Source of the DNA: a virus
Strand: one strand, 5' to 3'
IMG/VR virus record: IMGVR_UViG_3300014202_000736
Length of the DNA: 62,651 nt
Shown: in pieces, positions 1 through 62,651 of the stretch
How the letters are laid out: each line of letters begins with the position of its first letter
Numbering within the stretch: position 1 is the first letter of the stretch
Notes under the pieces: model-generated
What the model saw: the letters and a program-made list of their open reading frames with translations, nothing else
Told to the model about the DNA's origin: nothing
Databases searched by the model: none
Position numbers and translations under genes: made by a program

Positions 1-71
1 CAGCCAGGATTTTGTCCGCTGTGCCAGGTGCAGCGGAGCTTCGAGAACGTCAAGCTGTTGCCTGAGTTCGA
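1..71. repeat. Terminal direct repeat, copy 1. It is identical to 62581-62651, from either circular-assembly overlap or a short terminal redundancy.
   Basis: Read directly. Both copies run cagccaggattttgtccgctgtgccagg...cctgagttcga. Confidence 0.95.
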
Positions 72-171
72 TCCTGAGCAGCACAAGGACGCTGAGTGGT
101 GGATGAACAACTGCATGGATGCTATGCTCGACCACGCTCGTGAATGTGGCCTGGTGCCCATCATCCAATAA
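1..171 (+). CDS. Hypothetical protein, 3' part of the ORF that starts at 62368 and crosses the circular junction (127 aa once the repeat is collapsed)
   Basis: Position 1 is in frame with ATG 62368, and the TAA stop is at 169-171. The ORF has GC-rich third positions. Confidence 0.5.
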   Translation, partial: QPGFCPLCQVQRSFENVKLLPEFDPEQHKDAEWWMNNCMDAMLDHARECGLVPIIQ

Positions 172-183
172 AGGATCCAAGAG

Positions 184-390
184 ATGGCCTCTCATAAGCT
201 GGTGTACGTTCTCGGCATTCATGCCACGGAAAAGCTCCTCGACACAAACGAGGCTGGTGCCGAACGCGAATGGAAGAAGGTCGTCAACGACGTAGACTTC
301 GTCACCGCGGCGCTGTTCAGAGGCGGGAACATAGCGCCTTTGTCTGGCCAGACATTCTACTTTGTGAAGGCCAAGGCCTGCAAACGATAG
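184..390 (+). CDS. Hypothetical protein (68 aa)
   Basis: ORF with an upstream aaagga SD-like element, on the same strand as its neighbours. Confidence 0.45.
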   Translation: MASHKLVYVLGIHATEKLLDTNEAGAEREWKKVVNDVDFVTAALFRGGNIAPLSGQTFYFVKAKACKR

Positions 391-414
391 CAACACACCT
401 TCGGAGAAAAACAC

Positions 415-582
415 ATGCCCAAGTACAAGGCTGATATTCGCGCCGACTTTTCGGTGGAGTTCGAAGACAACGGCGAGGACTCCATTGTTGACCAGGCACA
501 CGACGCTGGCGAAGCCGTGATCGGCCACATTGACCAGTCCTTCGACATCTCCGTCGTCGGCATGCCAGAGGAGGTGAAGTGA
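415..582 (+). CDS. Hypothetical small acidic protein (55 aa)
   Basis: ATG at 415. The stop overlaps the GTG start of the next gene (GTGA). It falls below the ORF-track cutoff and was read manually. Confidence 0.4.
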   Translation: MPKYKADIRADFSVEFEDNGEDSIVDQAHDAGEAVIGHIDQSFDISVVGMPEEVK

Positions 583-1070
583 GTTCGGCCATCTTCAACC
601 GTGGCGGCACGCATCGGCACATCTTGGTTCGAGATATTCAGGACGGTGGGCCCGTGGTCGGGTTCTTCGGCGTCAACGCCAGCACCGCCGACGGCAAACG
701 AGAGGACCAAACCACCCGCAAGTGGAATGGCTTCAGCTATCGCAACGGGTTCAGCAAATACCTCGTCGCCAACCCGTTCGACTACATCGCCACAGACGTT
801 AACGACCTGGCGAAATGTCCGAAGCCATGCAGCAGCGTCAACCTGAGGTACATTCAACAGGTGCTCGACGAAGCTGAGATCTTGATCCCATGCTGGGGCA
901 ACCGAGGCAAGGTACCTCGTCATCTATGGCCAAAGCTTGACGAACTGAAGATGATGATCTTCGCCACGTTGAAGCCGGTTCTGATTTTCGGCCTGACGAA
1001 AACAGGCGACCCGAAGCATCCGTTGATGCTGCCCTATGACACCCCACTTGTCGAATGGAAACACCTATGA
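579..1070 (+). CDS. DUF1643-like protein
   Basis: The motifs GVNASTAD, IPCWGNRG and TGDPKHPLMLPY resemble the NPSxAD...WG...HPL pattern of DUF1643. The start and stop are both coupled to neighbouring genes. Confidence 0.6.
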   Translation: MSSAIFNRGGTHRHILVRDIQDGGPVVGFFGVNASTADGKREDQTTRKWNGFSYRNGFSKYLVANPFDYIATDVNDLAKCPKPCSSVNLRYIQQVLDEAEILIPCWGNRGKVPRHLWPKLDELKMMIFATLKPVLIFGLTKTGDPKHPLMLPYDTPLVEWKHL

Positions 1071-1738
1071 ACTACGAGATCGCGACACAATCAACGGTGG
1101 ACTATGTCGACAAACTCGGCACAGACATCACCGTCGTCAACGCAGCCAGGGTCAGCTTCGACAAACACAGTGACCTGTTCGGCGGCGGCGACGATCGGCT
1201 TCTGAGGTACTTGGCTGAGCACGACCACTGGAGCCCGTTCGCCCACGCTCAAGTGCAGGTGCGCATTACGGCGCCAATCTTCGTCGCAAGGCAGCTGGTC
1301 AAGCACCAGATCGGCCTGGTCTGGAACGAGGTCAGCCGCCGCTACGTTACGGACGAACCGACGTTCTTCTTGCCCAAAGTGTGGAGGGGCAAGCCTCGAG
1401 ACGGGGCTAAACAAGGAAGCTTCGGTGAGGTTAAAATGCATCCGGATCTGATGACCAGGATTACGGACTTGATGTACGACGCCTCAAATCTCTACACAGA
1501 TTTAATGGACTTTGGTGTCTGCGCTGAGCAGGCCAGAATGTTCCTCCTCCAAAATCTCATGACTAGTTGGTACTGGACTGGTTCACTTTATGCGTGCGCC
1601 AGAGTATGCAGGCTCAGACTGGATCCCCACGCTCAAGGTGAGGCCCGAGACGTGGCCATCGCCATGAACAAGATCTGCCTGGAACATTTCCCTCACTCGT
1701 GGGAGAAGCTGGTTCCAGACTGTCATCAATGGACCTGA
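1067..1738 (+). CDS. thyX: FAD-dependent thymidylate synthase ThyX-like
   Basis: AARVSFD, APIFVARQ, NEVSRRY and LRLDPHAQ match the ThyX core. The signature RHR reads KHQ here. The start has an ATGA overlap with the upstream stop. Confidence 0.85.
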   Translation: MNYEIATQSTVDYVDKLGTDITVVNAARVSFDKHSDLFGGGDDRLLRYLAEHDHWSPFAHAQVQVRITAPIFVARQLVKHQIGLVWNEVSRRYVTDEPTFFLPKVWRGKPRDGAKQGSFGEVKMHPDLMTRITDLMYDASNLYTDLMDFGVCAEQARMFLLQNLMTSWYWTGSLYACARVCRLRLDPHAQGEARDVAIAMNKICLEHFPHSWEKLVPDCHQWT

Positions 1739-2016
1739 ACTTTATTGTGTACAGAAGCCTTCCGACAGCGTACGACGAACCATCTGCTGTTGAGGAGACT
1801 GAGATGCAAGACCACCCGTACCACGTCTACCGACTCAGCCACCTAGGCAAGGTCAACCGAGCCTGCTTCCGCTATCTTGGTGACGCGACCCAGTTCGTAA
1901 AGGCCGTCATCCCTGGTGAGTGTAGCCACTGCCAGTGGATCATCAGGAATGAGGAGAGCGGACGTCTCTGTGCTCGCTGGGAGTACCGTGGCGGCAAGAT
2001 TGAGCGCCAAGTTTAG
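1729..2016 (+). CDS. Hypothetical protein (95 aa)
   Basis: The ATG overlaps the thyX end. It is the last plus-strand gene before the convergent junction. Confidence 0.5.
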   Translation: MDLNFIVYRSLPTAYDEPSAVEETEMQDHPYHVYRLSHLGKVNRACFRYLGDATQFVKAVIPGECSHCQWIIRNEESGRLCARWEYRGGKIERQV

Positions 2017-2136
2017 CTCAGAAAGTCCGCGTCAGAGCGCGTGTAAGCATCTTTTCCCCAACGGGCCTTGGAAGGTATAGGCTTTCAGATCAAATGCTCT
2101 AGGTACGCGGCCTGACGCGGCTTTTCTTGGTAGATG

Positions 2137-2388
2137 TTAGTCCTGGCCCTCAGCCCGACCGAACGTCGCGTCAGCATGAGCGTTGACCTTGGTTACCAGG
2201 GCCTGGTGCGAGGCCTCGGCGTCGGCTGGGGCGGTGCCACCGTTCGCCTCCTTGAGGCTCTGGAAAGCCTCGACCGCCGCCTTGCCAGCCTTGAGCAGGC
2301 TTGGCAGCGCTGCGGCGCCAGGAATGATGGCGGAGGCGATGCTGCTGGAGAGTGAGCCCAGCGTGCTCAGCATTGAATTGTAGTTCAT
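2137..2388 (-). CDS. Hypothetical small protein with a weakly hydrophobic N-terminus, last gene of the late operon (lysis-associated?)
   Basis: ORF with an aaggaag SD and GC3-rich codons. It lies downstream of the endolysin and lipoprotein. Confidence 0.45.
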   Translation of the reverse strand: MNYNSMLSTLGSLSSSIASAIIPGAAALPSLLKAGKAAVEAFQSLKEANGGTAPADAEASHQALVTKVNAHADATFGRAEGQD

Positions 2389-2417
2389 GAGTTTGGCTTC
2401 CTTTGGATCCAGAGGAC

Positions 2418-2882
2418 TCAGGCCGAGGCTCGATCGAGCACAGCCAACCGATCAACCGGCTTGGTCGGTGACAGACTGGCGTGAGGGGCCGAGGCGCCGA
2501 GCAACGTCTTGAACTGCGTCAAAGCGTTCTGAGCCTGGGCGAAAGCTTCCTCGTACGAGGCAGCGTTGCCCGCTCGCCTGGCAGCCTCGGCGGCGTTGAG
2601 GAACCCGAGCACCTTGCGGCCAGCGGCGGCGATCGCCTTGGCCTTGTCAGACCCTGGCGCCGGCTTGTTCAAGTCCATGGCGAAGTCGAAGGCGTAGAGC
2701 GCAGCATCGAAGCTGCTGAACGCGAAGTTCAGGGCAGCTCGGCTCATGGTTTGGATCTGAGACGGCAGCTGAGGCGGAGTCGAGGAACCAGTCATCAGGG
2801 TGCTGAGCATCGGGGCACAGGCCCCGAGCATCATCGAGACGGCCACCAGACCGGCCATCAAAGAGTGTCGCATTTTGGTCAT
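2418..2882 (-). CDS. Lipoprotein (o-spanin-like or exclusion lipoprotein)
   Basis: Signal peptide followed by the lipobox MLGAC. It lies immediately downstream of the endolysin. Confidence 0.65.
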   Translation of the reverse strand: MTKMRHSLMAGLVAVSMMLGACAPMLSTLMTGSSTPPQLPSQIQTMSRAALNFAFSSFDAALYAFDFAMDLNKPAPGSDKAKAIAAAGRKVLGFLNAAEAARRAGNAASYEEAFAQAQNALTQFKTLLGASAPHASLSPTKPVDRLAVLDRASA

Positions 2883-2920
2883 TGTCAGTCTCCTTCGTGG
2901 TTGAGGGTTCTAGCCATACA

Positions 2921-3715
2921 CTAAAAGCCCGGTGCTTGGAAATGCATCGGGTCGTAGTTACGCTCTTTGCCGAGGTTGATCCAACCCTCGTCATACCAGA
3001 ACTGGACGAACGCGGCGTACTCGGGTCCGTCCATCTTGCCGCTTTTCCACGAGTCTCGGAATTCGTTGTTGGCGGCGTCGATGTCGATGGCAATGCCCCA
3101 GCTGTGCATCGACCAGCCTGAGCCGCCGGTGATCCGACGGACCACGCGGCACCCGCTGAAGATGTCCAGGTTCAGGCGTCGGATCTCGTCAGCGCCGTAG
3201 TGTGCCAACGTCTTAGCCAGGATCCGGTCGATCGAGTCCTTGACGAGAGCGTGGCATTCGAACCCTGAAACCTTGTGGTTCTTCTTCCGGGCATAGTCCG
3301 CGTACATCTGGAACGGAGGAACCACCCTGGCCATCGGAGCCTTCCGAGGGTCCTTGCCGAAGAACTCTGCCACGTCACGCTGCTTCGGCCACTTGGTTTT
3401 CTTGGAGGCGGGCGCCGGCTTCGGCTTAGTCGTGGCCGTCGGCTTGACGAGCAGCTTCGCATAGGCTGCCCTGGCGTCGACAGTTTTCTGGCCGACGACA
3501 CCGTCGACCAAAAGGCCGGCCTTGATGTTTGAGTTGAGGAAGAGCTGCTCGATCGCTACGTAGGTGCGTTGGTCAGACCAGGTGATCGGGTAGCGGAGCT
3601 TGCCGAGATAGTCTCGAGCAGCGTCCAGGCTTTTTTTAGCAAACCAGCCATCATCGTTGAGATTGTACTTGCCAACCACGTTCAAGAATTGCTGAAGCGT
3701 CTTTGCGTCAATCAT
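2921..3715 (-). CDS. Endolysin with an N-terminal peptidoglycan-binding domain and a C-terminal M15 (VanY-like) peptidase
   Basis: LLVDGVVGQKTVDA is a PG_binding-like motif. SMHSWGIAIDID and DPMHFQ match the SxHxxGxAxD...H zinc motif. The start is set at MIDAKT, which has an aggaga SD. Confidence 0.8.
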   Translation of the reverse strand: MIDAKTLQQFLNVVGKYNLNDDGWFAKKSLDAARDYLGKLRYPITWSDQRTYVAIEQLFLNSNIKAGLLVDGVVGQKTVDARAAYAKLLVKPTATTKPKPAPASKKTKWPKQRDVAEFFGKDPRKAPMARVVPPFQMYADYARKKNHKVSGFECHALVKDSIDRILAKTLAHYGADEIRRLNLDIFSGCRVVRRITGGSGWSMHSWGIAIDIDAANNEFRDSWKSGKMDGPEYAAFVQFWYDEGWINLGKERNYDPMHFQAPGF

Positions 3716-3725
3716 TGTCGGTCTC

Positions 3726-4541
3726 CTATGGTCCGTACGATCGGACCCTTGCTTGAGTGCGCCACACGTCATAAACCTCAGATTGGAGTCCAATGACGCC
3801 TTCAGGGCGTCCGAACACGATCTGGTCTTGAAGGTTAGAGGCGAATAGATCTGGCACGATCATCATCGGGAGGCTGGTGCCCAGTCCCAACGTGTAGGGA
3901 CCGAGCATCGCTGCCATGTCTGACTCCTTGGCGTAGCTGAAGTCCAGCTCCGCAATGGGGCGGATCAACAGCGAGTCCTCACCAGACCGGTCTTCACCCG
4001 TTTCGATGATGACCTTTTGGTTGAGGTCGACGGCAGAGAATTCAGCTCGCTGAGGTCCGATATCGAAGAGTTGACGTTGGAAGAGCACCGCTCGACTGGC
4101 CTGGTACCTCGCAGCGGCGCCCGATGGCCTGGCCGCGCTGAACTGCCAGTATCGGTACGTCTTCGGCGAGTCGAAGGTCACGAGGAACTTGCCTGGCGCT
4201 GCGACATCACGACCTGAAGCACCGGTGATTGCGGCCAAGGCGTTCGTGGTAAACAGCACGCTAGACGACACGTTCGAGGTATTGCTACCCCGGACCGTGA
4301 TCGTGTCCGTCGAGTAGAGGTTGTGCCACAGGAGCGCAGCGCCGTCGATGGCTGGCGGGTTGGCACCGAGATCGAAGTGGCCGAGGATCATGCCGCCGAC
4401 CGAGAAGTTCGGAGTCGGCTTGTAGACTCGGCCGTAGTCGTTGTTCGCCAAGTTCGCCATCGGAAACGCGGCATCCTGAGCCGGGTCCGTGCCGCCAGCG
4501 TACGTCGTGAAGTTGCGGGGCCTTGCGATCATTCCGAGCAT
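3726..4541 (-). CDS. Putative virion or tail-distal protein (271 aa)
   Basis: Assigned from position in the tail module only. I recognise no motif. Confidence 0.45.
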   Translation of the reverse strand: MLGMIARPRNFTTYAGGTDPAQDAAFPMANLANNDYGRVYKPTPNFSVGGMILGHFDLGANPPAIDGAALLWHNLYSTDTITVRGSNTSNVSSSVLFTTNALAAITGASGRDVAAPGKFLVTFDSPKTYRYWQFSAARPSGAAARYQASRAVLFQRQLFDIGPQRAEFSAVDLNQKVIIETGEDRSGEDSLLIRPIAELDFSYAKESDMAAMLGPYTLGLGTSLPMMIVPDLFASNLQDQIVFGRPEGVIGLQSEVYDVWRTQARVRSYGP

Positions 4542-4544
4542 GGT

Positions 4545-4901
4545 CTATCCCCAACAACGAAGAACGGTCTGCCCCATGGACAGATCGATGGTGAAGTCTG
4601 GAATGACTACGAGCTTGCCTCCGCTAAGCGCCCACCGATCCGAGATCAAGGTGGCGCAGGGAGGAAGTCCATCGTACATCGCCAGCGTAATGATGTCTAC
4701 CCCGATCACGGGCACGTCGAACCGTTGCCTGGGGCTCTTCAAGATGTTGAATAGCTCAGCCGCAATGGTCGCAGCATCGGCGAGCGTGGTCAGGTACGTC
4801 TCGATCTCCACCTGGCGCGCAAGCGAGTAGGCCGTCTTGATCGCATTGTCTGATGCGGTCGAGAAGCGATAGGGCTTGGTGATGAAGGAGTAAACGCTCA
4901 T
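4545..4901 (-). CDS. Hypothetical protein (118 aa), tail-module position
   Basis: ORF tightly packed in the operon. Confidence 0.45.
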   Translation of the reverse strand: MSVYSFITKPYRFSTASDNAIKTAYSLARQVEIETYLTTLADAATIAAELFNILKSPRQRFDVPVIGVDIITLAMYDGLPPCATLISDRWALSGGKLVVIPDFTIDLSMGQTVLRCWG

Positions 4902-4904
4902 AGA

Positions 4905-5324
4905 CTAGTCGAACCAGAAGATGTGGATCAAGATGCTCACGGTAAGCCAGACAGCGGTGGTGCCAAGAGCTACCTGGGTCATGCGCCATTTCGGTGGGTC
5001 TGTCTCGAGGTCGATTAGCCGGATCTTGACGAAGAACCCGAGCAAGAGAAGCAAAAGGCCTGCGGCAATGAAGTAGCCCTCAGTCCTCATTAGGATGGGT
5101 GAGAGACCGAACTGCAGGTTACCAATCGTTCGGCTTGTGTGGGTGATCGTCACACCGGCGCAAACGAGAGCAAAGGACAATGCCACCAACGAGTAGCGGT
5201 CGCTCCACCACCGGCCCTGCATACTTCGATGGCGACGAAGATAAACTCCGGTCCAATACACGGAAATGGGAAGCCCGATCAGGGCACCGAGACCGTAGAG
5301 GAAAACGAAAACAATCTCGTGCAT
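4905..5324 (-). CDS. Integral membrane protein with four predicted TM helices (holin-like or exclusion)
   Basis: There are four hydrophobic stretches of about 20 aa in the translation. Confidence 0.6.
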   Translation of the reverse strand: MHEIVFVFLYGLGALIGLPISVYWTGVYLRRHRSMQGRWWSDRYSLVALSFALVCAGVTITHTSRTIGNLQFGLSPILMRTEGYFIAAGLLLLLLGFFVKIRLIDLETDPPKWRMTQVALGTTAVWLTVSILIHIFWFD

Positions 5325-5527
5325 TACTGCTCTCCAAGGATCTGTCGTAGCGCCTCATCGACGCTTCGGGCGGGTTGCATCTCGTCCAAGCGACTCATCG
5401 AGCGGTGGGCCTCGTCAATGGCCGCACTCGCCTGCTGAAGCTTTTCCTCGGTCTTGGTTGTCGGTGTTTGCTCAGTCTGAGGTTCGATCATTTTCTCGGC
5501 CTCGCCTTGTGACTTCGGATGGTTCAT
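5324..5527 (-). CDS. Hypothetical protein (67 aa), start uncertain
   Basis: The ORF was trimmed to MNHPKS to avoid overlap with the upstream gene. The SD is weak. Confidence 0.3.
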   Translation of the reverse strand: MNHPKSQGEAEKMIEPQTEQTPTTKTEEKLQQASAAIDEAHRSMSRLDEMQPARSVDEALRQILGEQ

Positions 5528-5588
5528 CTCGGCATCAGTGCCATAGAACCACCGTAGCCCCGCGCGCAGATACTCGACGGGTCCCACG

Positions 5589-5945
5589 TCAGCCTCGGCC
5601 ACTGGTAGACTCGGTTCGAGCGTTAAGCGCCCGCATGACCTGAAGCTCAACAACGATTTTGTCGGTTTGATCTTTCCATCCTTTCGCTGCTTCGGTGAAC
5701 TTGTCGGACACCGCCCACATCGACTCTCGTTCCTTACTCATTTGGGCCCGTTCGGCGGCGAGAGTAGTCAGCAAACCCTCACGCTCACGACGCATTGCAT
5801 GGCCAGCCCACCACCTTTCAATCCAAGACGCGATGAGCAGAATAATCAACACGTAGAAGAGCAAACGAAAATCTTGCAGCTGCGCCAAGCCGTTCGTCAA
5901 CTCCCGCATCTGGTCCGGGGTAATCTGGGGTGTTTGAATAACCAT
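5589..5945 (-). CDS. Type-II membrane protein with one N-terminal TM helix and a charged helical ectodomain (i-spanin-like)
   Basis: The TM helix is FRLLFYVLIILLIASWI, followed by a charged helical region. Confidence 0.5.
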   Translation of the reverse strand: MVIQTPQITPDQMRELTNGLAQLQDFRLLFYVLIILLIASWIERWWAGHAMRREREGLLTTLAAERAQMSKERESMWAVSDKFTEAAKGWKDQTDKIVVELQVMRALNARTESTSGRG

Positions 5946-5950
5946 GGTCC

Positions 5951-6289
5951 TCAGCCCTCCCCCTTACCCTTTTCAGACGACTCGGTAAACCTCTGCTCAA
6001 GGGCCTCAACCCTGGCTTCCAGGGGATCTAGGCGCCCCTCAATGAGCTCGACGAGGTCAATCCTGTCCATAGCCCGAAGTTGAGCTGCGCGGATCATGCG
6101 TCGAGACTCGTCTTTGTTGATCTTCCAGCGCTTCCCCTTGCCGTCGGCTTTGGGAACTCGCTCACAACCAGGCACCCGAGGTTCGGAGACATTCTCCTCC
6201 AAGATCTTGCAGTCCTCGTGGCCCTCGAGGCTGCGGACAAGCATTACATCGCCGTTCGGGGCTTGGATCAGGGTCATCAGACAGCTCAT
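5951..6289 (-). CDS. Hypothetical protein with a coiled-coil C-terminus
   Basis: The ORF overlaps the upstream stop by 4 nt. Confidence 0.5.
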   Translation of the reverse strand: MSCLMTLIQAPNGDVMLVRSLEGHEDCKILEENVSEPRVPGCERVPKADGKGKRWKINKDESRRMIRAAQLRAMDRIDLVELIEGRLDPLEARVEALEQRFTESSEKGKGEG

Positions 6290-9200
6290 GGTGCGCTCAC
6301 CGTAACAGATCCTGTGATGTTGTGGACGTTGGTCAAGTTGGTACCAGACGAGATCCGGCCAACGATGCGCCAGTCATAGATGCCTCCACCGGTCAGAGGG
6401 CTATCGGTCTCGTTCATCGCATGAGCAGACGGCACCGCCATCTTAAACGGTGGGACATCGGGTTCACCACCACTCGAGTCTTCGATAGAGGAAACGTCTG
6501 AGCGAACCGACCCCTTGTCAGTCCAAATCGGGCTGCCGACCGTACCGGTGTTTCGTTGGGCCTTGAGCTGGTTGGTCCAGGAGTCTCCAATGTTCGCTGT
6601 CGATTTGGTCGGCGTGGCGTAGATCGTGCCAGCAATCAACGCACTGGTCTTGGCGCTCGGCATCGTGCCCGACATAACACCTGTCAAGTCGGTGAAGGTG
6701 TTGCTCGAGAATGGACTGAAACCTGAGCTCTTGGTGATCGGCATCGTGCCGCCTGAGCCACCACCTCCGCCTCCTGAGGTTGCGGCGTTGATGAACTTCT
6801 CAGCCTTGAGCACGAAGCTGTCTCTGGCAAGTCCGCCGTACGAGGCCGTAATGACTATTGTCGAGTAGGCAGTTTCAAGGCTGGCTAAGCTGAAGGTGCC
6901 CGTGCTGGTTCCAACCATCGGTTTAGAGCCTGAAGAAACCGTGAACAAGTTTGCTCCGCCCTCTTGGACTACGTAAGCCCAAGATACGCCTCCAGTTACA
7001 GTGCCGAGAAGGGTCTTCAACTTGTAGAGCAAATCTTTCGGAAGCTCGCCGGCGAGTGCGTTGCCAGCTGAGTCATATTGAACAGTCTGTTGGGGCGTTC
7101 CCTCGACCCACATCGTCTGGTCAGCCGCAGCTTGGGTGCGACCGATCCGGAACCCGGTCACGTAGGCTGAGAAGCCGGACTTGTCAGCAAACGAGATGAT
7201 GCACTCCACGCTGGCCGTGTTCGCCGGCGTGATGACAATGTGGTCTCGAAGCAGCCAACCAGAGGTGGCACTAGCAAAAGCTTCGGTGTAGCTCGGGCTG
7301 GTACTTAGCAAAGCGCCAGCAGAACTGTAGAACTTGGCCTGAATGGTCAAGTCCGGAGTAGCGGTGCCGCTCGTCTTGACTAAGTTGATGAACGCCCCGA
7401 CCGAGATCAATTGGTTCGGAGCGGCGGGGAACCTAGCGCCGTTGGGCTTGGCCAAGATCGTGCCGGTGGCGGCGGTGCAGACCACGCCAGTCGTGTCAGG
7501 TGCACCGGCTGGGAGGCTCGAGCTGGCGGAAAAGCTGGTCAGCGTGTAATCTGGGAACCCGGCCTTCTTGAAGTTCGGATCGACGGCGTAGTTGTCGCCT
7601 ACTGTGGCGAATGGATCTGAGTCGATGTTGGCGTAGCCAGCGGCAATGTTGGTAACCGTGCCGGCCTGGTAGGCCCAGATCTTCGGGTAGAAAAGCTTGA
7701 ACGCCTCCTCAGCCACCGAGGTCAGGATGGCGGTGCCGATGATGGGCACTATCGCCTTGCCCGTGTACTTGAGCTCGAAGTTCGTGTCGACCGGGATCGC
7801 GCCGACCGAGCCCGAGGCCACTGACGCGCCGTCCTTGTAAAGAACCCACGCGCCGGTCGAAACCGTGACCTCGAACAGCCAAGCTTGGCTAGCGAGTGAC
7901 GTACTCGTGAGGCTGAGATCGTCCAGACCCACGACAGTTTTGCCAGTTGCGCTTGTCAAGCATCGGACATACGCTGAACCTGAGAGCGGAAGACTTCCAA
8001 CGACAGCGTAGTTGTAGTTGCTTCCGACGTTAGTTCTCTTGAAGCTGTTGCCATAGATGTCAGTCAGCAGGGTTGACCCGATCGGCGAGAGCTTGACTCC
8101 AAACCCGATGTCAGTGACGGCGATCCAGGATCCCCCGTCGTAGCGACGAAGAACAGTGGTACCCGTGCTTGTGTCGGGCCAAAGGTCACCAGCGATGGCG
8201 CCAGCCGGAGGCGTCGTGCTCGGGGGCCAGATCGTGTTGATCGTGGCGTCAAAAGCGTCGAGCTGAGCCTGCAGGTCCAGAAGGATGGACGGAATGTTCG
8301 AGGCATCGTGCACGAAGTGGCAAGCTTCGGCTCCGATCCGAAGTGACCAAGTCGGCGACGCCACTGGCAGGTTGTTTGTGTTGATGACGTCTGGCAGCCT
8401 GTCTCCCTTGGCGCTGAGCGTCATCGACGAAGCCCCGAACCTCATGCGGCCGAAGGTCATCACATCGTTGACGTCCCAGAACCAGTAAGCACCGATCGAT
8501 CGAAGCACAGCTGACACGCACTCCAAGACCTTGACTTGGCTCTCGTAGTAGATGTCAAGTGGATAGCCCGCCGCTGTGTTCAAAGCTGACATGCTTGAGT
8601 TAGAAAGCGTGACGCCGGAGATCGTCATGGTGACGACCCGCTTGATGATGTCAGCCGCCTTCTTCAAGCAGGTTCCGCCATTCACCCCGTTCGTGTCACC
8701 CTTGCAGTGGACCGTGACCGGAAACGACGGCTGCGAGCCCAGCTTGATGAGACCGAGATTGTTGTTTCGAACCCACTCGCCTTGGACTACAACGGCGTCT
8801 CGGATCTCGGCATAGGCTCCGGTGTACGTGGCAGCGGGTGCTCCGCCCGTCCCGATCTCGAGTCCGCCCTCGAAGCAACCGTAGATGCTTTCGACTGGGC
8901 CATACCCATGCACTTGATAGATCTGGCGAACCTCGTCAATCAGCACGGGGCGACAGTACTTAGCATCGCCGAAACACATCGGCTTCAGCACGCCTTCAAG
9001 GTCCGGCGTGCCTTCGATGTCTCCCGAACCTGCGTAACCATAGTAGAGAACGTCTCGGTCCTCAAGCAGCTTGTCGTTCGTCCGAAGACCAACGGTGATC
9101 GACTCGTTCGACTTCCTGGTGGCACCATCACCAACCGCCGAGAAAATCAGCGGAAAGGTGCCGGCCTCCACGTCGCCAGCGTAAACCTTGATCCTGGCTC

Positions 9201-9468
9201 CGTGCCACATGTAGGCCATGATCGAGTCGAGGTCTTTGTCGGTGGCAGCGATGACGAAATTGTCGACCGTGGTGAGGCCGAACCCGGTGAAATCGCCGTT
9301 GAAGACACTGAGCCCCACTGACGGGGACTTGATCAGCAGCGGTCGCCACTCGAGGTTGTTCCAGGTAGTGACCCGAGGATCGTTCCGATTGCAGAACCGA
9401 ACCGTCTTGGTCGAGGTCGTCACCGGATCGTAGCAGGTGGCCTCAATGAAGGTGGCAAGTGTCTTCAT
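6286..9468 (-). CDS. Tail-tip, hub or host-recognition protein (1060 aa)
   Basis: It lies immediately downstream of the tape measure. Size fits this role, and it has a poly-Gly linker (GGGGGGSGG) and a Gly/Thr/Ser-rich C-terminal half. Confidence 0.65.
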   Translation of the reverse strand: MKTLATFIEATCYDPVTTSTKTVRFCNRNDPRVTTWNNLEWRPLLIKSPSVGLSVFNGDFTGFGLTTVDNFVIAATDKDLDSIMAYMWHGARIKVYAGDVEAGTFPLIFSAVGDGATRKSNESITVGLRTNDKLLEDRDVLYYGYAGSGDIEGTPDLEGVLKPMCFGDAKYCRPVLIDEVRQIYQVHGYGPVESIYGCFEGGLEIGTGGAPAATYTGAYAEIRDAVVVQGEWVRNNNLGLIKLGSQPSFPVTVHCKGDTNGVNGGTCLKKAADIIKRVVTMTISGVTLSNSSMSALNTAAGYPLDIYYESQVKVLECVSAVLRSIGAYWFWDVNDVMTFGRMRFGASSMTLSAKGDRLPDVINTNNLPVASPTWSLRIGAEACHFVHDASNIPSILLDLQAQLDAFDATINTIWPPSTTPPAGAIAGDLWPDTSTGTTVLRRYDGGSWIAVTDIGFGVKLSPIGSTLLTDIYGNSFKRTNVGSNYNYAVVGSLPLSGSAYVRCLTSATGKTVVGLDDLSLTSTSLASQAWLFEVTVSTGAWVLYKDGASVASGSVGAIPVDTNFELKYTGKAIVPIIGTAILTSVAEEAFKLFYPKIWAYQAGTVTNIAAGYANIDSDPFATVGDNYAVDPNFKKAGFPDYTLTSFSASSSLPAGAPDTTGVVCTAATGTILAKPNGARFPAAPNQLISVGAFINLVKTSGTATPDLTIQAKFYSSAGALLSTSPSYTEAFASATSGWLLRDHIVITPANTASVECIISFADKSGFSAYVTGFRIGRTQAAADQTMWVEGTPQQTVQYDSAGNALAGELPKDLLYKLKTLLGTVTGGVSWAYVVQEGGANLFTVSSGSKPMVGTSTGTFSLASLETAYSTIVITASYGGLARDSFVLKAEKFINAATSGGGGGGSGGTMPITKSSGFSPFSSNTFTDLTGVMSGTMPSAKTSALIAGTIYATPTKSTANIGDSWTNQLKAQRNTGTVGSPIWTDKGSVRSDVSSIEDSSGGEPDVPPFKMAVPSAHAMNETDSPLTGGGIYDWRIVGRISSGTNLTNVHNITGSVTVSAP

Positions 9469-12400
9469 TGAAGAACAGTGCCCGGGGCAGCCATGGGGTT
9501 AGTTATGGGAGCACCAGTTCCACTGCCGTCACCGTAGGTCGGCGTACCCGTTGCGCCACCGCCGACCGAACCCGGCGTGGTGCCAGTGCCAGGTGCTGGC
9601 GCTCCGTTTGTGCCGTAGAGCGCATTCAGAATGGCGGTCAGGATCGAGTTGGTGTCACCGATGGCGGCAATGATGCCAGCCGAGTTCAACGCATCCTGAG
9701 CAGCCTTGGTAGCGTCGTCGATGGCCTTCTGCGTGGCAGCAATCAGCTCTGCCCTAATGGCTTCAAACTGAGGCGTGGCTGTGCCGTACACCTTGCCAGC
9801 CAGGTCGAGGTAGGTTTGACCAGCGTTGGTGAACTCGTCCTGAGTGTAGTCACCGCTGGCAATCAGAGCCTGGAAGGAGGCCTGAGCGGCGAGGAACTGA
9901 TCGTAGATGGTCTTGCCACTCGACGCACCGTTCGTGATCTCGTTCAAGAAGTCACGATAGCCCGCCGTCATCTCCTCCAGGATCTGCTTCTGCTGGGCGG
10001 CGTACGCGTCGGCCAACAGAGCGAGCTCATTGTACGTGTAGCCAGCCGCCTTGAGCTGGGCCATCGTGGCCTGCATGCCCTGCACAAAGGAGGCGTAGGC
10101 AGCAGCCATCGGGTTTGCAGCTGCCTGAGCTGCCTTGAACAATGTCTCGTAGATCTGGGCGGCTTGAAGCAGCTGATCGAGATTGCCCAGGGTTGCGCCC
10201 TTGAGGATCCTTTCAGTTGCGGCCGACAAACCCTTCAGCGCGCCGTCCTGAATGGCGTTGAGAATGGCGTAGGCAATGGCCTCTTCCTCAGTCTTGAAGC
10301 TCGGCGTACCCGGGCCTTTGACCTTGCCGGTGCCGCTCTCGTCAACGATAAACTTGCCCTTGTACATGCCGATCGACACAGCGAAGGTGCCAAGCTGAGC
10401 ACCAAGAGCGTTGGCGATCTGGATTAGTGTGCCCTGAACAGCCTTGGCCATCGCGGTCGCGGCGGTGTCGTACTTGCCACCCTCGCTCTTGCCGGTCACG
10501 TCGGGCTTGCCATACGCGTCGGTGATGGTGGCGCTGGCAAACTTCGTCTTCTTGAAGAGCGACCCGATGGCGCCTCCGATGAACCCACCGATGAAGCCGC
10601 CGATCTTAGCGCCAGCTGGGCCTCCAAAGTACATGCCGATGGCGCTGCCCACGCCACCGCCGATCTCGGCACCGAGAGTGCTGAACTTCTTCCAACCAAG
10701 CGCCTTCATCGACACGGCGACCTGTTCGCCGATGGCGGCACCGTCGGCCACGGCCCCAAGACCCGTGGCGATCTGGCCCATGGTCTGACTCATCTGGCCG
10801 TTCTTGCCGAACAGGGATCCGAGAGACTTTGTCATGTCCTGAAGACCTGACGCCACTTGGCTGACCGGGTTGTTGGAGCTTCGGCCCACGTCGCCAGCCT
10901 TATACAGCTCTTGAGACATCTTAGAGAAGATGACGGCCAGAGTACCGATGGACTCAACGAGGTCGCCGAAGGCACCACCAAGAGCACGGGCGATCTTGTG
11001 GATGCTGCCCATCATCTTTTCGTAGAAGGCGTCCTGGATCTCCTTCATCTGAGCCGCATATTCCTTGGTCAGCTGCTCGAGAGCCTTGTCCTTTTGATCT
11101 TGGGACCGGCTCGAGTTGAAGATCTGCTGCTTCGCGGCCGAGAACTCGGCATCGGCCCTGTACTCCGGGGACAGCGACCGTTCGACGAGGCTGTCTACCT
11201 GAGCGTTGCCCTCTTGGATCAGGCGATTGCGACGCTCGATCTCGTAGTTCGTCTTCTCTCGGGCACGAAGCTCCTCCAACGCCTTCTTGACGGTTTCGTC
11301 CTGAAGGTTCAATCCATCCTCGAGCATCTTCTTCTTGTACGGCCAAAGCCTCTCCTCGAGGGCCATCTGCTCCTCGACTTGCTCAGCGTTCATGCCCTGC
11401 AAGGCCTGTTGCTGGTCAAGCAGATGAGTCTGCTCGATGAGTGCGTCCTTCTTGCCAAGCTCAATCGAAGCGATGATCTTGTTTTTGTTGATGAGGTCAA
11501 CGGCGTTGTTGACCTGCTTGATCTGCTCATCGGTCAACGGCTTAACGGCCGAGAGTACGCCGTCCGCCAGGATCTTTTGAAGCTCGAGCTGCTTCGAATA
11601 CTTTTGCGCCTCGCCCGGTAGCATGCCCGCTACCTTGGCTTCGTTCTGGAGCGTGGCCCAGAAGTCATTCTCAGCAGCCACGCGACGCTCGGCGAGCTTC
11701 GCTAGATCCTCTTGAGCCTTCTTTTGGTCACGAAGCATGTCGGTCAGATCACCAGGCTTGGTATGGCCTTCAAATTCGAGATGGCGTCGGTTGCCGCTCT
11801 CCGAGACCATTTCCACGCCTTTGATGCCGGCGCGCTGTGCGGCGGCGTAGATCTTTTGAGTCGTTTGGGCATCAAAGGCACCACGGTCCAGATCCACCGC
11901 TCGAGAAGCTTGGTGGGCCGAGATCTCACCAGGCCCATAGCCAGACAACGGCGTCAGACCCTGTTGGAACAGCTCGTTTTGCCTCTTAGCGGTCCGGACA
12001 GGGTTAGCCAGAGTGGTGAGGCCCTCGGCGTTGAGCTCGCGAATGAAGTCGTTCAATGCTTGGGCCGCCGACCGAGCCTTCTCGGCCTTGTTGTCGTTGG
12101 CCGCTGTAGGCGCCATGTGTGGAGGCACTGCGCTTCCAGTTTTCACATATTGCTTGAGATCCTCAGGCCCTTGGAAATTCCAGCCTCGAGGAAGAAAGGC
12201 CTTCCAGTCACGATCGGCCTTCGCCGTTTCAAGGTAGCGCTGAGACTCGGTGGCCGCGGCTGCACCAGCGCCAGCCATGTTGACGTGTTCGAGCATCTCA
12301 GCGTCGGTGCCAGGCAAATAGTTCTTCAGGGTGCGAATATGGTTGATGATGTCGATGAAACTGTTGATGACATCGTCCAAAGCCTTCAACAGGCCTTGGA

Positions 12401-13724
12401 TCTGATTGCCCGAGAAGGCGAAGCTGAGCATACTTCCGATCTTCTCGATGATGTCACCAAGGATGCCCATCTCGCCGCCGATGCGTCCGATCCAGTCAAT
12501 GAGCTCCTTGACGCCAGCTACCATGCCGTCGAACGAGGCTCGCACCCTCATGCCGAATTCTTCGGCTGCGTCACCGCTGTTCGAAAAGCCTCCAGTGATG
12601 TCCATCATGAAGTTGACGAACATCTGACTGAACTGACCGCCTCGATCGAATGCTGAGAACGTGGTCAACGCAGCGTTGTGCACCAACGTCATGGCGTCGT
12701 CGAAGGTGACGGGGATCTGGCGAAACTCTTCATCGAGCCTGGCCGTGAACCGCTTGTCAGTCATGGCCTTGTAGAGCTTCGCGCTCGAGATCTCGCCTTC
12801 CTCGGCCATGGCCCGAAGTGACCCGACAGCCACGCCCATGGAGTCGGCCAGCAGCTTAGCCAATCGAGGAGAGTTTTCCATGATGGCGTTGAACTCGTCT
12901 CCGCGGAGCGTACCCGACGCCATGGCCTGGGTCAGCTGTCGAATGACCGACGCCGTCTCCGCCCCGCTAGCTCCTGAGATCTTAAGTGCCTTGGTCACCG
13001 TCTCAGTCGCTCGAGCAGCCGACTCAGACGAATAGCCGAGCTCGGTCGCCTGACGAGCGATGCGGCCGTAAAGCTCAGTGACGGGCTCGAGACCACTTCG
13101 GGTAGTCAGCGCAATGCGATTGACCTGCTCGTGAGCCTGAGCCAAGCTTGTCGTGGCCGGAATGGTCAGCCTGAGCTGGGCTTCCATCTGCTTGGCAGCG
13201 TCAGTCAGCTTGAGGAAAGCTAGGACGCCTTGAACCGAGACGAAAGCCGTGAGAGCTCCGGTGAGGAAGCCGATAGTTCGGCCCAACACCAGGCCGATCG
13301 CATTGGCCCCACTCATCGACGTGCCGAAGAGGTTGGCGCTGTTAGCTGCAGCCCGGAACGAGGCACCTAGGCCGTCAGGACCACCCCCGCCTCCTCCGCC
13401 ACCCCCGCCTCCGAAGCCTCCACCACGCATGGCAGCAAAGGCTCGTTGCCACGCTGACCCAGACCTGTTAGCAGCTCGCTCGTTGTCTTGGCCAGTCTGA
13501 CGGGCCTTAGCTCGAATACCATCGAGGCTGCGCTCAGCGGTCTTGCCGCTAGCAGCCATCTTCTCGAAGCCACGAGCCCCGGCCGTTCCTGATGCGGCCG
13601 AGGCGTCGTTGACCTCTTTCGTCTTGCGCTTGATGTTCTCAAGGGATCGGATGACACGATCTTCGCCAGGCTTTGCGCCTGTCGAGTCAATGCCTACCTC
13701 AATGCCATGGCGTTCTTCAGCCAC
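9465..13724 (-). CDS. Tail tape measure protein with an embedded M15-like peptidase domain
   Basis: 1419 aa. The TMP signature is LRGDEFNAIMENSPRLAKLLADSMGV. It has hydrophobic glycine-zipper segments and follows the G/GT chaperones. Confidence 0.9.
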   Translation of the reverse strand: MAEERHGIEVGIDSTGAKPGEDRVIRSLENIKRKTKEVNDASAASGTAGARGFEKMAASGKTAERSLDGIRAKARQTGQDNERAANRSGSAWQRAFAAMRGGGFGGGGGGGGGGGPDGLGASFRAAANSANLFGTSMSGANAIGLVLGRTIGFLTGALTAFVSVQGVLAFLKLTDAAKQMEAQLRLTIPATTSLAQAHEQVNRIALTTRSGLEPVTELYGRIARQATELGYSSESAARATETVTKALKISGASGAETASVIRQLTQAMASGTLRGDEFNAIMENSPRLAKLLADSMGVAVGSLRAMAEEGEISSAKLYKAMTDKRFTARLDEEFRQIPVTFDDAMTLVHNAALTTFSAFDRGGQFSQMFVNFMMDITGGFSNSGDAAEEFGMRVRASFDGMVAGVKELIDWIGRIGGEMGILGDIIEKIGSMLSFAFSGNQIQGLLKALDDVINSFIDIINHIRTLKNYLPGTDAEMLEHVNMAGAGAAAATESQRYLETAKADRDWKAFLPRGWNFQGPEDLKQYVKTGSAVPPHMAPTAANDNKAEKARSAAQALNDFIRELNAEGLTTLANPVRTAKRQNELFQQGLTPLSGYGPGEISAHQASRAVDLDRGAFDAQTTQKIYAAAQRAGIKGVEMVSESGNRRHLEFEGHTKPGDLTDMLRDQKKAQEDLAKLAERRVAAENDFWATLQNEAKVAGMLPGEAQKYSKQLELQKILADGVLSAVKPLTDEQIKQVNNAVDLINKNKIIASIELGKKDALIEQTHLLDQQQALQGMNAEQVEEQMALEERLWPYKKKMLEDGLNLQDETVKKALEELRAREKTNYEIERRNRLIQEGNAQVDSLVERSLSPEYRADAEFSAAKQQIFNSSRSQDQKDKALEQLTKEYAAQMKEIQDAFYEKMMGSIHKIARALGGAFGDLVESIGTLAVIFSKMSQELYKAGDVGRSSNNPVSQVASGLQDMTKSLGSLFGKNGQMSQTMGQIATGLGAVADGAAIGEQVAVSMKALGWKKFSTLGAEIGGGVGSAIGMYFGGPAGAKIGGFIGGFIGGAIGSLFKKTKFASATITDAYGKPDVTGKSEGGKYDTAATAMAKAVQGTLIQIANALGAQLGTFAVSIGMYKGKFIVDESGTGKVKGPGTPSFKTEEEAIAYAILNAIQDGALKGLSAATERILKGATLGNLDQLLQAAQIYETLFKAAQAAANPMAAAYASFVQGMQATMAQLKAAGYTYNELALLADAYAAQQKQILEEMTAGYRDFLNEITNGASSGKTIYDQFLAAQASFQALIASGDYTQDEFTNAGQTYLDLAGKVYGTATPQFEAIRAELIAATQKAIDDATKAAQDALNSAGIIAAIGDTNSILTAILNALYGTNGAPAPGTGTTPGSVGGGATGTPTYGDGSGTGAPITNPMAAPGTVLQ

Positions 13725-14474
13725 GTGGCCTCTCCCTAGATTGGGCTGCGATCTTCCGGCCTGACTCGATTTTTTCGCCTAGGAACCGAAGGAACGCTTT
13801 GTCCACCCTGCTTAACACTTCCCACAAGAAGTCCCGAGAGTTAGGACCCAGCTCTAGCTCGTCCGCGTAGAACATCACCTCGCGATACGAAATAGGCCCA
13901 ACGGATCCCATCCCTCTTGGCCTGGTCGTGGAGAGCGTGTCGAACGCCCGCCACAACCAAACGCTGTCTTCCTCGATTTGGGGCTGGTTAAGGAGAGGAG
14001 GCGGGGTAACCCCCGTCTTTACTTCGTGCTCTTGGAATGCTTCGACGAAGTCCCCGTATCTGAGTCCCCACTCGAGGACGTCGATGAGTTTCCCGACGCT
14101 TCCTCCACCATCTCTTCACGGAAGGTTTCGTAGGAGGTGGCGACGGTCACCACATCTTCGAGAAACTCAGGCCGCTCTTCGAAAACTCGAAGCGCTTCCT
14201 GAGGCGTAAAGTCCGGAGCGTCTCCGCCCTTCCAGCCGGCGATCACGCCGTGCGCGATCACGTGGTAGGTAAGGTCACGCTGCTGATCAGGGTTGAGCTG
14301 CTTGTTGCGGCCCATCACCTTCATCTCTTGCATCTTCTTCGCCCGGACCGCTTCCACCTTTTTGCTGGAAAGGTGGCGGACCGTCACGAAGAAGCCTCCA
14401 CCGAAGTCGACCTCGGCGCCGTCCTCCATGAGGTTGCGGTCGACTTTGGCGTAGCGGTCTTCAAAAAAGCTCAT
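13717..14474 (-). CDS. Tail assembly chaperone G-T fusion made by a programmed -1 frameshift
   Basis: The -1 frame is open from about 14085 to the stop at 13717. It reads GKLIDVLEWGLRYGDFVEAF... straight after GGGAAAC. Confidence 0.6.
14019..14474 (-). CDS. Tail assembly chaperone (gpG-like)
   Basis: It sits between the major tail and TMP genes and has an acidic Ser-rich tail. It contains the slippery heptamer. Confidence 0.75.
   Translation of the reverse strand: MSFFEDRYAKVDRNLMEDGAEVDFGGGFFVTVRHLSSKKVEAVRAKKMQEMKVMGRNKQLNPDQQRDLTYHVIAHGVIAGWKGGDAPDFTPQEALRVFEERPEFLEDVVTVATSYETFREEMVEEASGNSSTSSSGDSDTGTSSKHSKSTK
14088..14094 (-). other. Slippery heptamer G GGA AAC (X XXY YYZ) for the -1 frameshift
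   Basis: The minus strand reads tcG GGA AAC tca in the G frame, which is the lambda G/GT-type arrangement. Confidence 0.6.
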
Positions 14475-14517
14475 GAGTCACTCCTGTCGGTTGAGTCTGT
14501 CGGTTTGTCGGAACGTA

Positions 14518-14551
14518 GGGCCAGGAGCTGCCGACAATCAGCCCCTGGCCC
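14518..14551 (-). terminator. GC hairpin (8-bp stem GGGCCAGG/CCTGGCCC) between the major tail and chaperone genes, possibly an attenuator
   Basis: The inverted repeat was read directly. No clear U-tract follows. Confidence 0.3.
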
Positions 14552-14596
14552 CTCACTAGCTGGTCACCACACGGAAGTACAATGACCAACCAATGA

Positions 14597-15535
14597 TTAG
14601 GCTGGCACGCGGGTGACCATCAGGTCGGTCACGACGCCGACGGTCGGGTCGTAGATGGCGCGGCCTTCGATCGTCTGAAGGAGATCGGTGTTGTTGCCGG
14701 TAGCGTTCGCGTCCACCGTGCGGTACCGCATTCTCGGCAAGCGGAAGGTGTAGGTGTTCGTGCCGTCGCCGATCGTCATGGTGAGATTTCGGTTCGTTCG
14801 ATTGAGGAGAGCATCCATCTGCTCCCAGGTTTCGAAGTAGGCGTCGAACGAGAATGTCACATCACGCATGCCGTAGCCGATGTCATAAGCGGCGAGCTGG
14901 CCGTGACCGGCTTGGTAGCGACCGTTGTTGTTGATGCCCAGCGTGAACGACCGGATAATCAACGGGGTGACTTCACCAGTGATGGAGAACGCCGTCACGT
15001 CAACCAGGCTCATGATGCGATTGTCCGCCGGTTCGGTCACGCTGCCGGATCCCACAACGCTCGTGGTGCCTGGAACACCGGACAAGGCCATGACGTCAGC
15101 CGTGCCGGTAATGCGCGAACCCACGGCGCCCGTGAGGGTCATGCCCATGTACCTGGACCCGGGGAACTTCATGTACTTGCGGGTGCCGCCGCCGAGGAAG
15201 CTTTTCTCGATGGTGAACGACCGCTTGACCGTTCCACCCTTCAGCACGCCGGTAGTCCAGGTGCCACGAAGCACAGCCTCGAGCTGAGCGTCGAAGGCCG
15301 CGGACTTGGCGAATTCGATGGGGAAGGATCCACCGCCCTCGGAGCCGACAGGCACCAGGTCAGTGAGAGCGTAGGTCGGGTTGATTTCACCAGGCTCGTC
15401 GTAAGCGACTCGAGGGCCGAGAGTTTCGCCGGAGACCCTGATGCGATCCATCACAGGGTTTGCCGGGGTTACGCCCATCGTTGCTTCAACAACGTGGGCC
15501 AGGATCAGATCATTCGCTGCACCAAAACTAGGCAT
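14597..15535 (-). CDS. Major tail (tube) protein
   Basis: 312 aa, directly upstream of the chaperone pair and downstream of the tail terminator. Confidence 0.7.
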   Translation of the reverse strand: MPSFGAANDLILAHVVEATMGVTPANPVMDRIRVSGETLGPRVAYDEPGEINPTYALTDLVPVGSEGGGSFPIEFAKSAAFDAQLEAVLRGTWTTGVLKGGTVKRSFTIEKSFLGGGTRKYMKFPGSRYMGMTLTGAVGSRITGTADVMALSGVPGTTSVVGSGSVTEPADNRIMSLVDVTAFSITGEVTPLIIRSFTLGINNNGRYQAGHGQLAAYDIGYGMRDVTFSFDAYFETWEQMDALLNRTNRNLTMTIGDGTNTYTFRLPRMRYRTVDANATGNNTDLLQTIEGRAIYDPTVGVVTDLMVTRVPA

Positions 15536-15547
15536 GGGTCAATCTCC

Positions 15548-15976
15548 TCAGGACAACAGGTCAGCTCGAAAAGGAACCGACACTACCATGCAGTATCGAT
15601 CATCTTCGAGTCGCTCGAAAGATGACGGCTCACCAATGTAGATGAGCGGGTCCGGGCTGTTGGCTGCGACCATGGCGTCCCGCCAGATCTGCTCCACTTC
15701 CGTGGCTAGTTCGGTAGCGGTGCCGTCCCCGGCTCCCGTCTTTCCGAACACCTCAACGAACACCCTGCCAACGCGCGTCCTGCGCTTGATGTCCGTCCCT
15801 ACACCCGTCACGGCAGCGTCGCCGGTCTGGATTGCAAGTCTCAACCACGTCTCAGTCACCCCGTGGCTGGTGACCTCGTTGGGCACCGCCAAATCAAGAG
15901 CTGCCAGCGTCTGGCTGGCTTGGACCTTCTCTCGGAACCACTCCCGAAGGGTGTTCCGCAATTGAGTGAGATCCAT
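15548..15976 (-). CDS. Tail terminator or tail completion protein
   Basis: Assigned from position and size (142 aa) between the gp10-like and major tail genes. Confidence 0.5.
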   Translation of the reverse strand: MDLTQLRNTLREWFREKVQASQTLAALDLAVPNEVTSHGVTETWLRLAIQTGDAAVTGVGTDIKRRTRVGRVFVEVFGKTGAGDGTATELATEVEQIWRDAMVAANSPDPLIYIGEPSSFERLEDDRYCMVVSVPFRADLLS

Positions 15977-15980
15977 ACCT

Positions 15981-16376
15981 CTACCTCAAGCCGGCAGCCA
16001 CTCGGTCAATCGACAACTGGACCATTGCCCCAGGAGTCGCTTGCTTAGAGTGACCTTTTTCCAACGCAACGATATACGGCAAGTTGTTCGTCAAGTAAAT
16101 GGCCCCATAATTTTGGAGCGACTGGATGGTCTGGCTGCCGTCACTGATGACGCCACCGCCTGCCACGTCCTTCTTTTCCCAATCCATTCCCACGTGTGGT
16201 GCGGCCAGGGTGACGAACCAGTTCCCTCGAGCCCTGCCAGTGTCCACCGGCGTCATGTTGACAATGCCGCTAAGAATATCGAAGGCGATCTTCTTTTGGA
16301 CGAGGAGAACCTTGTCTCCGATGCGTTTACGTACAGACGCGAGATTGATGTTGAATTTCATTCGGACGGTGGTCAC
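15981..16376 (-). CDS. HK97 gp10-like head-tail joining protein
   Basis: The motifs TPVDTGRARGNW and NNLPYIVALEKGHS resemble the HK97 gp10 family. Confidence 0.7.
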   Translation of the reverse strand: MTTVRMKFNINLASVRKRIGDKVLLVQKKIAFDILSGIVNMTPVDTGRARGNWFVTLAAPHVGMDWEKKDVAGGGVISDGSQTIQSLQNYGAIYLTNNLPYIVALEKGHSKQATPGAMVQLSIDRVAAGLR

Positions 16377-16729
16377 GCCCGCTTCACCCCGTAAAACGCC
16401 ACCATCAGGCGAGTGCCTTCGGGGTTCACAAAATTGCTGCTGAGAATGGTGTAGGTGTCGCCAGCGTGGATGATCAAATCGCTGTCATCTCCGGCCGCTG
16501 GAAACTTGGTGGCGTAGACCACGTCTCCGGTCAGATCGAGGGCCTCGATCATCGATTTGTCGCTGATCCGAACACCGAGGCCTGGATGGTCAACAAAGGT
16601 AGGCTCAGTTTTGCCTTCCTCGTTCGGCTTTCCAGGTGAGATCTTACGAAGCGTGGCCGGCGTCCCGAAGTCATTCAGAAGGTCAGTCGCCAGCTTGAAC
16701 ATCTCGTCGTAGAAAACCGTGTCGGTCAT
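16373..16729 (-). CDS. Head closure or head-tail adaptor protein
   Basis: Assigned from position and size. Confidence 0.45.
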   Translation of the reverse strand: MTDTVFYDEMFKLATDLLNDFGTPATLRKISPGKPNEEGKTEPTFVDHPGLGVRISDKSMIEALDLTGDVVYATKFPAAGDDSDLIIHAGDTYTILSSNFVNPEGTRLMVAFYGVKRA

Positions 16730-17226
16730 GCTCGATCAATCCTCGCCTGCTGCATCCAGCCTGGGGACATTGTGTATGGAAGAAGCATCGCTGCCACCGT
16801 GGATCCAGCCCGACCGTAGGGATCGACCTTGTTCGTGGCGTAGTGCACCTCTTTTTCACCAACGCCTTGAAGCTGCTTCCGCTCCATAGTAACGACTGGT
16901 TCTCCCATCACGGTGGACAATGGCCCGAGTCGGGCCTCACGAGCAAGGATGAGTTGAGCATGGCGAACGGCTTGTGGCACGCCGTCATAGGTCAATGTGG
17001 GGAAGCCCATGCCCTGATCGTACGACAGGACTTCCCCACGGGGACGGAAAAATTGGTTGAGGTAGTCGCCGGCTTGAACGAGCAAGCCTGCCTTGACAAG
17101 GTCGCTAGCACCTGCACCGGCCCAATCGGCTACGTTGCGGTCTGCCCAGAACGCGTCTGCATCAGCGACTAGATTGTAGGTGTTGGCACCAGTCACGCCA
17201 GTGCCATCTTCAAGCACGAGTGCCAT
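16726..17226 (-). CDS. Head-tail connector protein
   Basis: The N-terminal pattern ANTYNLVADADAFW...W...KAGLLVQAGDYLNQFF is typical of gp6-like connectors. Confidence 0.5.
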   Translation of the reverse strand: MALVLEDGTGVTGANTYNLVADADAFWADRNVADWAGAGASDLVKAGLLVQAGDYLNQFFRPRGEVLSYDQGMGFPTLTYDGVPQAVRHAQLILAREARLGPLSTVMGEPVVTMERKQLQGVGEKEVHYATNKVDPYGRAGSTVAAMLLPYTMSPGWMQQARIDRA

Positions 17227-17279
17227 GGCGTACCTCTATGCTAGGACGCTGGGAACCGAAGCCCCCAGCGTCCGATGCG

Positions 17280-17675
17280 TCATTCAGCTGGCTTGTCCGC
17301 GGTGGGAAGCACGATCTCTTCCCACTCGTCCTGCAGCTCCTTGTGGTACGCCGAGAAGGTGTAGTCCGGAATTCGGGCGTGAAACCCGTCATACTTCCGA
17401 CGATACATCTTCCCAGGCAGGTCGGAGTCCTCGACCAAGCCGGCCTCGGCCAGCTCCTTCGCCTTCGCAGGAGACACCTTCGAAAGATCCGACGGGACCT
17501 TGATGTCTGACTGGAGGGCTCGGAGCTGGCGATTTGTCTCAGGGGTCTGAGGCAAATCCACCAAGTCCTTTTCGGTCTTGGCCTCGGCAGCAGTGGCGGC
17601 GACGTCGGCAATCGGAGAGACGGCCGGCGCGCCCGTTTCGGCGGCGCCGTTGTCTTCCTTAGCCATTGTCGTCAT
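17280..17675 (-). CDS. Hypothetical protein (131 aa)
   Basis: ORF in the head module. Confidence 0.45.
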   Translation of the reverse strand: MTTMAKEDNGAAETGAPAVSPIADVAATAAEAKTEKDLVDLPQTPETNRQLRALQSDIKVPSDLSKVSPAKAKELAEAGLVEDSDLPGKMYRRKYDGFHARIPDYTFSAYHKELQDEWEEIVLPTADKPAE

Positions 17676-18552
17676 CCTCTCCGGCCTTTTCGGCCCGTGC
17701 CGTTACGATCTTTTCACGGATCGTGTCGGCTGCGGTGGCCCGCCCGATGTCCACGCCCTCGGCTTCCGCCTTGGCCGTCAAGGCCTCAGCATCGAGGTCG
17801 TCGAGATCAGAGTTGTCAGCAGCGCCGGCATAGTCCGACGCTGGCGACTGAGGCGGCGCCTTCGGGTCGACCCCGAGCTGGTCAGCGTAGAAGCCCGTGA
17901 TCTGGTTGATCAGGTCGGGACGCTTCGCGCCCCTCTTGACCTTGAGACCAAGGCGGCCGGCGACCGACTGGAGCTGATCGTCGTTCATCCGCTCGAGATC
18001 CAAGCCGTTCAGGCTTGGCAAGACGTCGCTCGTACGAACACCGATGCGGGAAGCACGCATGCCACCTGCTTCAGCAGCCAGACGATCGCCGCTGCGCTCG
18101 ACGGCCTGGCGGCCGGCGTGCTGATCAAGATCGAGCAGATGCTCCAGCTCCTCGCGGGTGGAGTCTGCACGGACCTCGATGCTGCGCTCGATCGCTTCGG
18201 CGCGCAGCTGCTCCAACGTCATGAAGCCGGTCGTATCGCCCTTGAGCTGACCCATGACGCTGTCGAACTCAAAGTCCTTGAGCTCGTTGGGATCGTCGGG
18301 CAGCTCGAGCGGGATGAACCGGTCGGTGTCGTTGAAGACCTCGACCAGCTCAGCGCCGAGCGACTTGTACCGATCGGCCTCGGCCGGCGACAGAGCGATG
18401 ATGATCTGATCGGCCGGCTCCTTCTCCCGACGAAATGCCTGGAGTTGGCGCAAGCCACCAGAATGTCCGGCTCCGCGGACCTGGTCAGCGAGCCTGGTCA
18501 TGGCAGCAATTGCCACAGCCGACGTCGCCGCTTGGAAGATGAGAACGCGCAT
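17659..18552 (-). CDS. Hypothetical acidic protein with three HeH/Rho-N-like helix-extended-helix motifs
   Basis: The three motifs are MTLEQLRAEAIERSIEV, MNDDQLQSVAGRLGLKV and LDAEALTAKAEAEGVDIG. It lies just downstream of the capsid gene. Confidence 0.5.
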   Translation of the reverse strand: MRVLIFQAATSAVAIAAMTRLADQVRGAGHSGGLRQLQAFRREKEPADQIIIALSPAEADRYKSLGAELVEVFNDTDRFIPLELPDDPNELKDFEFDSVMGQLKGDTTGFMTLEQLRAEAIERSIEVRADSTREELEHLLDLDQHAGRQAVERSGDRLAAEAGGMRASRIGVRTSDVLPSLNGLDLERMNDDQLQSVAGRLGLKVKRGAKRPDLINQITGFYADQLGVDPKAPPQSPASDYAGAADNSDLDDLDAEALTAKAEAEGVDIGRATAADTIREKIVTARAEKAGEDDDNG

Positions 18553-18582
18553 GTCTCTTGTCCTTTCTAGCCGCGAGGCTCG

Positions 18583-19569
18583 TTATGCGTTGACCCGGCT
18601 GCGGATGCGAACACCCGGCAGGTTCTTGATGCTGTTGGTGGCATTGAGCCAATTGGCTGCAGTGGCCACCGCAGCAGCGGACGGGTTGACGCCGCCACCT
18701 GCCTGATCCCAGGCCATCCCGAGGATGCGCAACGAGTACGCGAACTCGGCCTGGTACCGGTAGATGATGTTCTCGAAGCCCGAGAGACGCTCGAAGATGA
18801 GCTCGCGGTCTTCGCTCTCCGTCAACGCCACGGCGTCGTCGGAAAGGCCGAGCGTGATGTATTCGTCCACGCCAGCTCCACCGCCGTCTTCGACGAACAA
18901 CGCCGGGCTGTCGGTCACCAGCGTCGGCAAGCCGAGCGTGGCAATCGTGCCCTGGTAGATCGTCGTGCCGGCGACCGAGTCGAGGTCCATGGCCAGCTGA
19001 GTGCCAACGATCGAATGGAACACGCTCGAGTGCATGACCCACAGACGAATGCGGCTGAACGCGTCACCGAACTTGCCACGCGCCGAGGCGAGGTGTGTGT
19101 GGTCGATGGCCACGTTGACGTCGACGTTGATGTCAGCGATGCCCGACAGAGCTGCATTGACGGCGGCGAGCGCAGTGTTAACCTGCTCCGCTGCTTCGTC
19201 GGCCGCGGCCTGCTGCCCGATGATGTAGCTCATCTCCTCGGGATCTTCACCGATCTTCTTGAACGCGTCAGCGGTCTGAGCGATCGGGCCGTGGCGGCGG
19301 TTGAGCTTGACGGCCGTGAATTCGCCCATCTGAAGCTTGTTGTCCGCAACCGGGGCGACGCTGGTGACGTCACGGCGCTGAGCCGTGCCGGCCAATGCCT
19401 TGATGAACGACTCCGACTCGAAGTCGCCGATCATTGCCTGGGTGACGAGTGTGATGGCGCCGTTCGAAGCAGCGTTGAACGCATCGACGTTCTGCTGCTG
19501 GATTTCGAAGTAACCGCCGTAGTACTGGTCGTTGTAGATCTTGAAGTCTTGCTTCGTACCTGCAGCCAT
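18583..19569 (-). CDS. Major capsid protein
   Basis: 328 aa, immediately after the scaffold gene. The upstream SD is strong (ggaggcatcc). Confidence 0.75.
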   Translation of the reverse strand: MAAGTKQDFKIYNDQYYGGYFEIQQQNVDAFNAASNGAITLVTQAMIGDFESESFIKALAGTAQRRDVTSVAPVADNKLQMGEFTAVKLNRRHGPIAQTADAFKKIGEDPEEMSYIIGQQAAADEAAEQVNTALAAVNAALSGIADINVDVNVAIDHTHLASARGKFGDAFSRIRLWVMHSSVFHSIVGTQLAMDLDSVAGTTIYQGTIATLGLPTLVTDSPALFVEDGGGAGVDEYITLGLSDDAVALTESEDRELIFERLSGFENIIYRYQAEFAYSLRILGMAWDQAGGGVNPSAAAVATAANWLNATNSIKNLPGVRIRSRVNA

Positions 19570-19593
19570 GGATGCCTCCTATGGGGATTGCCG

Positions 19594-20451
19594 CTATTCG
19601 GCGTTAGCGAGTCTGGACTCTTCCGAGACCCGCTGGTTGAACGCTGGAAGTCCGATCTCGCTGATCAGAGCTGCCTTGTCCTTGCGACTCATCTGAGACA
19701 GTTTGCGACCGCTTTGGTCTCCGCCACCTCCGTTGGATCGACGACGCTGTTCGTCGCGTTCCCCGGTGCCTGACACGCCGTCGCCCTCGAAAAGCTTCGA
19801 GAACTTGTCGTGCTTTTTGAACTCGCCCACGAGCTGCTCGATCTTCATCGGATTGCCTTGGCTGTCGCCGATCCGAACGTTTCCTGCCGCGTCGATCACC
19901 TTGATCTTCGGCGTGATGTTGCCAGAGTCGTCTTCGTCCAGGTCCAGATGGATCGTGGGGAGGACGTGCGGCAGCAGGAGGTCAGGATCACCCTTTTCGG
20001 ATATAATAGCCTTGAGGGCGGCGTCGTGTACCAGAGCTTTCCGAAGCAGGGCGTCCCGCCCTTGGATCTTCTTGTCGCGGGCCGACAATTCATCGGCGTG
20101 GCGTTCGTTCAGCTGGCTCAGCTGAGCGCCGACCTTCTCTTCAACGAGTCGATCGACGTCCTTCTTCGGATCGAGATCACCGAGCTCGTCCACCTTCGCA
20201 ATGGCGGCCTTGGCTTTCTCGGGGTCAATCCCCTCGAACGCTTTGACCTTCTGGCGAGTCTTCCCATGCTCCGTCCGCTCAGCGGACAGGGCAGTCTTCA
20301 GACCCTCGACATTCTCAAGTGCAAACCCGTCGGTCGGGTCGACATTGAGAACAAACTTCCCGTCAGTGCCTTCATCGGCCGTCCCGGCACGATATAGTGA
20401 ACGCACATTCTCAGGGGCGTCTTCCAGTTTTGCGATGATAGCTTTGAGCAC
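19594..20451 (-). CDS. Scaffolding protein
   Basis: Charged helical protein between the Mu-F-like and capsid genes. It starts at a GTG with a ggagaga SD. Confidence 0.65.
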   Translation of the reverse strand: MLKAIIAKLEDAPENVRSLYRAGTADEGTDGKFVLNVDPTDGFALENVEGLKTALSAERTEHGKTRQKVKAFEGIDPEKAKAAIAKVDELGDLDPKKDVDRLVEEKVGAQLSQLNERHADELSARDKKIQGRDALLRKALVHDAALKAIISEKGDPDLLLPHVLPTIHLDLDEDDSGNITPKIKVIDAAGNVRIGDSQGNPMKIEQLVGEFKKHDKFSKLFEGDGVSGTGERDEQRRRSNGGGGDQSGRKLSQMSRKDKAALISEIGLPAFNQRVSEESRLANAE

Positions 20452-20587
20452 ATCTCTCTCCGTCGGTAGGCCCCTTCCTGGGGCAAGAAGGACCGCATCC
20501 CGCCGGCCCAACGCATGAACGGCGCACCAGCGCCAGGTTCAATGGTTCGATGATGTACCTTGAAGTGAGGGCTCGTGTAAATAGCCC

Positions 20588-21670
20588 TTAGATGCCGGCC
20601 CGCTGGAATGCTCCAGGATGGAGTTTACGCAGCTGGTCGAGCGTCAGGCCGCGCCCTGTGTTCTCGTCGACGAACTTGTCCAAGGTCAGGCCGCCGTCAC
20701 GAAACAACTTTCCTTTGGCTTCACCAAGCACATCGTCCTGAAACGATTGAGGTTGGCGCTGGAGCCAATCGGAGTAAGTGGTCTCGGCCGGCACGGCACC
20801 GTTCATCGACACCCTGGTGCCTTTCGGCGCTTCCTCGAGGTCAATACCCAACTCCTTCCAGCTTTTCGTCACCGGCACAATCGTGCTTCGACAATTTGGG
20901 TGGGCTGGGGGCCTTGGACCCTTGTTCAACGGAAACGTCTTGCCATCTCTAGACCGGCAGATGGGGCTGGTGCGACCGTCAAGCACAGAGACCCACTGCA
21001 CCGAGGAGATGACGTCACTGTTGTTTTCGAACGTGGCGTGCCTGGCCGTCTGGGCCACGTGGGCGATGGTGGTTCTGGCCAAGGCCTCGGCTGAGCGACG
21101 AAGCAAGCCCTGCACCGCGCCGTCTCGATAACCCATGGCCCTGGTGCCTCGGATCCGACGAATGGTCTGCTCAACTGTCTCGCCCTCGATGACGCTCATT
21201 CGAACCTGTTGCGTGATCCTGAACTTCTGAGCCTGGGAATAGTCTCGGAACCACTCCTTCATCAAGCGGCCCTCGAACGGCCTGGCGTTGACGGCGGCCC
21301 AGAGTTGGGCAGCGCTGAGGGTGTTGAAGCTGATTGCCACCGGAATGACGGTCTCCAGGGTCGCCAAGGTCCACCCCGCCTCGTAGGAGGCAAGGTCTCG
21401 CATTTGAAGGATCTGTGCCTCCTGCATCGACCGAGCCACCTCGTCCGACATGGTCTGGAGATCTTTCAGCAGCTCTTGAAGTCGCTTCGTGTTGATGGTG
21501 CCAGCTGTGGTGACGTCGATCAGACGCTTTCCAAGGACGGCTGAGACGTCGTCTTGGAGCTCTTGAAGAAACCGTTGAAGGTCACGAAGCTGGTTGGCCT
21601 TGAAGCGCTCAAGGTAAACCTGGTGACGGATGAACTCGTCGAACAGGGTCTCGTTGACCGTATCGGCCAC
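20588..21670 (-). CDS. Head morphogenesis protein (SPP1 gp7 / Mu F-like)
   Basis: The motif is LDGRTSPICRSRDGKTF...PPAHPNCRST. Confidence 0.85.
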   Translation of the reverse strand: MADTVNETLFDEFIRHQVYLERFKANQLRDLQRFLQELQDDVSAVLGKRLIDVTTAGTINTKRLQELLKDLQTMSDEVARSMQEAQILQMRDLASYEAGWTLATLETVIPVAISFNTLSAAQLWAAVNARPFEGRLMKEWFRDYSQAQKFRITQQVRMSVIEGETVEQTIRRIRGTRAMGYRDGAVQGLLRRSAEALARTTIAHVAQTARHATFENNSDVISSVQWVSVLDGRTSPICRSRDGKTFPLNKGPRPPAHPNCRSTIVPVTKSWKELGIDLEEAPKGTRVSMNGAVPAETTYSDWLQRQPQSFQDDVLGEAKGKLFRDGGLTLDKFVDENTGRGLTLDQLRKLHPGAFQRAGI

Positions 21671-21673
21671 CGG

Positions 21674-23179
21674 CTACGCCTCGATCCTAGGTCCTGCCTG
21701 GGTCACAGCAGCGCCGCCCTCGTTGACAGCACCGGTCACGTTGGCCGGTGGGATGAGCGTTTCGAGCTCATCGTCCAGCTCATCTCCCTCGGCCTTGTCG
21801 TCGAAGTCCTCAGGAAGGAGGCTATTGTATCGAAGCACCCGCCACAACGTGCCGCGGCTGATGTCGCCCATCTGGCGGACTTTGAGAAGAATGTTCAGAT
21901 CCGCGTCGCTGAGCACGTGGGTGAAGTCAAGGTTCATGTCGACCTTGCCCACCCTCTCGAGTGAGCCGTTGCCGCCCAGGAACTTGTCGGTGTAGATCAG
22001 GCCGAGTTCAATGGAGTCCTTGAGACCAAGAGCCCAAAGCTGCATGACGCTCGAGCCTTCCTTGGCGTCGATGACGCGACCCGAGGCGGACTCCACAGTG
22101 CCGACCTCGCCGGGTTTATCGAACTGGGCTCCGAACGCCCGCATCTGGTCAACAAGATCGTTGATCTCATTTCGTCCAGCCTCTAGATGACGCCCCTGGC
22201 TTTCGACGAACTTGAGATCCACGGCCTTAGAGCCGTCGCCGCCCTTCAAGCCCGTGATCGCGTTCGGCCCGACCTTGATGTTTTCCAGGTCGCCGTCGTA
22301 GTTCAGGGCCACGAGCATGGGGAAGGAGTTGACCTGCAAGATGCGACGCTGCTCGCTGCGGATCTGGAAGTGCTCCAGGTTCATGTCCGCCAGGTCGTCG
22401 AGAGGGTTCTCCGCCTGGAAGAAGCCAGTGCGACCGAAGTAGACAGGCACCAAGGGCACGATGCCAAGCAGGTTTCGACCTTCTTCCACCTGTGTCCACA
22501 CCGTTCGCTTGGTGCGCGGCACGGACCGAAGCTCGAACACCCGCCAGACAGTAGGCTCAATCACCTTGATCTGCGTGACGAACTCGCTCTCGAACTCGTT
22601 GATGACTCGCTCAACCGTTTGATAGAAGCGGAGATGGGCGATGGCCTGCTCGCCATTGGTCACCTGGCTTCGAAGGCTGATCAGGTCTTCGATCTTGATT
22701 TGGCGCCAGTACGGCCCAGTTCGACGCTGCTGGTCAGCTTGGGCCGTGTTCGGAATGTCGCGATCTCGGTCCACGAGAAACAGCCCGAGACCGCAACCAC
22801 CGAGGGCGTCGACCATCAGGTCTCGGGCGAAGGCCTGAACGTCGGTGCCGGCCCGGTCGACGTCCCAGAGGATCTCTTGGATGATGGCGCTGGGCTTCTC
22901 AACCTGGAAGGGTTTAGCGAACATTTTACCAGCTCGGACCTGGACGGTCCGACGAAAGAAGTTGCGAAGCCTGGCCGTCTTGTTCCGATAGAGCCAATCG
23001 TCGTCGGCCTCGACCGGGTGCTGAGGCAGCCACACCTTCAAACCGGCCTGCATGCCCGCCGTGCCCTGCATCAGAGCTCGAGGCAGCTTCGCCTTGGCAA
23101 TCATCTCCGAGATCCATTGGTCCTGCCTGGACGGATCAGGAGGTGGGGCCGTGCGGGCGTTGGTTGGCGCTCGAGCCAT
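21674..23179 (-). CDS. Portal protein
   Basis: 501 aa, directly upstream of the Mu-F-like gene. Confidence 0.75.
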   Translation of the reverse strand: MARAPTNARTAPPPDPSRQDQWISEMIAKAKLPRALMQGTAGMQAGLKVWLPQHPVEADDDWLYRNKTARLRNFFRRTVQVRAGKMFAKPFQVEKPSAIIQEILWDVDRAGTDVQAFARDLMVDALGGCGLGLFLVDRDRDIPNTAQADQQRRTGPYWRQIKIEDLISLRSQVTNGEQAIAHLRFYQTVERVINEFESEFVTQIKVIEPTVWRVFELRSVPRTKRTVWTQVEEGRNLLGIVPLVPVYFGRTGFFQAENPLDDLADMNLEHFQIRSEQRRILQVNSFPMLVALNYDGDLENIKVGPNAITGLKGGDGSKAVDLKFVESQGRHLEAGRNEINDLVDQMRAFGAQFDKPGEVGTVESASGRVIDAKEGSSVMQLWALGLKDSIELGLIYTDKFLGGNGSLERVGKVDMNLDFTHVLSDADLNILLKVRQMGDISRGTLWRVLRYNSLLPEDFDDKAEGDELDDELETLIPPANVTGAVNEGGAAVTQAGPRIEA

Positions 23180-23436
23180 TACGTGGTCTCCACAGGATCA
23201 AGCTCCACCACGATCATGTGGGGGATGATGGTTGACTGGCGAACCTTCTTCACCTTGAACTTTTCACCGTCCACCGGGAAGTCGCTGCCATCGGGTGGCC
23301 GATACGAGGTGGGTGGCACATACGCGACACTCGCGTGGCCGAGGATGACGTTGAAGCCTGCGGTCACGTTGTGGCCGTCAATGCTGAGCGTCAGGCGCTT
23401 GCCATTTTCGATGTGGTACTTTTTGTCGTCGGTCAT
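23179..23436 (-). CDS. Hypothetical protein (85 aa)
   Basis: ORF translationally coupled on both sides. Confidence 0.5.
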   Translation of the reverse strand: MTDDKKYHIENGKRLTLSIDGHNVTAGFNVILGHASVAYVPPTSYRPPDGSDFPVDGEKFKVKKVRQSTIIPHMIVVELDPVETT

Positions 23437-23801
23437 AGCTGGACTACCTGAAGCACGAGGGTTCGCTGGCGGCGTCGTGGTGGCACGTTGTCGGTGACGA
23501 GAGTGAGCTCCATGGCCAGGCCAGCGCCGTCGCCATCGTAAGCCACGTCATCCCAAAACAGCTCGTCGATCTCGAACCAGACCGTGATGTTGTCACCGTC
23601 GGTGGACTCGTCATAGCCACCGCCACTCTTGATCTCGAGGCCTAGAGCGATCGCCTCGGGATAGAGTGCAAGCGTAAAGGTGTCAACCGCCTCGTTGTCC
23701 TCAAGCAGCTTGGTGCCTGGCTGTTTCAGCCTGAACTTGTAGTCCAGAAGCTCGGCCGGGTCCATCTCCGCGAGGATGAATGCTTTCGGTGGGATTGGCA
23801 T
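23433..23801 (-). CDS. Hypothetical acidic protein (122 aa)
   Basis: ORF with a gggaggaag SD. Confidence 0.5.
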   Translation of the reverse strand: MPIPPKAFILAEMDPAELLDYKFRLKQPGTKLLEDNEAVDTFTLALYPEAIALGLEIKSGGGYDESTDGDNITVWFEIDELFWDDVAYDGDGAGLAMELTLVTDNVPPRRRQRTLVLQVVQL

Positions 23802-23861
23802 TAGCCTATCTTCCTCCCATAGGTTCTGGCGTTCCTAGCATATTTTTCTCGATGATAAAAC

Positions 23862-26381
23862 CTATGCAACATCCGTCCAGCGGTCTTCCTCACCAGAACC
23901 CCCTAAATCCGCACTCCGGGACTTGTCACCAGGACCCTGAGCGGCCCTGTTCACCAAGGTGCCGTCCGGGTTGATGAAACGGTCTTCAGTTGTGCTGCCT
24001 GCGATGACCACCTGGCGTTCCTCAGGCGTGGGCGCCTCGATGTGGTAGATGGTCAGGTGGTCGAGCTCGCTGAGCGACACGAGGGCGTTGACGAGGATTT
24101 GGATCTTGAAAAGAATGTCTAGCTCGTCCACCATCGACAAGGAGACGTTGTCGTTGACAGCTAACCCAGTTCTCGGAGCCAGGGTGATGTTCTCCACGGC
24201 CGCCAACGACATAGCACTAGCCATCGTGAGCTCGCCGTTGTAGGTGAGGAGGACAAGGTCCACCAGTCCCGACGACAGAGCGGTGTCGACCAGGAGCGAG
24301 GTCCTGGGCGCGATGGTCGGGGCCTCAACCTGAGTCTCGGAGACGGCGGCGCTCAAGACCAGCTCAGTGCGTGGCAAGACGATGACGTTGTCGGCCAGGC
24401 TTGTCGACGTTGCCGAGTCAGCCAGGATCTGGGTCGTGAGACTAAGGTTATCGGCACTCGAGAGCGAGATACCGCCGTTGATTGTCAGCACGGTCTTAGG
24501 TGCCAAGATCACGTTGTCAGCCTGACCGAGACTTGTGGCCGAAGCCATGGTCAACGTAGTCTTCGGAGAGATGGTAACGTTGCCAGCCTCGGTGAGGCTA
24601 GTCGCCGCCTGCATCGCCAGTGTCGTCTTCGGCGACAACGTCACGCCGTCAGCCAAGGCCAAACTGGTGGCCGAGTTCAGAGTCAACGTCGTCTTCGGCG
24701 ACAAGGTCGGTGAGGTCGTGGTCGCCAGGCTTGTGCTAGCCTGCACGGTGAGAGCGGTCTTCGGCGTCAGGATAACGGCTCCTGCAAGAGATGCAGAGGT
24801 AGCGGAAGCCGGCGCGATCGACGTTTTCGGCAGAAGTGAAATGGTATCTACTAAACTGTCACTCGTAGCTGCTTGAAGTGCAAGGCTTGTCTTCGGCGCG
24901 ATCGTGACGTTGCCAGTCGTGGCACCAGACACCGCAGCCGAAGGTGCTATTGACGTCTTTGGCGCAAGCAACACATTGTCCGCCGAACCGCCGCTGGCCG
25001 CGGCCGCCGGTGCGAGCGCGGTGTTGGACGCCAGCGTCACATTCCCGGCAAGGCTCGCCGAACCCGCCGCGGCGACCGTTAACGCCCAGCGCGGGGTGAG
25101 AGTGAGGATATTCTTATTGCGCAAGATGATGTTGTCGACAGTGCCGACGAAGTTGCCGCCGACGATTGTCAGCGGAGTCGAATTGGCGGCCTGAACGCCG
25201 GTGGGGATCGTCCACGGGGCGCCGGTGCCGATCGGGAATGAAGTCGTGAAGGTGCCGAACTGGACGTCGACGCCGGCGCCGCTGGTGAGCACAACGTCGA
25301 TCAGGATCTCATAATTCCCGCCAGCGCCTACCGAAGTCGGGTCGACCCCGGTGGCGACCAGGTTGCCGGCCGAACTCGAAGGCTTCGACGCCACCCCGCT
25401 CGAGATTACCCAGGGCGAGTTTGCCGCCCATCCTGTGCCGCTCACGAACGTCCCGTCGATCGGAAGCAGATTGACGAACGCTTGGGGATGCGGGCCGATG
25501 CTCGGCGAAACAGCATTAGCGACGACCAAAGCTATCGACGCAGTTGGTGATACCACAACATTGTCGACCAAGCTCAACGACGTCGCATTCGCCGGCACGA
25601 TATCGGTGTTGGGCGAGAGAGTCGGGATGGTTGTGGTCGACGTGCTACTCGCAGCGGCTGCGGTGATGACATCGATGCCAGTAATGGTTGGTGAGTCGGT
25701 TGAGCTTGCGCTCGTGCAGCTAGCGACTGTCAAAGGCCAAGACGGGACGCTGATGTCGAGCTCGATGATCGCCGAACAGAACTCTGAAGCCGAGGCGTTC
25801 CCCCAAGTCTGCGTCGTCGCGGTTTCGCCGCTGTCCCGAGTAATTAAATGAGTGCCAGTGGTCGGCGTCGCATAACCGTTGTCGAAGCGCTCGGTGAACC
25901 CGGTCCGAGGGGTCATTGCAGGAGGATTGGTAGAGTTGAACACCGCTCCGATGATGGCGTTGGCCGTCAACGGCGCCGAGCCGAACACCGGAGCTGGAGT
26001 AGCCGCCGCCTGGTTAGCTTGGGAGGCACTTTGCCGAACTGCGTTTGCGCCGGTACGCGACATACCGGTGACTTTGAAAATAGCCATGCCACCGCCGGTC
26101 GTCGTCCCGGGAGCGTGAGTGAATATGGTGCTAGACGCCGCCGAGATGAAGGCGTCCCGAACGAAGATTTGCAGAGCGTCCGCGTTGGTCGCTTTTCTGA
26201 CTGGAACAATTTGCGTGTAGGTGCCGCTCGAATTATTATCAGTCGGAGTAGCCTGGCTGGTGTTCCCAGTATGCCAAGTGACGATGACGATCAGATCACC
26301 AACGGACGGCGTCGCGGTGACGGTTTTCGTCCCGCTCGTCGTATTATTGATGACGGTCCCGAGAAGTGTTACAGCGGCCAT
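23862..26381 (-). CDS. Large repeat protein (839 aa, fibre-like) with an N-terminal globular domain and about 15 tandem 22-aa repeats
   Basis: The P(K/R)T motif recurs at residues 430, 474, 496, 518, 540, 562, 584, 606, 628, 670, 692 and 736. Degenerate units lie at the intervening 22-residue steps (about 452, 650 and 714). Confidence 0.6.
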   Translation of the reverse strand: MAAVTLLGTVINNTTSGTKTVTATPSVGDLIVIVTWHTGNTSQATPTDNNSSGTYTQIVPVRKATNADALQIFVRDAFISAASSTIFTHAPGTTTGGGMAIFKVTGMSRTGANAVRQSASQANQAAATPAPVFGSAPLTANAIIGAVFNSTNPPAMTPRTGFTERFDNGYATPTTGTHLITRDSGETATTQTWGNASASEFCSAIIELDISVPSWPLTVASCTSASSTDSPTITGIDVITAAAASSTSTTTIPTLSPNTDIVPANATSLSLVDNVVVSPTASIALVVANAVSPSIGPHPQAFVNLLPIDGTFVSGTGWAANSPWVISSGVASKPSSSAGNLVATGVDPTSVGAGGNYEILIDVVLTSGAGVDVQFGTFTTSFPIGTGAPWTIPTGVQAANSTPLTIVGGNFVGTVDNIILRNKNILTLTPRWALTVAAAGSASLAGNVTLASNTALAPAAAASGGSADNVLLAPKTSIAPSAAVSGATTGNVTIAPKTSLALQAATSDSLVDTISLLPKTSIAPASATSASLAGAVILTPKTALTVQASTSLATTTSPTLSPKTTLTLNSATSLALADGVTLSPKTTLAMQAATSLTEAGNVTISPKTTLTMASATSLGQADNVILAPKTVLTINGGISLSSADNLSLTTQILADSATSTSLADNVIVLPRTELVLSAAVSETQVEAPTIAPRTSLLVDTALSSGLVDLVLLTYNGELTMASAMSLAAVENITLAPRTGLAVNDNVSLSMVDELDILFKIQILVNALVSLSELDHLTIYHIEAPTPEERQVVIAGSTTEDRFINPDGTLVNRAAQGPGDKSRSADLGGSGEEDRWTDVA
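24111..25109 (-). repeat. About 15 tandem 66-nt (22-codon) repeats inside the 839-aa gene
   Basis: The plus strand shows recurring gtcttcggcgacaa-type units. The protein consensus is xPKTxLxxxxAxSLxxxxxVxL. Confidence 0.75.
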
Positions 26382-26417
26382 CTAGGGGTGGTTTCCTTCC
26401 CCGTTAGAGGGCGCCGA

Positions 26418-26789
26418 TTAGGTCGGGTTGTTGATCTCGTACTTCCAGGCCGGAATGTCGACCGTGCCGCCCGTGTTGATCGCTTGGCTGGTGCAGGTGG
26501 TCACAAGATCCAGCTGTGCGCGGCCCGAGCTGCTCAACGAGACGTGGGTGGCGGTGCCGCTGGTTGAGACCGAGATGCCTGTCTTGGCGCCGGTCGTAGC
26601 CTTCCGACCGCTCGTGTCGCCGTTCGCCAGCGTGTAGTCGCCCGAGGCCATCGCGACTTCGGCGAGCTTGTACGTGGTAACTTCGGCGTAGGTGGTCGGC
26701 TGAGCCGACTCGACAACCTGGCGGTTGCTATTGGTCTTGATGTCGTTGAGGGCGAGATCAAGGACCGCGGTTGCTACTGCTTTGGCCAT
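26418..26789 (-). CDS. Hypothetical protein (123 aa), probably a virion protein
   Basis: ORF in the TerL-portal insert. Confidence 0.45.
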   Translation of the reverse strand: MAKAVATAVLDLALNDIKTNSNRQVVESAQPTTYAEVTTYKLAEVAMASGDYTLANGDTSGRKATTGAKTGISVSTSGTATHVSLSSSGRAQLDLVTTCTSQAINTGGTVDIPAWKYEINNPT

Positions 26790-26792
26790 GGA

Positions 26793-27206
26793 TTAGGTTC
26801 CCGACTTTCCCTCGACGTCCCTGACGGCGAGCTTAGGTGGAGCATCGCCGTGCGATGCCATGGGGTTTCCGTCCGCCACCTGGGCAACCGAGGTGCCAGG
26901 CGCGACGCCTTCGCGGCCCACACCGATGATCGTGTCGGGGTCGATCGTCTCGTTGCCGCTCGGGTCTTCAGGATCGAAGTTGATCTCGGCGTTCGTGAGC
27001 TCCCTGGTCGGCTCTTTGTCCGAATACTCGGTGCCGTTGAAGGCAAGATCGAAATAGGTAGCAGCCGCAGGATCTTCAAACTTCACCACCTCACCTTTGT
27101 GGAAGGCAAGCCTGCCATGAAGCACCTTCTCGGTGAACTCGATGGTGTCCTTCTTGGGATCCTTTTTTGCCAGCAACGCGTGGCCGGCATTGAGGGTTTT
27201 GGTCAT
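26793..27206 (-). CDS. Hypothetical protein (137 aa)
   Basis: ORF in the TerL-portal insert. Confidence 0.45.
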   Translation of the reverse strand: MTKTLNAGHALLAKKDPKKDTIEFTEKVLHGRLAFHKGEVVKFEDPAAATYFDLAFNGTEYSDKEPTRELTNAEINFDPEDPSGNETIDPDTIIGVGREGVAPGTSVAQVADGNPMASHGDAPPKLAVRDVEGKSGT

Positions 27207-27222
27207 GCAGGATCTCCCTTAT

Positions 27223-28656
27223 TCAACGGCTCGAGAACATACCCCTTCTTGAGGCTGATTGTACATCTCGGACAGCCAACTCGGTCACGGCCCACACCAG
27301 TGCGTCCATCCTGTCCACCAGCATCTTGCCGGCCTTGGCTGGCTCATAGGCCACCATCTGGTCCTCCAGCTTCTTGTGCATGCCCACATGGTGAACCAGG
27401 CCTCTTTCGTACAGAGCGCTGACTGGCTCGGCCCGGGTGAGCTTGCCTCGGCTGGCGTGGACTTCTTTGTAGCTGAACAAGCTCCGGTCGGCCAGACTGG
27501 TCTTCAACACCTCTTTCACCAAGGCGCCGCCGTTGTTGACCTCGGCCACGATCTTGTCAGCCTTGAGCCTCACGTACGTGGACACGGCCCGCCTAGCCCA
27601 CTCAGCCGGCGTGCCTTGAAGAGATTGGTCCTCAAGCACGTAGACGTGGCCTCTCGCGTCAACGCCAGCCGCGATGATGCCGGTGTCAGCATGTTCACCT
27701 TCACTGACCGAGGGATCGATCGCTACCACGAGCCTGATGATCTCAGGCACCTTGTTGGGATCCACCCGGTTGTCATCGATGATCTTCGGAGACCACAGCG
27801 CGCCCATGTTCTCCAGGAGCAGCTCGCCCTCAATCTCCTGGCGGCCAAGCCTGGTGCCCTCGTAGCTGCTGATGATGTCCTCGAAGAACGACTCGTCCAG
27901 GTTCTCTCGGTTCTCATACGTAGAGCCCGTGGTCAGGATCGTTCGAGGCCGGTTGATGATGCTCAGCTTGCCTTCGAAGTCGACAAGCGGCGGCCTCGGC
28001 TTCGGCGTGGTGGTCACGCACACCTGAGGTGGCAGGTTCTTCGCTCGGACCAACCTCATGCCGAACATGAGCATATCCCAAGTGGCTCTAGGATCGGCCC
28101 AAGCGGCAAGCTCGTCGGTCCAGGCTGCATGGTGCTGAGGACCACGCAGACGCTCAGCTTCCTCAGCCGAGTAGAGGAAGCCCATGCTGCCGTCCTTCCA
28201 AGTCAGCCGCCTTTTCGAGCTCTCATATCTCGGCATGTTCCACGGAGGTGAGATGTTCAGAATTCCTGAGTCGCCTTCGAGCATAACGTCGCGGGCGTCG
28301 CCTGCGGTCGGAGCCACCAACGCCACGCGGATCGGCTTCTTCAGCACCCGCTGCGCGTATTCGACCGAGCTCCTGATGAACTGGCTGCCCAGCTCGGTCT
28401 TGCCGTAGCCTCGGCCTGCCATGTTCAGCCAGATCGTCCACGGCTTGGTGGTGTCTCGCTTGACTGTTCGGCCAGCCGGGTTCTCGCCTTCGTCATATAG
28501 GCCTGGCATCATCTGCTTCGGCCTGGCCTTCGCCGCCCACAGATATTGGAGCTTCTTTTTCTCCCTCGGCTCCATCGACGCCAAGATTTTAGCGACCAGC
28601 GTCGCCTCGGTCTTCGGCAGCTGGCTCAGCGCTTCGGTGAGGGTTCGGACAGTCAT
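27223..28656 (-). CDS. terL: Terminase large subunit
   Basis: The Walker A motif is NMAGRGYGKT. VALVAPTAGDARD and a C-terminal nuclease-like region (VAIDPS...) are also present. 477 aa. Confidence 0.9.
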   Translation of the reverse strand: MTVRTLTEALSQLPKTEATLVAKILASMEPREKKKLQYLWAAKARPKQMMPGLYDEGENPAGRTVKRDTTKPWTIWLNMAGRGYGKTELGSQFIRSSVEYAQRVLKKPIRVALVAPTAGDARDVMLEGDSGILNISPPWNMPRYESSKRRLTWKDGSMGFLYSAEEAERLRGPQHHAAWTDELAAWADPRATWDMLMFGMRLVRAKNLPPQVCVTTTPKPRPPLVDFEGKLSIINRPRTILTTGSTYENRENLDESFFEDIISSYEGTRLGRQEIEGELLLENMGALWSPKIIDDNRVDPNKVPEIIRLVVAIDPSVSEGEHADTGIIAAGVDARGHVYVLEDQSLQGTPAEWARRAVSTYVRLKADKIVAEVNNGGALVKEVLKTSLADRSLFSYKEVHASRGKLTRAEPVSALYERGLVHHVGMHKKLEDQMVAYEPAKAGKMLVDRMDALVWAVTELAVRDVQSASRRGMFSSR

Positions 28657-29313
28657 TTACCGACCAAAGGCCACAATCAGGGTGACAAGCAGCGTGATGA
28701 ACGCCATCGACGCCATGAGAATGGTGATTTTGACCCCGGTCGAAAGGCGGTTCTCATAACGATTTTCGACGGTGCGCTCGTCCTTGTTCATGTTTCGGAC
28801 CAACACCTCAACCATCTCAGCCATCTTCGCCATCTGCGGGTCTGCAACCGCGCTCTTGCCGCTGCCTTCGTAGCTGGTGCGCTCAAGCTGAGAGATACGC
28901 TCCGCCAACGGGTTGGTCACAGATGACGCGGCAGTCGCCGCGACCGACGCCGTTGTGGCGACCAGCTCACGAAGTGTTGAAGCGGAGGTCGCCACCTGAG
29001 CAGCCAATGCGGCAGCGGCTGTGGCTGCTCGCTCCTTGTCCAGTGCTGCAGCTGCTACGTCGACCTCTCGAATGGCATTCAGACGTTTGGCCTCGGTCTC
29101 CCTTAACTCCTGCGCGTGGGCGGCATGGACTTCGATCAGCTTGGCGGCGAAGTCGTGCTTAGCATCGTTCAACCGTTCGTCGGCCAGGCGAAGATCATCC
29201 AGCCGACGCTCGGAAGCGGCAACCAGATCCAGCACGTTCTGGGTCGGGTCCACGGCTGGGTTGCCTGCCGAGTCTACGGTCAAGCCTGCTTTTGCTTTCT
29301 TATCACCAAACAT
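28657..29313 (-). CDS. Coiled-coil protein with a C-terminal TM anchor (tail-anchored)
   Basis: Ala-rich helical repeats are followed by ITILMASMAFITLLVTLIVAF at the extreme C-terminus. Its stop abuts the terL start. Confidence 0.55.
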   Translation of the reverse strand: MFGDKKAKAGLTVDSAGNPAVDPTQNVLDLVAASERRLDDLRLADERLNDAKHDFAAKLIEVHAAHAQELRETEAKRLNAIREVDVAAAALDKERAATAAAALAAQVATSASTLRELVATTASVAATAASSVTNPLAERISQLERTSYEGSGKSAVADPQMAKMAEMVEVLVRNMNKDERTVENRYENRLSTGVKITILMASMAFITLLVTLIVAFGR

Positions 29314-29341
29314 CGATTGTCTCCTGTCTCAGTCGGTGACT

Positions 29342-29593
29342 TCATCCGATCACGTCGTCTTTCTCAATATCCAGGTTCAGCCTGAACTGGATGTGGCTCG
29401 TCGCTCCCAGAAGCCTGGTTCGCCAGCCGTTCGTCTCCGACGTAGCCCAGCCGCTGCTGATCAGGCCGTCGCCTACGGCCGCGATCGCGATAGCCTCGTA
29501 CTTGCCTTCCTTGGCCGATGCTAGAACGCTTTCGAGCAGCTGAACGACGTCGTACTTCTCGTTGTTGAGCAGCGTTATTTCGGGCATTGCCAA
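29342..29593 (-). CDS. Hypothetical protein (83 aa)
   Basis: ORF on the operon strand. Confidence 0.45.
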   Translation of the reverse strand: MAMPEITLLNNEKYDVVQLLESVLASAKEGKYEAIAIAAVGDGLISSGWATSETNGWRTRLLGATSHIQFRLNLDIEKDDVIG

Positions 29594-29787
29594 ATCCCGG
29601 CCCAGAAGCCACGCCAGAAGTCTTCCGACCTCTCAGGATGAGTCTGGAGGTTGTACGCGCCTGACGCTGATGGGTCTGGCTCGAACTGGCTGATGACGCT
29701 CATGGCCAGCGCTCTGACCCGCGGATCGTCATCAGTGTTCAGTTCCTGGGCGATCTCCATCAGTCGCCGGCTGCTTTCCTTGCTCAT
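29575..29787 (-). CDS. Hypothetical protein (70 aa)
   Basis: The start is set at MSKESS, giving an ATGA overlap with the upstream stop. Confidence 0.4.
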   Translation of the reverse strand: MSKESSRRLMEIAQELNTDDDPRVRALAMSVISQFEPDPSASGAYNLQTHPERSEDFWRGFWAGIWQCPK

Positions 29788-30116
29788 GCTGCGTCTCCTT
29801 TGGTTACGAACCCGTGCCACTTGCATCCGTGAAGGATCTGAATAGACGGGGTCAGCGTCAAGTCGTCGATGGTGGTACCCACCGCCGTCCACCTGACTGG
29901 CTTGCCTTCCTCGTTCTTAATGCAGACGTCGTCTGGCACTCGGCCGCCGACAAAGTCCACCCTGACGCTGTGCGTGCCTCGCTTGCCTTTGTTCTTCTCA
30001 AAGCACAACGGGCAGAGGAACATCACGCTGTCCGCCTTCGCCCTGGCCTTCACCGGCACGAACAGGTTGTTCCCAGGGTAACGGTAAAGCCCCCCGTCGA
30101 GATCCCTTAGCCTCAT
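29784..30116 (-). CDS. Hypothetical Cys/His-containing (zinc-binding?) protein
   Basis: The motifs are CPLC and HGCKWHG. Confidence 0.5.
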   Translation of the reverse strand: MRLRDLDGGLYRYPGNNLFVPVKARAKADSVMFLCPLCFEKNKGKRGTHSVRVDFVGGRVPDDVCIKNEEGKPVRWTAVGTTIDDLTLTPSIQILHGCKWHGFVTKGDAA

Positions 30117-30298
30117 TTGCGCATCCGTTCGCGTGTGGCAGCTTCCCAGTCAAAGTCCTCAGGCGGTTCGTGGGGATCGTCCTCCCTCAGCGGCAACGGC
30201 TCAAGCCCGTTCGCTCGAAGCTGCGCCGTCCGCCAATGCAGAGCCCTGGCCGCTCGCATGTAGGAGTCCATCGTGGCTTCGCCGTCATACCTCTCCAT
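30113..30298 (-). CDS. Hypothetical protein (61 aa)
   Basis: ORF translationally coupled to its neighbours. Confidence 0.45.
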   Translation of the reverse strand: MERYDGEATMDSYMRAARALHWRTAQLRANGLEPLPLREDDPHEPPEDFDWEAATRERMRK

Positions 30299-30917
30299 CG
30301 TGGGGCCCTTCCTGCTCTTTTTCAGGCTTTGTGCGCATGGCGCCTTCGGGTAGCTCGTCTATGTCGCCCTGATACGTAATCAGAGGCGCTCCAACGCTCT
30401 CCAGGACCCTGTTAAGCAGCACAGTGACCTCGTCCGTGTCAGCATCCTCGTTCGGGTCTGTGATTTCCACCCTCTCGGTCGGACGCCCGTGCAATCTCGT
30501 GATCAGCTTGTCCGCAGCGTCGAGGCGAATGGCTGGATGCACCTTCTTATCGTGCGCAATGTCACTCATCACCTGGATCAGACTCGGCGTCAACGGCTCA
30601 ATCAGCTTCTTGAGCTCGGCCACTCGAGCCAGCTTCTTCGAATGTTGTGAAATCCCTGCCGCCACTTGCCCGTTGACATAGCGCTCACTCTTTTCGACCT
30701 CGTCCTTCGCAGGGCCACGACCTTTGGTCTTTCGGACGCGCGTTTTGGGCTTCGGGCTAGTTTCACCGACGACAGGACGGGCTTGAGAGCCTGGAATTTT
30801 GGGCCCTGTCGTCGTCTTTGACCTGCCAAAGATCGGAGGTGCGGAGTTGGCCTTTTCCTCAGCCTTCTTCCGCACCTCCTCGTAGGTGGGGACTTTTTTG
30901 TCGGACTTGCGAGGCAT
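30285..30917 (-). CDS. Candidate terminase small subunit or DNA-binding protein
   Basis: It has a basic N-terminus and the segment HPAIRLDAADKLITRLHGRPTE, which resembles small-terminase helices. It lies near the start of the late operon but not next to terL. Confidence 0.4.
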   Translation of the reverse strand: MPRKSDKKVPTYEEVRKKAEEKANSAPPIFGRSKTTTGPKIPGSQARPVVGETSPKPKTRVRKTKGRGPAKDEVEKSERYVNGQVAAGISQHSKKLARVAELKKLIEPLTPSLIQVMSDIAHDKKVHPAIRLDAADKLITRLHGRPTERVEITDPNEDADTDEVTVLLNRVLESVGAPLITYQGDIDELPEGAMRTKPEKEQEGPHDGEV

Positions 30918-30918
30918 C

Positions 30919-31068
30919 TCAGTTGGCTTTGCGCCGGCCTCCGTGGAGCCCCTTCGACGCCGACATGGCGGATCTGGTCTTTTTGACGCTCGACACCTTT
31001 TTGCCCCGACGAGCCGAGGCGTACGGGTTCTTGTTCGTGTTGGAATTCTTCGTGGTCGACGTTGCCAT
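30919..31068 (-). CDS. Small very basic protein (49 aa)
   Basis: Read manually as MATSTTKNSNTNKNPYASARRGKK.... It has an aggaga SD and GC3-rich codons and is the first ORF of the late operon. Confidence 0.35.
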   Translation of the reverse strand: MATSTTKNSNTNKNPYASARRGKKVSSVKKTRSAMSASKGLHGGRRKAN

Positions 31069-31422
31069 GGTCCATTCTCCTGTACAGTAGAGCTTTCAAC
31101 TCAGAAACCCTGACCAGTGTGCCAGGGCTGCCTCGGGCGCGTTGGCCACGGTTCAAGGAGACCGCGACCGCCAAGCTCAGAGACACCGAGACTCATCGGA
31201 CCCCGTACCTACGGACATTTACCTAGGCCTGAGGGCATCGTCAAGCTCGGATCCGGCGTTCGCAGATACCACGAAGCCACGGTCGTTGACAATGTCATTG
31301 ATTTGGGAGCCCGTAATTATAGGCTTGCGCGCACGTACGTAGGGCGAAGGGCTCTGTGCGAGAGAGCCACGAGCGCGGCCCGGTGATATGTCTCTGAGAG
31401 AATGGGCGGCCGATCACGCGCA

Positions 31423-31715
31423 GTACAAAAGAACAGAATGACTTTGTGATGCCGGTAGGCAATCTGTACTTTCTGTTCAAACTAAAGAAAAGCCAATGTT
31501 TCCAAGAGCTTAGCTATGAAATAGTACAGATTATTCTCTTCTAACTCTAAAGAGAAAAAGATAAATAGAACAATGGCTAACCTAGGACCAATGGGCAAGG
31601 CCTCTATGGGGCCAATCTGTACTTTGTTCAGCGCGCCATGCTAAGTCGTTGCAACGGCAACAAAACAAAAGTACAGAAGATCTGTTCTACGTGGCTCTCA
31701 GGCGAACAGTTCTCT
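31423..31715. repeat. AT-rich noncoding region with at least 6 CTGTWC/GWACAG-GTAC repeat units and a 13-bp long-range inverted repeat
   Basis: Units: gtacaaaagaacag 31423, ctgtactttctgttc 31464, gtacagattattctc 31524, ctgtactttgttcag 31617, gtacagaagatctgttctac 31671, gaacagttctc 31705. AAGTCGTTGCAAC at 31643 pairs with GTTGCAACGACTT at 31754. Confidence 0.6.
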
Positions 31716-31767
31716 GAAAAAGCCACGATTTGGCTCGACTCGATCGTTACACGGTTGCAACGACTTG

Positions 31768-31926
31768 TTAACGATTGAGGAAGGATTTCAGCTTGACGAT
31801 GGCGCATGGTTCCTCGCCACATGGCTTCTCAGCGGGCGTGCGATACGAGCTAGGTACCACTGTGCAGAGTAAGAAGCCAATGGCTACAACAATCACACAC
31901 GTGAGGACACGGTCAATTCGGTTCAT
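31768..31926 (-). CDS. Candidate small membrane protein (52 aa)
   Basis: Read manually as MNRIDRVLTCVIVVAIGFLLCTVV... with an aaggga SD. It falls below the ORF-track cutoff. Confidence 0.35.
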   Translation of the reverse strand: MNRIDRVLTCVIVVAIGFLLCTVVPSSYRTPAEKPCGEEPCAIVKLKSFLNR

Positions 31927-32017
31927 TGGTCTATCCCTTAGCCGCTATGCGGGTATGATGTGGAGGCGGCACTGACCTCAAAATTGAGTGTCCAGCCGCC
32001 TCCGAGGGTGGCACCGG

Positions 32018-32401
32018 TCAGCCCTGGATCACCGCTTCGACCATCTTGCGGATCTCATCGAGCTTCGGCAGCAGATCTTCTGGGTTCATCTTGGCCGCGC
32101 CTTCGAGCTCGTCCTTGATCTTCCGCTTCTGAGCCTTCAGCTCGAGATCTCGCTGATGCTCGTTATAGCGCTCTTCCGAGACGAGGAAGTCACGACGATA
32201 CTTCGAGGACGATCCACCGATCTCGTCGCCGTCAGGTCCGAAGGTCTTCTTGTACTGGCCATCACCATATTCCCAGATGACTCGGCCCGTCGGCGTGACG
32301 CGCGTGGCGGTCCGTTTCGTGATCCGCACTTCCCATGATCCTGGCGACGCGATGTAGATGGGGTCTCCGGCTTGAATTCCGGCGGTTGAAAACTTGGTCA
32401 T
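32018..32401 (-). CDS. Early protein, hypothetical (127 aa)
   Basis: ORF preceded by GCTGAAGGAG and the upstream box at 32459. Confidence 0.55.
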   Translation of the reverse strand: MTKFSTAGIQAGDPIYIASPGSWEVRITKRTATRVTPTGRVIWEYGDGQYKKTFGPDGDEIGGSSSKYRRDFLVSEERYNEHQRDLELKAQKRKIKDELEGAAKMNPEDLLPKLDEIRKMVEAVIQG

Positions 32402-32458
32402 TGATCGTCTCCTTCAGCAGGCGTTTCGATTATTCACCCTAGTCCGTAAACACGGGCT

Positions 32459-32476
32459 TGTACACAACTATTTTCG
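32459..32476 (-). promoter_or_regulatory. Conserved box CGAAAATAGTTGTGTACA (promoter-like)
   Basis: The plus strand reads tgtacacaactattttcg, 58 nt upstream of ATG 32401. Confidence 0.45.
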
Positions 32477-32487
32477 TTTTGGACGAA

Positions 32488-32673
32488 TTATTTTTCGTCC
32501 TCGATCTCGTAGCGGTAGGCCACGCGAACGATCAACGAGTCGTTCATGTTGCCGGTCAGGACTCGCCAGCCTTCAGGGACAGGGCGGCCGACCGCGAGGC
32601 GGGCTTGTTCGACGATGAGGTCGGTGGACTGGGGATCCATTGGATCGCCTTCGAGTAGGGTGAACTTTTTCAT
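32488..32673 (-). CDS. Early protein, hypothetical (61 aa)
   Basis: ORF coupled to the upstream gene. Confidence 0.5.
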   Translation of the reverse strand: MKKFTLLEGDPMDPQSTDLIVEQARLAVGRPVPEGWRVLTGNMNDSLIVRVAYRYEIEDEK

Positions 32674-32864
32674 GCCGCTTGCTCCTTTCGAGCGTAGCGA
32701 TCGATCCGATTGAACAGATTTTGGACTGCCACTCGGGGCGAGGGACCGAAGTCAAAGATCCCGTCCTTGCAGCCGTCGGTGGCGACTTGAGCGTAGAACT
32801 TGGTGGCGGCGGTCGGCTCGTAGTCAGGGCCGGTCTCGTCGATCTCGATTGTCATCTTGGTCAT
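32670..32864 (-). CDS. Early protein, hypothetical (64 aa)
   Basis: ORF preceded by gctgaaggagatgaccaATG. Confidence 0.5.
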   Translation of the reverse strand: MTKMTIEIDETGPDYEPTAATKFYAQVATDGCKDGIFDFGPSPRVAVQNLFNRIDRYARKEQAA

Positions 32865-32919
32865 TGGTCATCTCCTTCAGCTTGGATGATGTGTACACCC
32901 TAAGCCCGTAGGCGAAGGA

Positions 32920-32937
32920 TGTACACAACTATTTTCA
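32920..32937 (-). promoter_or_regulatory. Conserved box TGAAAATAGTTGTGTACA (promoter-like)
   Basis: The plus strand reads tgtacacaactattttca, 56 nt upstream of ATG 32864. Confidence 0.45.
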
Positions 32938-32948
32938 TCGAAGCGCAA

Positions 32949-33347
32949 TTATTTTTGATCCTCCTTTCGTTGGTAAGTGATGAAACCACCGATCCGATCG
33001 ACCGCACGGCCGAGCGACTGGCACATGGCCATCTTGCCTGTCAGATACAGTTGGCTGTTTCCGAGGCTCATGTAGCTGACTTCGTTCCGTGCGAGCTGTG
33101 CGAGGTCCTTGTGAACTTGTTCGAGATCTTCGATCGTCTCGACTTTCTTGAGGCGGGGGAGAACACTCGTGGTCGCAACACGGCCGTGCATCGAGTCGAC
33201 CACGTGGCTGCCTGCCCACTCGAGCGCGTAGCCGATCCCGTACTTGGTGACGTTTTCGGCGGTCTTGGCTTCGGCTTCTTCGCCGGCTTTGACGTCGCGC
33301 TCGAATTCACGGACGAGGTAGTCGAGTTGGGTCTGGAAGTCGGTCAT
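32949..33347 (-). CDS. Early protein, hypothetical (132 aa)
   Basis: ORF preceded by gctgaaggagaattcaaATG. Confidence 0.55.
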   Translation of the reverse strand: MTDFQTQLDYLVREFERDVKAGEEAEAKTAENVTKYGIGYALEWAGSHVVDSMHGRVATTSVLPRLKKVETIEDLEQVHKDLAQLARNEVSYMSLGNSQLYLTGKMAMCQSLGRAVDRIGGFITYQRKEDQK

Positions 33348-33413
33348 TTGAATTCTCCTTCAGCAGGATCGGAAGCATTTCCGATATTGATAGCCTATAC
33401 CTTTGGGCCAATA

Positions 33414-33431
33414 TGTACATAACTATTTTCG
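33414..33431 (-). promoter_or_regulatory. Conserved box CGAAAATAGTTATGTACA (promoter-like)
   Basis: Read directly. It lies 67 nt upstream of ATG 33347. Confidence 0.45.
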
Positions 33432-33447
33432 TCTGAGCGAAAATAAT

Positions 33448-33675
33448 TTAGTCCGCAACGTCCATCTGTTCGAGAGTCACGGTCGACTGGTTGTCGATAT
33501 CGACCGAGTAGCCGAGGAACAGTTGGCGGATCATAAAGTCTTTGTCACGATTTCCGTCGACCATCCCGTCGTCTTCAAACGCGCGGAGCGCAGAATGTTG
33601 ACTCGCGAAGAGTTGGATCGACATCGGATCGTTCTTCTCGTTCCATAAATGGAACTTCAAAACCCAGACTTTCAT
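33448..33675 (-). CDS. Early protein, hypothetical (75 aa)
   Basis: ORF preceded by gctgaaggagatgaccaATG. Confidence 0.5.
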   Translation of the reverse strand: MKVWVLKFHLWNEKNDPMSIQLFASQHSALRAFEDDGMVDGNRDKDFMIRQLFLGYSVDIDNQSTVTLEQMDVAD

Positions 33676-33729
33676 TGGTCATCTCCTTCAGCTTGGATGA
33701 TTAGTCACCCTAGTCCGTAAGGTGAGGGT

Positions 33730-33747
33730 TGTACACAACTATTTTCG
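33730..33747 (-). promoter_or_regulatory. Conserved box CGAAAATAGTTGTGTACA (promoter-like)
   Basis: Read directly. It lies 55 nt upstream of ATG 33675. Confidence 0.45.
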
Positions 33748-33758
33748 TCTGAGCGCAA

Positions 33759-34172
33759 TTATTTTCTGCGCATCCAATCACGAAGACGAGCTTCGCCGAC
33801 GTGACGATTGATGTACTCGAGCATCGAGATCCCGTCGTCGTGAGCCCATCTAGCAATCTTCGAGTGAACGATCCAGCGGATCGCATCGGCCGAGTATTTT
33901 GAGTTCACGAGATCCTGGATATTCTCGCGCCACGACTCTGGGTCGTAGAGATGCGCTTCTTCTAACGCATAAGCATCGCTCGTATCGTCGACGAGTTCTG
34001 AGACCAAATCATCTTTGTCAACTTCGCGGAGCTGCTCGCAGTTCGAGATGATGAGTGACCGAGTGTGGTTCCAAGCTCCGAGCTCAGAACCTTCGAGCAT
34101 ATCGGAAGCACCATCCATGCGATGTACGGCGCGAGCGATCTCTTCGTCGGTGAAGTCAATCAGATTTTTCAT
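33759..34172 (-). CDS. Early acidic protein, hypothetical (137 aa, net charge about -12)
   Basis: By my count there are 29 D/E against 17 K/R. It is the first gene of the leftward early array. Confidence 0.55.
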   Translation of the reverse strand: MKNLIDFTDEEIARAVHRMDGASDMLEGSELGAWNHTRSLIISNCEQLREVDKDDLVSELVDDTSDAYALEEAHLYDPESWRENIQDLVNSKYSADAIRWIVHSKIARWAHDDGISMLEYINRHVGEARLRDWMRRK

Positions 34173-34220
34173 CGTTCGTCTCCTTGATTATGGGATCATC
34201 CTACTTCGCGAACAAAACTT

Positions 34221-34238
34221 TGTACATAACTATTTTCG
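34221..34238 (-). promoter_or_regulatory. Conserved box CGAAAATAGTTATGTACA (promoter-like)
   Basis: Read directly. It lies 49 nt upstream of ATG 34172. Confidence 0.45.
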
Positions 34239-34308
34239 CGGATCGCGCATTTTTTTCTTGGCATATATCATCGGGTGCGCGCGTGCACGTAGATCGGGAA
34301 AATTCAAT

Positions 34309-34353
34309 TGTACAATACTTTTTTCACATCGAGCGAAAATAAATTGATGTACA
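34309..34353. promoter_or_regulatory. Back-to-back degenerate boxes: tgtacaatacttttttca (leftward) and cgaaaataaattgatgtaca (rightward)
   Basis: Read directly in the 500-bp divergent intergenic region. Confidence 0.35.
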
Positions 34354-34480
34354 TTTCTATGTTCTTGAGAGAGGATGCGGCTGAATATCCGAAGGAGGAT
34401 CATCTTGCCGACGCCGCTATGCGCGCCGACACCGAACTTACGTTCTGTCCCTGGGCCCATCTGTGTCCAGGACACGGCGG

Positions 34481-34655
34481 ACCTACCTCTGCCGCGACCT
34501 ACCTCTGTGTGTCCGGCACTAGACCTACCTCTGCCGCGACCTATCTCGACCGCGACCTACCTCCGTGTGTTAGGATCTTAACCTACCTCTGCCGCGACCT
34601 ACCTACGAAAATAGTTATGTACAAACCTACCTCCACGATCTAAGATCAACCTACC
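34481..34655 (+). repeat. Iteron-like array of nine same-orientation copies of ACCTACCTC (and variants), nested in about 45-bp imperfect repeats GACCTACCTCTGCCGCGACCTACCTC
   Basis: Copies start at 34481, 34497, 34523, 34539, 34555, 34581, 34597, 34625 and 34649. Confidence 0.8.
34606..34623 (+). promoter_or_regulatory. Conserved box CGAAAATAGTTATGTACA (promoter-like), embedded in the iteron array
   Basis: It lies 54 nt upstream of ATG 34677. Confidence 0.45.
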
Positions 34656-34676
34656 AAACGCTGAAGGAGAGTCCGA

Positions 34677-34820
34677 ATGGCTAGTCGCCACACCATTGAG
34701 TGCCCAGTCTGCCTCGCACCACCAGGTTCACCGTGTCGTGAGCAGGTGGGAGACAACCAACGCATTATGCGCCGCGGCCACAAGGAACGTCGTGGCAGCA
34801 GCGAAGTAAAGTCACGATGA
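34677..34820 (+). CDS. Small Cys-containing (zinc-ribbon-like) basic protein (47 aa)
   Basis: Read manually as MASRHTIECPVCLAPPGSPCRE.... It is preceded by gctgaaggag and has an ATGA overlap with the next gene. Confidence 0.45.
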   Translation: MASRHTIECPVCLAPPGSPCREQVGDNQRIMRRGHKERRGSSEVKSR

Positions 34821-35113
34821 CCATCATCCTCCCAGCCCACCTCTACGACCCAGCCGACGCGTTCAGGATCTTCCAAGGCCTGCCGCCACGTACGCAGGCG
34901 GAGAAGGATCACAAAGCGAAGCGCTTAGCCACCTTGATCCAGATCCATCGTGAGGAGTTCCAGGCCTACCAAGTCATCAGGGAAGCTCCAAGAAACCCTG
35001 ACGAACCCGCGATCGAGTGGGCTAGGCGCATGTGGCTGTCGATGGATGCCATGGACGCCAGGATCCAGAAGCGTCAGGCTGAGTGGGACCTAGCCAACCC
35101 AAGTCCTGAATAA
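34817..35113 (+). CDS. Hypothetical protein (98 aa)
   Basis: ORF. Confidence 0.5.
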   Translation: MTIILPAHLYDPADAFRIFQGLPPRTQAEKDHKAKRLATLIQIHREEFQAYQVIREAPRNPDEPAIEWARRMWLSMDAMDARIQKRQAEWDLANPSPE

Positions 35114-35155
35114 CCTACTCGAGGTATACGGACCGACCAACCTGAGAGAGTAACC

Positions 35156-35377
35156 ATGATCGACGAAGCTTCTGAACCACCAACCTCCAAGGAGCCCGAT
35201 GCGCTCCCCCACCCTGAGGGCTGGGTTTACCTTGGCCAGACCAGGGAGGAACGTCCCTTCGGCGAGGTGGATGGGAAGCCGATCACCATGCTCTTCCTGT
35301 TCAACAACTACTACCGCACCCAGGACGACACTGGCAAGACCAGGCTGTCGGTGATGCAGATCCAGGTGCACGAGTGA
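35156..35377 (+). CDS. Hypothetical protein (73 aa)
   Basis: ORF. Confidence 0.5.
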   Translation: MIDEASEPPTSKEPDALPHPEGWVYLGQTREERPFGEVDGKPITMLFLFNNYYRTQDDTGKTRLSVMQIQVHE

Positions 35378-35658
35378 TGACCAATCCAACCACTGAAACA
35401 GCCGAACTGGTGGAGCGGTTGCGGCGCAATCAGGCGGCGTCTGCGACCTCCATCACCTTGCTTAGCAGAGATGTGGACGCCCTTCTCACCCTCTCCTCGC
35501 GTGTGCGGGAACTCGAAGTCGCTCTGCACGATGAAGTCGAGGCGCTGATACTGCTGCGGATCAACTCGTCAGGCAATCGACCAACGTGCGACGTTTTGAC
35601 TTCGCGGATCGACTATCTCCGCACCGCTCTCACCAATAGTGATCGGACTGGAGGGTAA
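35374..35658 (+). CDS. Hypothetical protein (94 aa)
   Basis: ORF with an ATGA overlap. Confidence 0.5.
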   Translation: MMTNPTTETAELVERLRRNQAASATSITLLSRDVDALLTLSSRVRELEVALHDEVEALILLRINSSGNRPTCDVLTSRIDYLRTALTNSDRTGG

Positions 35659-35659
35659 T

Positions 35660-35983
35660 ATGGGCGCGTTAACCGGCTCTCATGCAAGCACCGAGCCTGC
35701 TTCGCGTCTCGGCCCGTTGGGTTTCGATCCGGCGCGGTCAATGGTGCCTTATGGGCCAGAGCATCCTGACTACCCAAACGCACCAAGCGATTGGGATGGA
35801 GGCCCATATCTGTGCAGAGACGGCCAACTCTATCACATGCGCGGCTACGGATGGGCGCATGGTCTCGGCTGCTGGAATGCCACCGCTACTTGGGATCGCA
35901 TAGCCTACTGTTCCACGGTCGCCAACGGCGAGACGCCCAACCCTGGTCAGGCTAACCACAAAATAGAGGAGAAAGGCGCGTGA
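35660..35983 (+). CDS. Hypothetical Trp/Gly/Cys-rich protein (107 aa)
   Basis: The start is set at the ATG after the ggagggtaat SD. Confidence 0.5.
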   Translation: MGALTGSHASTEPASRLGPLGFDPARSMVPYGPEHPDYPNAPSDWDGGPYLCRDGQLYHMRGYGWAHGLGCWNATATWDRIAYCSTVANGETPNPGQANHKIEEKGA

Positions 35984-36138
35984 GCGACTGCATTTTCAAC
36001 ATTCGGTTCGGTGCGTGGCACCTGCAAATGCGCCGAGGTCTGCGCCTCTCCTTGCGGCACAATCCTTGCCAAGAGTGGCTGCGCAAGAACGAGACGCGCT
36101 GGCGCTGGTTCGAGATTATGGAGGCACCGTGGCAATGA
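35980..36138 (+). CDS. Hypothetical Trp/Arg-rich small protein (52 aa)
   Basis: GTGA start overlap and ATGA stop overlap. Read manually. Confidence 0.3.
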   Translation: MSDCIFNIRFGAWHLQMRRGLRLSLRHNPCQEWLRKNETRWRWFEIMEAPWQ

Positions 36139-36563
36139 CCCCACCCACCCCTGACGGGCCGATAGGTTGCACTTGCCATCCGTCAGAGCGCCCCGAGCCG
36201 TGCCAGCACAAATACGCGCTGACTGACTGCATCGAAGCCGCTAACGGGCCGATAGCGGTGGAGGAGCTTGTGGCGGAGCTTGGCGTCGCCGCGTTCGATA
36301 TGCAGACGCTCGAAACGGAGCAGAAAGACGCTATGGAAAGCGCCACGGGTTTCAGCGCCAATGCTTGCGGGCATCTGTATTCCACCGCAGCGAAGGCTCT
36401 CACCACCCTATCTGCCGACCTTGCTGCGATGCGCCGTGTGCTTACGGAGACGCGCGAGGTCATCATCAGGTATGACGGCTACAGCGAAGATGGGCCGGTC
36501 ATTCGCGCAATCGACGCTGCTCTCGGCGCATCCCGTAAAGGTAGTGGGGGAGATACATTGTGA
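36135..36563 (+). CDS. Hypothetical protein (142 aa)
   Basis: The start is trimmed to MTPPTPDG. The upstream part of the long ORF looks like an out-of-frame artefact. Confidence 0.45.
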   Translation: MTPPTPDGPIGCTCHPSERPEPCQHKYALTDCIEAANGPIAVEELVAELGVAAFDMQTLETEQKDAMESATGFSANACGHLYSTAAKALTTLSADLAAMRRVLTETREVIIRYDGYSEDGPVIRAIDAALGASRKGSGGDTL

Positions 36564-36922
36564 CTGTTCGAAAGAAACGCTGCACCGCCAGAGGCAAATT
36601 GGTCGATCCCAAGAAGACTGCCAGCGGCGCACCAACAGACAAGAAGCTGGCTGATGGACAGTTAGCCGACCATTTTGTCCTTTGCCCCGAAGAACGAGCA
36701 AAGGGTTATGTTGAACCCTATCGTGACAGCTACATTCACGAGAAATGTGGCACCCTGACGAGGATGCCAGCGGCCTGTGCTGCGACCTATGCGGTCCAGC
36801 CGGAATACTATGGGTCGACCTTTTGCTGTGGTTGCGGCGGCTATTTTCCCGTTGGTGAAAACGGTGAGTTCGTATGGGACAAGACCAGCGGGCAAAAAGT
36901 TGGCACTAGGCGGGCAGTATGA
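36560..36922 (+). CDS. Hypothetical Cys-rich protein (120 aa)
   Basis: GTG start overlapping the upstream stop. It has a CCGCGG cluster. Confidence 0.5.
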   Translation: MTVRKKRCTARGKLVDPKKTASGAPTDKKLADGQLADHFVLCPEERAKGYVEPYRDSYIHEKCGTLTRMPAACAATYAVQPEYYGSTFCCGCGGYFPVGENGEFVWDKTSGQKVGTRRAV

Positions 36923-37128
36923 AGGCTGGAATTGGCGTGGACAATTGGAAGCTGCCGATCTTTCTCAAGCGGCTTACAGAGGCTGGATATGAATACGAGG
37001 ACGCCGGGCCGATAACTGGTGACACAACTCTGTTGACCGTTAAAACTAACAATATGCTGGCTCTTAAAAGGCTACTCGAAAAGTGCCAATCCGAGTGCCG
37101 CAAATTGAAAGGCCGCCATGACCAATAA
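36919..37128 (+). CDS. Hypothetical protein (69 aa)
   Basis: ORF. Confidence 0.5.
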   Translation: MKAGIGVDNWKLPIFLKRLTEAGYEYEDAGPITGDTTLLTVKTNNMLALKRLLEKCQSECRKLKGRHDQ

Positions 37129-37330
37129 CACACCAACCATCAAAGTCACCGAAGCTGTTGAGCGGGGAAGTGTTACTAGAACATCGCGGTGGTTCTTGAG
37201 TAAGGCGCGAGTTGTCGAGCGATGTCGGCAATGCGGGCGCGATCATCCCGAGATACCGTTCAACGGCTGCCATCGCTGCGGTCACACCCAATTCGCCCGC
37301 CTCAACACACAGCAAGAGGGTAAATCGTGA
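37118..37330 (+). CDS. Zinc-ribbon protein (70 aa)
   Basis: The motif is CRQC...CHRC. Confidence 0.5.
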   Translation: MTNNTPTIKVTEAVERGSVTRTSRWFLSKARVVERCRQCGRDHPEIPFNGCHRCGHTQFARLNTQQEGKS

Positions 37331-37557
37331 TGGCTGATACTGTTGAGTTCACGCTCGAAACGGGCAAGCTACACCCCTTTTACGCGATTCCGATGATCCT
37401 CAATTGTCCGCAGTGTTCCGCGCGGCACATCGACGAAGCGAAGTTTGCCGAGGTCGCGCATCACACCCACGCTTGCCAAGGCTGCGGCTTCGTCTGGCGG
37501 CCAGCGAAGGTGAACACGCACGGAGTTAGGTTTTTGCCGGGCTATGCCAATGACTAG
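37327..37557 (+). CDS. Zinc-ribbon protein (76 aa)
   Basis: The motif is CPQC...CQGC. Confidence 0.5.
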   Translation: MMADTVEFTLETGKLHPFYAIPMILNCPQCSARHIDEAKFAEVAHHTHACQGCGFVWRPAKVNTHGVRFLPGYAND

Positions 37558-37909
37558 GAACGGAGAGGCCATCGCTGATCCACCCGTGATCGAGATACTG
37601 CGCTCAATCATCGGCAATGCGAATGAAGCCCCGCGCTTCGGACCATTCGATCAGATCGACAACACGGGCGAGCCGTATCAGTCGGAAGCGTTCGCCAAAG
37701 CACTCGAACGAGGGCGCAAGTATCTCGCGGGGAATAGTTACTCCCGCTCACCCCCGGCAGCAAGCGAGGATATGGTCGATGCTGCGCTTCATGCTTGGGA
37801 CATACGCGGTGAGCCTCGCAGCGTCGTTCGAGCCATGATCAACGCAGCAATAGCCGCTATGGAGAATGCAAAAATGACCCCGAAAGTTGCGAGAGATGAA
37901 AACCTATAG
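37544..37909 (+). CDS. Hypothetical protein (121 aa)
   Basis: ORF. Confidence 0.5.
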   Translation: MPMTRNGEAIADPPVIEILRSIIGNANEAPRFGPFDQIDNTGEPYQSEAFAKALERGRKYLAGNSYSRSPPAASEDMVDAALHAWDIRGEPRSVVRAMINAAIAAMENAKMTPKVARDENL

Positions 37910-38071
37910 CGTGTTTACATAGGGTGCCTTTTCGTGGTACCCACCGAACTGACGGTCGGGTGGTCGAGCGCCAACGCGCTAGCCCATGCCCCGCCCTCGT
38001 TGAGAGCCGCCCGGGAAGGTCTCCTTCAGCAGCGGCCGCTCGGCCGTCACCCTTCCATCAGGAGAGACCTC

Positions 38072-38317
38072 ATGAAGATGACGAAAGATTGGTACAAGTC
38101 CAAGCTGATCTGGCTCGGCATCGTCGCGGCAATCTACAATCTTCTCAGCGTCGTCGGGATCGAACTTCCGATCGACCAGGAAAATGTCAACGGCTACGTC
38201 AACACCACTTTCGGCCTCCTTGCAATCATCTTTCGTTGGCGCGCCGACGAGGTGATTACTCAGTCGGCGAAGGGGGCTGAGATCCAAAGTTTCACCGGCC
38301 TGAACAACAGACGGTAA
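38072..38317 (+). CDS. Small membrane protein with two TM helices (holin-like)
   Basis: The start follows an aggaga SD. The TM helices are LIWLGIVAAIYNLLSVV and TTFGLLAIIFRW. Confidence 0.5.
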   Translation: MKMTKDWYKSKLIWLGIVAAIYNLLSVVGIELPIDQENVNGYVNTTFGLLAIIFRWRADEVITQSAKGAEIQSFTGLNNRR

Positions 38318-38354
38318 CCTTTTCCGGCGACGCCAGTTCGCCGGCTCGGGGGAA

Positions 38355-38397
38355 AGGCCCTGATCGGACGTCGACAACCGATCGGGGCCTTTTTTCT
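38355..38397 (+). terminator. Rho-independent terminator
   Basis: 13-bp stem aggccctgatcgg/ccgatcggggcct, 10-nt loop, then ttttt. Confidence 0.7.
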
Positions 38398-38426
38398 GTT
38401 TACCACGGGACTAAAATGGGTTAGCC

Positions 38427-38897
38427 TTGCCGACCCACGCTGAAGAGAGGCAACGAAAAGATGAGTCCGACAACGAGGATCCGGCCGTGTTGAGGCCTGA
38501 CACCGTCATTGAATACGTCAAGGCAAGAGCTGCCCGACATCTAAGCGACTTCGAACAACATCTCAACGGCTTGAATGTCGGCGGCCGTCTTGTCGTTGGC
38601 GGACTTCCAGCCGCGGCGGCCCACCTTCGAAGCGTGGCCAAAGTCAATCGGTCCCTTGGCGTAATAGTCAGCATTAACGAGATCCACGGCGCCGAGAAGC
38701 TCGACGTCAACCACACCTATTCATTCGACCTAGTCGCCGTCGCTCAGCTTCTCATGACTGGGAAGAACGAAGCGTTCCACCAGACCATTGACCAAAGCAT
38801 CAACCTCATTCAACGGCTGGTGGTAGACGAAGGCCAGCCAATCGAGGCGGCACTTCAGGTTCTGAGGGAACAGGCGGACAAGATCGGGCACCTTTGA
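38427..38897 (+). CDS. Hypothetical protein (about 135-156 aa, start uncertain: TTG 38427 or a downstream GTG)
   Basis: The plus frame has the strong C/G third-position bias of neighbouring genes. Antisense fragments are interrupted by stops. Confidence 0.45.
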   Translation: MPTHAEERQRKDESDNEDPAVLRPDTVIEYVKARAARHLSDFEQHLNGLNVGGRLVVGGLPAAAAHLRSVAKVNRSLGVIVSINEIHGAEKLDVNHTYSFDLVAVAQLLMTGKNEAFHQTIDQSINLIQRLVVDEGQPIEAALQVLREQADKIGHL

Positions 38898-38901
38898 GGC
38901 C

Positions 38902-41016
38902 GTGCCCGTGGCGAGCAAAAAGCCCAAGCTCGGTGCACCTGCCGATGTGAAGCTGGCCATGGTCAAGCTTCAGTCGTCGGGCCTGACCATGGAAGACGCG
39001 ATTGCGCTCGGGATGCAATTCCTCTCACCGGATCAGACGAGCAAGCTTCACAAGTCCTTCGACGCCAAGACAAGCATCAAGATCAACTACTTCGGCCTGG
39101 ACGGCAAGCCCATGAGGCCTCGTCCAAAATGGCCTGAGTTCTATCGCCTCCGCTACCTCGAGTCAGGCGACCGAGAGGGGCGCGTCACCTTTTCACAGCA
39201 GACGGACGAAAAGCCGAAGCGCTACGTCAACGAGCCAGAGGCTGGCGTGGCCGCCTACTTTCCACGCACGGTCGACTGGGAAGACATTGCCCAGGACACG
39301 GCTCAGCCGCTCATCATCACCGAGGGCGAGTTCAAAGCGGCCAAGGCAACCGTTGAAGGCTTCCCCACGATCGGCCTCGGTGGCGTGTTCAACTATCGGG
39401 CCGTGCGACAGGGAATTCCATTCCTGCCTGAGCTCGAGCAGATCAACTGGGTCAAGCGGTACGTCTACATCTGCTACGACTCGGACTTCAGGACGAACCA
39501 GAACATCTGCCACGCGCTTAACGCCCTAGCCGAAGAGTTGCAGGAACGAGGTGCCATTCCGATGGTCCTGGCGTTGCCTGACGTGGTCGACGACGGCAAG
39601 ACGGGCCTGGACGACCTGCTGGTCTCAGCTCCACAAGCAATCCAACTGCTGACGCAGCTGCTCAAGGAGGCCGAGCCTCTTGGCCTGGCTCGAGCCCTGT
39701 GGCAGATGAATGATCGCGTGGTCTACGTCCAGGATCCTGGCCTCGTTGTCCGTCGCTCGAACCACCAGAAGATGAGCCCAGCCCAATTCAAGGAACACGC
39801 GTTCTCCACGGTCAACTACGTCGAGCAGACGATGGGCGCCGATGGCGAGATGCGATACAAGAAGGTGCCAGCAGCTCCAGCCTGGATCAAGTGGCCACTT
39901 CGGAACGAGTGCACCAAAGTGGTCTACAAGCCAGGCCAGCCTGAGCTGGTGTCCGACATTCACGGCGGCGATGCGTTCAACATCTGGAAGGGTTGGGGCT
40001 GCAAGCCTGAAAAAGGCGACGTCTCGATGTGGCACGAGCTGCTCGATCACCTGTTCGACGGGGCTGACAAAGAGGATCGTATTTGGTTCGAACGATGGTT
40101 AGCCTATCCGCTCCAATTCCCAGGCACTAAGCTCTTCTCAGCCTGCGTCATGCACGGCATTCATCACGGCACTGGCAAGAGCCTCATCGGCTTCATGATG
40201 GGCAGGATCTACGGCGACAACTTCGTCGAGATCAACCGAAAGATGCTCGAGCTTGGCAACAACGACTGGGCTGAGGCGAAGCAGTTCGTGCTAGCTGATG
40301 AGGTGACGGGCTCGTCGAAGCGTGAATTCAACGACATGCTCAAGAAGATGATTACTCAAGAGCGAATGCGCATCAACATCAAGTACGTGCCCACGTTCGA
40401 CCTCGAGGACTTCATCAACTACTACTTCACGAGCAACCATCCTGATGCGTTCTTCATGGAGGACAACGAGCGTCGCTACTTCATCCACGAGGTACGAGCA
40501 AAGCCTCTCGACCTCAGCTTCTATTCGAAGTTCGACGAATGGATGAAGCGTGGCAACGGCCCGTCGGCCGTGTTCCATTATCTTCTCAACCTGAAGCTCG
40601 GCGACTTCAATCCGTACGCCGCGGCCAGGAAGACTGAAGCACTCGAGCGGATGATCCTTGACACGAAGTCAGACCTTGGCAGCTGGGTGCTCCGTCTCAA
40701 GGAGGATCCTGAGGCAATGATCCGAGCATGGATGCCAGCCAACAAGGACTTGGTCACGAACGCTGATCTCTTGCAGATCTACGATCCGAACGGACGGACC
40801 GGCACGACTGCCAACGGCCTTGGTCGAGAGCTTCGTCGTGCTGGCATTCCCCTTGCTTACGGGGGACGACCGCTGCCAGGCCCGAACGGTGCGGACCGCT
40901 ACTACATTCTCCGAAACCGGGAGAAGTGGTTCAACGCGAACCGCGCGATCCTAGTCAAACACATCGAGACCTTCAGCAAAAAGCGTCGGACCGTAAAAAG
41001 CGACACGAAGTTCTGA
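38902..41016 (+). CDS. DNA primase/helicase (Toprim DUF3854-like N-terminal domain plus D5/SF3 helicase C-terminal domain)
   Basis: Toprim motifs: IITEGEFKA, YDSDF, GLDDLL. Helicase motifs: Walker A GIHHGTGKS, Walker B LADEV, motif C FTSN. Confidence 0.85.
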   Translation: MPVASKKPKLGAPADVKLAMVKLQSSGLTMEDAIALGMQFLSPDQTSKLHKSFDAKTSIKINYFGLDGKPMRPRPKWPEFYRLRYLESGDREGRVTFSQQTDEKPKRYVNEPEAGVAAYFPRTVDWEDIAQDTAQPLIITEGEFKAAKATVEGFPTIGLGGVFNYRAVRQGIPFLPELEQINWVKRYVYICYDSDFRTNQNICHALNALAEELQERGAIPMVLALPDVVDDGKTGLDDLLVSAPQAIQLLTQLLKEAEPLGLARALWQMNDRVVYVQDPGLVVRRSNHQKMSPAQFKEHAFSTVNYVEQTMGADGEMRYKKVPAAPAWIKWPLRNECTKVVYKPGQPELVSDIHGGDAFNIWKGWGCKPEKGDVSMWHELLDHLFDGADKEDRIWFERWLAYPLQFPGTKLFSACVMHGIHHGTGKSLIGFMMGRIYGDNFVEINRKMLELGNNDWAEAKQFVLADEVTGSSKREFNDMLKKMITQERMRINIKYVPTFDLEDFINYYFTSNHPDAFFMEDNERRYFIHEVRAKPLDLSFYSKFDEWMKRGNGPSAVFHYLLNLKLGDFNPYAAARKTEALERMILDTKSDLGSWVLRLKEDPEAMIRAWMPANKDLVTNADLLQIYDPNGRTGTTANGLGRELRRAGIPLAYGGRPLPGPNGADRYYILRNREKWFNANRAILVKHIETFSKKRRTVKSDTKF

Positions 41017-41114
41017 CAAACGTGTGTACACGCATGACGCGTAAGGATATGGCAACACGTGCTGAGGGAGATGTCATGCATCTCTCAGCCGACAATGAGA
41101 GAAAGGAAACATGA

Positions 41115-41300
41115 ATGCCCAAGTTGACTGACGACCCCAAGGTGCAGGAACTGATCACCCGCGCCGAGGCCCGCGGAGCGAACGCCGAGCGGAAGCGCAT
41201 CAATGCCCTGATCGGAGACGCTGCTAGCGTCGAAGGCATCGACAAGGGCGCCAAGTCGGCGCTCCGCGACCTCAAGAAGTCGATCCGCGAAGACGCGTAA
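41115..41300 (+). CDS. Hypothetical protein (61 aa)
   Basis: ORF with an aaggaaacatga SD region. Confidence 0.45.
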   Translation: MPKLTDDPKVQELITRAEARGANAERKRINALIGDAASVEGIDKGAKSALRDLKKSIREDA

Positions 41301-41333
41301 GTCTTTTCGATCGGCCTGAAAGGGAGAGCTCTG

Positions 41334-41567
41334 ATGAGAGCATACACCGTAACCCATCCTGGGCTTCCGGTGAAGGACGGCGACACCAAGCCGTTCCTTC
41401 AGTACGCGGGAACGCAGGGAGATGCCGCCGCCGTCAAGCGGGATCTTTGGGACCAACATCGCGACGCCGGATCCGTCAAACGAAACGACATCGCGATCGA
41501 CGAAGTCGAGATCCCCACCGACAAGAAGGGTCTCATCTCGTGGATCAACGAGAACGTCGCCGGCTAA
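41334..41567 (+). CDS. Hypothetical protein (77 aa)
   Basis: ORF. Confidence 0.5.
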   Translation: MRAYTVTHPGLPVKDGDTKPFLQYAGTQGDAAAVKRDLWDQHRDAGSVKRNDIAIDEVEIPTDKKGLISWINENVAG

Positions 41568-41818
41568 TGGCTAGCGAACCCCTCACGCTCGATGCCGACA
41601 ATGGCAGTCGAGATTACTACGCTACTGACAACGGGATCGAGTGCTATCAAGCGCTTCGAGCCTGTCTCGGGCGTGAGGGGTACATCGCGTGGCTTCGTGG
41701 CACGATCATCAAATACAACTGGCGGATGACGAAGAAGGGCCAAGGCCCTGAGGACGCCATCAAGATCAATTGGTACGCTCGCGAGCTCGAGCGGGTGATG
41801 GCTGACCCTAAGGCATGA
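41567..41818 (+). CDS. DUF3310-like protein
   Basis: The pattern YY...IECYQAL...GTIIKYNWRMTKKG...DAIKINWYAREL fits. The start overlaps the upstream stop (TAATG). Confidence 0.6.
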   Translation: MASEPLTLDADNGSRDYYATDNGIECYQALRACLGREGYIAWLRGTIIKYNWRMTKKGQGPEDAIKINWYARELERVMADPKA

Positions 41819-42147
41819 GTCTCGAGGCGCTCGGCTTAGAGCCCGGTGCCACCGAGGCTGAGGTTCAGGCTCGCTACAAGGAGCTGGCCAAGACTGCCCA
41901 CCCGGACCGAGGTGGCTCAGCGGACGAATTCCAGAAGCTTCAAGATCTTCGTGACAGGGCGCTCAGAGAGATCAGCATCGGCGAGAGTCTGGCCAATGCC
42001 AAGATCCAGATCACAGCGCTCAGAGAGGCCGCCAGAGGCACGCTGTGTCCTCGCTGTGATGGCAGCGGCTACTCGATGCAACGGAAGGTTGGCTTCAGAA
42101 CAATGAAAACTGTCTGCCGCCTCTGCCGAGGCAAGGGCAAGATCTAG
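41815..42147 (+). CDS. J-domain protein with a C-terminal CxxCxGxG zinc knuckle
   Basis: The J-domain segment is ATEAEVQARYKELAKTAHPDRGG (HPD motif). The zinc motifs are CPRCDGSG and CRLCRGKG. Confidence 0.8.
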   Translation: MSLEALGLEPGATEAEVQARYKELAKTAHPDRGGSADEFQKLQDLRDRALREISIGESLANAKIQITALREAARGTLCPRCDGSGYSMQRKVGFRTMKTVCRLCRGKGKI

Positions 42148-42314
42148 AGACACCGTGCCGAGGTGAGATCGGCCGTAGACTTGGCTGCGTTAGGGGGAGA
42201 GCCGGACTCCCCCACCAAAATTATTTTCGTCAGGCCCATTTACAAGCCACGCGTTTGTGATAGCTTAGACCACGGTTGGCCGATCATGACCACACCGATC
42301 GTTGGAGAGGTCCC

Positions 42315-42404
42315 ATGCAGGGTCTCATTTTGGTGATGAGTGTTGCGTCCTTGGTCGGTCTGTCAACGTGGATCCGGATCCACGATCATAGGAGGTGTCA
42401 ATGA
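42315..42404 (+). CDS. Candidate 29-aa hydrophobic peptide
   Basis: Read manually as MQGLILVMSVASLVGLSTWIRIHDHRRCQ with a ggagagg SD. It may be spurious. Confidence 0.2.
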   Translation: MQGLILVMSVASLVGLSTWIRIHDHRRCQ

Positions 42405-42437
42405 AGTAACTTCACCGACAAACCCTCTACGCTACTA

Positions 42438-42500
42438 GGGCGGCCTATCCCCTGCACTGCCCTCCCGCAGGGAACATTCCTCAGGCCGCCCTTTTTATTT
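42438..42500 (+). terminator. Rho-independent terminator with a long compound hairpin
   Basis: Stem gggcggcct...aggccgccc with an inner stem ccctgc/gcaggg, followed by tttttattt. Confidence 0.6.
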
Positions 42501-42714
42501 ATCTGAGTTCCAGGCTCACGTGGCCTGCCACCTCACGAAGCGTGCCGAACGGTGTTTGCCACTCGTAGTGGCCGAGTTCGACCTTGGTGACCTTCCCAAG
42601 ATCCTTGACCGAAAAGCCACACTCGTTGGCGTCAATTTCGAACTGGAGGTTGGAGCAAAACTCGCTCTCGTTCCTCATGTCCACGAATTTTTCGAGCTTC
42701 TCTTTTGTCAACAT
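42499..42714 (-). CDS. Hypothetical protein (71 aa), a lone leftward gene in the rightward block
   Basis: The start is set at MLTKEK, preceded by cgctgaaggagagaagg. The upstream box is at 42782. Confidence 0.5.
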   Translation of the reverse strand: MLTKEKLEKFVDMRNESEFCSNLQFEIDANECGFSVKDLGKVTKVELGHYEWQTPFGTLREVAGHVSLELR

Positions 42715-42781
42715 CCTTCTCTCCTTCAGCGCAAGGCCGACCTCGACCCCGCGTGAGCATTCTAGCATACTTTTGAGGCCT

Positions 42782-42800
42782 TGTACATAACTTTTTTCAC
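42782..42800 (-). promoter_or_regulatory. Degenerate conserved box (GAAAAAAGTTATGTACA), leftward
   Basis: The plus strand reads tgtacataacttttttcac, 68 nt upstream of ATG 42714. Confidence 0.4.
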
Positions 42801-42806
42801 TCGATA

Positions 42807-42836
42807 CGAAAAAATAGTTGAAAATAACTGTGTACA
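42807..42836 (+). promoter_or_regulatory. Duplicated conserved box CGAAAAAATAGTTGAAAATAACTGTGTACA, rightward
   Basis: Read directly. It lies 80 nt upstream of ATG 42916. Confidence 0.45.
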
Positions 42837-42915
42837 ATGCCCGAAAGCCGTGGTAGAATGGTCACGTCGACAGGATGACGTCGACGGCTCTTTGAAACTG
42901 CTGAAGGAGAATGAA

Positions 42916-43494
42916 ATGTCACAGGCATTTAAGTTGACTCGCAACCGTGAGATCTCACCAGGTTGCGGTGAAGACCTCGGCCAAACTCTGGCTCGCCTCG
43001 CCGCCATGGAGATGGAACGGCATATCGCCAATCCTAACGCCAAGGTGGCACATTGGGGCGACGGCGTTGCCCAACTCTTCCACTTTGCTGCCGATGCTTA
43101 CGAAGCCGGCGCTTCGGTGACGATCGGCCACAATCGGTCGGATCGCTACATTGCCGCTGCTAAGCAGCATCGCTCGATGGCTGACGAGCTTATCAACCAG
43201 GCCAAGATCTTTCGTGACGAAGTCCGGTCTGCTCGTTTGCTGGCGGCGTTCGACGACGGGTACGCAGGTCGTGACATCTCTCGCCACCATTTCGAGGCGA
43301 GAGAAGCTGCGATTGTCGGAAAACTCTTCGCCGAGTCCAACGAACCGATGCCGAAGCGGATCAACAAGATCTATTCGCCTCGGCCTCTCGGCAAAGACAG
43401 TTCGCTCGACCACCTGTTGGTAGATGATATGAAGTTCGTTGTCATCTACCCCGATGGGAAAATCAAGGACGGGTTTGCCAAACCGATAGCCTGA
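42916..43494 (+). CDS. Hypothetical protein (192 aa)
   Basis: The start follows gctgaaggagaatgaa. Confidence 0.55.
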   Translation: MSQAFKLTRNREISPGCGEDLGQTLARLAAMEMERHIANPNAKVAHWGDGVAQLFHFAADAYEAGASVTIGHNRSDRYIAAAKQHRSMADELINQAKIFRDEVRSARLLAAFDDGYAGRDISRHHFEAREAAIVGKLFAESNEPMPKRINKIYSPRPLGKDSSLDHLLVDDMKFVVIYPDGKIKDGFAKPIA

Positions 43495-43546
43495 AAATAA
43501 TGATGTACGGCCTACGCTTTCGGGTGTAGGCCGTTCATCTTTTTTC
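43493..43546 (+). promoter_or_regulatory. Conserved box GAAAATAATGATGTAC followed by the hairpin ggcctac/gtaggcc and a T-run (box plus terminator-like hairpin)
   Basis: Read directly. It lies 55 nt upstream of ATG 43563. Confidence 0.4.
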
Positions 43547-43562
43547 AGAAGGAGTGTTCACT

Positions 43563-43889
43563 ATGTTTGGATCTCTGATCTTGATCGTGTCTGCGTTCTC
43601 CATGGCTTCAGCTCAGGAGCGTTTGATAAACTGTGTCAGCCAGAATGCTGTTGCCCTTGGTCGAGACAACCAAGAGCCAGCAGACTCAGTCATCAAGGCG
43701 GCGAATGGTCGATGCGCACGAGAGTGGTCAGTCGTCGAGAGCTACCAGGCTGTTGGCAGCATCGGCGCCTCTGCTGCTGGACGATCCTTCTCCCAAAGGT
43801 TCAACGACTCTAGGGACCAAGAAGAAAGGGCTTTGAGAGACACAGTCTATCTGGCTGCATTCGAAAGTTTGATGGCCGCACGAAAATAG
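43563..43889 (+). CDS. Secreted small protein (signal peptide)
   Basis: The signal peptide is MFGSLILIVSAFSMASA|QE, and an aggag SD precedes the start. Confidence 0.55.
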   Translation: MFGSLILIVSAFSMASAQERLINCVSQNAVALGRDNQEPADSVIKAANGRCAREWSVVESYQAVGSIGASAAGRSFSQRFNDSRDQEERALRDTVYLAAFESLMAARK

Positions 43890-43898
43890 TTATGTACA
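43881..43898 (+). promoter_or_regulatory. Conserved box CGAAAATAGTTATGTACA
   Basis: It overlaps the end of the upstream gene and lies 55 nt upstream of ATG 43953. Confidence 0.45.
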
Positions 43899-43952
43899 TC
43901 CTAGGCCTAAGGGTCTAGGGTGCATTCATCGAACTGCTGAAGGAGATGACCA

Positions 43953-44738
43953 ATGACCGTTTCACAAGATAAACTTAACAAGGTCCGTCTTCTGATCAAG
44001 AAGGCCCAAGGCACCGACAACCCTCATGAGGCCGCAGCCTTCATGAACAAGGCCCAGGCCATGATGGTCGCCGAGGGCGTTGACATGCAAGCCGTTGAGA
44101 TGACCCAGATCGGAGAGTCTAGGGTCAAGAGCAAATTCACTGCCTCCAAGCCAGCGATGCATGAGGCTACTTTGATGCACGCCGTGTGTGAGGCCTTTGG
44201 CTGCAAGCTTCTTTGGATCGGCGCCGTGACGTCGGAGATGACCCCGTTCGGCAAGGTCCGTTACAGCGACAGCTACGGTCGCTTCGTCATCGTCGGCAGC
44301 AAGGACCGACTGAACCTCGCCACCTACGCCGCTGAGGTTCTCCAACGCCAGATGGTCAAGGCCAGGACTGAGTTTGTTCAGAAGCGATCAACCGCCTATT
44401 GGGACGTGGCCATCGGAGAAAACTTTGGTCTCGCTGCTCGCGACATCAGAGAGAACAAAGAGCTCAAAAGGCTCATCCGCAAGCAGGTCACCAAGGATGC
44501 CGACTCGTTCGCCTCTGGCTGGGCTTGGAAGATCCGCGAGAAGGTAACCAAGTTCGCCCTTAACGACCAGGAGCAACTGCTCCTTGACGGTTACAAGAAC
44601 GACATTCCCAAGGCCGAGACGAAGAAGCGCGAGCTCGGCCCTGACTTTCACAAGGGCGTGGCCGCCGCAGAAAGAGCAGACCTTCATCGACCAGTCGAAG
44701 ACTCGGTCCTGACACCTAAATCAATAGGTGCGGCGTGA
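43953..44738 (+). CDS. DUF2786-like protein
   Basis: The N-terminal segment KVRLLIKKAQGTDNPHEAAAFMNKAQAMM fits the pattern KLLAxAxxTxNxxEAxxAxxKAQxLM. Confidence 0.65.
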   Translation: MTVSQDKLNKVRLLIKKAQGTDNPHEAAAFMNKAQAMMVAEGVDMQAVEMTQIGESRVKSKFTASKPAMHEATLMHAVCEAFGCKLLWIGAVTSEMTPFGKVRYSDSYGRFVIVGSKDRLNLATYAAEVLQRQMVKARTEFVQKRSTAYWDVAIGENFGLAARDIRENKELKRLIRKQVTKDADSFASGWAWKIREKVTKFALNDQEQLLLDGYKNDIPKAETKKRELGPDFHKGVAAAERADLHRPVEDSVLTPKSIGAA

Positions 44739-44920
44739 TGGAAATGACCTGCACCCGCTGCTTTGGGCCAGCGGAAGGCACGCCTCCGACTGGCCTAACA
44801 GCAAATCAAATCGTCATTCTCTCCGGTACGTGGAAGTGTCTGAAGTGCCTTGATGAATTAGAAGCAGACGAAAATAAAAATGAATACGAAAATAGTTGTG
44901 TACATAGCCCGCAGGCCTAG
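44738..44920 (+). CDS. Zinc-ribbon protein (60 aa)
   Basis: The motif is CTRC...CLKC. The last 50 nt carry the next conserved box. Confidence 0.45.
   Translation: MEMTCTRCFGPAEGTPPTGLTANQIVILSGTWKCLKCLDELEADENKNEYENSCVHSPQA
44869..44904 (+). promoter_or_regulatory. Duplicated conserved box CGAAAATAAAAATGAATACGAAAATAGTTGTGTACA
   Basis: Read directly. It is followed by the hairpins gcaggc/gcctgc and ccggcac/gtgccgg and lies 66 nt upstream of ATG 44970. Confidence 0.45.
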
Positions 44921-44969
44921 GTAGCCTGCATCTACCGGCACGGTGCCGGCCATGCTGAAGGAGAATGAA

Positions 44970-45953
44970 ATGTCGCATGAACTGACCAAGCGTAGAGACG
45001 GCACGTACGAGCACGCCTTCGTCGGAGAAGTCGGCTGGCACGGGCTGGGCAACCAGCTCAAAGAAAATTCGAAGCTCGAGACCTGGCTGAAGGCTGCCGG
45101 CATGGACTGGGACATCAAGCGCTCGGCCATGATGTTCCAACCTGAGGACAACGGCCCTGTCGAAATCGACGGCCGCCAGATCCTCTATCGCGCTGACAAT
45201 CATCTTGCCCTCGGCGAGGTCAGCCAGCACTACAAGGTGGTGCAGCCCAAGGAAGTCCTCGAATTCTTTCGAGATCTCTGCGACAACAACGGCTTCGCTC
45301 TCAACACGGCGGGAACCTTGTTCGGAGGCAAGCGCTTCTGGGCTTTGGCCTCCATCGGCGAGACCGCGGTCGTGGTCGGCGAAGACCAGATCAAGGGCTA
45401 CTTGCTCTTGGCCACGAGCGCCGACGGTAGCCTCGCCACGACGGCTCAGTTCACCAGCATTCGAGTGGTGTGCAACAACACGCTGAGCTGGGCCCATTCT
45501 GAGGGCAAGAAGAAAAAGACCGGACGCGTCAGTGTCAGCCACCGCAGCCTCTTCAAGCCTGATGACGTCAAGGACGACCTCGGCATCGTGCGCGGCCAGT
45601 TCCGTGACTTCATGGTCGCCGCTCGTGCCCTGTCGAAGGTCAAGGCCTCTAAGCCTCTTGCGTCAGACTTCGTTTCGACGCTTCTGACTGACTCGAAGAC
45701 GATTGCGTCGGCTGAGCCGGCCAGCACGAAGGCCTTCAAACGGATCATGGAGCTCTTTGAGGGTCAGGGCAAAGGCGCTGACCTGAAGGGATCCAAGGAC
45801 ACGATGTGGGGCTTGGTCAACTCGGTCACCGAGTACGTCGACCATCACCAGAACGTCAAGTCGATCGAGCACCGGATGAACGACGCATTCTTCGGCCGCG
45901 GTGACCAGCTCAAGCGAATGGCGATGGACATGGCCATGGAGCAGGTCAAGTGA
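44970..45953 (+). CDS. DUF932 / TIGR03299-like phage-plasmid protein
   Basis: The N-terminal segment is YEHAFVGEVGWHGLGNQL. Size is about 327 aa. Confidence 0.7.
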   Translation: MSHELTKRRDGTYEHAFVGEVGWHGLGNQLKENSKLETWLKAAGMDWDIKRSAMMFQPEDNGPVEIDGRQILYRADNHLALGEVSQHYKVVQPKEVLEFFRDLCDNNGFALNTAGTLFGGKRFWALASIGETAVVVGEDQIKGYLLLATSADGSLATTAQFTSIRVVCNNTLSWAHSEGKKKKTGRVSVSHRSLFKPDDVKDDLGIVRGQFRDFMVAARALSKVKASKPLASDFVSTLLTDSKTIASAEPASTKAFKRIMELFEGQGKGADLKGSKDTMWGLVNSVTEYVDHHQNVKSIEHRMNDAFFGRGDQLKRMAMDMAMEQVK

Positions 45954-46132
45954 GCGTCTGGAAAGAGATCCGCTGCGACGGCCAAGATCCTAGGTCCGAC
46001 GACTGCAAAGACAACAACAATTTAGGTCCAAAGGGCTTTGAAAGCGCGTCTGAGCTAAAGGCCGAAGCCCGAAAAGAGGGCTGGCTGATTAAGGGCGACC
46101 AGGCTATTTGTCCAGCTTGTCGCAAACACTAA
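45950..46132 (+). CDS. Hypothetical small Cys-containing protein (60 aa)
   Basis: GTG start overlapping the upstream stop. CPAC lies at the C-terminus. Confidence 0.45.
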   Translation: MSVWKEIRCDGQDPRSDDCKDNNNLGPKGFESASELKAEARKEGWLIKGDQAICPACRKH

Positions 46133-46146
46133 CTTTTTTGTGTACA
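46129..46146 (+). promoter_or_regulatory. Degenerate conserved box CTAACTTTTTTGTGTACA
   Basis: It is followed by two GC hairpins (cccag/ctggg and ccccagg/cctgggg) and lies 99 nt upstream of ATG 46245. Confidence 0.4.
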
Positions 46147-46244
46147 ACCCCAGACCCGCTGGGTAGCATCCAAATCGAGGGAACTCCCCAGGTCAGCTTC
46201 GGCTGCCTGGGGATGCTCCCAAAACCTTTGCTGAAGGAGCCACC

Positions 46245-46646
46245 ATGGCTGAGAAAAAGAAGACCTACAAGTTCCCGAAGTCCATGGGCCTCTGTGCCGA
46301 CCAGCTCTACGCCACCCGCGAAAAGAGGCTCAAGGCCCAGAAAATCGTGGACGAGATCGACGCCGAGGAGAAGGCTCTTAAGGCCTTCATCATCGACAAC
46401 CTGCCGAGGAGTCAGCAGACTGGTGCCAGCGGCAAGGTGGCGAACGTCCGGATCGTCGACAAGGAGATCCCTCAGATCGCAGACCTCGATGCCTTCTACA
46501 CCTATCTCCGCCGGACCAAGCGGAACGATTTGCTGCAGAAGCGCCTGAACGAAGGCGCCGTGCTCGAGATCATCGACAGCGGCAAGACCGTGCCGGGCAT
46601 CAACATGTTCAACGTCAAAACGGTCTCGTTGACGAAAGCGAAATAA
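46245..46646 (+). CDS. Hypothetical protein (133 aa), in the replication/recombination module
   Basis: ORF preceded by tgctgaaggagccacc. Confidence 0.5.
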   Translation: MAEKKKTYKFPKSMGLCADQLYATREKRLKAQKIVDEIDAEEKALKAFIIDNLPRSQQTGASGKVANVRIVDKEIPQIADLDAFYTYLRRTKRNDLLQKRLNEGAVLEIIDSGKTVPGINMFNVKTVSLTKAK

Positions 46647-46882
46647 TGTCCGCTCTGGACCTAAGACGAGATCACGAAATGATAGGTCCGGTAGATGATC
46701 GAGGCCATTCGTGGGCTCTTCAAGACGGCAAGATCTTCGGTTGGTCGGAAAGCAACGTCCAATTTGAAGAGGCCTGGTGGCTGAATTCTGATGGTTCCCC
46801 CAAGGATCCTCAGACCCCTCTCATGGTGTCCCTGAACCGGACACGACCGTTCGACCCTTCATGGATGAGGAAAGGAACCTAG
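46646..46882 (+). CDS. Hypothetical protein (78 aa)
   Basis: ORF with a TAATG overlap. Confidence 0.45.
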   Translation: MSALDLRRDHEMIGPVDDRGHSWALQDGKIFGWSESNVQFEEAWWLNSDGSPKDPQTPLMVSLNRTRPFDPSWMRKGT

Positions 46883-46885
46883 AAT

Positions 46886-47875
46886 ATGGCGCAAGCTCCA
46901 CGTAAGACCGCAGGCCGTCGCACGCGAAACGAAGAGCCCGAGGAAAAGCCAACTGGCCGAACCAGAACCCGCGGCGGCCGAGATCTCGAGCCGGCCAAAG
47001 GCCGAGCAGTCGGTGACCTCGCCAAGCAGATGGAGCAGCAGGCTGAGGCCGCGGCCAACATGGAGCGTGGAGCTCCGATGGGTCGGAACTTCAGCTTCAA
47101 AGGCGGCCAGATGGTTTTCGACGGCGCGCCTGTTCGTGACAACGAGGTCGTCGTCATCATTGCCGGCGCCGTGATCGAGAAGGCATTTTACGAAGGTGAT
47201 TACGATCCTGATCAGCCTGAAGCCCCAGTGTGCTTCGCCTTCAACACGGATCCGGACGAGCTTGCTCCGAACCCGGACGACGTCGCTTCTCTGCAGAACG
47301 ATGTGTGCGCCACGTGCGAATGGAACAAGTTTGGCTCGGCCGACCGCGGCAAAGGCAAGGCTTGCAAGGACGTTCGGCGCCTTGCTCTCATTCCTGCCGG
47401 CACGATCGACAAGAAGGGCGAGATCCAGCTGGTTGAAGATCCGAAGGAGATCGAGAAGGCTGAGTTTGGCTTTGCCAAGCTTCCGCCGACCAGCCTCACT
47501 CCCTTCGCTGCATTTGTGCGTCAGGTTGCCGGCACGATGAAAAGGCCGCCTCACGGCATCTATGCAATCATGCGCTGTGAACCCGACCCGAAGAACCAGT
47601 TCGTCATTGCCTGGGAGCCGATCGACGTCGTCGAGAACAACTGCCTGCCAGCTGTGATGGCTCGCCACGAGGAGGCCATGAAGGCGCTGGTCCAGCCGTA
47701 CACCTATCCGACCGACGAAGAGCGGGCAGACCGCGCGAAGGACAAGAAGGGTGGACGGAAACCAGCGGCCAAGGGTTCTCGCGCTCAGGCGAAGCCTGAC
47801 AAGGCCTCAGGCACACGAACCACGAACCGGTCGACCAACCGGACCACCGGCGGCGCGCGAGCCCGCAAGTACTAA
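46886..47875 (+). CDS. Hypothetical protein with basic termini and a CxxC motif (possible DNA-binding or recombination protein)
   Basis: The motif is CATCEWNKFGSADRGKGKACKDVRRL. I cannot recall the family with confidence. Confidence 0.5.
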   Translation: MAQAPRKTAGRRTRNEEPEEKPTGRTRTRGGRDLEPAKGRAVGDLAKQMEQQAEAAANMERGAPMGRNFSFKGGQMVFDGAPVRDNEVVVIIAGAVIEKAFYEGDYDPDQPEAPVCFAFNTDPDELAPNPDDVASLQNDVCATCEWNKFGSADRGKGKACKDVRRLALIPAGTIDKKGEIQLVEDPKEIEKAEFGFAKLPPTSLTPFAAFVRQVAGTMKRPPHGIYAIMRCEPDPKNQFVIAWEPIDVVENNCLPAVMARHEEAMKALVQPYTYPTDEERADRAKDKKGGRKPAAKGSRAQAKPDKASGTRTTNRSTNRTTGGARARKY

Positions 47876-47884
47876 GGACAAACC

Positions 47885-48118
47885 ATGGCCCGACAACTCG
47901 CTGCAAAGACGGACCCGCTGGAGTCCTGGCACGCTCTTCAGAAGCACATCCACAACCTGTCCGAGACTCAACTCACGGATCTGATTGAGGATGAGCTCAA
48001 GGGCAAGGCTCGTCGCAACCTCGTGATGCGAATGTTCATGAAGCAGAACAAGCTCCGCTATCGGCGCGAGCGTGAGACGCTGGAGAACAGAGTCAAGGCC
48101 GCCTCGAAAAAGAGGTAG
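47885..48118 (+). CDS. Hypothetical basic protein (77 aa)
   Basis: ORF. Confidence 0.5.
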   Translation: MARQLAAKTDPLESWHALQKHIHNLSETQLTDLIEDELKGKARRNLVMRMFMKQNKLRYRRERETLENRVKAASKKR

Positions 48119-48120
48119 CT

Positions 48121-50097
48121 GTGCGCCAACCTAAGCCTGTCACGATCGACTTCGAGACCAAAGGCATCGAGCTCCGGCCAGACTACCCGCCGGAGCCTGT
48201 TGGTGTCTCGATCAAGAAGCCCGGCCAGAGACCCCGATACTACGGTTGGGGGCATCTGGCCGGAGGCAACAACTCATCCAAAGACGAGGCTGTCAAAGCC
48301 CTCCGCAAGGTGTGGGACCATCCCGACGGCTTGCTTTTCCACCATGCCAAGTTCGACCTCGACGTGGCCGAGTGTCGGCTAGGCCTTCCGATGCCGCCAC
48401 CGGACCGGGTTCACGACACCTTGTTTCTCCTGTACCTGGAGGATCCTCGTCTCCACAGCTTTAGCCTGAAGCCATGCTCTGAGACCTTTCTCGACATGCC
48501 GCCTGAGGAGCAGGATCTTCTTAAGGCGTGGATCCTCGACAAGAAGAACAAGGCCTGGATCGAGAGCCACCTCGGCCTCGACGCTGAAGGCAAGCAGATC
48601 ACTGTCAAACCGTCCAATTGGGGCGCCTACATCTGGTTCGCACCAGGCGAGGTGGTTGGACCATACGCGAACGGCGACGTGGTTCGGACTGAGGGCTTGT
48701 TCAACTTGCTGTGGCAGAGCATCCAGAAACGAGGCATGCTTGACGCCTACATGCGTGAGCGTCGTCTCATGCCCCACCTGCTTCGGTCGGAGCGTGAAGG
48801 CACCAGGGTCAACAAGGCTAGGCTTCGCAAGGACATCAACGCCTACGAAGATCTTCTTGTCCGCATCGACGACCGCATCAGAAAGAAGTGCAAGCGCGAC
48901 ATCAACGTCGACTCGCCTGCGGAGTTGGCCAACGCTCTCGTGGAGGCTGGTCTAGCTGACGATGGGCTGATGGGCTACACCAAGACCGGCAAGCTTAGCA
49001 CGAACAAGGCGGCCATCAAGGAGGGCGTGACAGACAAGGAGATTAGAGGCCTGCTACTTTATCGTGGGCCTCTGACCACATGCCTCGGCACTTTCATGAG
49101 GCCGTGGCTCCACACCGCTGAACGTTCCGATGGTCTTCTGTTCACGAACTGGAACCAGACCAAGAGCGGAGACGGCAAGAACAAGGTCGGCACCTCGACT
49201 GGTCGACTGTCCTCCACGCCCAACTTTCAGAATGTGCCGAAGGAATTCCCGCCTCTTGACAAGCTGATGCAGATCACGCCGGCGCAGTTGAAGACCTTGT
49301 GTGATCGACTGAGGATCCCGAAGCTCGAGCTTCTGCCACTGTGCCGAAGCTACATCGTGCCGTACGACAAGGGCCATGTGCTGATTGACCGAGACTACTC
49401 ACAGCAGGAGCTCAGGATCCTGGGCCACTACGAGGACGACGTTCTTTTTCAGGCCTATCTCAAGGACACGTGGCTCGACATGCACGAGTTCGCTCGTCAG
49501 CTCATCAAGAAGATCACCGGTACCCTGTACGATCGGAAGCCGGTCAAGAACACGAACTTTGGCATCATCTACGGGCAAGGGGCTCCGAGCCTGGCAGTCC
49601 GCAACGAAATTCCGGTGCACGAGTCTCGCCAGATCATCGACGGCATCCTCGCAGCTTTCCCTGGTGTGCAGGACCTGATTGACGACATGAAGGAGCGTGC
49701 TCGCAACGACGAGCCCATCCGAACATGGGGAGGCCGAGAGTACTTTTGCGAGCCGCCGATGTTCGTCGAGAAGTTTCAGCGTGTCATGAGCTTCGACTAC
49801 AAGCTATTGAACCTGCTCATCCAGGGGTCGGCAGCGGATTGCACGAAGGAAGCCATCATCCGGTGGTGCGAGGCCAAGCCGAACGACGACAAGTTCTTGA
49901 TGACCGTGCACGACGAAACCTTAGGCTCCACGCCGAAGGGTCGGATGCACGAGGCGATGACACTGATGCGTGAGAGCATGGAGAGCGTAGAGTTTGACAT
50001 TCCGATCTTGACCGAGGGCACGTGGTCGAACACCGACTGGGCCCACATGAAGGACTACGACAAAGAAGGGAAGATGATCGGTGGCCGTGCGAGATAG
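48121..50097 (+). CDS. Family-A DNA polymerase with a 3'-5' exonuclease domain
   Basis: ExoI is TIDFET. Motif A is LIDRDYSQQELRIL, motif B is RKPVKNTNFGIIYGQG and motif C is LMTVHDET. Confidence 0.9.
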   Translation: MRQPKPVTIDFETKGIELRPDYPPEPVGVSIKKPGQRPRYYGWGHLAGGNNSSKDEAVKALRKVWDHPDGLLFHHAKFDLDVAECRLGLPMPPPDRVHDTLFLLYLEDPRLHSFSLKPCSETFLDMPPEEQDLLKAWILDKKNKAWIESHLGLDAEGKQITVKPSNWGAYIWFAPGEVVGPYANGDVVRTEGLFNLLWQSIQKRGMLDAYMRERRLMPHLLRSEREGTRVNKARLRKDINAYEDLLVRIDDRIRKKCKRDINVDSPAELANALVEAGLADDGLMGYTKTGKLSTNKAAIKEGVTDKEIRGLLLYRGPLTTCLGTFMRPWLHTAERSDGLLFTNWNQTKSGDGKNKVGTSTGRLSSTPNFQNVPKEFPPLDKLMQITPAQLKTLCDRLRIPKLELLPLCRSYIVPYDKGHVLIDRDYSQQELRILGHYEDDVLFQAYLKDTWLDMHEFARQLIKKITGTLYDRKPVKNTNFGIIYGQGAPSLAVRNEIPVHESRQIIDGILAAFPGVQDLIDDMKERARNDEPIRTWGGREYFCEPPMFVEKFQRVMSFDYKLLNLLIQGSAADCTKEAIIRWCEAKPNDDKFLMTVHDETLGSTPKGRMHEAMTLMRESMESVEFDIPILTEGTWSNTDWAHMKDYDKEGKMIGGRAR

Positions 50098-50213
50098 CCT
50101 CAGCAAGCAAATTGAAAGGCTGGCGAAAGAACAGCTCAGTGAGCTAGTGAAAAAGACGCCGATCACAAGGCGTCTACCTAATCGTCCACTTGGCATAGAG
50201 AAAGGGTAAGTCG

Positions 50214-50513
50214 ATGAAGGGTAGCGAAGACGATGTGAAAGGTCTCTTGGTCCTCTCCGATCGCGGCCCTGTTATTCCTGACAGCGATCGTCACGCCATC
50301 ATGATCTTTGGAGTGGTCGGTGCCTCAAAGGCCGTGGCCCAAACCTTCTCTGACGAAAAGCACTGGACTCAACGTCTCGTGACAGGAAGAGCCGTGATGG
50401 ATGAATTCCTGTCGCTATCAATCGAGAGAGACGTGGTTGAAAATCTCAGCGAAAATGGTTTCGCTGGTCACCGTGTTGACCAGCTCCTTTGTTCGCGGAT
50501 ATGGAGAACCTGA
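50214..50513 (+). CDS. Hypothetical protein (99 aa)
   Basis: ORF. Confidence 0.45.
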   Translation: MKGSEDDVKGLLVLSDRGPVIPDSDRHAIMIFGVVGASKAVAQTFSDEKHWTQRLVTGRAVMDEFLSLSIERDVVENLSENGFAGHRVDQLLCSRIWRT

Positions 50514-51208
50514 TGGCGGGCATAGTTAGGCAAATCACGCAGTGGAGCCTGTCACGTCTGCAGACGTACGAGCAGTGCCCGTTCAAAGCGAAGTGTGCGT
50601 ACATCGACAAGATCCCCTATGTACGTGGCCCTGCCCAGATCCGAGGCGACGAGATCCACAAGGAGGCGGAGGCCTTCCTGATTGGCAAGAAACGGAAGCT
50701 GCCACCGTCACTCAAAAACTACGAAGAGGACTTCCTCCGATGTCGAGCAGCGGCCAAGGATCCTGAGGCTGAGCTCTTCGTCGAGCAACAGTGGGGCTTC
50801 AGGGTGGACTGGTCACCAACCACCTGGTTCGGCAAGGACGTCTGGGGTAGGATGATTGCCGACATGGTTATCGTCCACGGCGGCCACGTCAAGATCGAGG
50901 ACCACAAGACCGGCAAGGCCTATCCTGACAAGCACGCTGAGCAGCTCGAGATCAACGCCATCGTCGGCCTCCATCGTTTTCCAGAGGCCCAGACGGCGAG
51001 CGGCCACATCTGGTACCTCGACATTCCGAAGGTGGAGCAGCCTGAGCTGACGCTCGAATTCAGCCGGTCAGACCTGCCGAAGCTTGAGAAGAAGTACGTC
51101 AACCGAGTCAGGCCGATGTTGGCTGACAAGAAGTTTGCCCCTCGGCCTGGTTGGTATTGCAAATGGTGCGACTACGCCAAAGCGAAAGGTGGACCATGTC
51201 GGTATTGA
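50513..51208 (+). CDS. PD-(D/E)XK nuclease, Cas4/RecB-like with a 4-Cys cluster
   Basis: There is an N-terminal Cys (YEQCPFK), the motif D...IEDHKTGK, HAEQLEINAIV, and C-terminal CKWCDYAKAKGGPC. The start could be ATG 50501 or 50513. Confidence 0.75.
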   Translation: MAGIVRQITQWSLSRLQTYEQCPFKAKCAYIDKIPYVRGPAQIRGDEIHKEAEAFLIGKKRKLPPSLKNYEEDFLRCRAAAKDPEAELFVEQQWGFRVDWSPTTWFGKDVWGRMIADMVIVHGGHVKIEDHKTGKAYPDKHAEQLEINAIVGLHRFPEAQTASGHIWYLDIPKVEQPELTLEFSRSDLPKLEKKYVNRVRPMLADKKFAPRPGWYCKWCDYAKAKGGPCRY

Positions 51209-51429
51209 TGCCTCAGGTCGGCGAGGTCTGGAAATACAACGGCAACAACCGAGACCGGTTCGGCGTCGAGTACAGGATCTTGGAGTTGCTGCCTGCGATG
51301 AAAGAACCCAACTGGGACTGGAAGCCCGGGGTGAAGTACGCACCCCTAGATCCAGTCGCCACAGCGCCGGAGAACTTCGTTCGGTTCACCCATGACTTCG
51401 TAAATTGCTTCAAATATGTCAGGGGATAG
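51196..51429 (+). CDS. Hypothetical protein (77 aa)
   Basis: ORF trimmed to MSVLMPQ. Confidence 0.45.
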   Translation: MSVLMPQVGEVWKYNGNNRDRFGVEYRILELLPAMKEPNWDWKPGVKYAPLDPVATAPENFVRFTHDFVNCFKYVRG

Positions 51430-51853
51430 GGTCCGCATCCGCGGGACGTTAGAGAAAGTAGACGAGTCATGGGTTTGCGAGCAGGCTTTAGAGAGATACG
51501 GCGTGGAGAATATCAAGGTTGGCCACTCAGGCTGGCCCGACAGGTTATATCTAATACCAGGCGGCAGGCCTTTGTGGATCGAACACAAACGAGCTGGCGA
51601 GAAGGCGATGAGGCGTCAGCAATTCAGGATCCAACGACTCAAGGAAATGGGCTACGACGCGGAGCTGGTCGATGACCGAGAAGAAGCGCTACGTCAAATC
51701 GGCCGAGCCGTGGAAGCCGCACAAGTTCCAAGGAAAGGCCGTTCAACGCCTCATGGACAACGCGACGCAGATGCTCCTCGCCAGTCCAGGCGCGGGCAAA
51801 ACGTCGGTTTCCCTGGACGCCTTCCGTCGCCTCCAAGACCGAGGCGTCGCTAA
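51416..51853 (+). CDS. VRR-NUC domain nuclease
   Basis: The motif is GWPDRLYLIPGGRPLWIEHKRAGEKAMRRQQFRIQRLKEMGY. The C-terminal 60 aa form an Arg/Pro-rich read-through that overlaps the SNF2 gene. Confidence 0.7.
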   Translation: MSGDRVRIRGTLEKVDESWVCEQALERYGVENIKVGHSGWPDRLYLIPGGRPLWIEHKRAGEKAMRRQQFRIQRLKEMGYDAELVDDREEALRQIGRAVEAAQVPRKGRSTPHGQRDADAPRQSRRGQNVGFPGRLPSPPRPRRR

Positions 51854-53210
51854 GCGGGCACTCATCATTCCGCCTCTCCGTCCAGCGTATCTGGTCTGGC
51901 CCGCCGAGGTGGACAAGTGGAAGCAGTTCGAGCATCTGACGTACACCGTTCTCCACGGCAACGATAAGGAGGACCGTCTACTCGACGACGTTGACCTCTA
52001 CATCATGAACTGGGAAGGCCTGGACTGGCTTCTCGGCGCTGAGTCGTTCACCACCAAGACGGGTCGCAAGGGGGTGGAGCTTGATCTCAAGCGCCTGAAG
52101 GATCTCGAATGCGACACGCTCATCTTCGACGAGCTGACCAAGGCCAAGAACCACCAGTCCATTCGGTTTCAGATGCTCAAGCAGATTGTCCCGCTCTTTG
52201 CCCGAAGGTGGGGGTTGACTGGTTCGCCGGCTGCCAACGGCCTGATGGGTCTGTTTGGTCAGACGTACGTCATCGACGAGGGACGAACCTTCGGCCCCTA
52301 CATCTCGCCGTTTCGAAGCAAATACTTCTTCCAGCACCCGTACATGAAATTCCGCTGGGACATCAAGACCGAGAAGGACCACGGGTTCGATGGCGAGCAG
52401 GCCATCTTCGACGCTCTGAAGCCTCTCGCGATGCGGGTGGACGCAGCGGACCACATCAAGATGCCGAAGCCGGTGCCACTTCGCGTGGACGTGGAGCTGC
52501 CGAAAAAGGTTCGCGAGGTCTACGACATGATGGAGGAGGATCTCTTCGCCCTCGTGTCGACTGGCAAGAAGGACCAGGTGCTGCCGTCTACTGCCGCCAA
52601 CTCAGGAGTGGCGTTAGGAAAATGCCGTCAGATTGCCTCAGGTGCGTTGTACACCGACCGAGGTGAGATGTTCAAAGGCTTCAAGACGATCGCCGGCACC
52701 AGGCCATACATCGACCTGCACAACGAAAAGCTCGACGCTCTCGAGGAACGGCTTGAGGAGCTTCAGGGCCAGCCATACTTGCTCGGCTACGAATATCAGC
52801 ACACGCTCGACCGGATCCTGAAGCGCTTCGGCAAGCGGGTGACCGTGTTCGGTGGTTCCGGAGACATGCGAGCCGAGAAGAAGATCGAGGACGCGTGGAA
52901 CGCTGGCGACATTGAGCTGCTCGTGGGCCACCCGCAGTCGATCGGCCACGGCTTGAACCTCCAAGGCTCGAGCCAGAACGTTGGCTTCATCGACCCCATC
53001 TGGGACTACGAGCTCTACGACCAGTTCTATCGTCGTGTGCTTCGTCAAGGCAATCGCCATGAGTACGTGTACATCGACCACTACGTCGCCCTGGACACGG
53101 TCGACGAAGTCATCTACCAGGTGTCCGCACTTGAGGGGTCGAAGGCCAAGCAGCAGACCAGGTTCTTCGACGCACTCATGGGAAGAAAAAAGTCAAAGGA
53201 CCGAAAATAA
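51672..53210 (+). CDS. SNF2/DEAD-like helicase
   Basis: The motifs are PHKFQGKAV, LASPGAGKT, LIFDELTKAKN, LLVGHPQSIGHGLNLQ and YRRVLRQGN. Confidence 0.85.
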   Translation: MTEKKRYVKSAEPWKPHKFQGKAVQRLMDNATQMLLASPGAGKTSVSLDAFRRLQDRGVAKRALIIPPLRPAYLVWPAEVDKWKQFEHLTYTVLHGNDKEDRLLDDVDLYIMNWEGLDWLLGAESFTTKTGRKGVELDLKRLKDLECDTLIFDELTKAKNHQSIRFQMLKQIVPLFARRWGLTGSPAANGLMGLFGQTYVIDEGRTFGPYISPFRSKYFFQHPYMKFRWDIKTEKDHGFDGEQAIFDALKPLAMRVDAADHIKMPKPVPLRVDVELPKKVREVYDMMEEDLFALVSTGKKDQVLPSTAANSGVALGKCRQIASGALYTDRGEMFKGFKTIAGTRPYIDLHNEKLDALEERLEELQGQPYLLGYEYQHTLDRILKRFGKRVTVFGGSGDMRAEKKIEDAWNAGDIELLVGHPQSIGHGLNLQGSSQNVGFIDPIWDYELYDQFYRRVLRQGNRHEYVYIDHYVALDTVDEVIYQVSALEGSKAKQQTRFFDALMGRKKSKDRK

Positions 53211-53218
53211 CTGTGTAC
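53202..53218 (+). promoter_or_regulatory. Conserved box CGAAAATAACTGTGTAC
   Basis: It spans the SNF2 stop codon and is followed by the hairpin gagcctc/gaggctc. It lies 54 nt upstream of ATG 53272. Confidence 0.45.
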
Positions 53219-53271
53219 TCTAGGTGAGCCTCGCAATAGGGTGAGGCTCTCGTGCTGAAGGAGAATGACCA

Positions 53272-54180
53272 ATGACAACCGAAATTCGTCCGTGCCAGCA
53301 GATTGGCGTCAAGCGCATTTGCTTCCTGGTGGACCTCGACAAGACCAGGGCCAAGATCCTGGACAACTTCGTCTGGGCCGTCGCCACCAAAGAGATCCCG
53401 ATCAAGGTCTGGAAGAAGGAGTGGAAGACGCTCCAGCTGCCTGAGGACAAGGTCGCGAAGATCCTCGACGGCCTAGCTGCCTACGCCATCTACGCTGGCA
53501 TGACGCCTGACGCAGGCGAGTACCTGCCGAACATGGTGCCGATGTCACAGCCGGCCCGGACCGTGGCCCTCAGCAAGGGCAAGGAGCTGCTCGAGCGCTA
53601 CAAGACCCAGGCCGAAATCGAAGAGGCGGCTGAAAAAGCCGGCAAGCCTCTGACCGGCGCCGCTCTGATGAGCGTCGTCAAGCGCGAGCTAGCCAAGGTC
53701 AGCGCCGAGGATGGGCTTCGGGGCCTGGACACACCTCCGGAGCAGCTCTCCGAACCAGGCACCGGCAACACGGCGACTGAGGACGGAGAGGTCACGCAGG
53801 ACAAGCCAGCTGGCCGAGTCGCTCGCCGAACCGAGACCAAGAAGGCGAAGCAGATTAAGACGCTCGCCGCCGAGGTCACGAAGGATCTGACCGAAGCTGA
53901 GCAGGCCGGCGAAAACCCGGCGAAGATCATGAAGAGCCGACCTCCAGTCGAACGGTCGAAGGGTTTTGACCCGGCCAAGCTCAAAGGCTCCGACGGCGAA
54001 TATAAGTCCGTCTCGGCCATGTTCAAGGGCCTCGTCCTCGAGAACGTCGGTAAGAAAAAGCCGTTGACCGACGACCAGATCTTCGAGAAGGTCAAGGCCA
54101 AGTTTGGCATCGACGAGTCAAAGCGCGGCTACGTCCAATGGAACCGCAATTGGCTGAAGAAGGAAGGAGTCATCGCATGA
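53272..54180 (+). CDS. Hypothetical protein (302 aa) with a charged central linker
   Basis: ORF preceded by gctgaaggagaatgacca. Confidence 0.5.
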   Translation: MTTEIRPCQQIGVKRICFLVDLDKTRAKILDNFVWAVATKEIPIKVWKKEWKTLQLPEDKVAKILDGLAAYAIYAGMTPDAGEYLPNMVPMSQPARTVALSKGKELLERYKTQAEIEEAAEKAGKPLTGAALMSVVKRELAKVSAEDGLRGLDTPPEQLSEPGTGNTATEDGEVTQDKPAGRVARRTETKKAKQIKTLAAEVTKDLTEAEQAGENPAKIMKSRPPVERSKGFDPAKLKGSDGEYKSVSAMFKGLVLENVGKKKPLTDDQIFEKVKAKFGIDESKRGYVQWNRNWLKKEGVIA

Positions 54181-54923
54181 GCAAGAGCATCATCGACCAA
54201 CAGGAGGTCGTTGTCGAGTCGGCCGATGGCAAGACCATCACTTATCGTTTCCAGCTCGAACGAGCAGACGACGTATTTACGATGTTGGTCTCAGCCGCCG
54301 ACTCCACTGGCAACTCTATTCGCCTTCGTGATGGTGACCACTACGTCGGCATGGTCCTGATGGCTCAGGCCAACATGATCGAGCAAGGGCTCCATATCAA
54401 GGAGCACGGGCCCGACGTGATGGAGGACATCGTCAAGTTCCATCAGAAGTTCAGCCTCGAATATCACGGCAAGCCGAGGATGCTCGAACCCGAGCTCTTC
54501 GACTTCCGCAGCCGCTTCCTCGAGGAGGAGCTGACCGAGTGGCGAGAGGAACAGGTCGGCCTGATCGAGGCGTTGACCTCGGACGACGGCAAGCCTGACC
54601 ATCGGCGCGTGGCCCTCGGTCTGCATCAACAGCTCGACGCGCTGGTCGACCTCGTCTACGTCGCCGTCGGCACGGCCTATCTCCAGTTCGGCCGCAAGAT
54701 TTTCAACGAGGCGTGGCGCAGGGTCCAGGCTGCCAACATGAGCAAGATCCGGGCCGAGAACGCCGGCCTGTCGAAGCGTGGCTCAGCGTTCGACGTTGTC
54801 AAGCCCGAAGGCTGGCAGGCGCCGGACCATCACGACCTCGTGAAGGACCACGCCCACATTCCGTTCCGGCAAAGCGGAGAGCTGAACCCAGGCCACGAAA
54901 AAGACACCCAGGTGATCGCATGA
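54177..54923 (+). CDS. MazG-like all-alpha NTP pyrophosphohydrolase with an extra N-terminal domain of about 85 aa
   Basis: The motifs are FHQKF...RFLEEELTEW...DALVDLVYVAVGTAY...EAWRRVQAANMSK. The start has an ATGA overlap. Confidence 0.7.
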   Translation: MSKSIIDQQEVVVESADGKTITYRFQLERADDVFTMLVSAADSTGNSIRLRDGDHYVGMVLMAQANMIEQGLHIKEHGPDVMEDIVKFHQKFSLEYHGKPRMLEPELFDFRSRFLEEELTEWREEQVGLIEALTSDDGKPDHRRVALGLHQQLDALVDLVYVAVGTAYLQFGRKIFNEAWRRVQAANMSKIRAENAGLSKRGSAFDVVKPEGWQAPDHHDLVKDHAHIPFRQSGELNPGHEKDTQVIA

Positions 54924-55093
54924 AGATCCAAATCGTATTGCCACTCTACAAAGAGTGCGTAGGCAGCTGGCGCTACCAGGCTGAGGACAAGGACGCCGTG
55001 ATCCAATCGGTCTACATTCGGAAGTCGGCCTTCAAGCAAGGCGAGCCTCCACCGAAGAGCATCCTTATCACGGTCAACGGGGTGGAGGCCTGA
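54920..55093 (+). CDS. Hypothetical protein (57 aa)
   Basis: Read manually. The start has an ATGA overlap. Confidence 0.4.
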   Translation: MKIQIVLPLYKECVGSWRYQAEDKDAVIQSVYIRKSAFKQGEPPPKSILITVNGVEA

Positions 55094-55094
55094 G

Positions 55095-56114
55095 ATGGCC
55101 AACCGACAAGTGGTCCTCAGCCCGTTCTACCCGATCTCGGACAAGCTCGACACCAGCCATCGAGCCGGCTGGGCCAGGTACTGGGCCAATGAGCTTAAGG
55201 CCGAGATCTTCACCACCGGTTCCATGGGCCAGATCGCCACCCTCAAAAAGGGCGACGAGATCCTGATGTACCACGGTATGGAGTTCAAAGGCCAGCTGAA
55301 CCTCCAGTCTGGCCTCACGGATGAGATCCTGGGCCGCGTCAAGCTCGTGCTGGATGCGAAGAAGCGGGGAGTGGTGTTCGGATCACTCGACGTGCCAGGG
55401 CCTCGTTACGGGCGGCTTCTGGCGGACCGTGGCATGGATCCTGACTCGGCTGAGGCGCTGGACAAGGTCGGCACGAACACGCCGTTCCTCGGGGCGCCGA
55501 ACAAGGGCAAGCTGGTGGTGATCGGTGACAGCCACGCCCTGAGCCTCTATCGGCCAGGTTCCACCATCAGCCGATCCGACGGCCTGACCCTCCACGGCGC
55601 ATTGAAGACTGGCCTCAGCCAGCACATGCAGAACTTCGTCTTTGAAGCCGACGCTGGCTTGGCCAAGGCCGACGTGCTGACGTTCTACTTCGGCAACATT
55701 GACATTCGCCACCATCTCGGACGTCAACCAGATCCGAAGGCGTCGATCAAAGAGCTGGTTGACGAGTACGGTCAACAGCTCGCCATGGTTGTCAAGGACT
55801 TCCGACCGAAGGTGCTCGAGGTAGTGATGCCGCTGCCAATCGAGGACGAGAGTCGCCCCATTCCGAAGTCTGGCTGGTACAAGGGCGCACCGTTCTTTGG
55901 CCCGTGGAGCGTGCGTCACCAGATGCGGCTCGAGCTGCGTGATCGGCTGAGACGGATGTGCAAAAAGTACGGGTTCGCGTCGTACGAGCATCCGAGACAC
56001 TTCGTCGGCCGAGATGGCAAGCTGCCGTTCGAGGTGATGGAGAAGCCTCGGTCGGTGCACGTCAGGCCGGCGGAGTATCGGCTGGTGCAGGAAGGCCAGG
56101 CGTGGAATGGCTGA
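55095..56114 (+). CDS. Two-domain protein of unknown function whose C-terminal half has SGNH-hydrolase-like blocks
   Basis: VVIGDSHA resembles GDS block I and FYFGNIDIRHH resembles GxND block III. The evidence is weak. Confidence 0.45.
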   Translation: MANRQVVLSPFYPISDKLDTSHRAGWARYWANELKAEIFTTGSMGQIATLKKGDEILMYHGMEFKGQLNLQSGLTDEILGRVKLVLDAKKRGVVFGSLDVPGPRYGRLLADRGMDPDSAEALDKVGTNTPFLGAPNKGKLVVIGDSHALSLYRPGSTISRSDGLTLHGALKTGLSQHMQNFVFEADAGLAKADVLTFYFGNIDIRHHLGRQPDPKASIKELVDEYGQQLAMVVKDFRPKVLEVVMPLPIEDESRPIPKSGWYKGAPFFGPWSVRHQMRLELRDRLRRMCKKYGFASYEHPRHFVGRDGKLPFEVMEKPRSVHVRPAEYRLVQEGQAWNG

Positions 56115-56340
56115 ATATCAAGATGAGCTGACTCCTCTGAACGACGTTCTCGAACCTCAGCACCAACTCCTACCGGTAACTCGAGGTCGAGAGTCAGAGT
56201 CCTGGGTCGACTCTGCAATAATTTCAGCTGCCATCAGCCTGAAGCGCATTGCCGACATGCTCGAGGCTGTCGTTGACCACAATCGAGACGAGCCGATGGG
56301 GCCGGCGATCCGCACTCAACGACCCGGGGACGAGCGGTGA
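56107..56340 (+). CDS. Hypothetical protein (77 aa)
   Basis: ORF overlapping the upstream stop. Confidence 0.4.
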   Translation: MAEYQDELTPLNDVLEPQHQLLPVTRGRESESWVDSAIISAAISLKRIADMLEAVVDHNRDEPMGPAIRTQRPGDER

Positions 56341-56627
56341 CGGGTGTGAACCGCAATCGCTATGGACGTGCCATTAGCCAACCCATCGGTCCCTGGCCCG
56401 GGTTCGAAGCCGAGGACGAAACTTGGGAGACGGTAGATCCCTCCCATCCTGAGTTACTTCCTCCTCCAGGTCAGTTGGTCGAAGTATTTTGGGTCGTTGC
56501 CAATCTTGAGTACAACACTCTTCGGATCTCGTACGGGAAGTGCTCCATGGTCGGAGACCGCAAGTGGCTGAACGAAGATGGCCAACAGGTGGTCTTCAAC
56601 CCTAAGTTTTGGAGGCCGATCCCATGA
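56337..56627 (+). CDS. Hypothetical protein (96 aa)
   Basis: GTG start overlapping the upstream stop. Confidence 0.45.
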   Translation: MTGVNRNRYGRAISQPIGPWPGFEAEDETWETVDPSHPELLPPPGQLVEVFWVVANLEYNTLRISYGKCSMVGDRKWLNEDGQQVVFNPKFWRPIP

Positions 56628-57811
56628 CGAGAACAGTGAAGCGAGGGTCGATCAAGCTCGAGGAGAACGTGACACCTCCGTCGGCTCTGGAACTCAAGAT
56701 CGGAAAGATCACGCTCGCCGTCAACGAGCCAATCGTTGCAGACCCCAAAGCCTTCGAAAAGAAGGTCAAGGCTGGCTTCAGAGCTTTTGCCATCGCCCAC
56801 GATCGTGGGCTCAGGCCAACGCCCTACTTCTTTGAGGCGATCGACTACGTGCGCAAAGCCAAGATCTTACAGGCTGCAAGCCTGGAGAACGGAGGTCTCG
56901 GCGCCGAGAAGGTGCCGAAGGTCGGAGACCCGTTGATGGAGACCATCCCGATCTACAACACAGTCCAACGTCGCTACGCCGGCTTCTCCAACGTGCTCGA
57001 GCAACTGTGGTACGGCAGCCGAGCTCCGAAGGTGCAAGCCAACAAGGCTCGAGGGTTCTATGACCCGAAACTGAAAGCGTGGAAAGGCATCTCTAAGATC
57101 TTACCTCGCGAGTGGCTCTATCTGTGCCTTGCCCATCGCATCACGGGGTCTGGAGCGTCGTTCGAGTGGGACCACGGCTGGCGCAATAATCGGATCTACG
57201 AGATTGCCTACTTAGACAAGATGAGTGAGATGTCCCATCGGTTGTCTACGTACGATGGGCCGATCTTCACTAGCATCGGCAACCAGATCCCACCATTTCC
57301 AAAGTGCGGAGGCAGAGAATATCTCGACTATCTTGCACCTCAGCTCGTGCTCAAGACATATAAGTGGCTGTCGTGGCGCGCCACCCAAAGCGGGCCTGCG
57401 CCCATTAAGCAAGTCGTAGATAAGGTGCTCGAGTTTCACACTGAGCTCGGCTGCAAGCAGTTCAAGTTCGTGCTGACGGCCTGGGTCATGGACATCGCCG
57501 AGTACATGCCTCACCTGGTCGACCCCAACTCCGACTGCTACCACGGCAAGAACGCCATCGAAGCGGTGGACATCTGCTTCTACAACACGACGATGACGCG
57601 CCAGCAGAAGCTCGATGCCGCCACCAGGCTCTTTGCCGACGTCAGCGGTACTCAGCCCATGGACGTAGAAGACGCCAGCCCTGGCTGTGACCTGGTCCGA
57701 TGGATTGAGAATTACGTGCCGAAGAAGGGGTTCGATCACGTGCACGAGAACGAGATTTTCAACGGCTCGAGCTTGACGTGGTCTCATGGACGTCAACCGC
57801 CGCCATTTTAG
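56624..57811 (+). CDS. Large orphan protein (395 aa), candidate DNA/nucleotide base-modifying enzyme (aGPT-Pplase-like is hypothesis only)
   Basis: Motif-like islands are LAHRITGSGASFEWDHGWRNN, GNQIPPFPKCGG and FVLTAWVMDIAEY. The assignment rests on genomic context only. Confidence 0.5.
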   Translation: MTRTVKRGSIKLEENVTPPSALELKIGKITLAVNEPIVADPKAFEKKVKAGFRAFAIAHDRGLRPTPYFFEAIDYVRKAKILQAASLENGGLGAEKVPKVGDPLMETIPIYNTVQRRYAGFSNVLEQLWYGSRAPKVQANKARGFYDPKLKAWKGISKILPREWLYLCLAHRITGSGASFEWDHGWRNNRIYEIAYLDKMSEMSHRLSTYDGPIFTSIGNQIPPFPKCGGREYLDYLAPQLVLKTYKWLSWRATQSGPAPIKQVVDKVLEFHTELGCKQFKFVLTAWVMDIAEYMPHLVDPNSDCYHGKNAIEAVDICFYNTTMTRQQKLDAATRLFADVSGTQPMDVEDASPGCDLVRWIENYVPKKGFDHVHENEIFNGSSLTWSHGRQPPPF

Positions 57812-57820
57812 CTGTGTACA
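57803..57820 (+). promoter_or_regulatory. Degenerate conserved box CCATTTTAGCTGTGTACA
   Basis: It spans the stop of the upstream gene and lies 48 nt upstream of ATG 57868. Confidence 0.35.
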
Positions 57821-57867
57821 GGCTCATGTTCGCATAGTAGCCAAGGATCTTGCTGAAGGGGATCAGA

Positions 57868-58059
57868 ATGAACCTGAACTTCAATGCCGCTGAGAATGAG
57901 CTTCTGCTCACGCAGACCGCCATGGTCCGAGCATCAGATAATCGGCTTGGCGCCGGCGTAGTGCTAAACCCGTCGGGCAAGACCCTTTGCTCGTGCGACG
58001 AGGACGAGCAGGCCCATCTGATCGCGAAGCTCTTCAACAATGGGCTCAAGATCCCATGA
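57868..58059 (+). CDS. Hypothetical protein (63 aa)
   Basis: ORF preceded by gctgaaggggatcaga. Confidence 0.45.
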   Translation: MNLNFNAAENELLLTQTAMVRASDNRLGAGVVLNPSGKTLCSCDEDEQAHLIAKLFNNGLKIP

Positions 58060-58322
58060 CCGAGCTTCCTGAGGCCGACAAGTACATGGAGGCGGTTTTC
58101 CTCCAGAAGATTAGAGCCAAGGCCAAACGTACGTTCGGCTGTGGGCTGAGCGTCACCGTTGACGAGGTCGAGGAGATCTTTTGGTCTCAAAACCCTGAGC
58201 TGCTTGAGTCGCTTGAGCCTCGAGGCCAACTCGATGAAGCGAAACAGATGTTTCGTGACCGGTTCCTTGAGAGTCTCACGATCAATGTAGAGGAAAACGG
58301 CATCAAGGTGGTCCGAGCATGA
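58056..58322 (+). CDS. Hypothetical protein (88 aa)
   Basis: ATGA overlap. Confidence 0.45.
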   Translation: MTELPEADKYMEAVFLQKIRAKAKRTFGCGLSVTVDEVEEIFWSQNPELLESLEPRGQLDEAKQMFRDRFLESLTINVEENGIKVVRA

Positions 58323-58558
58323 AAGATCCATTCGACCGCTTCACCGACTGGCTTCGTCGACAGACGGACAAGACGGTTGACGACCCACCTGTCCACGGCT
58401 GGTTGATCCAATACTTCTTCGGTTTGTTCGGCCTCTTCATCATGGTGACGGCGGAGCCTGAAGATCCTAGGTTCATGATTGGCATGATGTGCTTCGGCAC
58501 GTACTCCATCATCCGAACCATACGTGTGATCGAGAAGGAACGTCGAGATGGCGCATAA
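58319..58558 (+). CDS. Membrane protein with two TM helices (79 aa)
   Basis: The TM helices are WLIQYFFGLFGLFIMV and FMIGMMCFGTYSII. Confidence 0.5.
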   Translation: MKDPFDRFTDWLRRQTDKTVDDPPVHGWLIQYFFGLFGLFIMVTAEPEDPRFMIGMMCFGTYSIIRTIRVIEKERRDGA

Positions 58559-59513
58559 CAACCACACCACCGACTCGACCATCCGAGAGTTCGTCAAGGA
58601 CGGTGTGACGCCTGAGTCATTGGTCCGCATGGCTGAAGGCTGGGTCGACCCGTTCCCAGAGCCGGTGGTCGAAAAGGTTCGAACGACGAACACCGTGGCT
58701 GACCAGAACCGGAACGGAGTGATTGGAAAAACTGTGTTCGTCGTGCGTGACGACCTGCCTGAAATGGGCAGCAAGGGCAGGTTCGGCAGCCTGCTGGTGC
58801 AGCGGATCAAGGATGACACGATCGTCTACGTCGCACCACGCGTAGGCTGGGCCGCCATCAGTCTGGCTAAGCTGTGCAACATGTATGACAAGCGCCTGAT
58901 CCTCTTCGCGCCGGCGTGCAAGGAGCCGAGTGACCACCAACGAGTGGCCATGGAGCTCGGAGCTGACATGAGGTTCTACCGGGTGGCGGCGATGCCGAAC
59001 CTGCAGCGTGAGGCTGAGGCGTTCGCCAAAAAGCACGGCTACTTCTTTGCTCCCCTCGGGCTTCGTCACCCGCTGGTCACGGCGGCAATCGTAGCTACAG
59101 TCAAGAAGATCATGGCCAAGCGTCGAGTGCCGTTGACTGGCAAGGAACGGCGTCAGATGTGGTGTGCCATGTCCACCGGTGTGCTGAGCCGTGGGCTTCA
59201 GATTGCTTTGCCGAACTGGGACCATCACGGCGTCGCCGTGGCTCGCAACATTCACTCCGGTGAGCGTGGCCATGCCGAGATCCACAGTCACCCGTACGCA
59301 TTCACTCAGAATGAGATGCCGGCGCTTCGGCCTCCGTTCCCATCGGCGTCGAACTATGACGCCAAGGTGTGGCGCTACATCTGCGATGAAGGCGAAGACG
59401 GATGCTGGTTCTGGAACGTCGCGGGCGAGATCCTGCCGACGAAGCCGTTGCCACCGAGGTGGTCCAAGTCCGACGTGCCATACAACGATCGCTCAGCGTT
59501 CAGGAGGAAGTAG
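58548..59513 (+). CDS. PLP-dependent fold-type II enzyme (ACC-deaminase / D-cysteine-desulfhydrase-like)
   Basis: VFVVRDDLPEMGSKGRFGSLL resembles KRDDLxxxxGGNKxRKL, with a candidate PLP lysine. Size is 321 aa. Confidence 0.6.
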   Translation: MAHNNHTTDSTIREFVKDGVTPESLVRMAEGWVDPFPEPVVEKVRTTNTVADQNRNGVIGKTVFVVRDDLPEMGSKGRFGSLLVQRIKDDTIVYVAPRVGWAAISLAKLCNMYDKRLILFAPACKEPSDHQRVAMELGADMRFYRVAAMPNLQREAEAFAKKHGYFFAPLGLRHPLVTAAIVATVKKIMAKRRVPLTGKERRQMWCAMSTGVLSRGLQIALPNWDHHGVAVARNIHSGERGHAEIHSHPYAFTQNEMPALRPPFPSASNYDAKVWRYICDEGEDGCWFWNVAGEILPTKPLPPRWSKSDVPYNDRSAFRRK

Positions 59514-60445
59514 TGCTGCAACCATTGACCATCTTTGAAGGCCCTGATTGCTCAGGCAAATCGACCGCGGCAAATGAATTCTGGCAGCTCGCTCGAACGA
59601 GCCAGAAGCGGATCCACCACGGGCCGTATCCGGGCATCAAGAAGATGCTGCCTCGGCTGTACGTGGAGACAATGCTGCCGATGCTCGATGGTGGCGCTGG
59701 TCAAGTCTGGGATCGGGCCTGGTACTCTGAGCCGATTTACGGCGCCTCGTTCCGGAACGGCGAAGACCGGGTCGGCTCAGTTGCTTCACGCCACCTGGAA
59801 CGCTTCGCTCTTCGTCACGGTGCCGTCGTTGTGCTCTGTCTGCCGCCGTGGGACACAGTCCGTGAAAGTTGGCTCAAGCGCAAGGGCGAGGAGTACCTCG
59901 ACAAGGTCGAGCAGCTCGAGAAGGTCTACAACGACTACTCCGACCTTCGTCGGTGGTGCGGTCTGCCCGTGGTGCTGTACGACTACGAACGTCACTCGAT
60001 TGACCAGATGTCTGAGGCCGTCGAACGGGCCAGGCTCGGCATCTTCAAGGAACCGAAGATCCACGCCGGCGGCAACCCGAACGCCAAAGTCGTCTTGGTC
60101 GGCGACAGGTGCAGCGACCTCAAGGACGAAGACTGCAACTGGCGCCTGCCGTTTGCCAGCTTCTCTGGCGGCGGCTCGAGTTCGTGGTTGACCAGAAAGT
60201 TGATGGATCTCAAAGTTCGAGAAGACCAGCTTCTCTGGGTCAACGCTAGCGATCGCCTCGAGTGGCTCGACGAGCGCCACAATGAGCTTGTCATCGCACT
60301 CGGTCAAGAAGCGGCAAGGAAGCTTGTCCACCACGACATTCCTCATGTGGAGGTAGAGCACCCGCAATACTTCAAGCGTTTTCGTGAGGGCGACGAAGCC
60401 GCCGTCTACGAACTTTTTGAAATCTTGGAAGGATTGAACCCATGA
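59513..60445 (+). CDS. Fusion protein with an N-terminal thymidylate-kinase-like P-loop dNMP kinase and a C-terminal UDG-superfamily (family-4-like) domain
   Basis: Kinase: FEGPDCSGKST and VWDRAWYSEPIYG. UDG-like: KVVLVGDRCSDLKDEDCNWRLPFASFSGGGSSSWLTRKL and a terminal HPQYFKR. The GTG start has an aggagga SD. Confidence 0.7.
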   Translation: MLQPLTIFEGPDCSGKSTAANEFWQLARTSQKRIHHGPYPGIKKMLPRLYVETMLPMLDGGAGQVWDRAWYSEPIYGASFRNGEDRVGSVASRHLERFALRHGAVVVLCLPPWDTVRESWLKRKGEEYLDKVEQLEKVYNDYSDLRRWCGLPVVLYDYERHSIDQMSEAVERARLGIFKEPKIHAGGNPNAKVVLVGDRCSDLKDEDCNWRLPFASFSGGGSSSWLTRKLMDLKVREDQLLWVNASDRLEWLDERHNELVIALGQEAARKLVHHDIPHVEVEHPQYFKRFREGDEAAVYELFEILEGLNP

Positions 60446-61260
60446 GCGTAGCTCTAGACCTGAACATCGAATGGAAAAAGCTTCTCGGCGACGTTGTTCG
60501 TCGTGGCCAGCTCGTTCAGCCTCGAGGGTTGAACACGAAGGAGCTGCCGCAGATGACGATGATGTTCAGCATGCTCTATCCTGTCATCACACACGCTGAG
60601 CGGAAGCTCGGCTATCGGTTCATGGCGGCCGAAGCGTGGTGGATCCTGTCAGGCCGGAATGACGTGGCGTCCATCGCGCCCTACTCGAAAGCCATCAGCG
60701 AATTCAGCGACGACGGCCAGTACTTCTTCGGCAGCTACGGCGTGCCGTTCGTGGACCAACTCGCCTATGTGGTCAACACTCTTCGAAACGACATCGACAC
60801 GCGCCAGGCCACGATGACGTTCTGGCGTCAGTGCCCGCCGAAGACGAAAGACGTGCCGTGCACCATTGCGATCGACTTCAAGATCCGCAAGGGCAGGTTG
60901 AACGCCCACGTCTTCATGCGCTCAAGCGACGTCTGGCTTGGCGTGCCGTACGACTCGTTCAACTTCACGATGATGGCCTGCCGCGTGCTCGAGCTATACA
61001 ACGACGGCCTGGCCGACGATGACCGGGTTGGCCTGGGCACCTGCTTCTTGACGGCGGCGAGCAGCCACCTGTACGAGAAGAATTGGCTCGACGCTGAGCA
61101 GGTGCTGAAGTCGGCCGTGCCGTCACCAGCCACGGTGCCCGTTCCTAAAGCTCTCTACGGCAAAAATTCAGACACGCCGGTCGACCTGATCCCGTTCCTC
61201 GACACGCTGAAGGACGAGACAAGCGACGAGTCGCCGTATCGTTGGTGGGTGCCGAGATGA
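60442..61260 (+). CDS. Thymidylate-synthase-family pyrimidine nucleotide C5-(hydroxy)methylase, dCMP-hydroxymethylase-like
   Basis: The motifs are EAWWILSG, FGSYG, DIDTRQATMTFW, catalytic PC(140)T and MRSSDVWLGVPYD(171)SFNF. Asp sits where ThyA has Asn177. Confidence 0.8.
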   Translation: MSVALDLNIEWKKLLGDVVRRGQLVQPRGLNTKELPQMTMMFSMLYPVITHAERKLGYRFMAAEAWWILSGRNDVASIAPYSKAISEFSDDGQYFFGSYGVPFVDQLAYVVNTLRNDIDTRQATMTFWRQCPPKTKDVPCTIAIDFKIRKGRLNAHVFMRSSDVWLGVPYDSFNFTMMACRVLELYNDGLADDDRVGLGTCFLTAASSHLYEKNWLDAEQVLKSAVPSPATVPVPKALYGKNSDTPVDLIPFLDTLKDETSDESPYRWWVPR

Positions 61261-61406
61261 AGAACCTGGAGTCCATCGTGATGCGGCTCCTCGTCGGCGT
61301 CATGCTCCTGTTTTTGTGCGTGGCAGTCTTGATCCACAAGGTCGAGAAGCTCGACCAGAAGATCAACCATCTTGAGATGGTCGACGTGGTGATCCCTGAT
61401 GGTTAA
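61257..61406 (+). CDS. Small membrane protein (49 aa, one TM helix)
   Basis: Read manually as MKNLESIVMRLLVGVMLLFLCVAVLI.... The start has an ATGA overlap. Confidence 0.4.
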   Translation: MKNLESIVMRLLVGVMLLFLCVAVLIHKVEKLDQKINHLEMVDVVIPDG

Positions 61407-61554
61407 GATCCTGCTCACGCTCACCATTTTCATGGCCATCGTGTCTGGCGTCACGCTCGCGTTGGCTGAGGATCCGATCACCGCTTCGATGCCGCTCTTC
61501 CTGACTGGCTGGTTCGGCGTCTTTACCTTTTGGGTCGGAAGGAGCCGCAAATGA
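61399..61554 (+). CDS. Small membrane protein (51 aa, two TM helices)
   Basis: Read manually as MVKILLTLTIFMAIVSGVTLALA...LFLTGWFGVFTFWV. The stop overlaps the next ATG. Confidence 0.4.
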   Translation: MVKILLTLTIFMAIVSGVTLALAEDPITASMPLFLTGWFGVFTFWVGRSRK

Positions 61555-62129
61555 GCTTTCGAAGCTTGGCGAAGCAACGCACTCTTAGGATCAGTCGTCA
61601 CGAGTGGGCGATCAGCCTGGCGGTCATGACCTCCAAGCGTGCCACGTGTGTGCGCCGCCAAGTCGGCTGCATCCTGGTTGACAAGGACTGGTACGTCCTT
61701 GCTACCGGGTTCAACGGTGTGCCATCAGGCTTACCCCACTGCAACGACCCAGGGAACATCAGCAAGCTTCGAGCCGTGCCATCTGACGACGGGAACGAGT
61801 TGACCAACTTCTCGTTTCCCAACGCCTGTCCAGGAGCCTTCGCCGAGAGCGGCACGAACCTGGACGGATGCCACGCCATCCACGCTGAGCAGAATGCTCT
61901 GCTTCGGTGCCGGGACCCTCGTGAGATCTTCGCATGCTATGCCACGGCCAGCCCGTGCATGACGTGCGTCAAGCTGCTGATGAACACCGGCTGCAGGCAG
62001 ATCTACTTCCTCGAACCTTATGCCCATGACGAGCCAGCCCGAGAGCTGTGGGAGTCGCTTCGGGGCAAAGGTGCGTGGATCCACCTGACGCCTGAGCTCG
62101 AGGCCCAGCTGAGGGAGCACGGTCAATGA
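61551..62129 (+). CDS. dCMP deaminase
   Basis: The zinc motifs are CHAIHAEQNAL and SPCMTCVKLL. The start follows a ggaaggag SD. Confidence 0.85.
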   Translation: MSFRSLAKQRTLRISRHEWAISLAVMTSKRATCVRRQVGCILVDKDWYVLATGFNGVPSGLPHCNDPGNISKLRAVPSDDGNELTNFSFPNACPGAFAESGTNLDGCHAIHAEQNALLRCRDPREIFACYATASPCMTCVKLLMNTGCRQIYFLEPYAHDEPARELWESLRGKGAWIHLTPELEAQLREHGQ

Positions 62130-62371
62130 GACCAGAGACGCTCGATGAAACGATCAGAGAGATCTTCGACGCCGTGTTCCATGCTGCTCAGGTAAGGATC
62201 GAGGCCAGAGGCACCAACGACGACGAAGATGACGATGGGAAGCCTATCGACCCGATCCACAGATACGCTGATGCGTTGGTCAAAGAAGCTGTCCCTCTAG
62301 CCGTCATCGGTCTGTTTCTCATCGGCTATCGAAGCGTCAAAGCCGAGATCAAGGAGTCACTTGAGTCATGA
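62126..62371 (+). CDS. Hypothetical protein with an acidic stretch and a C-terminal TM helix (81 aa)
   Basis: ORF with an ATGA overlap. Confidence 0.45.
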   Translation: MRPETLDETIREIFDAVFHAAQVRIEARGTNDDEDDDGKPIDPIHRYADALVKEAVPLAVIGLFLIGYRSVKAEIKESLES

Positions 62372-62651
62372 ACATCTGTCAACGGCACTGGGAAGACCTT
62401 CGAAAAAAGGTCGATGAACGAGGCATGTCGCATCTTGTTTCTTCCAATGGTGAGGAGGCGATGGCGAGAACCCTTGCCCAGCTCAACAACGAAGACACAT
62501 CAGACGATTGGGACCCGTTGATGGCGGCGTTCTTCGCCATCGGCCAGTGGGCATTGAACCGAATGGGTCTGGCCGTGCTGCAGCCAGGATTTTGTCCGCT
62601 GTGCCAGGTGCAGCGGAGCTTCGAGAACGTCAAGCTGTTGCCTGAGTTCGA
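62368..62651 (+). CDS. Hypothetical protein, 5' part. It runs off the window end and continues at 72-171 after the repeat is collapsed.
   Basis: ATG 62368 has an ATGA overlap with the upstream stop. There is no stop before the window end. Confidence 0.5.
   Translation, partial: MNICQRHWEDLRKKVDERGMSHLVSSNGEEAMARTLAQLNNEDTSDDWDPLMAAFFAIGQWALNRMGLAVLQPGFCPLCQVQRSFENVKLLPEF
62581..62651. repeat. Terminal direct repeat, copy 2 (identical to 1-71)
   Basis: Read directly from the sequence. Confidence 0.95.

Follow-up and report, generated by a model that had tools for sequence, protein, structure and literature searches.

The window, by which we mean the whole 62,651 nt stretch of IMG/VR virus record IMGVR_UViG_3300014202_000736, carries a phage of the siphovirus type (tape measure, tail tube, YuA/PaMx28-like portal, capsid and tail genes) with an AXL3-like replication module. 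From the similarity of its proteins to those of Stenotrophomonas, Pseudomonas and Xanthomonas phages, we infer a proteobacterial host. The genes of its leftward array of small ORFans have no Pfam or PHROG function. Rfam gave no match in the whole window, no tRNAs were found and the DNA of positions 31500–35500 resembles none of 50,697 phage records, near or distant. The original prediction had placed five promoter-leader cassettes in this array, and all five are found on the minus strand at the proposed place. Each consists of an 18 bp box with GCTGAAGGAG and an ATG after it, GCTGAAGGAG being replaced by CAAGGAG in the fifth. Measured from the last base of the box, the ATG is 48–66 nt away (49–67 nt had been given earlier). 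Their description as a promoter plus ribosome site, one per small transcription unit and oriented with the gene, also holds.

The count of five copies is too low. Allowing up to three mismatches, the box CGAAAATAGTTRTGTACA occurs 11 times in the window, compared with 0.01 occurrences expected from shuffled sequences. Copies lie on both strands and each is directed toward the next gene. Outside the array there are six more strong copies (Table 1). Two degenerate copies also exist, of which the one at 34309 is probably a decayed cassette. The box and GCTGAAGGAGA supply the most over-represented 10-mers across the entire window, while the structural gene block contains no box. The first rightward cassette is embedded in a RACCTACCTC iteron array and is predicted to drive the gene of a 47-amino-acid zinc finger as well as the rightward genes to about 42147, including the primase; no further box occurs along these genes. 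A minus-strand GCTGAAGGAG at 38021–38030 with neither box nor ORF looks like a chance occurrence or a remnant.

Table 1. Cassettes and degenerate copies in the window (SD, ribosome site).
Feature	Span (strand)	Box	-10 hexamer	SD	ATG	Gene and remarks
Cassette 1	32399..32500 (-)	32459-32476	TAGGGT 32436-32441	GCTGAAGGAG 32409-32418	32399-32401	32018-32401, 127 aa, weak ProQ-C-like match (Pfam); upstream A/T tract and hairpin GGACGAA..TTCGTCC, about 32480-32500
Cassette 2	32862..32960 (-)	32920-32937	TAGGGT 32897-32902	32872-32881	32862-32864	32670-32864 and 32488-32673; 12-bp inverted repeat GTGTACA..TGTACAC around spacer and -10
Cassette 3	33345..33455 (-)	33414-33431	TAGGCT 33392-33397 (16-nt spacer)	33355-33364	33345-33347	32949-33347, 132 aa, sole array gene in common with relative L012; upstream inverted A/T copy AATTATTTTCG
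Cassette 4	33673..33775 (-)	33730-33747	TAGGGT 33707-33712	33683-33692	33673-33675	33448-33675; distal GAAAATAATTG
Cassette 5	34170..34260 (-)	34221-34238	TAGGAT 34198-34203	AAGGAG 34180-34185	34170-34172	33759-34172
Degenerate box TGAAAAAAGTATTGTACA	34309..34326 (-)	34309-34326				4 mismatches; palindrome with opposite-facing box-like copy; without ribosome site
Rightward cassette	34606..34679 (+)	34606-34623	TAAGAT 34641-34646	34660-34669	34677	47-aa zinc finger
Divergent cassette, leftward	42712..42799 (-)	42782-42799	TGcTAGAAT 42759-42764	42721-42730	42712-42714	71-aa gene
Divergent cassette, rightward	42819..42918 (+)	42819-42836	TGgTAGAAT 42854-42859	42900-42909	42916	192-aa gene
DUF2786/DUF7168-gene cassette	43881..43955 (+)	43881-43898	TAGGGT 43916-43921	43936-43945	43953	Syntenic in L013
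DUF932-gene cassette	44887..44972 (+)	44887-44904	TAGCCT 44922-44927	44954-44963	44970	Syntenic in L013; leader hairpin CCGGCA..TGCCGG
Degenerate cassette TTGTGTACA	46130..46247 (+)		TAGCAT 46164-46169 (17 nt)	GCTGAAGGAG 46230-46239	46245	T-tract replaces A-tract
Post-helicase cassette	53202..53274 (+)	53202-53219 (CGAAAATAACTGTGTACT)	TAGGGT 53237-53242	53254-53263	53272

At all 11 strong sites the ATG lies 48–79 nt after the box, is preceded by AAGGAG and belongs to a co-oriented gene. A TAnnnT hexamer follows the TGTACA of the box after exactly 17 nt at ten sites and after 16 nt at the eleventh (TAGGGT five times, TAGAAT twice, and TAGGAT, TAAGAT, TAGCCT and TAGGCT once each), and GCTGAAGGAG and the ATG are located 11–43 nt past this hexamer. 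The box holds 28.4 bits of information, the spacer 3.0 bits and the hexamer 6.1 bits. In promoter numbering, a GTGTAC element occupies −36 to −31, with G at −36, in ten of the 11 sites and GAAAATA is present at −46 to −40 in every strong site, while a tract at about −65 to −60 is 82% A+T compared with 42% genome-wide. This last element corresponds to the upstream copy of what had been called a duplicated AT-rich box. The gap to the 18-mer is 8 nt and not 9, and four units have the copy in direct orientation and one in inverted orientation; 'A/T tract' is the better description. The leader TTACGGACTAGGGTGA, described as partly conserved, also has to be reassigned. Its TAGGGT sits exactly 17 nt past TGTACA, as TAnnnT does at ten of the 11 sites, and is therefore the promoter −10 element, outside the transcript.

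Compared with the E. coli consensus, TAGGGT matches three of the six positions of TATAAT and the −35 element four of the six of TTGACA. An extended −10 (TGn) is present only at 42782− and 42819+. These weak matches and the rarity of TGn speak against a host promoter, whereas the detection of the two TAGAAT sites by a generic sigma-70 scan speaks for it. Inverted repeats occur within the cassettes at 32937 (z = −6.3), 43881 (z = −3.7) and 53202 (z = −2.4), and weak hairpins lie upstream of three of the 11 boxes (32476, 33431 and 33747), none of them with a T-run. No terminator-like stem with a T-run coincides with any box.

This arrangement closely resembles that of the T4-like early promoters (Pe), for which the consensus includes GTTTAC at −36 to −31 with G at −36, an A-rich stretch at −40 to −44 and UP element-like character (PMC1524935); it has also been published as TTTACW-N17-TAYWAT (PMC4122927). 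T4 early promoters combine UP, −35, TGn and −10 elements with additional consensus positions and are active without phage protein synthesis (PMC2988021). The window sites have in common with them the G-T-K-T-A-C −35 element with its conserved G at −36, the A-rich tract at about −40 to −45, a further upstream A/T tract, the 17 bp spacer and the TAnnnT −10 hexamer, as well as their placement ahead of small early ORFs and of genes for replication or nucleotide metabolism. Near-identical 18-mers are found in T4 itself, where, for example, TTCAAAAAGTTGTTTACT and TTAAAATAACTGTTTACT precede a TAnnAT hexamer by 17 nt at sites in front of srd, modB, dmd, motB and other genes, and the exact 17-mer occurs in the T-even Yersinia phage MHG19 (GAAAATAGTTGTGTACA, 17 nt, TAGAAT). 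In contrast to the T4 promoters, the window boxes have G for T at −34, a variant that MHG19 shares, the −10 hexamers are G-rich with TGn rare, and the 12 nt upstream of the −35 hexamer hold 18 bits compared with 5.6 bits in T4. The carrier also differs, being a 58% GC siphovirus and not a T4-like myovirus, and no alt-like ADP-ribosyltransferase as in T4 was found in the window. Since the module is of the siphovirus type and has DUF932 alone in common with T4-like loci, the cassette would be Pe-like in its working but not a T4-family element by genome descent.

The A-tract can also be compared with the proximal UP element, which is positioned at −45 to −37 (PMC2613000). As in E. coli rrnB P1 and other promoters with UP elements, A/T tracts stand at the positions of the alpha C-terminal domains and abut the −35 element. 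Here, however, the sequence is fixed and not merely A/T-rich, and the other tract has its centre near −62, a little further upstream than the canonical distal subsite.

It is quite probable that the cassettes are strong early or pre-replicative promoters for the host housekeeping (sigma-70-family) RNA polymerase, built like those of the T4-like phages. GTGTAC(A) at about −36 to −30 would be the −35 element touched by region 4 of sigma. Next to it, GAAAATAG(TT) at about −46 to −38 would offer one alpha C-terminal domain a proximal A-tract of the UP type, and the looser A/T tract near −60 to −65 would be available to the second alpha. After the non-conserved 17 bp spacer, TAnnnT would serve as the −10 hexamer. 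Transcription is expected to start about 7 nt past it, giving a short leader that ends in GCTGAAGGAG, 6–8 nt before the ATG. Every small ORFan in the leftward array, along with several genes of the replication module, would have its own promoter copy and, by analogy with T4, these promoters would be active immediately upon infection without phage protein synthesis.

The box is also found in other phages. The exact 17-mer with the same spacing is present at about 75 IMG/VR loci of 28–61% GC; TAnnnT is found at +17 in 91 of 115 exact 17-mer sites, 65 of these 91 with the extended −10 TG. In 596 Gb of bacterial genomes, used as a control, the 17-mer occurs 92 times, scattered singly and at about chance level, and only one of these sites has TAnnnT at +17. 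An all-against-all BLAST of 5,732 ORFs from partial loci, together with a comparison of the window with MW202621, gave no protein family common to all box-bearing loci, a weak negative because the loci are incomplete. As only DUF932 is shared between the window and the T4-like loci, the host polymerase is left as the common denominator. The box is absent from some phages with a similar DNA polymerase, including AXL3 and eight of the 14 related IMG/VR loci scanned, and this absence is a point against a T4-type host-promoter explanation. Searching the full-text literature with 10–14-mers of the box returned no relevant paper.

The box holds 28.4 bits where 13.5 bits are sufficient to specify 11 sites, an excess for which contacts with alpha and sigma do not by themselves account. 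We consider it possible, but rather unlikely, that a dedicated protein also binds the box and turns the promoters on, off or up while the host polymerase still transcribes. Such a protein could be phage-encoded, virion-delivered or a host factor, for example a repressor for shut-off, an Alt-like protein that modifies alpha or a binder of modified-thymine DNA. The excess information, in particular upstream of the −35 hexamer, points in this direction, as do boxes that are identical at 17–18 of 18 positions between the window and a relative while the proteins are only 54–84% identical. An A/G polymorphism at box position 12 is kept at one orthologous site, which argues for selection and not for ongoing homogenization, and the six sites of MW202621 all share a variant of their own, TTTACA. 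The thymidine or nucleotide modification gene set in the window and the still unexplained early shut-off in T4 (PMC2988021) are also consistent with a further protein. However, the comparison of the partial loci gave no candidate DNA-binding protein that accompanies the box, and the sole DNA-binding-like product near a cassette, the 47-amino-acid zinc finger, is encoded beside another repeat, that of the iterons. The earliest promoters also have to fire ahead of any phage protein, and recombination between cassettes could equally maintain their uniformity. Similarly doubtful is the broader proposal that the box is the target of an unrecognised factor, or that the whole cassette moves as a unit between myoviruses and siphoviruses together with genes such as DUF932. 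It is prompted by a box that stays identical across phages whose proteins have only 54–84% identity or, for DUF932 in the T4-like loci, about 28%. The factor might be a virion-delivered or early phage protein, possibly a reader of modified thymine, that boosts early transcription or later shuts it off.

Promoters of the T7 and SP6 type consist of one uninterrupted block that spans the start site and those of N4 of a hairpin, and a phage polymerase gene is needed. The cassettes are similar in having a long, highly conserved element with excess information in about a dozen copies per genome, and the conservation over 18 bp had originally been taken to indicate a phage single-subunit polymerase or a dedicated factor. 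The conserved block, however, lies at −47 to −30 and is followed by a variable 17 bp spacer and a separate TAnnnT. This bipartite sigma-70 layout, the match to the T4 consensus and the identical 17-mer in a T-even Yersinia phage leave that inference unsupported. As stated previously, the phage has neither a detectable RNA polymerase gene nor one for a sigma factor, and the approximately 90 proteins scanned with Pfam or PHROGs also contain no MotA, AsiA or ADP-ribosyltransferase domain. T4 middle promoters have a MotA box (TGCTT) centred at −30, 11–13 bp from the −10 element, and go with motA and asiA genes; both the box sequence and the 17 bp spacing differ here. It is very unlikely that the sites are promoters for a phage RNA polymerase, a phage sigma factor or MotA-type appropriation, with the unmodified host polymerase unused. 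The many near-invariant copies and the weak −10 and −35 elements relative to E. coli would fit such a reading, and a novel factor could hide among ORFans such as the 839-amino-acid ORF or the 192- and 71-amino-acid products of the strongest divergent pair, which match no family. Against this, the promoter class of the T-even phages, in which the box is also found, uses the host sigma-70 polymerase, and the 839-amino-acid ORF, the only large one left unassigned, encodes a low-complexity protein of Ala/Ser/Thr repeats that lacks polymerase motifs. With no Pfam, PHROG or PDB match, the latter was rejected both as a hidden polymerase and as an Alt-like protein. PDB sequence searches with the early proteins of 192, 329 and 133 amino acids gave nothing usable, no exact-protein record was found for the window DUF932 protein, and the DUF2786 protein gave no related loci.

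That the boxes are terminators, RNA-processing sites or selfish or recombination repeats is extremely improbable: the inverted repeats, the upstream hairpins and the gene-replacement boundaries marked by cassettes would suit such elements, but the hairpins are inconstant and lack the T-run of a terminator, while the fixed TAnnnT spacing, the strict co-orientation, the nearby ribosome site and ATG, and the retention of the −10 hexamer in other phages and not in bacterial genomes fit a promoter. Two further models were rejected. Actinophage stoperators or start-associated sequences of the SAS/ESAS type were dropped because the relatives of the portal, DNA polymerase and DUF932 protein are from phages of Proteobacteria and every box has its own −10. 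Sites for host regulators (NtcA GTA-N8-TAC, CRP/FNR-type or IHF) were discarded on inspection, the box having no such dyad or core.

Read as early promoters for the host polymerase, the cassettes provide a transcription map for an otherwise unannotated phage, with 11–13 predicted early promoters and none in structural genes. The T4-style early promoter box is not limited to T4-like myoviruses and is sometimes common, base for base, to unrelated tailed phages. Since bacterial genomes contain it at chance level, it should be a useful marker of early genes in metagenomic phage contigs. The cassette is also a compact candidate for strong portable promoters, and the tight conservation of its box touches on the role of the 'additional consensus' of T4 early promoters and on early shut-off.

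The cassettes also coincide with boundaries of gene replacement. The closest relative contig, L012, has six cassettes and six ORFs, but only one array gene of six is in common, with 54% amino-acid identity. The block of DNA homology, window positions 32859–33432, ends at both flanking cassettes in this comparison with one relative. In the relative contig cassettes are syntenic upstream of homologues of the 192-amino-acid, DUF2786 and DUF932 genes (the latter two in L013). Comparable promoter-early stem-loop (PeSL) cassettes are known from T4-like phages (Arbiol 2010, PMC2839356; Comeau 2014, PMC4122927) and are defined as a composite of an A/T-rich region, −35/−10, Shine–Dalgarno and start codon with a stem-loop (PMC4122927). 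Recombination between PeSLs yields mini-circles. As with PeSLs, the unit from A/T-rich region to start codon is repeated between consecutive small ORFans, is clustered in a variable region with none in structural genes, and marks the replacement boundaries relative to a close relative. Because small genes that are unrelated to each other are flanked by the same roughly 75 bp cassette, the cassette probably serves in addition, like a PeSL, as a portable homology patch for gene swapping between related phages, which would carry the idea of promoter-mediated module shuffling into a siphovirus. The window phage is, however, not T4-like, and the terminator stem-loop directly upstream of the promoter that defines a PeSL is inconsistent here, being represented by weak hairpins at three of 11 sites. 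Some units have instead an inverted repeat around the spacer and the −10 element.

The five cassettes of the leftward array are present as described on the minus strand of 32000-35000; on closer reading each consists of box, spacer, −10 hexamer, ribosome site and ATG. Searching the 62,651 bases of the window with CGAAAATAGTTGTGTACA, at most three mismatches allowed, returns 11 copies, compared with 0.01 expected. The five reported copies are thus all recovered, but the original count was too low: six more strong copies and two degenerate ones lie elsewhere in the window, and every copy faces the next gene. The ribosome site GCTGAAGGAG occurs 12 times in exact form. Ten of these occurrences follow a strong box, 11-43 nt 3' of its −10 hexamer, and one further copy belongs to the degenerate site at 46130. 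Box and ribosome site together make up the top over-represented 10-mers of the window. The remaining exact GCTGAAGGAG, at 38021-38030 on the minus strand, has no box upstream and no ORF downstream, and is either a chance occurrence or the leftover of a lost cassette.

Boxes, gene blocks and repeats located in the window
Feature	Coordinates	Strand	Remark
Reported box copies	32459, 32920, 33414, 33730, 34221	minus	search with at most three mismatches
Further strong box copies	34606+, 42782-, 42819+, 43881+, 44887+, 53202+		search with at most three mismatches
Degenerate box copies	34309-, 46130+		
Terminase, portal, MuF-like protein, major head protein, tail tube, 1419-aa tape measure	2085-31068	minus	
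Primase, DNA polymerase I, helicase, PD-(D/E)XK nuclease, DUF932, DUF2786, nucleotide-modification set	34677 to window end, through 1-2016	plus	
MazG/PRA-PH-like pyrophosphatase	54177-54923	plus	nucleotide-modification cluster
GDSL-like protein	55095-56114	plus	nucleotide-modification cluster
PLP-enzyme-like protein	58548-59513	plus	nucleotide-modification cluster
Thymidylate-synthase-like protein	60442-61260	plus	nucleotide-modification cluster
dCMP deaminase	61551-62129	plus	nucleotide-modification cluster
ThyX	1067-1738	plus	nucleotide-modification cluster
Repeats AAAGTACAGATTG and CTGTAC in A/T-rich stretch	31450-31720, 31960-32005 region		read on minus strand
9-bp GC stem GGAGGCGGC..GCCGCCTCC	directly after gene 32018-32401		read on minus strand

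Aligned on the box, ten of the 11 sites have TAnnnT exactly 17 nt after TGTACA, and the other has it 16 nt after. The hexamers are TAGGGT (five sites), TAGAAT (two sites), TAGGAT, TAAGAT, TAGCCT and TAGGCT. Because of this fixed distance, the segment TTACGGACTAGGGTGA, which had been taken for a partly conserved leader, corresponds to the spacer plus the −10 hexamer. The 18-bp box contains 28.4 bits of information, the 17-bp spacer 3.0 bits and the hexamer 6.1 bits. The conserved element therefore stops at −30, ahead of a free spacer, and on sequence grounds this is the layout of a bipartite sigma-70-family promoter. With the hexamer placed at −12 to −7, GTGTACA occupies −36 to −30 and GAAAATAGTT occupies −46 to −37; in E. 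coli promoters the proximal UP element spans −45 to −37 (PMC2613000). The supposed upstream duplicate of the box is a looser A/T tract that peaks at −65 to −60, with 82% A+T compared with 42% for the genome.

The early promoters of T4-like phages have the consensus GTTTAC at −36 to −31, in which the G at −36 is strongly conserved, an A-rich tract resembling an UP element at −40 to −44, and a −10 element in which −12 is T, −11 is A and −7 is T; many of them precede novel small ORFs (Nolan et al., PMC1524935). For T4 and PST, Comeau et al. give TTTACW-N17-TAYWAT (PMC4122927), and Hinton places the T4 early promoters in the UP/−35/TGn/−10 class with extra consensus regions (PMC2988021). The window box agrees position for position with the T4-like consensus except at −34, where G replaces T, a variant that is also seen in a T-even phage. 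The T4 early promoters are, however, far less uniform: the 12 nt 5' of the −35 hexamer carry 5.6 bits, compared with 18 in the window. A short BLAST search with the box finds matches in intergenic DNA of T-even phages, and Yersinia phage MHG19 carries the exact 17-mer with TAGAAT placed 17 nt behind it. In the first 50 kb of T4, the sites found include TTCAAAAAGTTGTTTACT-N17-TATGAT and TTAAAATAACTGTTTACT-N17-TACTAT, and lie upstream of modB, srd, dmd, motB and other genes; they were picked by pattern and compared with the published consensus rather than with mapped start sites. The boxes at 42819 (TGAAAATAACTGTGTACA) and 53202 (CGAAAATAACTGTGTACT) match the T4 TTAAAATAACTGTTTACT site at 15-16 of 18 positions.

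Scanning IMG/VR for exact GAAAATAGTTRTGTACA gave 115 sites in 94 loci, the GC content of which ranges from 28% to 61%; many of the low-GC loci come from T4-like myoviruses (contigs of 124-350 kb). TAnnnT lies exactly 17 nt downstream in 91 of the 115 sites, and 65 of these 91 show the TG that marks an extended −10, usually as TGnTATAAT. In 596 Gb of bacterial and archaeal genomes there are 92 single, taxonomically scattered matches to GAAAATAGTTRTGTACA, compared with ∼140 expected at uniform base composition, and only one of the 92 has TAnnnT at +17. Judging from these counts, the motif is a phage feature and the coupling of box and hexamer is not a by-product of composition. In two IMG/VR loci of ∼44% GC (L029 and L093) the exact box is directly upstream of a DUF932 gene. 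The encoded proteins are only ∼28% identical to the DUF932 protein of the window, the gene of which is likewise directly behind a box, and both loci have proteins in common with the T4-like group.

Gene calling and profile searches identify the window as a tailed phage genome of 58% GC. The region 31500-35500 has no DNA-level match among 50,697 phage records. At the protein level the relatives are phages of Proteobacteria: the DNA polymerase is 48-49% identical to those of Stenotrophomonas AXL3, Pseudoxanthomonas PW916 and the metagenomic MW202621, and the portal is 32-33% identical to those of PaMx28 and of Xanthomonas and Stenotrophomonas siphoviruses. Searches of ∼90 predicted proteins against Pfam or PHROGs gave no match to an RNA polymerase, sigma factor, MotA, AsiA or ADP-ribosyltransferase, and at this sensitivity the earlier remark that the genome has no RNA polymerase or sigma gene stands. 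The one large ORF without assignment among the proteins scanned encodes an 839-aa Ala/Ser/Thr-rich low-complexity repeat protein (23862-26381, minus strand), and lies between the terminase and portal genes. The protein contains around a dozen tandem L-S/A-P-K-T-x-L-type units, has no Pfam, PHROG or PDB match and is probably a structural or decoration protein. The nucleotide-modification cluster (54177-62129 and 1067-1738, plus strand) suggests hypermodified pyrimidines in the phage DNA.

The sequence marks the cassettes as promoters, as originally predicted, but does not support their assignment to a phage polymerase or dedicated factor. As far as the sequence tells, they are T4-type early sigma-70 promoters in an arrangement like that of the promoter-early stem-loop (PeSL) cassettes of T4-like phages, here in a siphovirus lineage for which we found no prior description of such promoters in the searchable literature. 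The cassette would be bound by the host housekeeping polymerase, with sigma region 4 contacting GTGTACA, sigma region 2 contacting TAnnnT, one alpha C-terminal domain taking the abutting A-tract and the other the tract in the −60s. Transcription would start ∼7 nt past the hexamer and the leader would close with GCTGAAGGAG-N6-8-ATG. In the leftward array the predicted targets are six small ORFans. The others are the rightward genes from 34677, which would be driven by the cassette there (the next box comes only at 42782/42819), two divergent genes at 42.8 kb, and those at 43953, 44970, 46245 and 53272. The structural block of the window has no cassette inside. Early or pre-replicative promoters are therefore the best reading of the cassettes, with the timing inferred by analogy.

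Among the relatives, IMG/VR contig 3300002075_000003 (loci L012, L013 and L191) is the closest, with replication proteins 55-84% identical to those of the window. Boxes in syntenic positions precede its homologues of the 192-aa gene, DUF2786 and DUF932. Its leftward array contains six cassettes with ORFs of 84, 93, 132, 136, 130 and 70 aa, and only the 132-aa ORF has kin in the window (32949-33347, 54% identity). In the comparison with this one close relative, a DNA homology block (window 32859-33432) ends on both sides at the flanking cassettes. PeSLs combine an A/T-rich region, −35/−10, SD and ATG, occur among ORFans and mark indels (PMC2839356, PMC4122927). The window cassettes show the same composition, ORFan clustering and replacement boundaries. 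The stem-loop terminator of PeSLs is, however, not constant in the window, where an upstream hairpin is present at only three boxes and no box has a T-run; and unlike in PeSLs, several boxes carry an inverted repeat around the spacer and −10. Because the terminator is inconsistent, we liken the cassettes to PeSLs, which they appear to resemble in function, and do not class them as members.

Specifying 11 sites in this genome takes 13.5 bits, and the box as a whole contains double that amount. Between the window and its closest relative, boxes are identical at 17-18 of 18 positions, and synonymous sites between the two must be saturated. MW202621 (L187) has a lineage-specific TTTACA variant in all six of its sites, and phages with related DNA polymerases are split: L194-L197 have the box, and AXL3, L192, L193 and L198-L204 have none. 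Recombination from cassette to cassette (concerted evolution) could account for this uniformity and patchiness, as could adaptation to one specific host polymerase. Both could also stem from a second protein that recognises the box, but no candidate co-occurs with the box in the partial loci compared. In MW202621, an imperfect palindrome of the CTAGTRCWTGTMCTAG type lies ∼10-15 bp before the box at the minus-strand sites 15499, 30166, 31401 and 35430; this possible regulator site is absent from the window.

Eight same-orientation copies of RACCTACCTC, compared with 2.8 expected in the whole window, lie within 34480-34655 on the plus strand. They are paired, 16 bp apart, and the last copies flank the box at 34606, one occupying the spacer of the promoter. 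The repeats could form an operator array or mark a replication origin, and the first gene after them codes for a 47-aa zinc finger (PF24623). A stretch of ∼900 bp with no convincing gene separates the leftward array from the structural genes and could be a packaging site, a genome end or a late control region. In the predicted 5' leaders, short hairpins are found just upstream of the ribosome site (44935-44952 and 33366-33384). In the hairpin of the DUF932 leader a compensatory change preserves the pairing, CCGGCA/TGCCGG in the window compared with CGGGCA/TGCCCG in the relative (L013, ∼2120-2140), and the stem ATCGGAA/TTCCGAT is conserved in the leader of gene 32949-33347.

What the first reader, a model, noticed from the sequence alone, without database searches (positions are those of the whole stretch)
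54177..62129. Pyrimidine-pool rewiring plus candidate DNA hypermodification cluster
One co-directional block continues across the circular junction to ThyX at 1067-1738. It encodes a MazG-like NTP pyrophosphatase, an SGNH-like two-domain protein, a 395-aa orphan, a PLP-dependent fold-II enzyme, a dNMP-kinase/UDG-fold fusion, a TS-family hydroxymethylase-like enzyme, dCMP deaminase, DUF1643 and ThyX. The core set (HMase-like, dNMP kinase, all-alpha NTPase, dCMP deaminase, thymidylate synthase) mirrors the T4 logic of gp42, gp1, gp56, cd and td for replacing a canonical pyrimidine. The extra PLP enzyme and orphans recall the post-replicative thymidine hypermodification pathways (5-hmdU DNA kinase, aGPT-Pplase, PLP enzymes). 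The combination here does not fit either described scheme: there is no glucosyltransferase I can recognise, no separate DNA kinase, and a cytosine-type specificity residue. The virion DNA may therefore carry an undescribed modified pyrimidine.
Basis: partly seen in the sequence, partly recalled or inferred. Interest (0 to 1): 0.85.

Follow-up and report, generated by a model that had tools for sequence, protein, structure and literature searches.

The report
Predicted new hypermodified cytosine pathway
This phage carries a T4-style gene set that should replace cytosine with 5-hydroxymethylcytosine, plus a widespread, uncharacterised three-gene module related to the enzymes that decorate thymine in other phages, so its DNA probably carries a cytosine modification nobody has described.

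Summary

- **Thymidylate synthase (TS) homolog.** It has the dCMP-hydroxymethylase signature, in E. coli ThyA numbering: Cys146, Asp143, Asp169, Asp177.
- **The 395-aa "orphan".** It is a divergent member of the aGPT-Pplase / amino-acid:DNA-transferase superfamily. Its predicted structure matches that family at E 8e-18. A bridging protein links it by sequence at 97% probability. The catalytic Glu-x3-Cys motif is conserved.
- **PLP enzyme.** It is a distant homolog of the phage M6 gp52 nucleobase decarboxylase, and the PLP lysine aligns.
- **SGNH-like protein.** It has a true SGNH esterase/acyltransferase fold with invariant Ser, Gly, Asn and His.
- **Conserved triad.** SGNH-like, transferase-like and PLP genes sit side by side in 84 metagenomic loci (18 lineages, unrelated phage backbones). 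The first two are sometimes fused.
- **Link to cytosine.** All 70 complete neighbouring TS homologs carry Asp177, and no 5-hmdU DNA kinase is present.
- **Cultured relatives.** AXL3 has the same nucleotide module but no triad, and its DNA is cut only at A/T-only sites. T4-like Aeromonas phages have gene 42, no glucosyltransferase, and an SGNH-helical fusion.

Best reading: pre-replicative 5hmC, then post-replicative amino-acid-type hypermodification of cytosine. The chemistry is untested.

The parts
54177..54923 (+). MazG/PRA-PH-like all-alpha NTP pyrophosphatase (the ORF can also start at 54138). Inferred role: dCTP (and perhaps dUTP) pyrophosphatase that supplies dCMP and keeps dC out of the DNA.
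   Evidence: Pfam PRA-PH E 2.9e-5, 24.8 bits against a cut-off of 21.3. phrog_671 'nucleotide pyrophosphohydrolase' E 1.9e-21. Syntenic with the kinase and TS homolog in PW916, AXL3 and L006. No pairwise similarity to T4 gp56, so the substrate is inferred only.
55095..56114 (+). Two-domain protein, first member of the triad: an unassigned alpha/beta N-domain (about residues 1-130) plus an SGNH esterase/acyltransferase-fold C-domain.
   Evidence: AF2 model pLDDT 93.5. Foldseek against PDB matches sialate O-acetylesterases, PAF acetylhydrolase and PatB O-acetyltransferase: E 2.6e-5 for the top hit and 5e-4 for PatB, probability 1.0, TM about 0.6. Invariant G144-D145-S146-H147, G168, G200-N201, S320-V321-H322 in 41 homologs. 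Present in 82 of 84 loci beside the transferase-like gene. Fused to it in P0122, P0126, P0146, P0176, P0187 and L085.
56107..56627 (+). Two small ORFs (77 and 96 aa) between the SGNH-like and transferase-like genes. Function unknown.
   Evidence: No family hits. No homologs in the 84 related loci. In most lineages the two flanking genes abut directly.
56624..57811 (+). The 395-aa 'orphan', second member of the triad: a divergent all-alpha member of the aGPT-Pplase / amino-acid:DNA-transferase superfamily. Candidate catalytic Glu349 and Cys355; HhH-like loop HRITGSGASF.
   Evidence: AF2 pLDDT 88. Foldseek against BFVD: 'Amino acid:DNA transferase domain' protein E 8e-18, TM 0.71; Pplase1 and 5-hmdU DNA kinase helical-domain proteins also match. 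P0255 links the family to Pfam PF18723: Pfam E 1.8e-20, and hhalign of A1 against P0255 gives probability 97%, E 9e-11. Invariant E349, D350, C355, D356, R359. No Pfam hit of its own and no PDB match.
57850..58558 (+). Small ORFs (57850-58059 or 57987-58322, and 58319-58558) between the transferase-like and PLP genes. Function unknown.
   Evidence: No significant family hits. Not conserved in related loci.
58548..59513 (+). PLP-dependent fold-type II enzyme, third member of the triad. Homolog of the M6 gp52 / ViI gp226 class of nucleobase-amino-acid decarboxylases. PLP lysine is K76.
   Evidence: PALP E 3.7e-6. phrog_7093 E 6e-35. BLASTP against M6 gp52 E 8e-4. In alignment A5, K76 aligns with M6 K36, and Y270-D271-x-K273 and W289-N290 are invariant. 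Present in 81 of 84 loci.
59513..60445 (+). TMPK/dNK-like P-loop kinase fused to a family-4-UDG-like domain. Most likely the 5-hm-dCMP kinase; role of the UDG-like domain unknown.
   Evidence: Profile against PDB sequences: SPbeta YorR E 2e-15, thymidylate kinases about 1e-5, family-4 UDG TM0511 E 1.2e-5. Public gene call is 310 aa. Abuts the TS homolog here and in PW916, AXL3 and MW202621, which lack the triad. This kinase family occurs in 11 of 18 lineages, usually touching the TS gene. No similarity to the M6 gp54 5-HMUDK and no PF18748 hit.
60442..61260 (+). Thymidylate-synthase-family enzyme with the dCMP hydroxymethylase signature (Cys146, Asp143, Asp169, Asp177 in E. coli numbering).
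   Evidence: Thymidylat_synt E 3.5e-18. Best PDB match is the CMP hydroxymethylase MilA, E 2.8e-15. Alignment A4 with E. coli ThyA, T4 gp42 and M6 gp58. Residue criteria come from PMC13326640 and PMC8670742. Below all NCBIfam TS cut-offs.
61242..61554 (+). Two small ORFs (54 and 51 aa) whose translations look hydrophobic by eye, between the hydroxymethylase and the deaminase.
   Evidence: ORF list only. No homologs in related loci. Not analysed further.
61530..62129 (+). dCMP deaminase. Inferred role: supplies dUMP for ThyX.
   Evidence: dCMP_cyt_deam_1 E 9.5e-16. phrog_174 E 7.8e-34. Present in 13 of 18 lineages near the triad.
579..1070 (+). DUF1643 protein, overlapping the start of thyX. 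Role unknown.
   Evidence: DUF1643 E 3e-25. A homolog is present in MW202621. Not found in the triad loci, so probably not part of the module.
1055..1738 (+). ThyX, the flavin-dependent thymidylate synthase. Makes canonical dTMP, which implies thymine is not the replaced base.
   Evidence: Thy1 E 6e-39. NCBIfam thyX 107.5 bits against a cut-off of 87.9. ThyX also lies near the triad in L008, L009, L010, L013, L028 and L065, and AXL3 encodes one.
62581..62651 (.). Terminal 71 nt identical to window positions 1-71, marking circular closure of the assembly.

Best explanation
The cluster is a two-stage pathway for cytosine hypermodification.

**Stage 1, before replication (T4 logic).**
- The MazG-like pyrophosphatase turns dCTP into dCMP. 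This step is inferred.
- The TS homolog hydroxymethylates dCMP to 5-hm-dCMP. This rests on four diagnostic active-site residues.
- The adjoining TMPK-like kinase makes the diphosphate, and host NDP kinase makes 5-hm-dCTP. This step is inferred.
- dCMP deaminase and ThyX keep up the supply of ordinary dTTP.
- The phage DNA polymerase therefore builds DNA with 5hmC in place of C and normal T.

**Stage 2, on the DNA.** A conserved three-gene module rewrites the hydroxymethyl group.
- The aGPT-Pplase-superfamily enzyme flips out the base. Its conserved cysteine attacks C6, the substituent on the C5-methylene leaves, and an amino acid (or another amine or hydroxyl nucleophile) adds. This is the mechanism shown for M6 gp51 and PaMx11 gp46 on 5-hmdU.
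- The PLP enzyme then decarboxylates the appended amino acid, as M6 gp52 and ViI gp226 do, leaving an amine-bearing side chain.
- The SGNH enzyme fills the slot that a P-loop 5-hmdU DNA kinase fills in thymidine pathways. My preferred guess is that it esterifies the hydroxymethyl group, for example by O-acetylation, to create a leaving group without ATP.

**What is shown and what is inferred.** Shown by computation: the folds, motifs, homologies, gene linkage and fusions. Inferred: every substrate, the order of steps and the final product.

**Sub-confidences.** C is replaced by a 5-substituted C, about 0.8. The triad acts on that base in DNA, about 0.65. SGNH acts as the activating acyltransferase, about 0.35. 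The product is a ViI-like 5-(2-aminoethoxy)methyl-cytosine, about 0.15.
For: **TS homolog.**
- KDVPC gives Asp143 and Cys146, RSSD gives Asp169, and LGVPYD gives Asp177. This is the same pattern as T4 gp42.
- M6 dUMP hydroxymethylase has Asn177.
- The residue criteria come from PMC13326640 and PMC8670742.

**Transferase-like protein.**
- Foldseek against BFVD matches an AADT-domain protein at E 8e-18, TM 0.71.
- The bridging protein P0255 hits PF18723 at E 1.8e-20 and the family profile at 97% probability, E 9e-11. The alignment includes the HhH-like loop and the Glu-x3-Cys motif.
- M6 gp51 has EVETVLCKW. Mutating that Cys or the neighbouring Glu abolishes activity.

**PLP enzyme.** K76 aligns with M6 gp52 K36, and the C-terminal motifs are shared.

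**SGNH-like protein.** Fold match at probability 1.0, with invariant Ser, Gly, Asn and His.

**Gene linkage.**
- In 84 loci (18 lineages), SGNH is present in 82 and PLP in 81, always contiguous with the transferase-like gene.
- SGNH-transferase fusions exist.
- TS homologs lie within 10 kb in 72 loci, and 70 of 70 complete ones carry D143/C146/D169/D177.
- No M6-type kinase, gp51 or gp55 was found by BLASTP.
- The module sits in unrelated backbones: PolA, PolIII-alpha and T7-like RNAP phages.

**ThyX** is encoded here and in several triad lineages.

**Experimental anchors.**
- AXL3 has the same pre-replicative module, with a DNA polymerase 48% identical. Its DNA resists 35 of 37 restriction enzymes and is cut only at AATT and TTAA.
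- Aeromonas phages 44RR, 31 and 25 have genes 42 and 56 but no glucosyltransferase.
- Phage 31 gp42 has D143/D169/D177.
- These same phages carry a 795-aa fusion of the SGNH-like protein with an aGPT-Pplase-like domain.
Against: - No chemistry has been measured for this phage or for any phage carrying the full triad. The transferase-like protein has no tblastn match in 50,697 deposited phage genomes.
- The transferase-like family fails every Pfam aGPT-Pplase/ADDT model. It shows no direct profile similarity to M6 gp51 or gp55 and no Foldseek match to any solved structure. PaMx11 gp46 crystal structures were determined, so they should be among those searched.
- It links at least as well to clade 1 (HMUDK_hel) as to clade 2. 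The clade 1 member M6 gp55 was dispensable in vitro, so transferase activity is not assured.
- No leaving-group-forming kinase was found, and the acyl-activation idea has no direct support. Weak hints only: a PTA_PTB gene next to the triad in L010 and a deacetylase-family gene near it in L006.
- The SGNH block-V Asp is absent.
- The Asp143 rule for hydroxymethylation versus methylation is only a correlation, and I did not check the XP12 methylase.
- Many of the 70 TS sequences are near-duplicates. Fifteen lineages is the honest count.
- The PALP and GDSL Pfam scores are below their gathering thresholds.
Confidence: 0.6

Rival explanations
1. Same end result, but the kinase/UDG-like fusion is the activating enzyme. 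The UDG-like domain flips 5hmC out of DNA and the P-loop domain phosphorylates the hydroxymethyl group, as a functional analogue of 5-HMUDK plus its helical domain. The transferase-like enzyme then displaces phosphate. The SGNH enzyme is a later tailoring or deprotecting esterase.
For: - M6 gp54, a true DNA kinase, is itself TMPK/dNK-like: besides PF18748 it gives weak Thymidylate_kin, dNK and AAA_18 hits. Family-level annotation therefore cannot separate nucleotide kinases from DNA kinases.
- Known 5-HMUDKs are fused to, or sit beside, a DNA-base-binding helical domain. Here the kinase is fused to a base-flipping fold.
- In L010 the UDG-like and kinase genes are adjacent but separate.
Against: - The fusion sits next to the TS homolog in AXL3, PW916 and MW202621, which have no triad.
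- 7 of 18 triad lineages show no such kinase within 10 kb, and only 6 have the UDG-like domain.
- The kinase gene almost always overlaps the TS gene, not the triad.
- A phage that replaces dC needs an hm-dCMP kinase anyway.
- No PF18748 hit.
Confidence: 0.12
2. The modified base is thymine, as in known systems. 5-hm-dCMP is deaminated by the phage dCMP deaminase to 5-hm-dUMP, 5hmU enters the DNA, and the triad is a divergent thymidine-hypermodification module.
For: - All characterised aGPT-Pplase/AADT and gp52-type PLP enzymes act on 5-hmdU derivatives.
- A dCMP deaminase accompanies the triad in 13 of 18 lineages.
- From my own recollection, not checked here: T-even dCMP deaminases accept 5-substituted dCMP.
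Against: - 70 of 70 TS homologs have Asp177 and none has Asn177.
- ThyX, a dedicated dTMP synthase, is encoded here and in several triad lineages.
- Thymidine-hypermodifying phages instead deplete dTTP.
- No 5-HMUDK is present.
- In the relative AXL3, A/T-only sites are cut while all G/C-containing sites resist.
Confidence: 0.08
3. Only the pre-replicative part concerns DNA, which carries plain 5hmC (or 5mC). The SGNH, helical and PLP triad acts on something else, such as a nucleotide, RNA, a cell-envelope component or a small metabolite.
For: - No member of the triad has a biochemically characterised close homolog.
- SGNH enzymes typically act on sugars, lipids or peptidoglycan.
- Fold-II PLP enzymes are mostly amino-acid metabolism enzymes.
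- AXL3-like phages manage without the triad.
Against: - The helical protein belongs to a superfamily known only from DNA-base modification, and it keeps the HhH-like loop and the catalytic Cys/Glu.
- The PLP enzyme's nearest characterised relative is a DNA-nucleobase decarboxylase. Its other phage homologs are embedded in, or annotated as, DNA methyltransferases.
- The triad is embedded in nucleotide-metabolism operons and shows strict co-occurrence with Asp177 TS homologs across unrelated backbones.
Confidence: 0.15

Closest known systems
Phage T4 5-hydroxymethylcytosine pathway (gp56 dCTPase, gp42 dCMP hydroxymethylase, gp1 dNMP kinase, cd dCMP deaminase, td thymidylate synthase, then alpha/beta-glucosyltransferases)
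   Same: - Same set of pre-replicative functions.
- The TS homolog shares the gp42 signature Asp143/Cys146/Asp169/Asp177.
- A separate dTMP synthase and a dCMP deaminase are retained.
   Different: - The parts are not orthologous. The pyrophosphatase shows no similarity to gp56.
- The kinase is TMPK/YorR-like with a UDG-like domain; I recall T4 gp1 belonging to a different kinase family, but did not compare them here.
- The thymidylate synthase is ThyX, not ThyA.
- No glycosyltransferase was found. The post-replicative step uses the triad instead.
Thymidine hypermodification in Salmonella phage ViI and Pseudomonas phages M6 and PaMx11 (5-HMUDK, then aGPT-Pplase2/AADT, then PLP decarboxylase, radical SAM or FAD enzymes); PMC5889632, PMC8989533, PMC11472151
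   Same: - A helical aGPT-Pplase-superfamily enzyme with the Glu-x3-Cys motif.
- A gp52/gp226-type fold-II PLP enzyme.
- A TS-family hydroxymethylase and a dCMP deaminase in the same operon.
- Fusions between the 'activating' enzyme and the helical enzyme occur in both systems.
   Different: - The hydroxymethylase is cytosine-type (Asp177) in 70 of 70 cases, against Asn177 in M6.
- There is no P-loop 5-hmdU DNA kinase (PF18748). An SGNH-fold enzyme is the obligate partner.
- The helical enzyme matches none of the Pfam models.
- ThyX is kept rather than dTTP being depleted.
5-hydroxymethylcytosine carbamoyltransferase and 5-carbamoyloxymethylcytosine (MetaGPA study, PMC8670742)
   Same: A metagenome-derived, non-glycosyl derivatisation of 5hmC that is linked to Asp177 TS homologs.
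   Different: That system uses a single carbamoyltransferase. No such domain is present here, and the enzymes here predict a C-N or C-O substitution plus decarboxylation.
Stenotrophomonas phage AXL3 and Pseudoxanthomonas phage PW916 (closest cultured relatives)
   Same: - The same NTP-PPase, kinase/UDG, TS(Asp177), dCMP deaminase block plus ThyX.
- TS homolog 52-53% identical and DNA polymerase 48% identical.
- AXL3 DNA is resistant at all G/C-containing restriction sites tested.
   Different: They lack the SGNH, transferase-like and PLP triad, and a methyltransferase gene sits next to the block. Their modification has not been chemically identified.
T4-like Aeromonas phages 44RR2.8t, 31 and 25 (Biquartavirus and relatives)
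   Same: - They encode gene 42 (Asp143/169/177 in phage 31) and gene 56 but no glucosyltransferase.
- They encode a full-length homolog of the SGNH-like protein (33% identity) fused to a C-terminal aGPT-Pplase-like domain: ORF233c, 795 aa.
   Different: - No homolog of the PLP enzyme at tblastn E 1e-3 or better.
- The helical domain is very divergent: PF18723 only at E 0.0036, and no hit to profile A1.
- A Na+/solute symporter gene lies next door.

Membership tests
Thymidylate synthase family, dCMP hydroxymethylase subclass (T4 gp42 type) | TS fold with the catalytic Cys146 | tested here: met
   Pfam Thymidylat_synt E 3.5e-18. The Cys in KDVPC aligns with E. coli C146.
Thymidylate synthase family, dCMP hydroxymethylase subclass (T4 gp42 type) | Asp in place of Asn177 (selects cytosine over uracil) | tested here: met
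   LGVPYD aligns with LGLPFN. The same holds in 70 of 70 TS homologs near the triad. Criterion.
Thymidylate synthase family, dCMP hydroxymethylase subclass (T4 gp42 type) | Acidic residue in place of Leu143 (correlates with a hydroxymethyl rather than a methyl product) | tested here: met
   Asp143 here, as in T4 gp42, MilA and M6 gp58. This is a correlation, not proof. The XP12 dCMP methylase was not compared.
Thymidylate synthase family, dCMP hydroxymethylase subclass (T4 gp42 type) | Product is 5-hm-dCMP | not testable with these tools
   Needs an in vivo or in vitro assay such as the one described in PMC13326640.
5-hydroxy-dCMP synthase (RB69 gp48 type) | Asn in place of Asp169 | tested here: not met
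   Asp169 is retained (RSSD) here and in all 70 homologs. Criterion.
Canonical thymidylate synthase (ThyA) | Asn177, Leu143, and a score above the curated family cut-offs | tested here: not met
   Asp177 and Asp143. NCBIfam best score 55 bits against cut-offs of 108-427.
aGPT-Pplase / amino-acid:DNA transferase superfamily (Pfam PF18724 ADDT, PF18723 HMUDK_hel) | Match to the curated Pfam models | tested here: not met
   No hit at E up to 10 for the window protein, or at E up to 1 for 41 family members.
aGPT-Pplase / amino-acid:DNA transferase superfamily (Pfam PF18724 ADDT, PF18723 HMUDK_hel) | All-alpha, DNA-glycosylase-like helical fold shared with family members | tested here: met
   Foldseek against BFVD: an AADT-domain protein at E 8e-18, TM 0.71, 28% identity. 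Pplase1 and the 5-hmdU DNA kinase helical domains of SP10, PhiW-14 and phiRSL1 match at probability 0.95-1.0. No match to any solved structure.
aGPT-Pplase / amino-acid:DNA transferase superfamily (Pfam PF18724 ADDT, PF18723 HMUDK_hel) | Sequence homology, directly or through intermediates | tested here: met
   P0255 hits PF18723 (E 1.8e-20) and the family profile (HMMER E 6e-8; hhalign probability 97%, E 9e-11). Direct hhalign against M6 gp51 and gp55 was not significant.
aGPT-Pplase / amino-acid:DNA transferase superfamily (Pfam PF18724 ADDT, PF18723 HMUDK_hel) | Conserved catalytic Cys with a nearby Glu near the C-terminus | tested here: met
   E349 and C355 are invariant in 41 sequences, with family consensus VED-x-x-C-D. 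M6 gp51 has EVETVLC. The motif aligns with P0255. Essentiality in M6 and ViI is reported.
aGPT-Pplase / amino-acid:DNA transferase superfamily (Pfam PF18724 ADDT, PF18723 HMUDK_hel) | Genomic association with a 5-hmdU DNA kinase and a dUMP hydroxymethylase | tested here: not met
   No PF18748 or M6 gp54-like kinase in the window or in 84 loci. All associated hydroxymethylases are Asp177 type.
aGPT-Pplase / amino-acid:DNA transferase superfamily (Pfam PF18724 ADDT, PF18723 HMUDK_hel) | Group transfer to a C5-methylene of a pyrimidine in DNA | not testable with these tools
   Requires biochemical reconstitution.
Phage PLP-dependent nucleobase decarboxylases (M6 gp52, ViI gp226; fold type II) | Fold-type II PLP domain with the Schiff-base lysine | tested here: met
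   PALP E 3.7e-6, though 26.9 bits is below the 35-bit cut-off. K76 is invariant and aligns with M6 gp52 K36 (K36).
Phage PLP-dependent nucleobase decarboxylases (M6 gp52, ViI gp226; fold type II) | Homology to the characterised enzymes | tested here: inconclusive
   BLASTP against M6 gp52 gives E 8e-4 at 21% identity over 229 columns. Shared invariant YD-K and WN motifs. ViI gp226 was not compared. No tblastn hit to M6 or ViI at E 1e-3 or better.
SGNH/GDSL hydrolase-acyltransferase superfamily | SGNH fold | tested here: met
   Foldseek against PDB: 48 hits at E 1e-3 or better, almost all SGNH esterases or acetyltransferases, at probability 1.0 and target-normalised TM about 0.6. Pfam Lipase_GDSL scores 21.6 bits, below the 23.6-bit cut-off.
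SGNH/GDSL hydrolase-acyltransferase superfamily | Block I Ser, block II Gly, block III Asn, block V His (the residues that name the family) | tested here: met
   GDS146H, G168, GN201, and SVH322 are invariant in 41 homologs. The block-V Asp (DxxH) is not conserved.
5-hmdU DNA kinase (Pfam PF18748 HMUDK_HMUD1) | Match to the family model or to M6 gp54 | tested here: not met
   The window kinase has no PF18748 hit at E up to 10 and no similarity to M6 gp54. M6 gp54 itself hits PF18748 at E 7.7e-18.
Thymidylate-kinase-like dNMP kinases | P-loop GxDGxGKS/T and a DR motif, with similarity to TMPK/dNK structures | tested here: met
   Invariant G10, D12, G15, K16, T18, D67, R68. YorR E 2e-15 and thymidylate kinases about 1e-5. 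Substrate not testable here.
Family-4 uracil-DNA glycosylase | UDG fold with motif A GE(A/G)PG and motif B HPS (motif definitions are from my own recollection, not checked here) | tested here: inconclusive
   A profile match to TM0511 and type-4 UDGs at E 1e-5 to 1e-3 supports the fold. Motif B is kept as HPQ (H283, P284). Motif A is VGD-x, without the Glu. Catalytic competence is doubtful.

The most novel reading that the evidence does not exclude
The SGNH, aGPT-Pplase-like and PLP triad is a previously unrecognised, globally distributed pathway. It would make the first amino-acid- or amine-type hypermodified cytosine, a cytosine counterpart of 5-NeOmdU or 5-NedU. The hydroxymethyl group would be activated by an SGNH acyl-transfer step, without ATP, instead of by a DNA kinase. 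Related chemistry would operate in cultured T4-like Aeromonas phages (44RR, 31, 25), whose post-hydroxymethylation modification was noted as unknown in 2010 (PMC2993671) and for which I found no later report.
Probability: 0.4. Interest if true: 0.9.

Novelty: new variant of a known kind. Interest (0 to 1): 0.8.

Why it matters
Every characterised aGPT-Pplase/AADT pathway modifies thymine. The known cytosine hypermodifications are glycosylations, arabinosylated 5-hydroxycytosine and one carbamoylation.

A cytosine-directed amino-acid transferase pathway would add a new chemical class of natural DNA base. Such a base should interfere with restriction enzymes, CRISPR nucleases, DNA glycosylase defences and sequencing chemistries. 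It would also add a new enzyme trio able to derivatise 5hmC, the epigenetic base that many mapping technologies target.

An SGNH enzyme acting on DNA would itself be unprecedented, as far as I could find.

The module is common: about 400 proteins at 90% clustering, 168 clusters at 50%, in marine, freshwater and engineered-system viromes. This gap therefore affects how a sizeable fraction of environmental phage DNA behaves in library preparation and in host defence.

The work also points to cultured phages where the idea can be tested at once. It gives a concrete hypothesis for the unexplained restriction resistance of AXL3-like phages and for the missing modification step in Aeromonas phages 44RR, 31 and 25.

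Tried and rejected
**Searches that found nothing**
- Megablast of the whole region against 50,697 phage genomes: no match.
- tblastn of the 395-aa protein against the same set: no match.
- Pfam at E up to 10, PHROGs and NCBIfam for the 395-aa protein: nothing.
- Pfam on 41 family members: only chance hits.
- Sequence or profile searches of PDB sequences: only sub-threshold chance matches for the 395-aa family (best E 0.021, NaMN adenylyltransferase) and the SGNH-like family (best E 0.28), and none for the PLP enzyme.
- Foldseek of the 395-aa model against PDB: no hit better than E 0.4. It was the viral predicted-structure library that gave the answer.
- hhalign of the family profile against M6 gp51, M6 gp55 and Aeromonas ORF233c: not significant.
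- Kinase against the M6 gp54 5-HMUDK: no similarity.
- MazG-like protein against T4 gp56: no similarity.
- DUF1643 protein against PDB sequences: nothing.
- Other early-region ORFs of the window: no glycosyltransferase, methyltransferase or further modification enzyme.
- Neighbours of the triad in other lineages: only replication, integration or transcription genes, so no fourth conserved partner.
- GTDB genomes: four hits, all in MAG contigs that are likely phage, so no cultured lysogen.

**Literature**
- Searches for a cytosine analogue of thymidine hypermodification or for an SGNH role in DNA modification found nothing.
- The paper by Aravind and co-workers that first proposed the aGPT-Pplases (reference 23 of PMC8989533) is not held, so I could not check whether this clade was noted there.

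**Ideas considered and rejected**
- The TS homolog as a 5-hydroxy-dCMP synthase: Asp169 is retained.
- The TS homolog as a true thymidylate synthase: Asp177, sub-threshold scores, and ThyX is present.

Full report
**1. The observation**

The window is 62,651 bp at 58% G+C. Its last 71 nt repeat its first 71 nt, so the + strand gene block from about 33 kb runs through the end into the first 2 kb.

- a PRA-PH/MazG-like pyrophosphatase (54177-54923);
- a 339-aa protein with a weak GDSL hit (55095-56114);
- a 395-aa protein with no family hit (56624-57811);
- a PALP-type PLP enzyme (58548-59513);
- a P-loop kinase with a C-terminal extension;
- a TS-family protein (60442-61260);
- a dCMP deaminase (61530-62129);
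- DUF1643 (579-1070);
- ThyX (1055-1738).

Public gene calls start the kinase at 59513, giving 310 aa. A profile of 33 homologs assigns its N-domain to the TMPK/dNK-like kinases: SPbeta YorR at E 2e-15 and thymidylate kinases at about 1e-5. It assigns the C-domain to family-4 UDGs at E 1e-5.

**2. The TS homolog is a dCMP hydroxymethylase by every available residue test**

Its best solved relative is the CMP hydroxymethylase MilA.

Recent work lists the diagnostic positions in E. coli ThyA numbering (PMC13326640; PMC8670742):
- Cys146 is catalytic.
- Asn177 changed to Asp switches the substrate from dUMP to dCMP.
- Leu143 changed to Asp or Glu correlates with hydroxymethyl rather than methyl products.
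- Asp169 changed to Asn marks the 5-hydroxy-dCMP synthases.

Aligned with E. coli ThyA, T4 gp42 and the M6 dUMP hydroxymethylase gp58, the window protein has Asp143, Cys146, Asp169 and Asp177. That is the same as T4 gp42. M6 gp58 has Asn177.

It scores far below all NCBIfam thymidylate-synthase cut-offs, while ThyX passes its own. A phage that keeps ThyX and a dCMP deaminase wants ordinary dTTP, as T4 does with td and cd.

**3. The "orphan" is an aGPT-Pplase-superfamily enzyme**

It has 419 homologs at 90% clustering and 168 representatives at 50%. None has a name or a Pfam domain.

An AlphaFold model built on 41 sequences is confident (pLDDT 88, all-alpha). It matches nothing in the PDB. In the viral predicted-structure library it matches:
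- an 'Amino acid:DNA transferase domain-containing protein' at E 8e-18, TM 0.71, 28% identity;
- then Pplase1 proteins;
- then the '5-hmdU DNA kinase helical domain' proteins of SP10, PhiW-14 and phiRSL1.

Sequence evidence agrees through an intermediate. P0255 is hit by the family profile (E 6e-8). It carries Pfam PF18723 (E 1.8e-20). It aligns to the family at 97% probability over 185 columns. That alignment includes the glycine-rich HRITGSGAS loop and the C-terminal Glu-x3-Cys motif.

The same motif (EVETVLC) is in M6 gp51. There the Cys and Glu are essential, and the Cys is proposed to attack C6 of the pyrimidine. In PaMx11 gp46 the corresponding Cys247 rotates to contact the flipped-out target nucleoside. 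Glu349 and Cys355 are invariant in the family.

Direct comparisons with M6 gp51 and gp55 and with the Pfam models fail. So this is a new, divergent clade, not a member of the curated families.

**4. The PLP enzyme and the SGNH protein**

The PLP enzyme is weakly but specifically similar to M6 gp52, the decarboxylase that finishes 5-NedU (E 8e-4). In a family alignment its invariant Lys76 falls on M6 Lys36, the proposed Schiff-base lysine. Two C-terminal motifs (YD-K and WN) are shared.

The 339-aa protein gives a very confident model (pLDDT 93.5). Its C-domain matches SGNH O-acetylesterases, PAF acetylhydrolase and the peptidoglycan O-acetyltransferase PatB (probability 1.0). Ser146, Gly168, Asn201 and His322 are invariant. 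Its N-domain remains unassigned.

**5. A conserved triad tied to cytosine-type hydroxymethylases**

Four context look-ups and an IMG/VR scan gave 84 loci in 18 lineages at 70% identity.
- The SGNH-like gene is present in 82 loci and the PLP gene in 81. Both are always contiguous with the transferase-like gene.
- The SGNH-like and transferase-like proteins are fused in at least seven independent proteins.
- A TS-family gene lies within 10 kb in 72 loci (15 lineages). All 70 complete copies have Asp143/Cys146/Asp169/Asp177.
- No locus has an M6-type 5-hmdU DNA kinase, gp51, gp53 or gp55.
- No fourth gene is conserved. The backbones range from PolA siphoviruses to T7-like RNAP/integrase phages, PolIII-alpha phages and contigs over 100 kb.
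- The TMPK-like kinase occurs in 11 lineages, nearly always overlapping the TS gene. The UDG-like domain occurs in 6.
- The same kinase/UDG fusion sits next to the TS homolog in AXL3, PW916 and MW202621, which lack the triad.

This pattern makes the kinase most likely the hm-dCMP kinase. It leaves the SGNH enzyme in the position that a DNA kinase holds in thymidine pathways.

**6. Experimental anchors in cultured relatives**

AXL3 has a DNA polymerase 48% identical to the window's and a TS homolog 52% identical with Asp143/169/177. It encodes the same pyrophosphatase, kinase/UDG, TS and deaminase block plus ThyX. Its DNA resisted 35 of 37 restriction enzymes and was cut only by TasI (AATT) and Tru1I (TTAA). 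That fits complete replacement of C with unmodified T.

Full-length homologs of the SGNH-like protein occur in T4-like Aeromonas phages 44RR2.8t, 31 and 25, and in a few others. In phage 31 it is the N-terminal half of the 795-aa ORF233c. The C-terminal half gives a weak PF18723 hit and contains HhH-like and Glu-x2-Cys features.

These are exactly the phages singled out in 2010 as having genes 42 and 56 but no glucosyltransferase, with any further modification unknown. Phage 31 gp42 has the T4-type signature, not the 5-hydroxycytosine type.

**7. Mechanism and its rivals**

The best-supported model is:
- a T4-style supply of 5-hm-dCTP;
- incorporation of 5hmC into DNA;
- Cys-mediated substitution at the C5-methylene by the transferase-like enzyme;
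- PLP-dependent decarboxylation of the appended amino acid.

The SGNH partner probably provides an ester leaving group, or else a tailoring step. The absence of a radical SAM isomerase makes a ViI-like O-linked serine route more natural than an M6-like glycine route. That is analogy only.

Rivals:
- The kinase/UDG fusion is the DNA kinase. Its distribution argues against this.
- The route goes to thymine through deamination of hm-dCMP. ThyX, Asp177 and the AXL3 digests argue against this.
- The triad has a non-DNA function. Its superfamily, motifs and strict linkage argue against this.

Nothing here measures chemistry. The transferase-like family links at least as well to the enigmatic clade 1 as to the catalytic clade 2, and the clade 1 member M6 gp55 was dispensable in vitro.

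**8. Novelty**

I found no description of an aGPT-Pplase-type pathway on cytosine, or of an SGNH enzyme in DNA modification. No deposited phage genome carries the transferase-like gene. Only four MAG contigs among 185,579 species genomes carry it.

I classify it as a new variant of a known kind: phage pyrimidine hypermodification with a new target base, a new enzyme clade and a new partner enzyme. Interest is high because the module is widespread and immediately testable.

Noticed in passing
window 1-71 and 62581-62651: The last 71 nt are an exact copy of the first 71 nt. This is the signature of a circularly closed assembly, so the window is a complete or circularly permuted phage genome of about 62.58 kb.
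   Followed up: yes
L003 (Erythrobacter phage ZS04) 2326-4764; L004 (Microcystis phage Mae-JY30) 5962-6672: The closest cultured-phage homologs of the PLP enzyme are not stand-alone. In Erythrobacter phages ZS04 and R6L the PALP domain sits inside an 812-aa protein annotated as a DNA methyltransferase (N6_N4_Mtase plus PALP, with an SPPY-like motif downstream). In Mae-JY30 it follows two ParB/sulfiredoxin genes. This is a different, also uncharacterised, DNA-linked use of this PLP family.
   Followed up: partly
L093 (Aeromonas phage 31) 5405-9385: ORF233c (795 aa) is the SGNH-like two-domain protein fused to a divergent aGPT-Pplase-like C-terminal domain. It lies directly after ORF234c, a phage-encoded sodium:solute symporter (Pfam SSF, E 7e-53), which could import a substrate for the modification. 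Homologs occur in 38 Aeromonas phage records, 2 Stenotrophomonas phage records (IME13) and 3 Tenacibaculum phage records.
   Followed up: partly
L010 8985-10521 and 14814-18035; L006 20979-21161: Lineage-specific genes sit beside the triad. L010 has a phosphate acetyl/butyryl-transferase (PTA_PTB) and an NAD-dependent epimerase immediately after the PLP gene, then glycosyltransferases, PIG-L deacetylase and methyltransferase genes further on. L006 has a histone-deacetylase-family gene after the dCMP deaminase. This hints at acetyl chemistry and at further tailoring, possibly sugars, in some lineages.
   Followed up: no
window 53272-54180: A 302-aa protein whose translation looks Lys/Glu-rich by eye, between the SNF2 helicase and the pyrophosphatase. 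Its C-terminal 55 residues or so are conserved in PW916, MW202621, L006 and L012-L017 at the same position. No family assignment.
   Followed up: partly
window 579-1070: The DUF1643 gene overlaps the thyX start. A homolog exists in MW202621 but in none of the 84 triad loci, so it is probably not part of the modification module. I recall, without checking, that Pfam groups DUF1643 with the UDG superfamily; if so, the phage would have two UDG-like proteins.
   Followed up: partly
P0127 (494 aa), P0248 (560 aa): Some transferase-like proteins carry N-terminal extensions of 100-390 aa. The P0127 extension, whose sequence I read, does not resemble the SGNH-like protein by eye. The P0248 sequence was not retrieved or compared.
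   Followed up: no
L092 (AXL3) 3361-4185; L002 (PW916) 934-1758: AXL3 and PW916 have a methyltransferase gene directly beside the pyrophosphatase, kinase and TS block. The window has the 302-aa unknown protein near that position instead. It may be an alternative tailoring step in those phages.
   Followed up: no
window 61242-61554: Two overlapping small ORFs (54 and 51 aa) whose translations look very hydrophobic by eye lie between the hydroxymethylase and the dCMP deaminase. Possible membrane peptides inside a nucleotide-metabolism operon.
   Followed up: no
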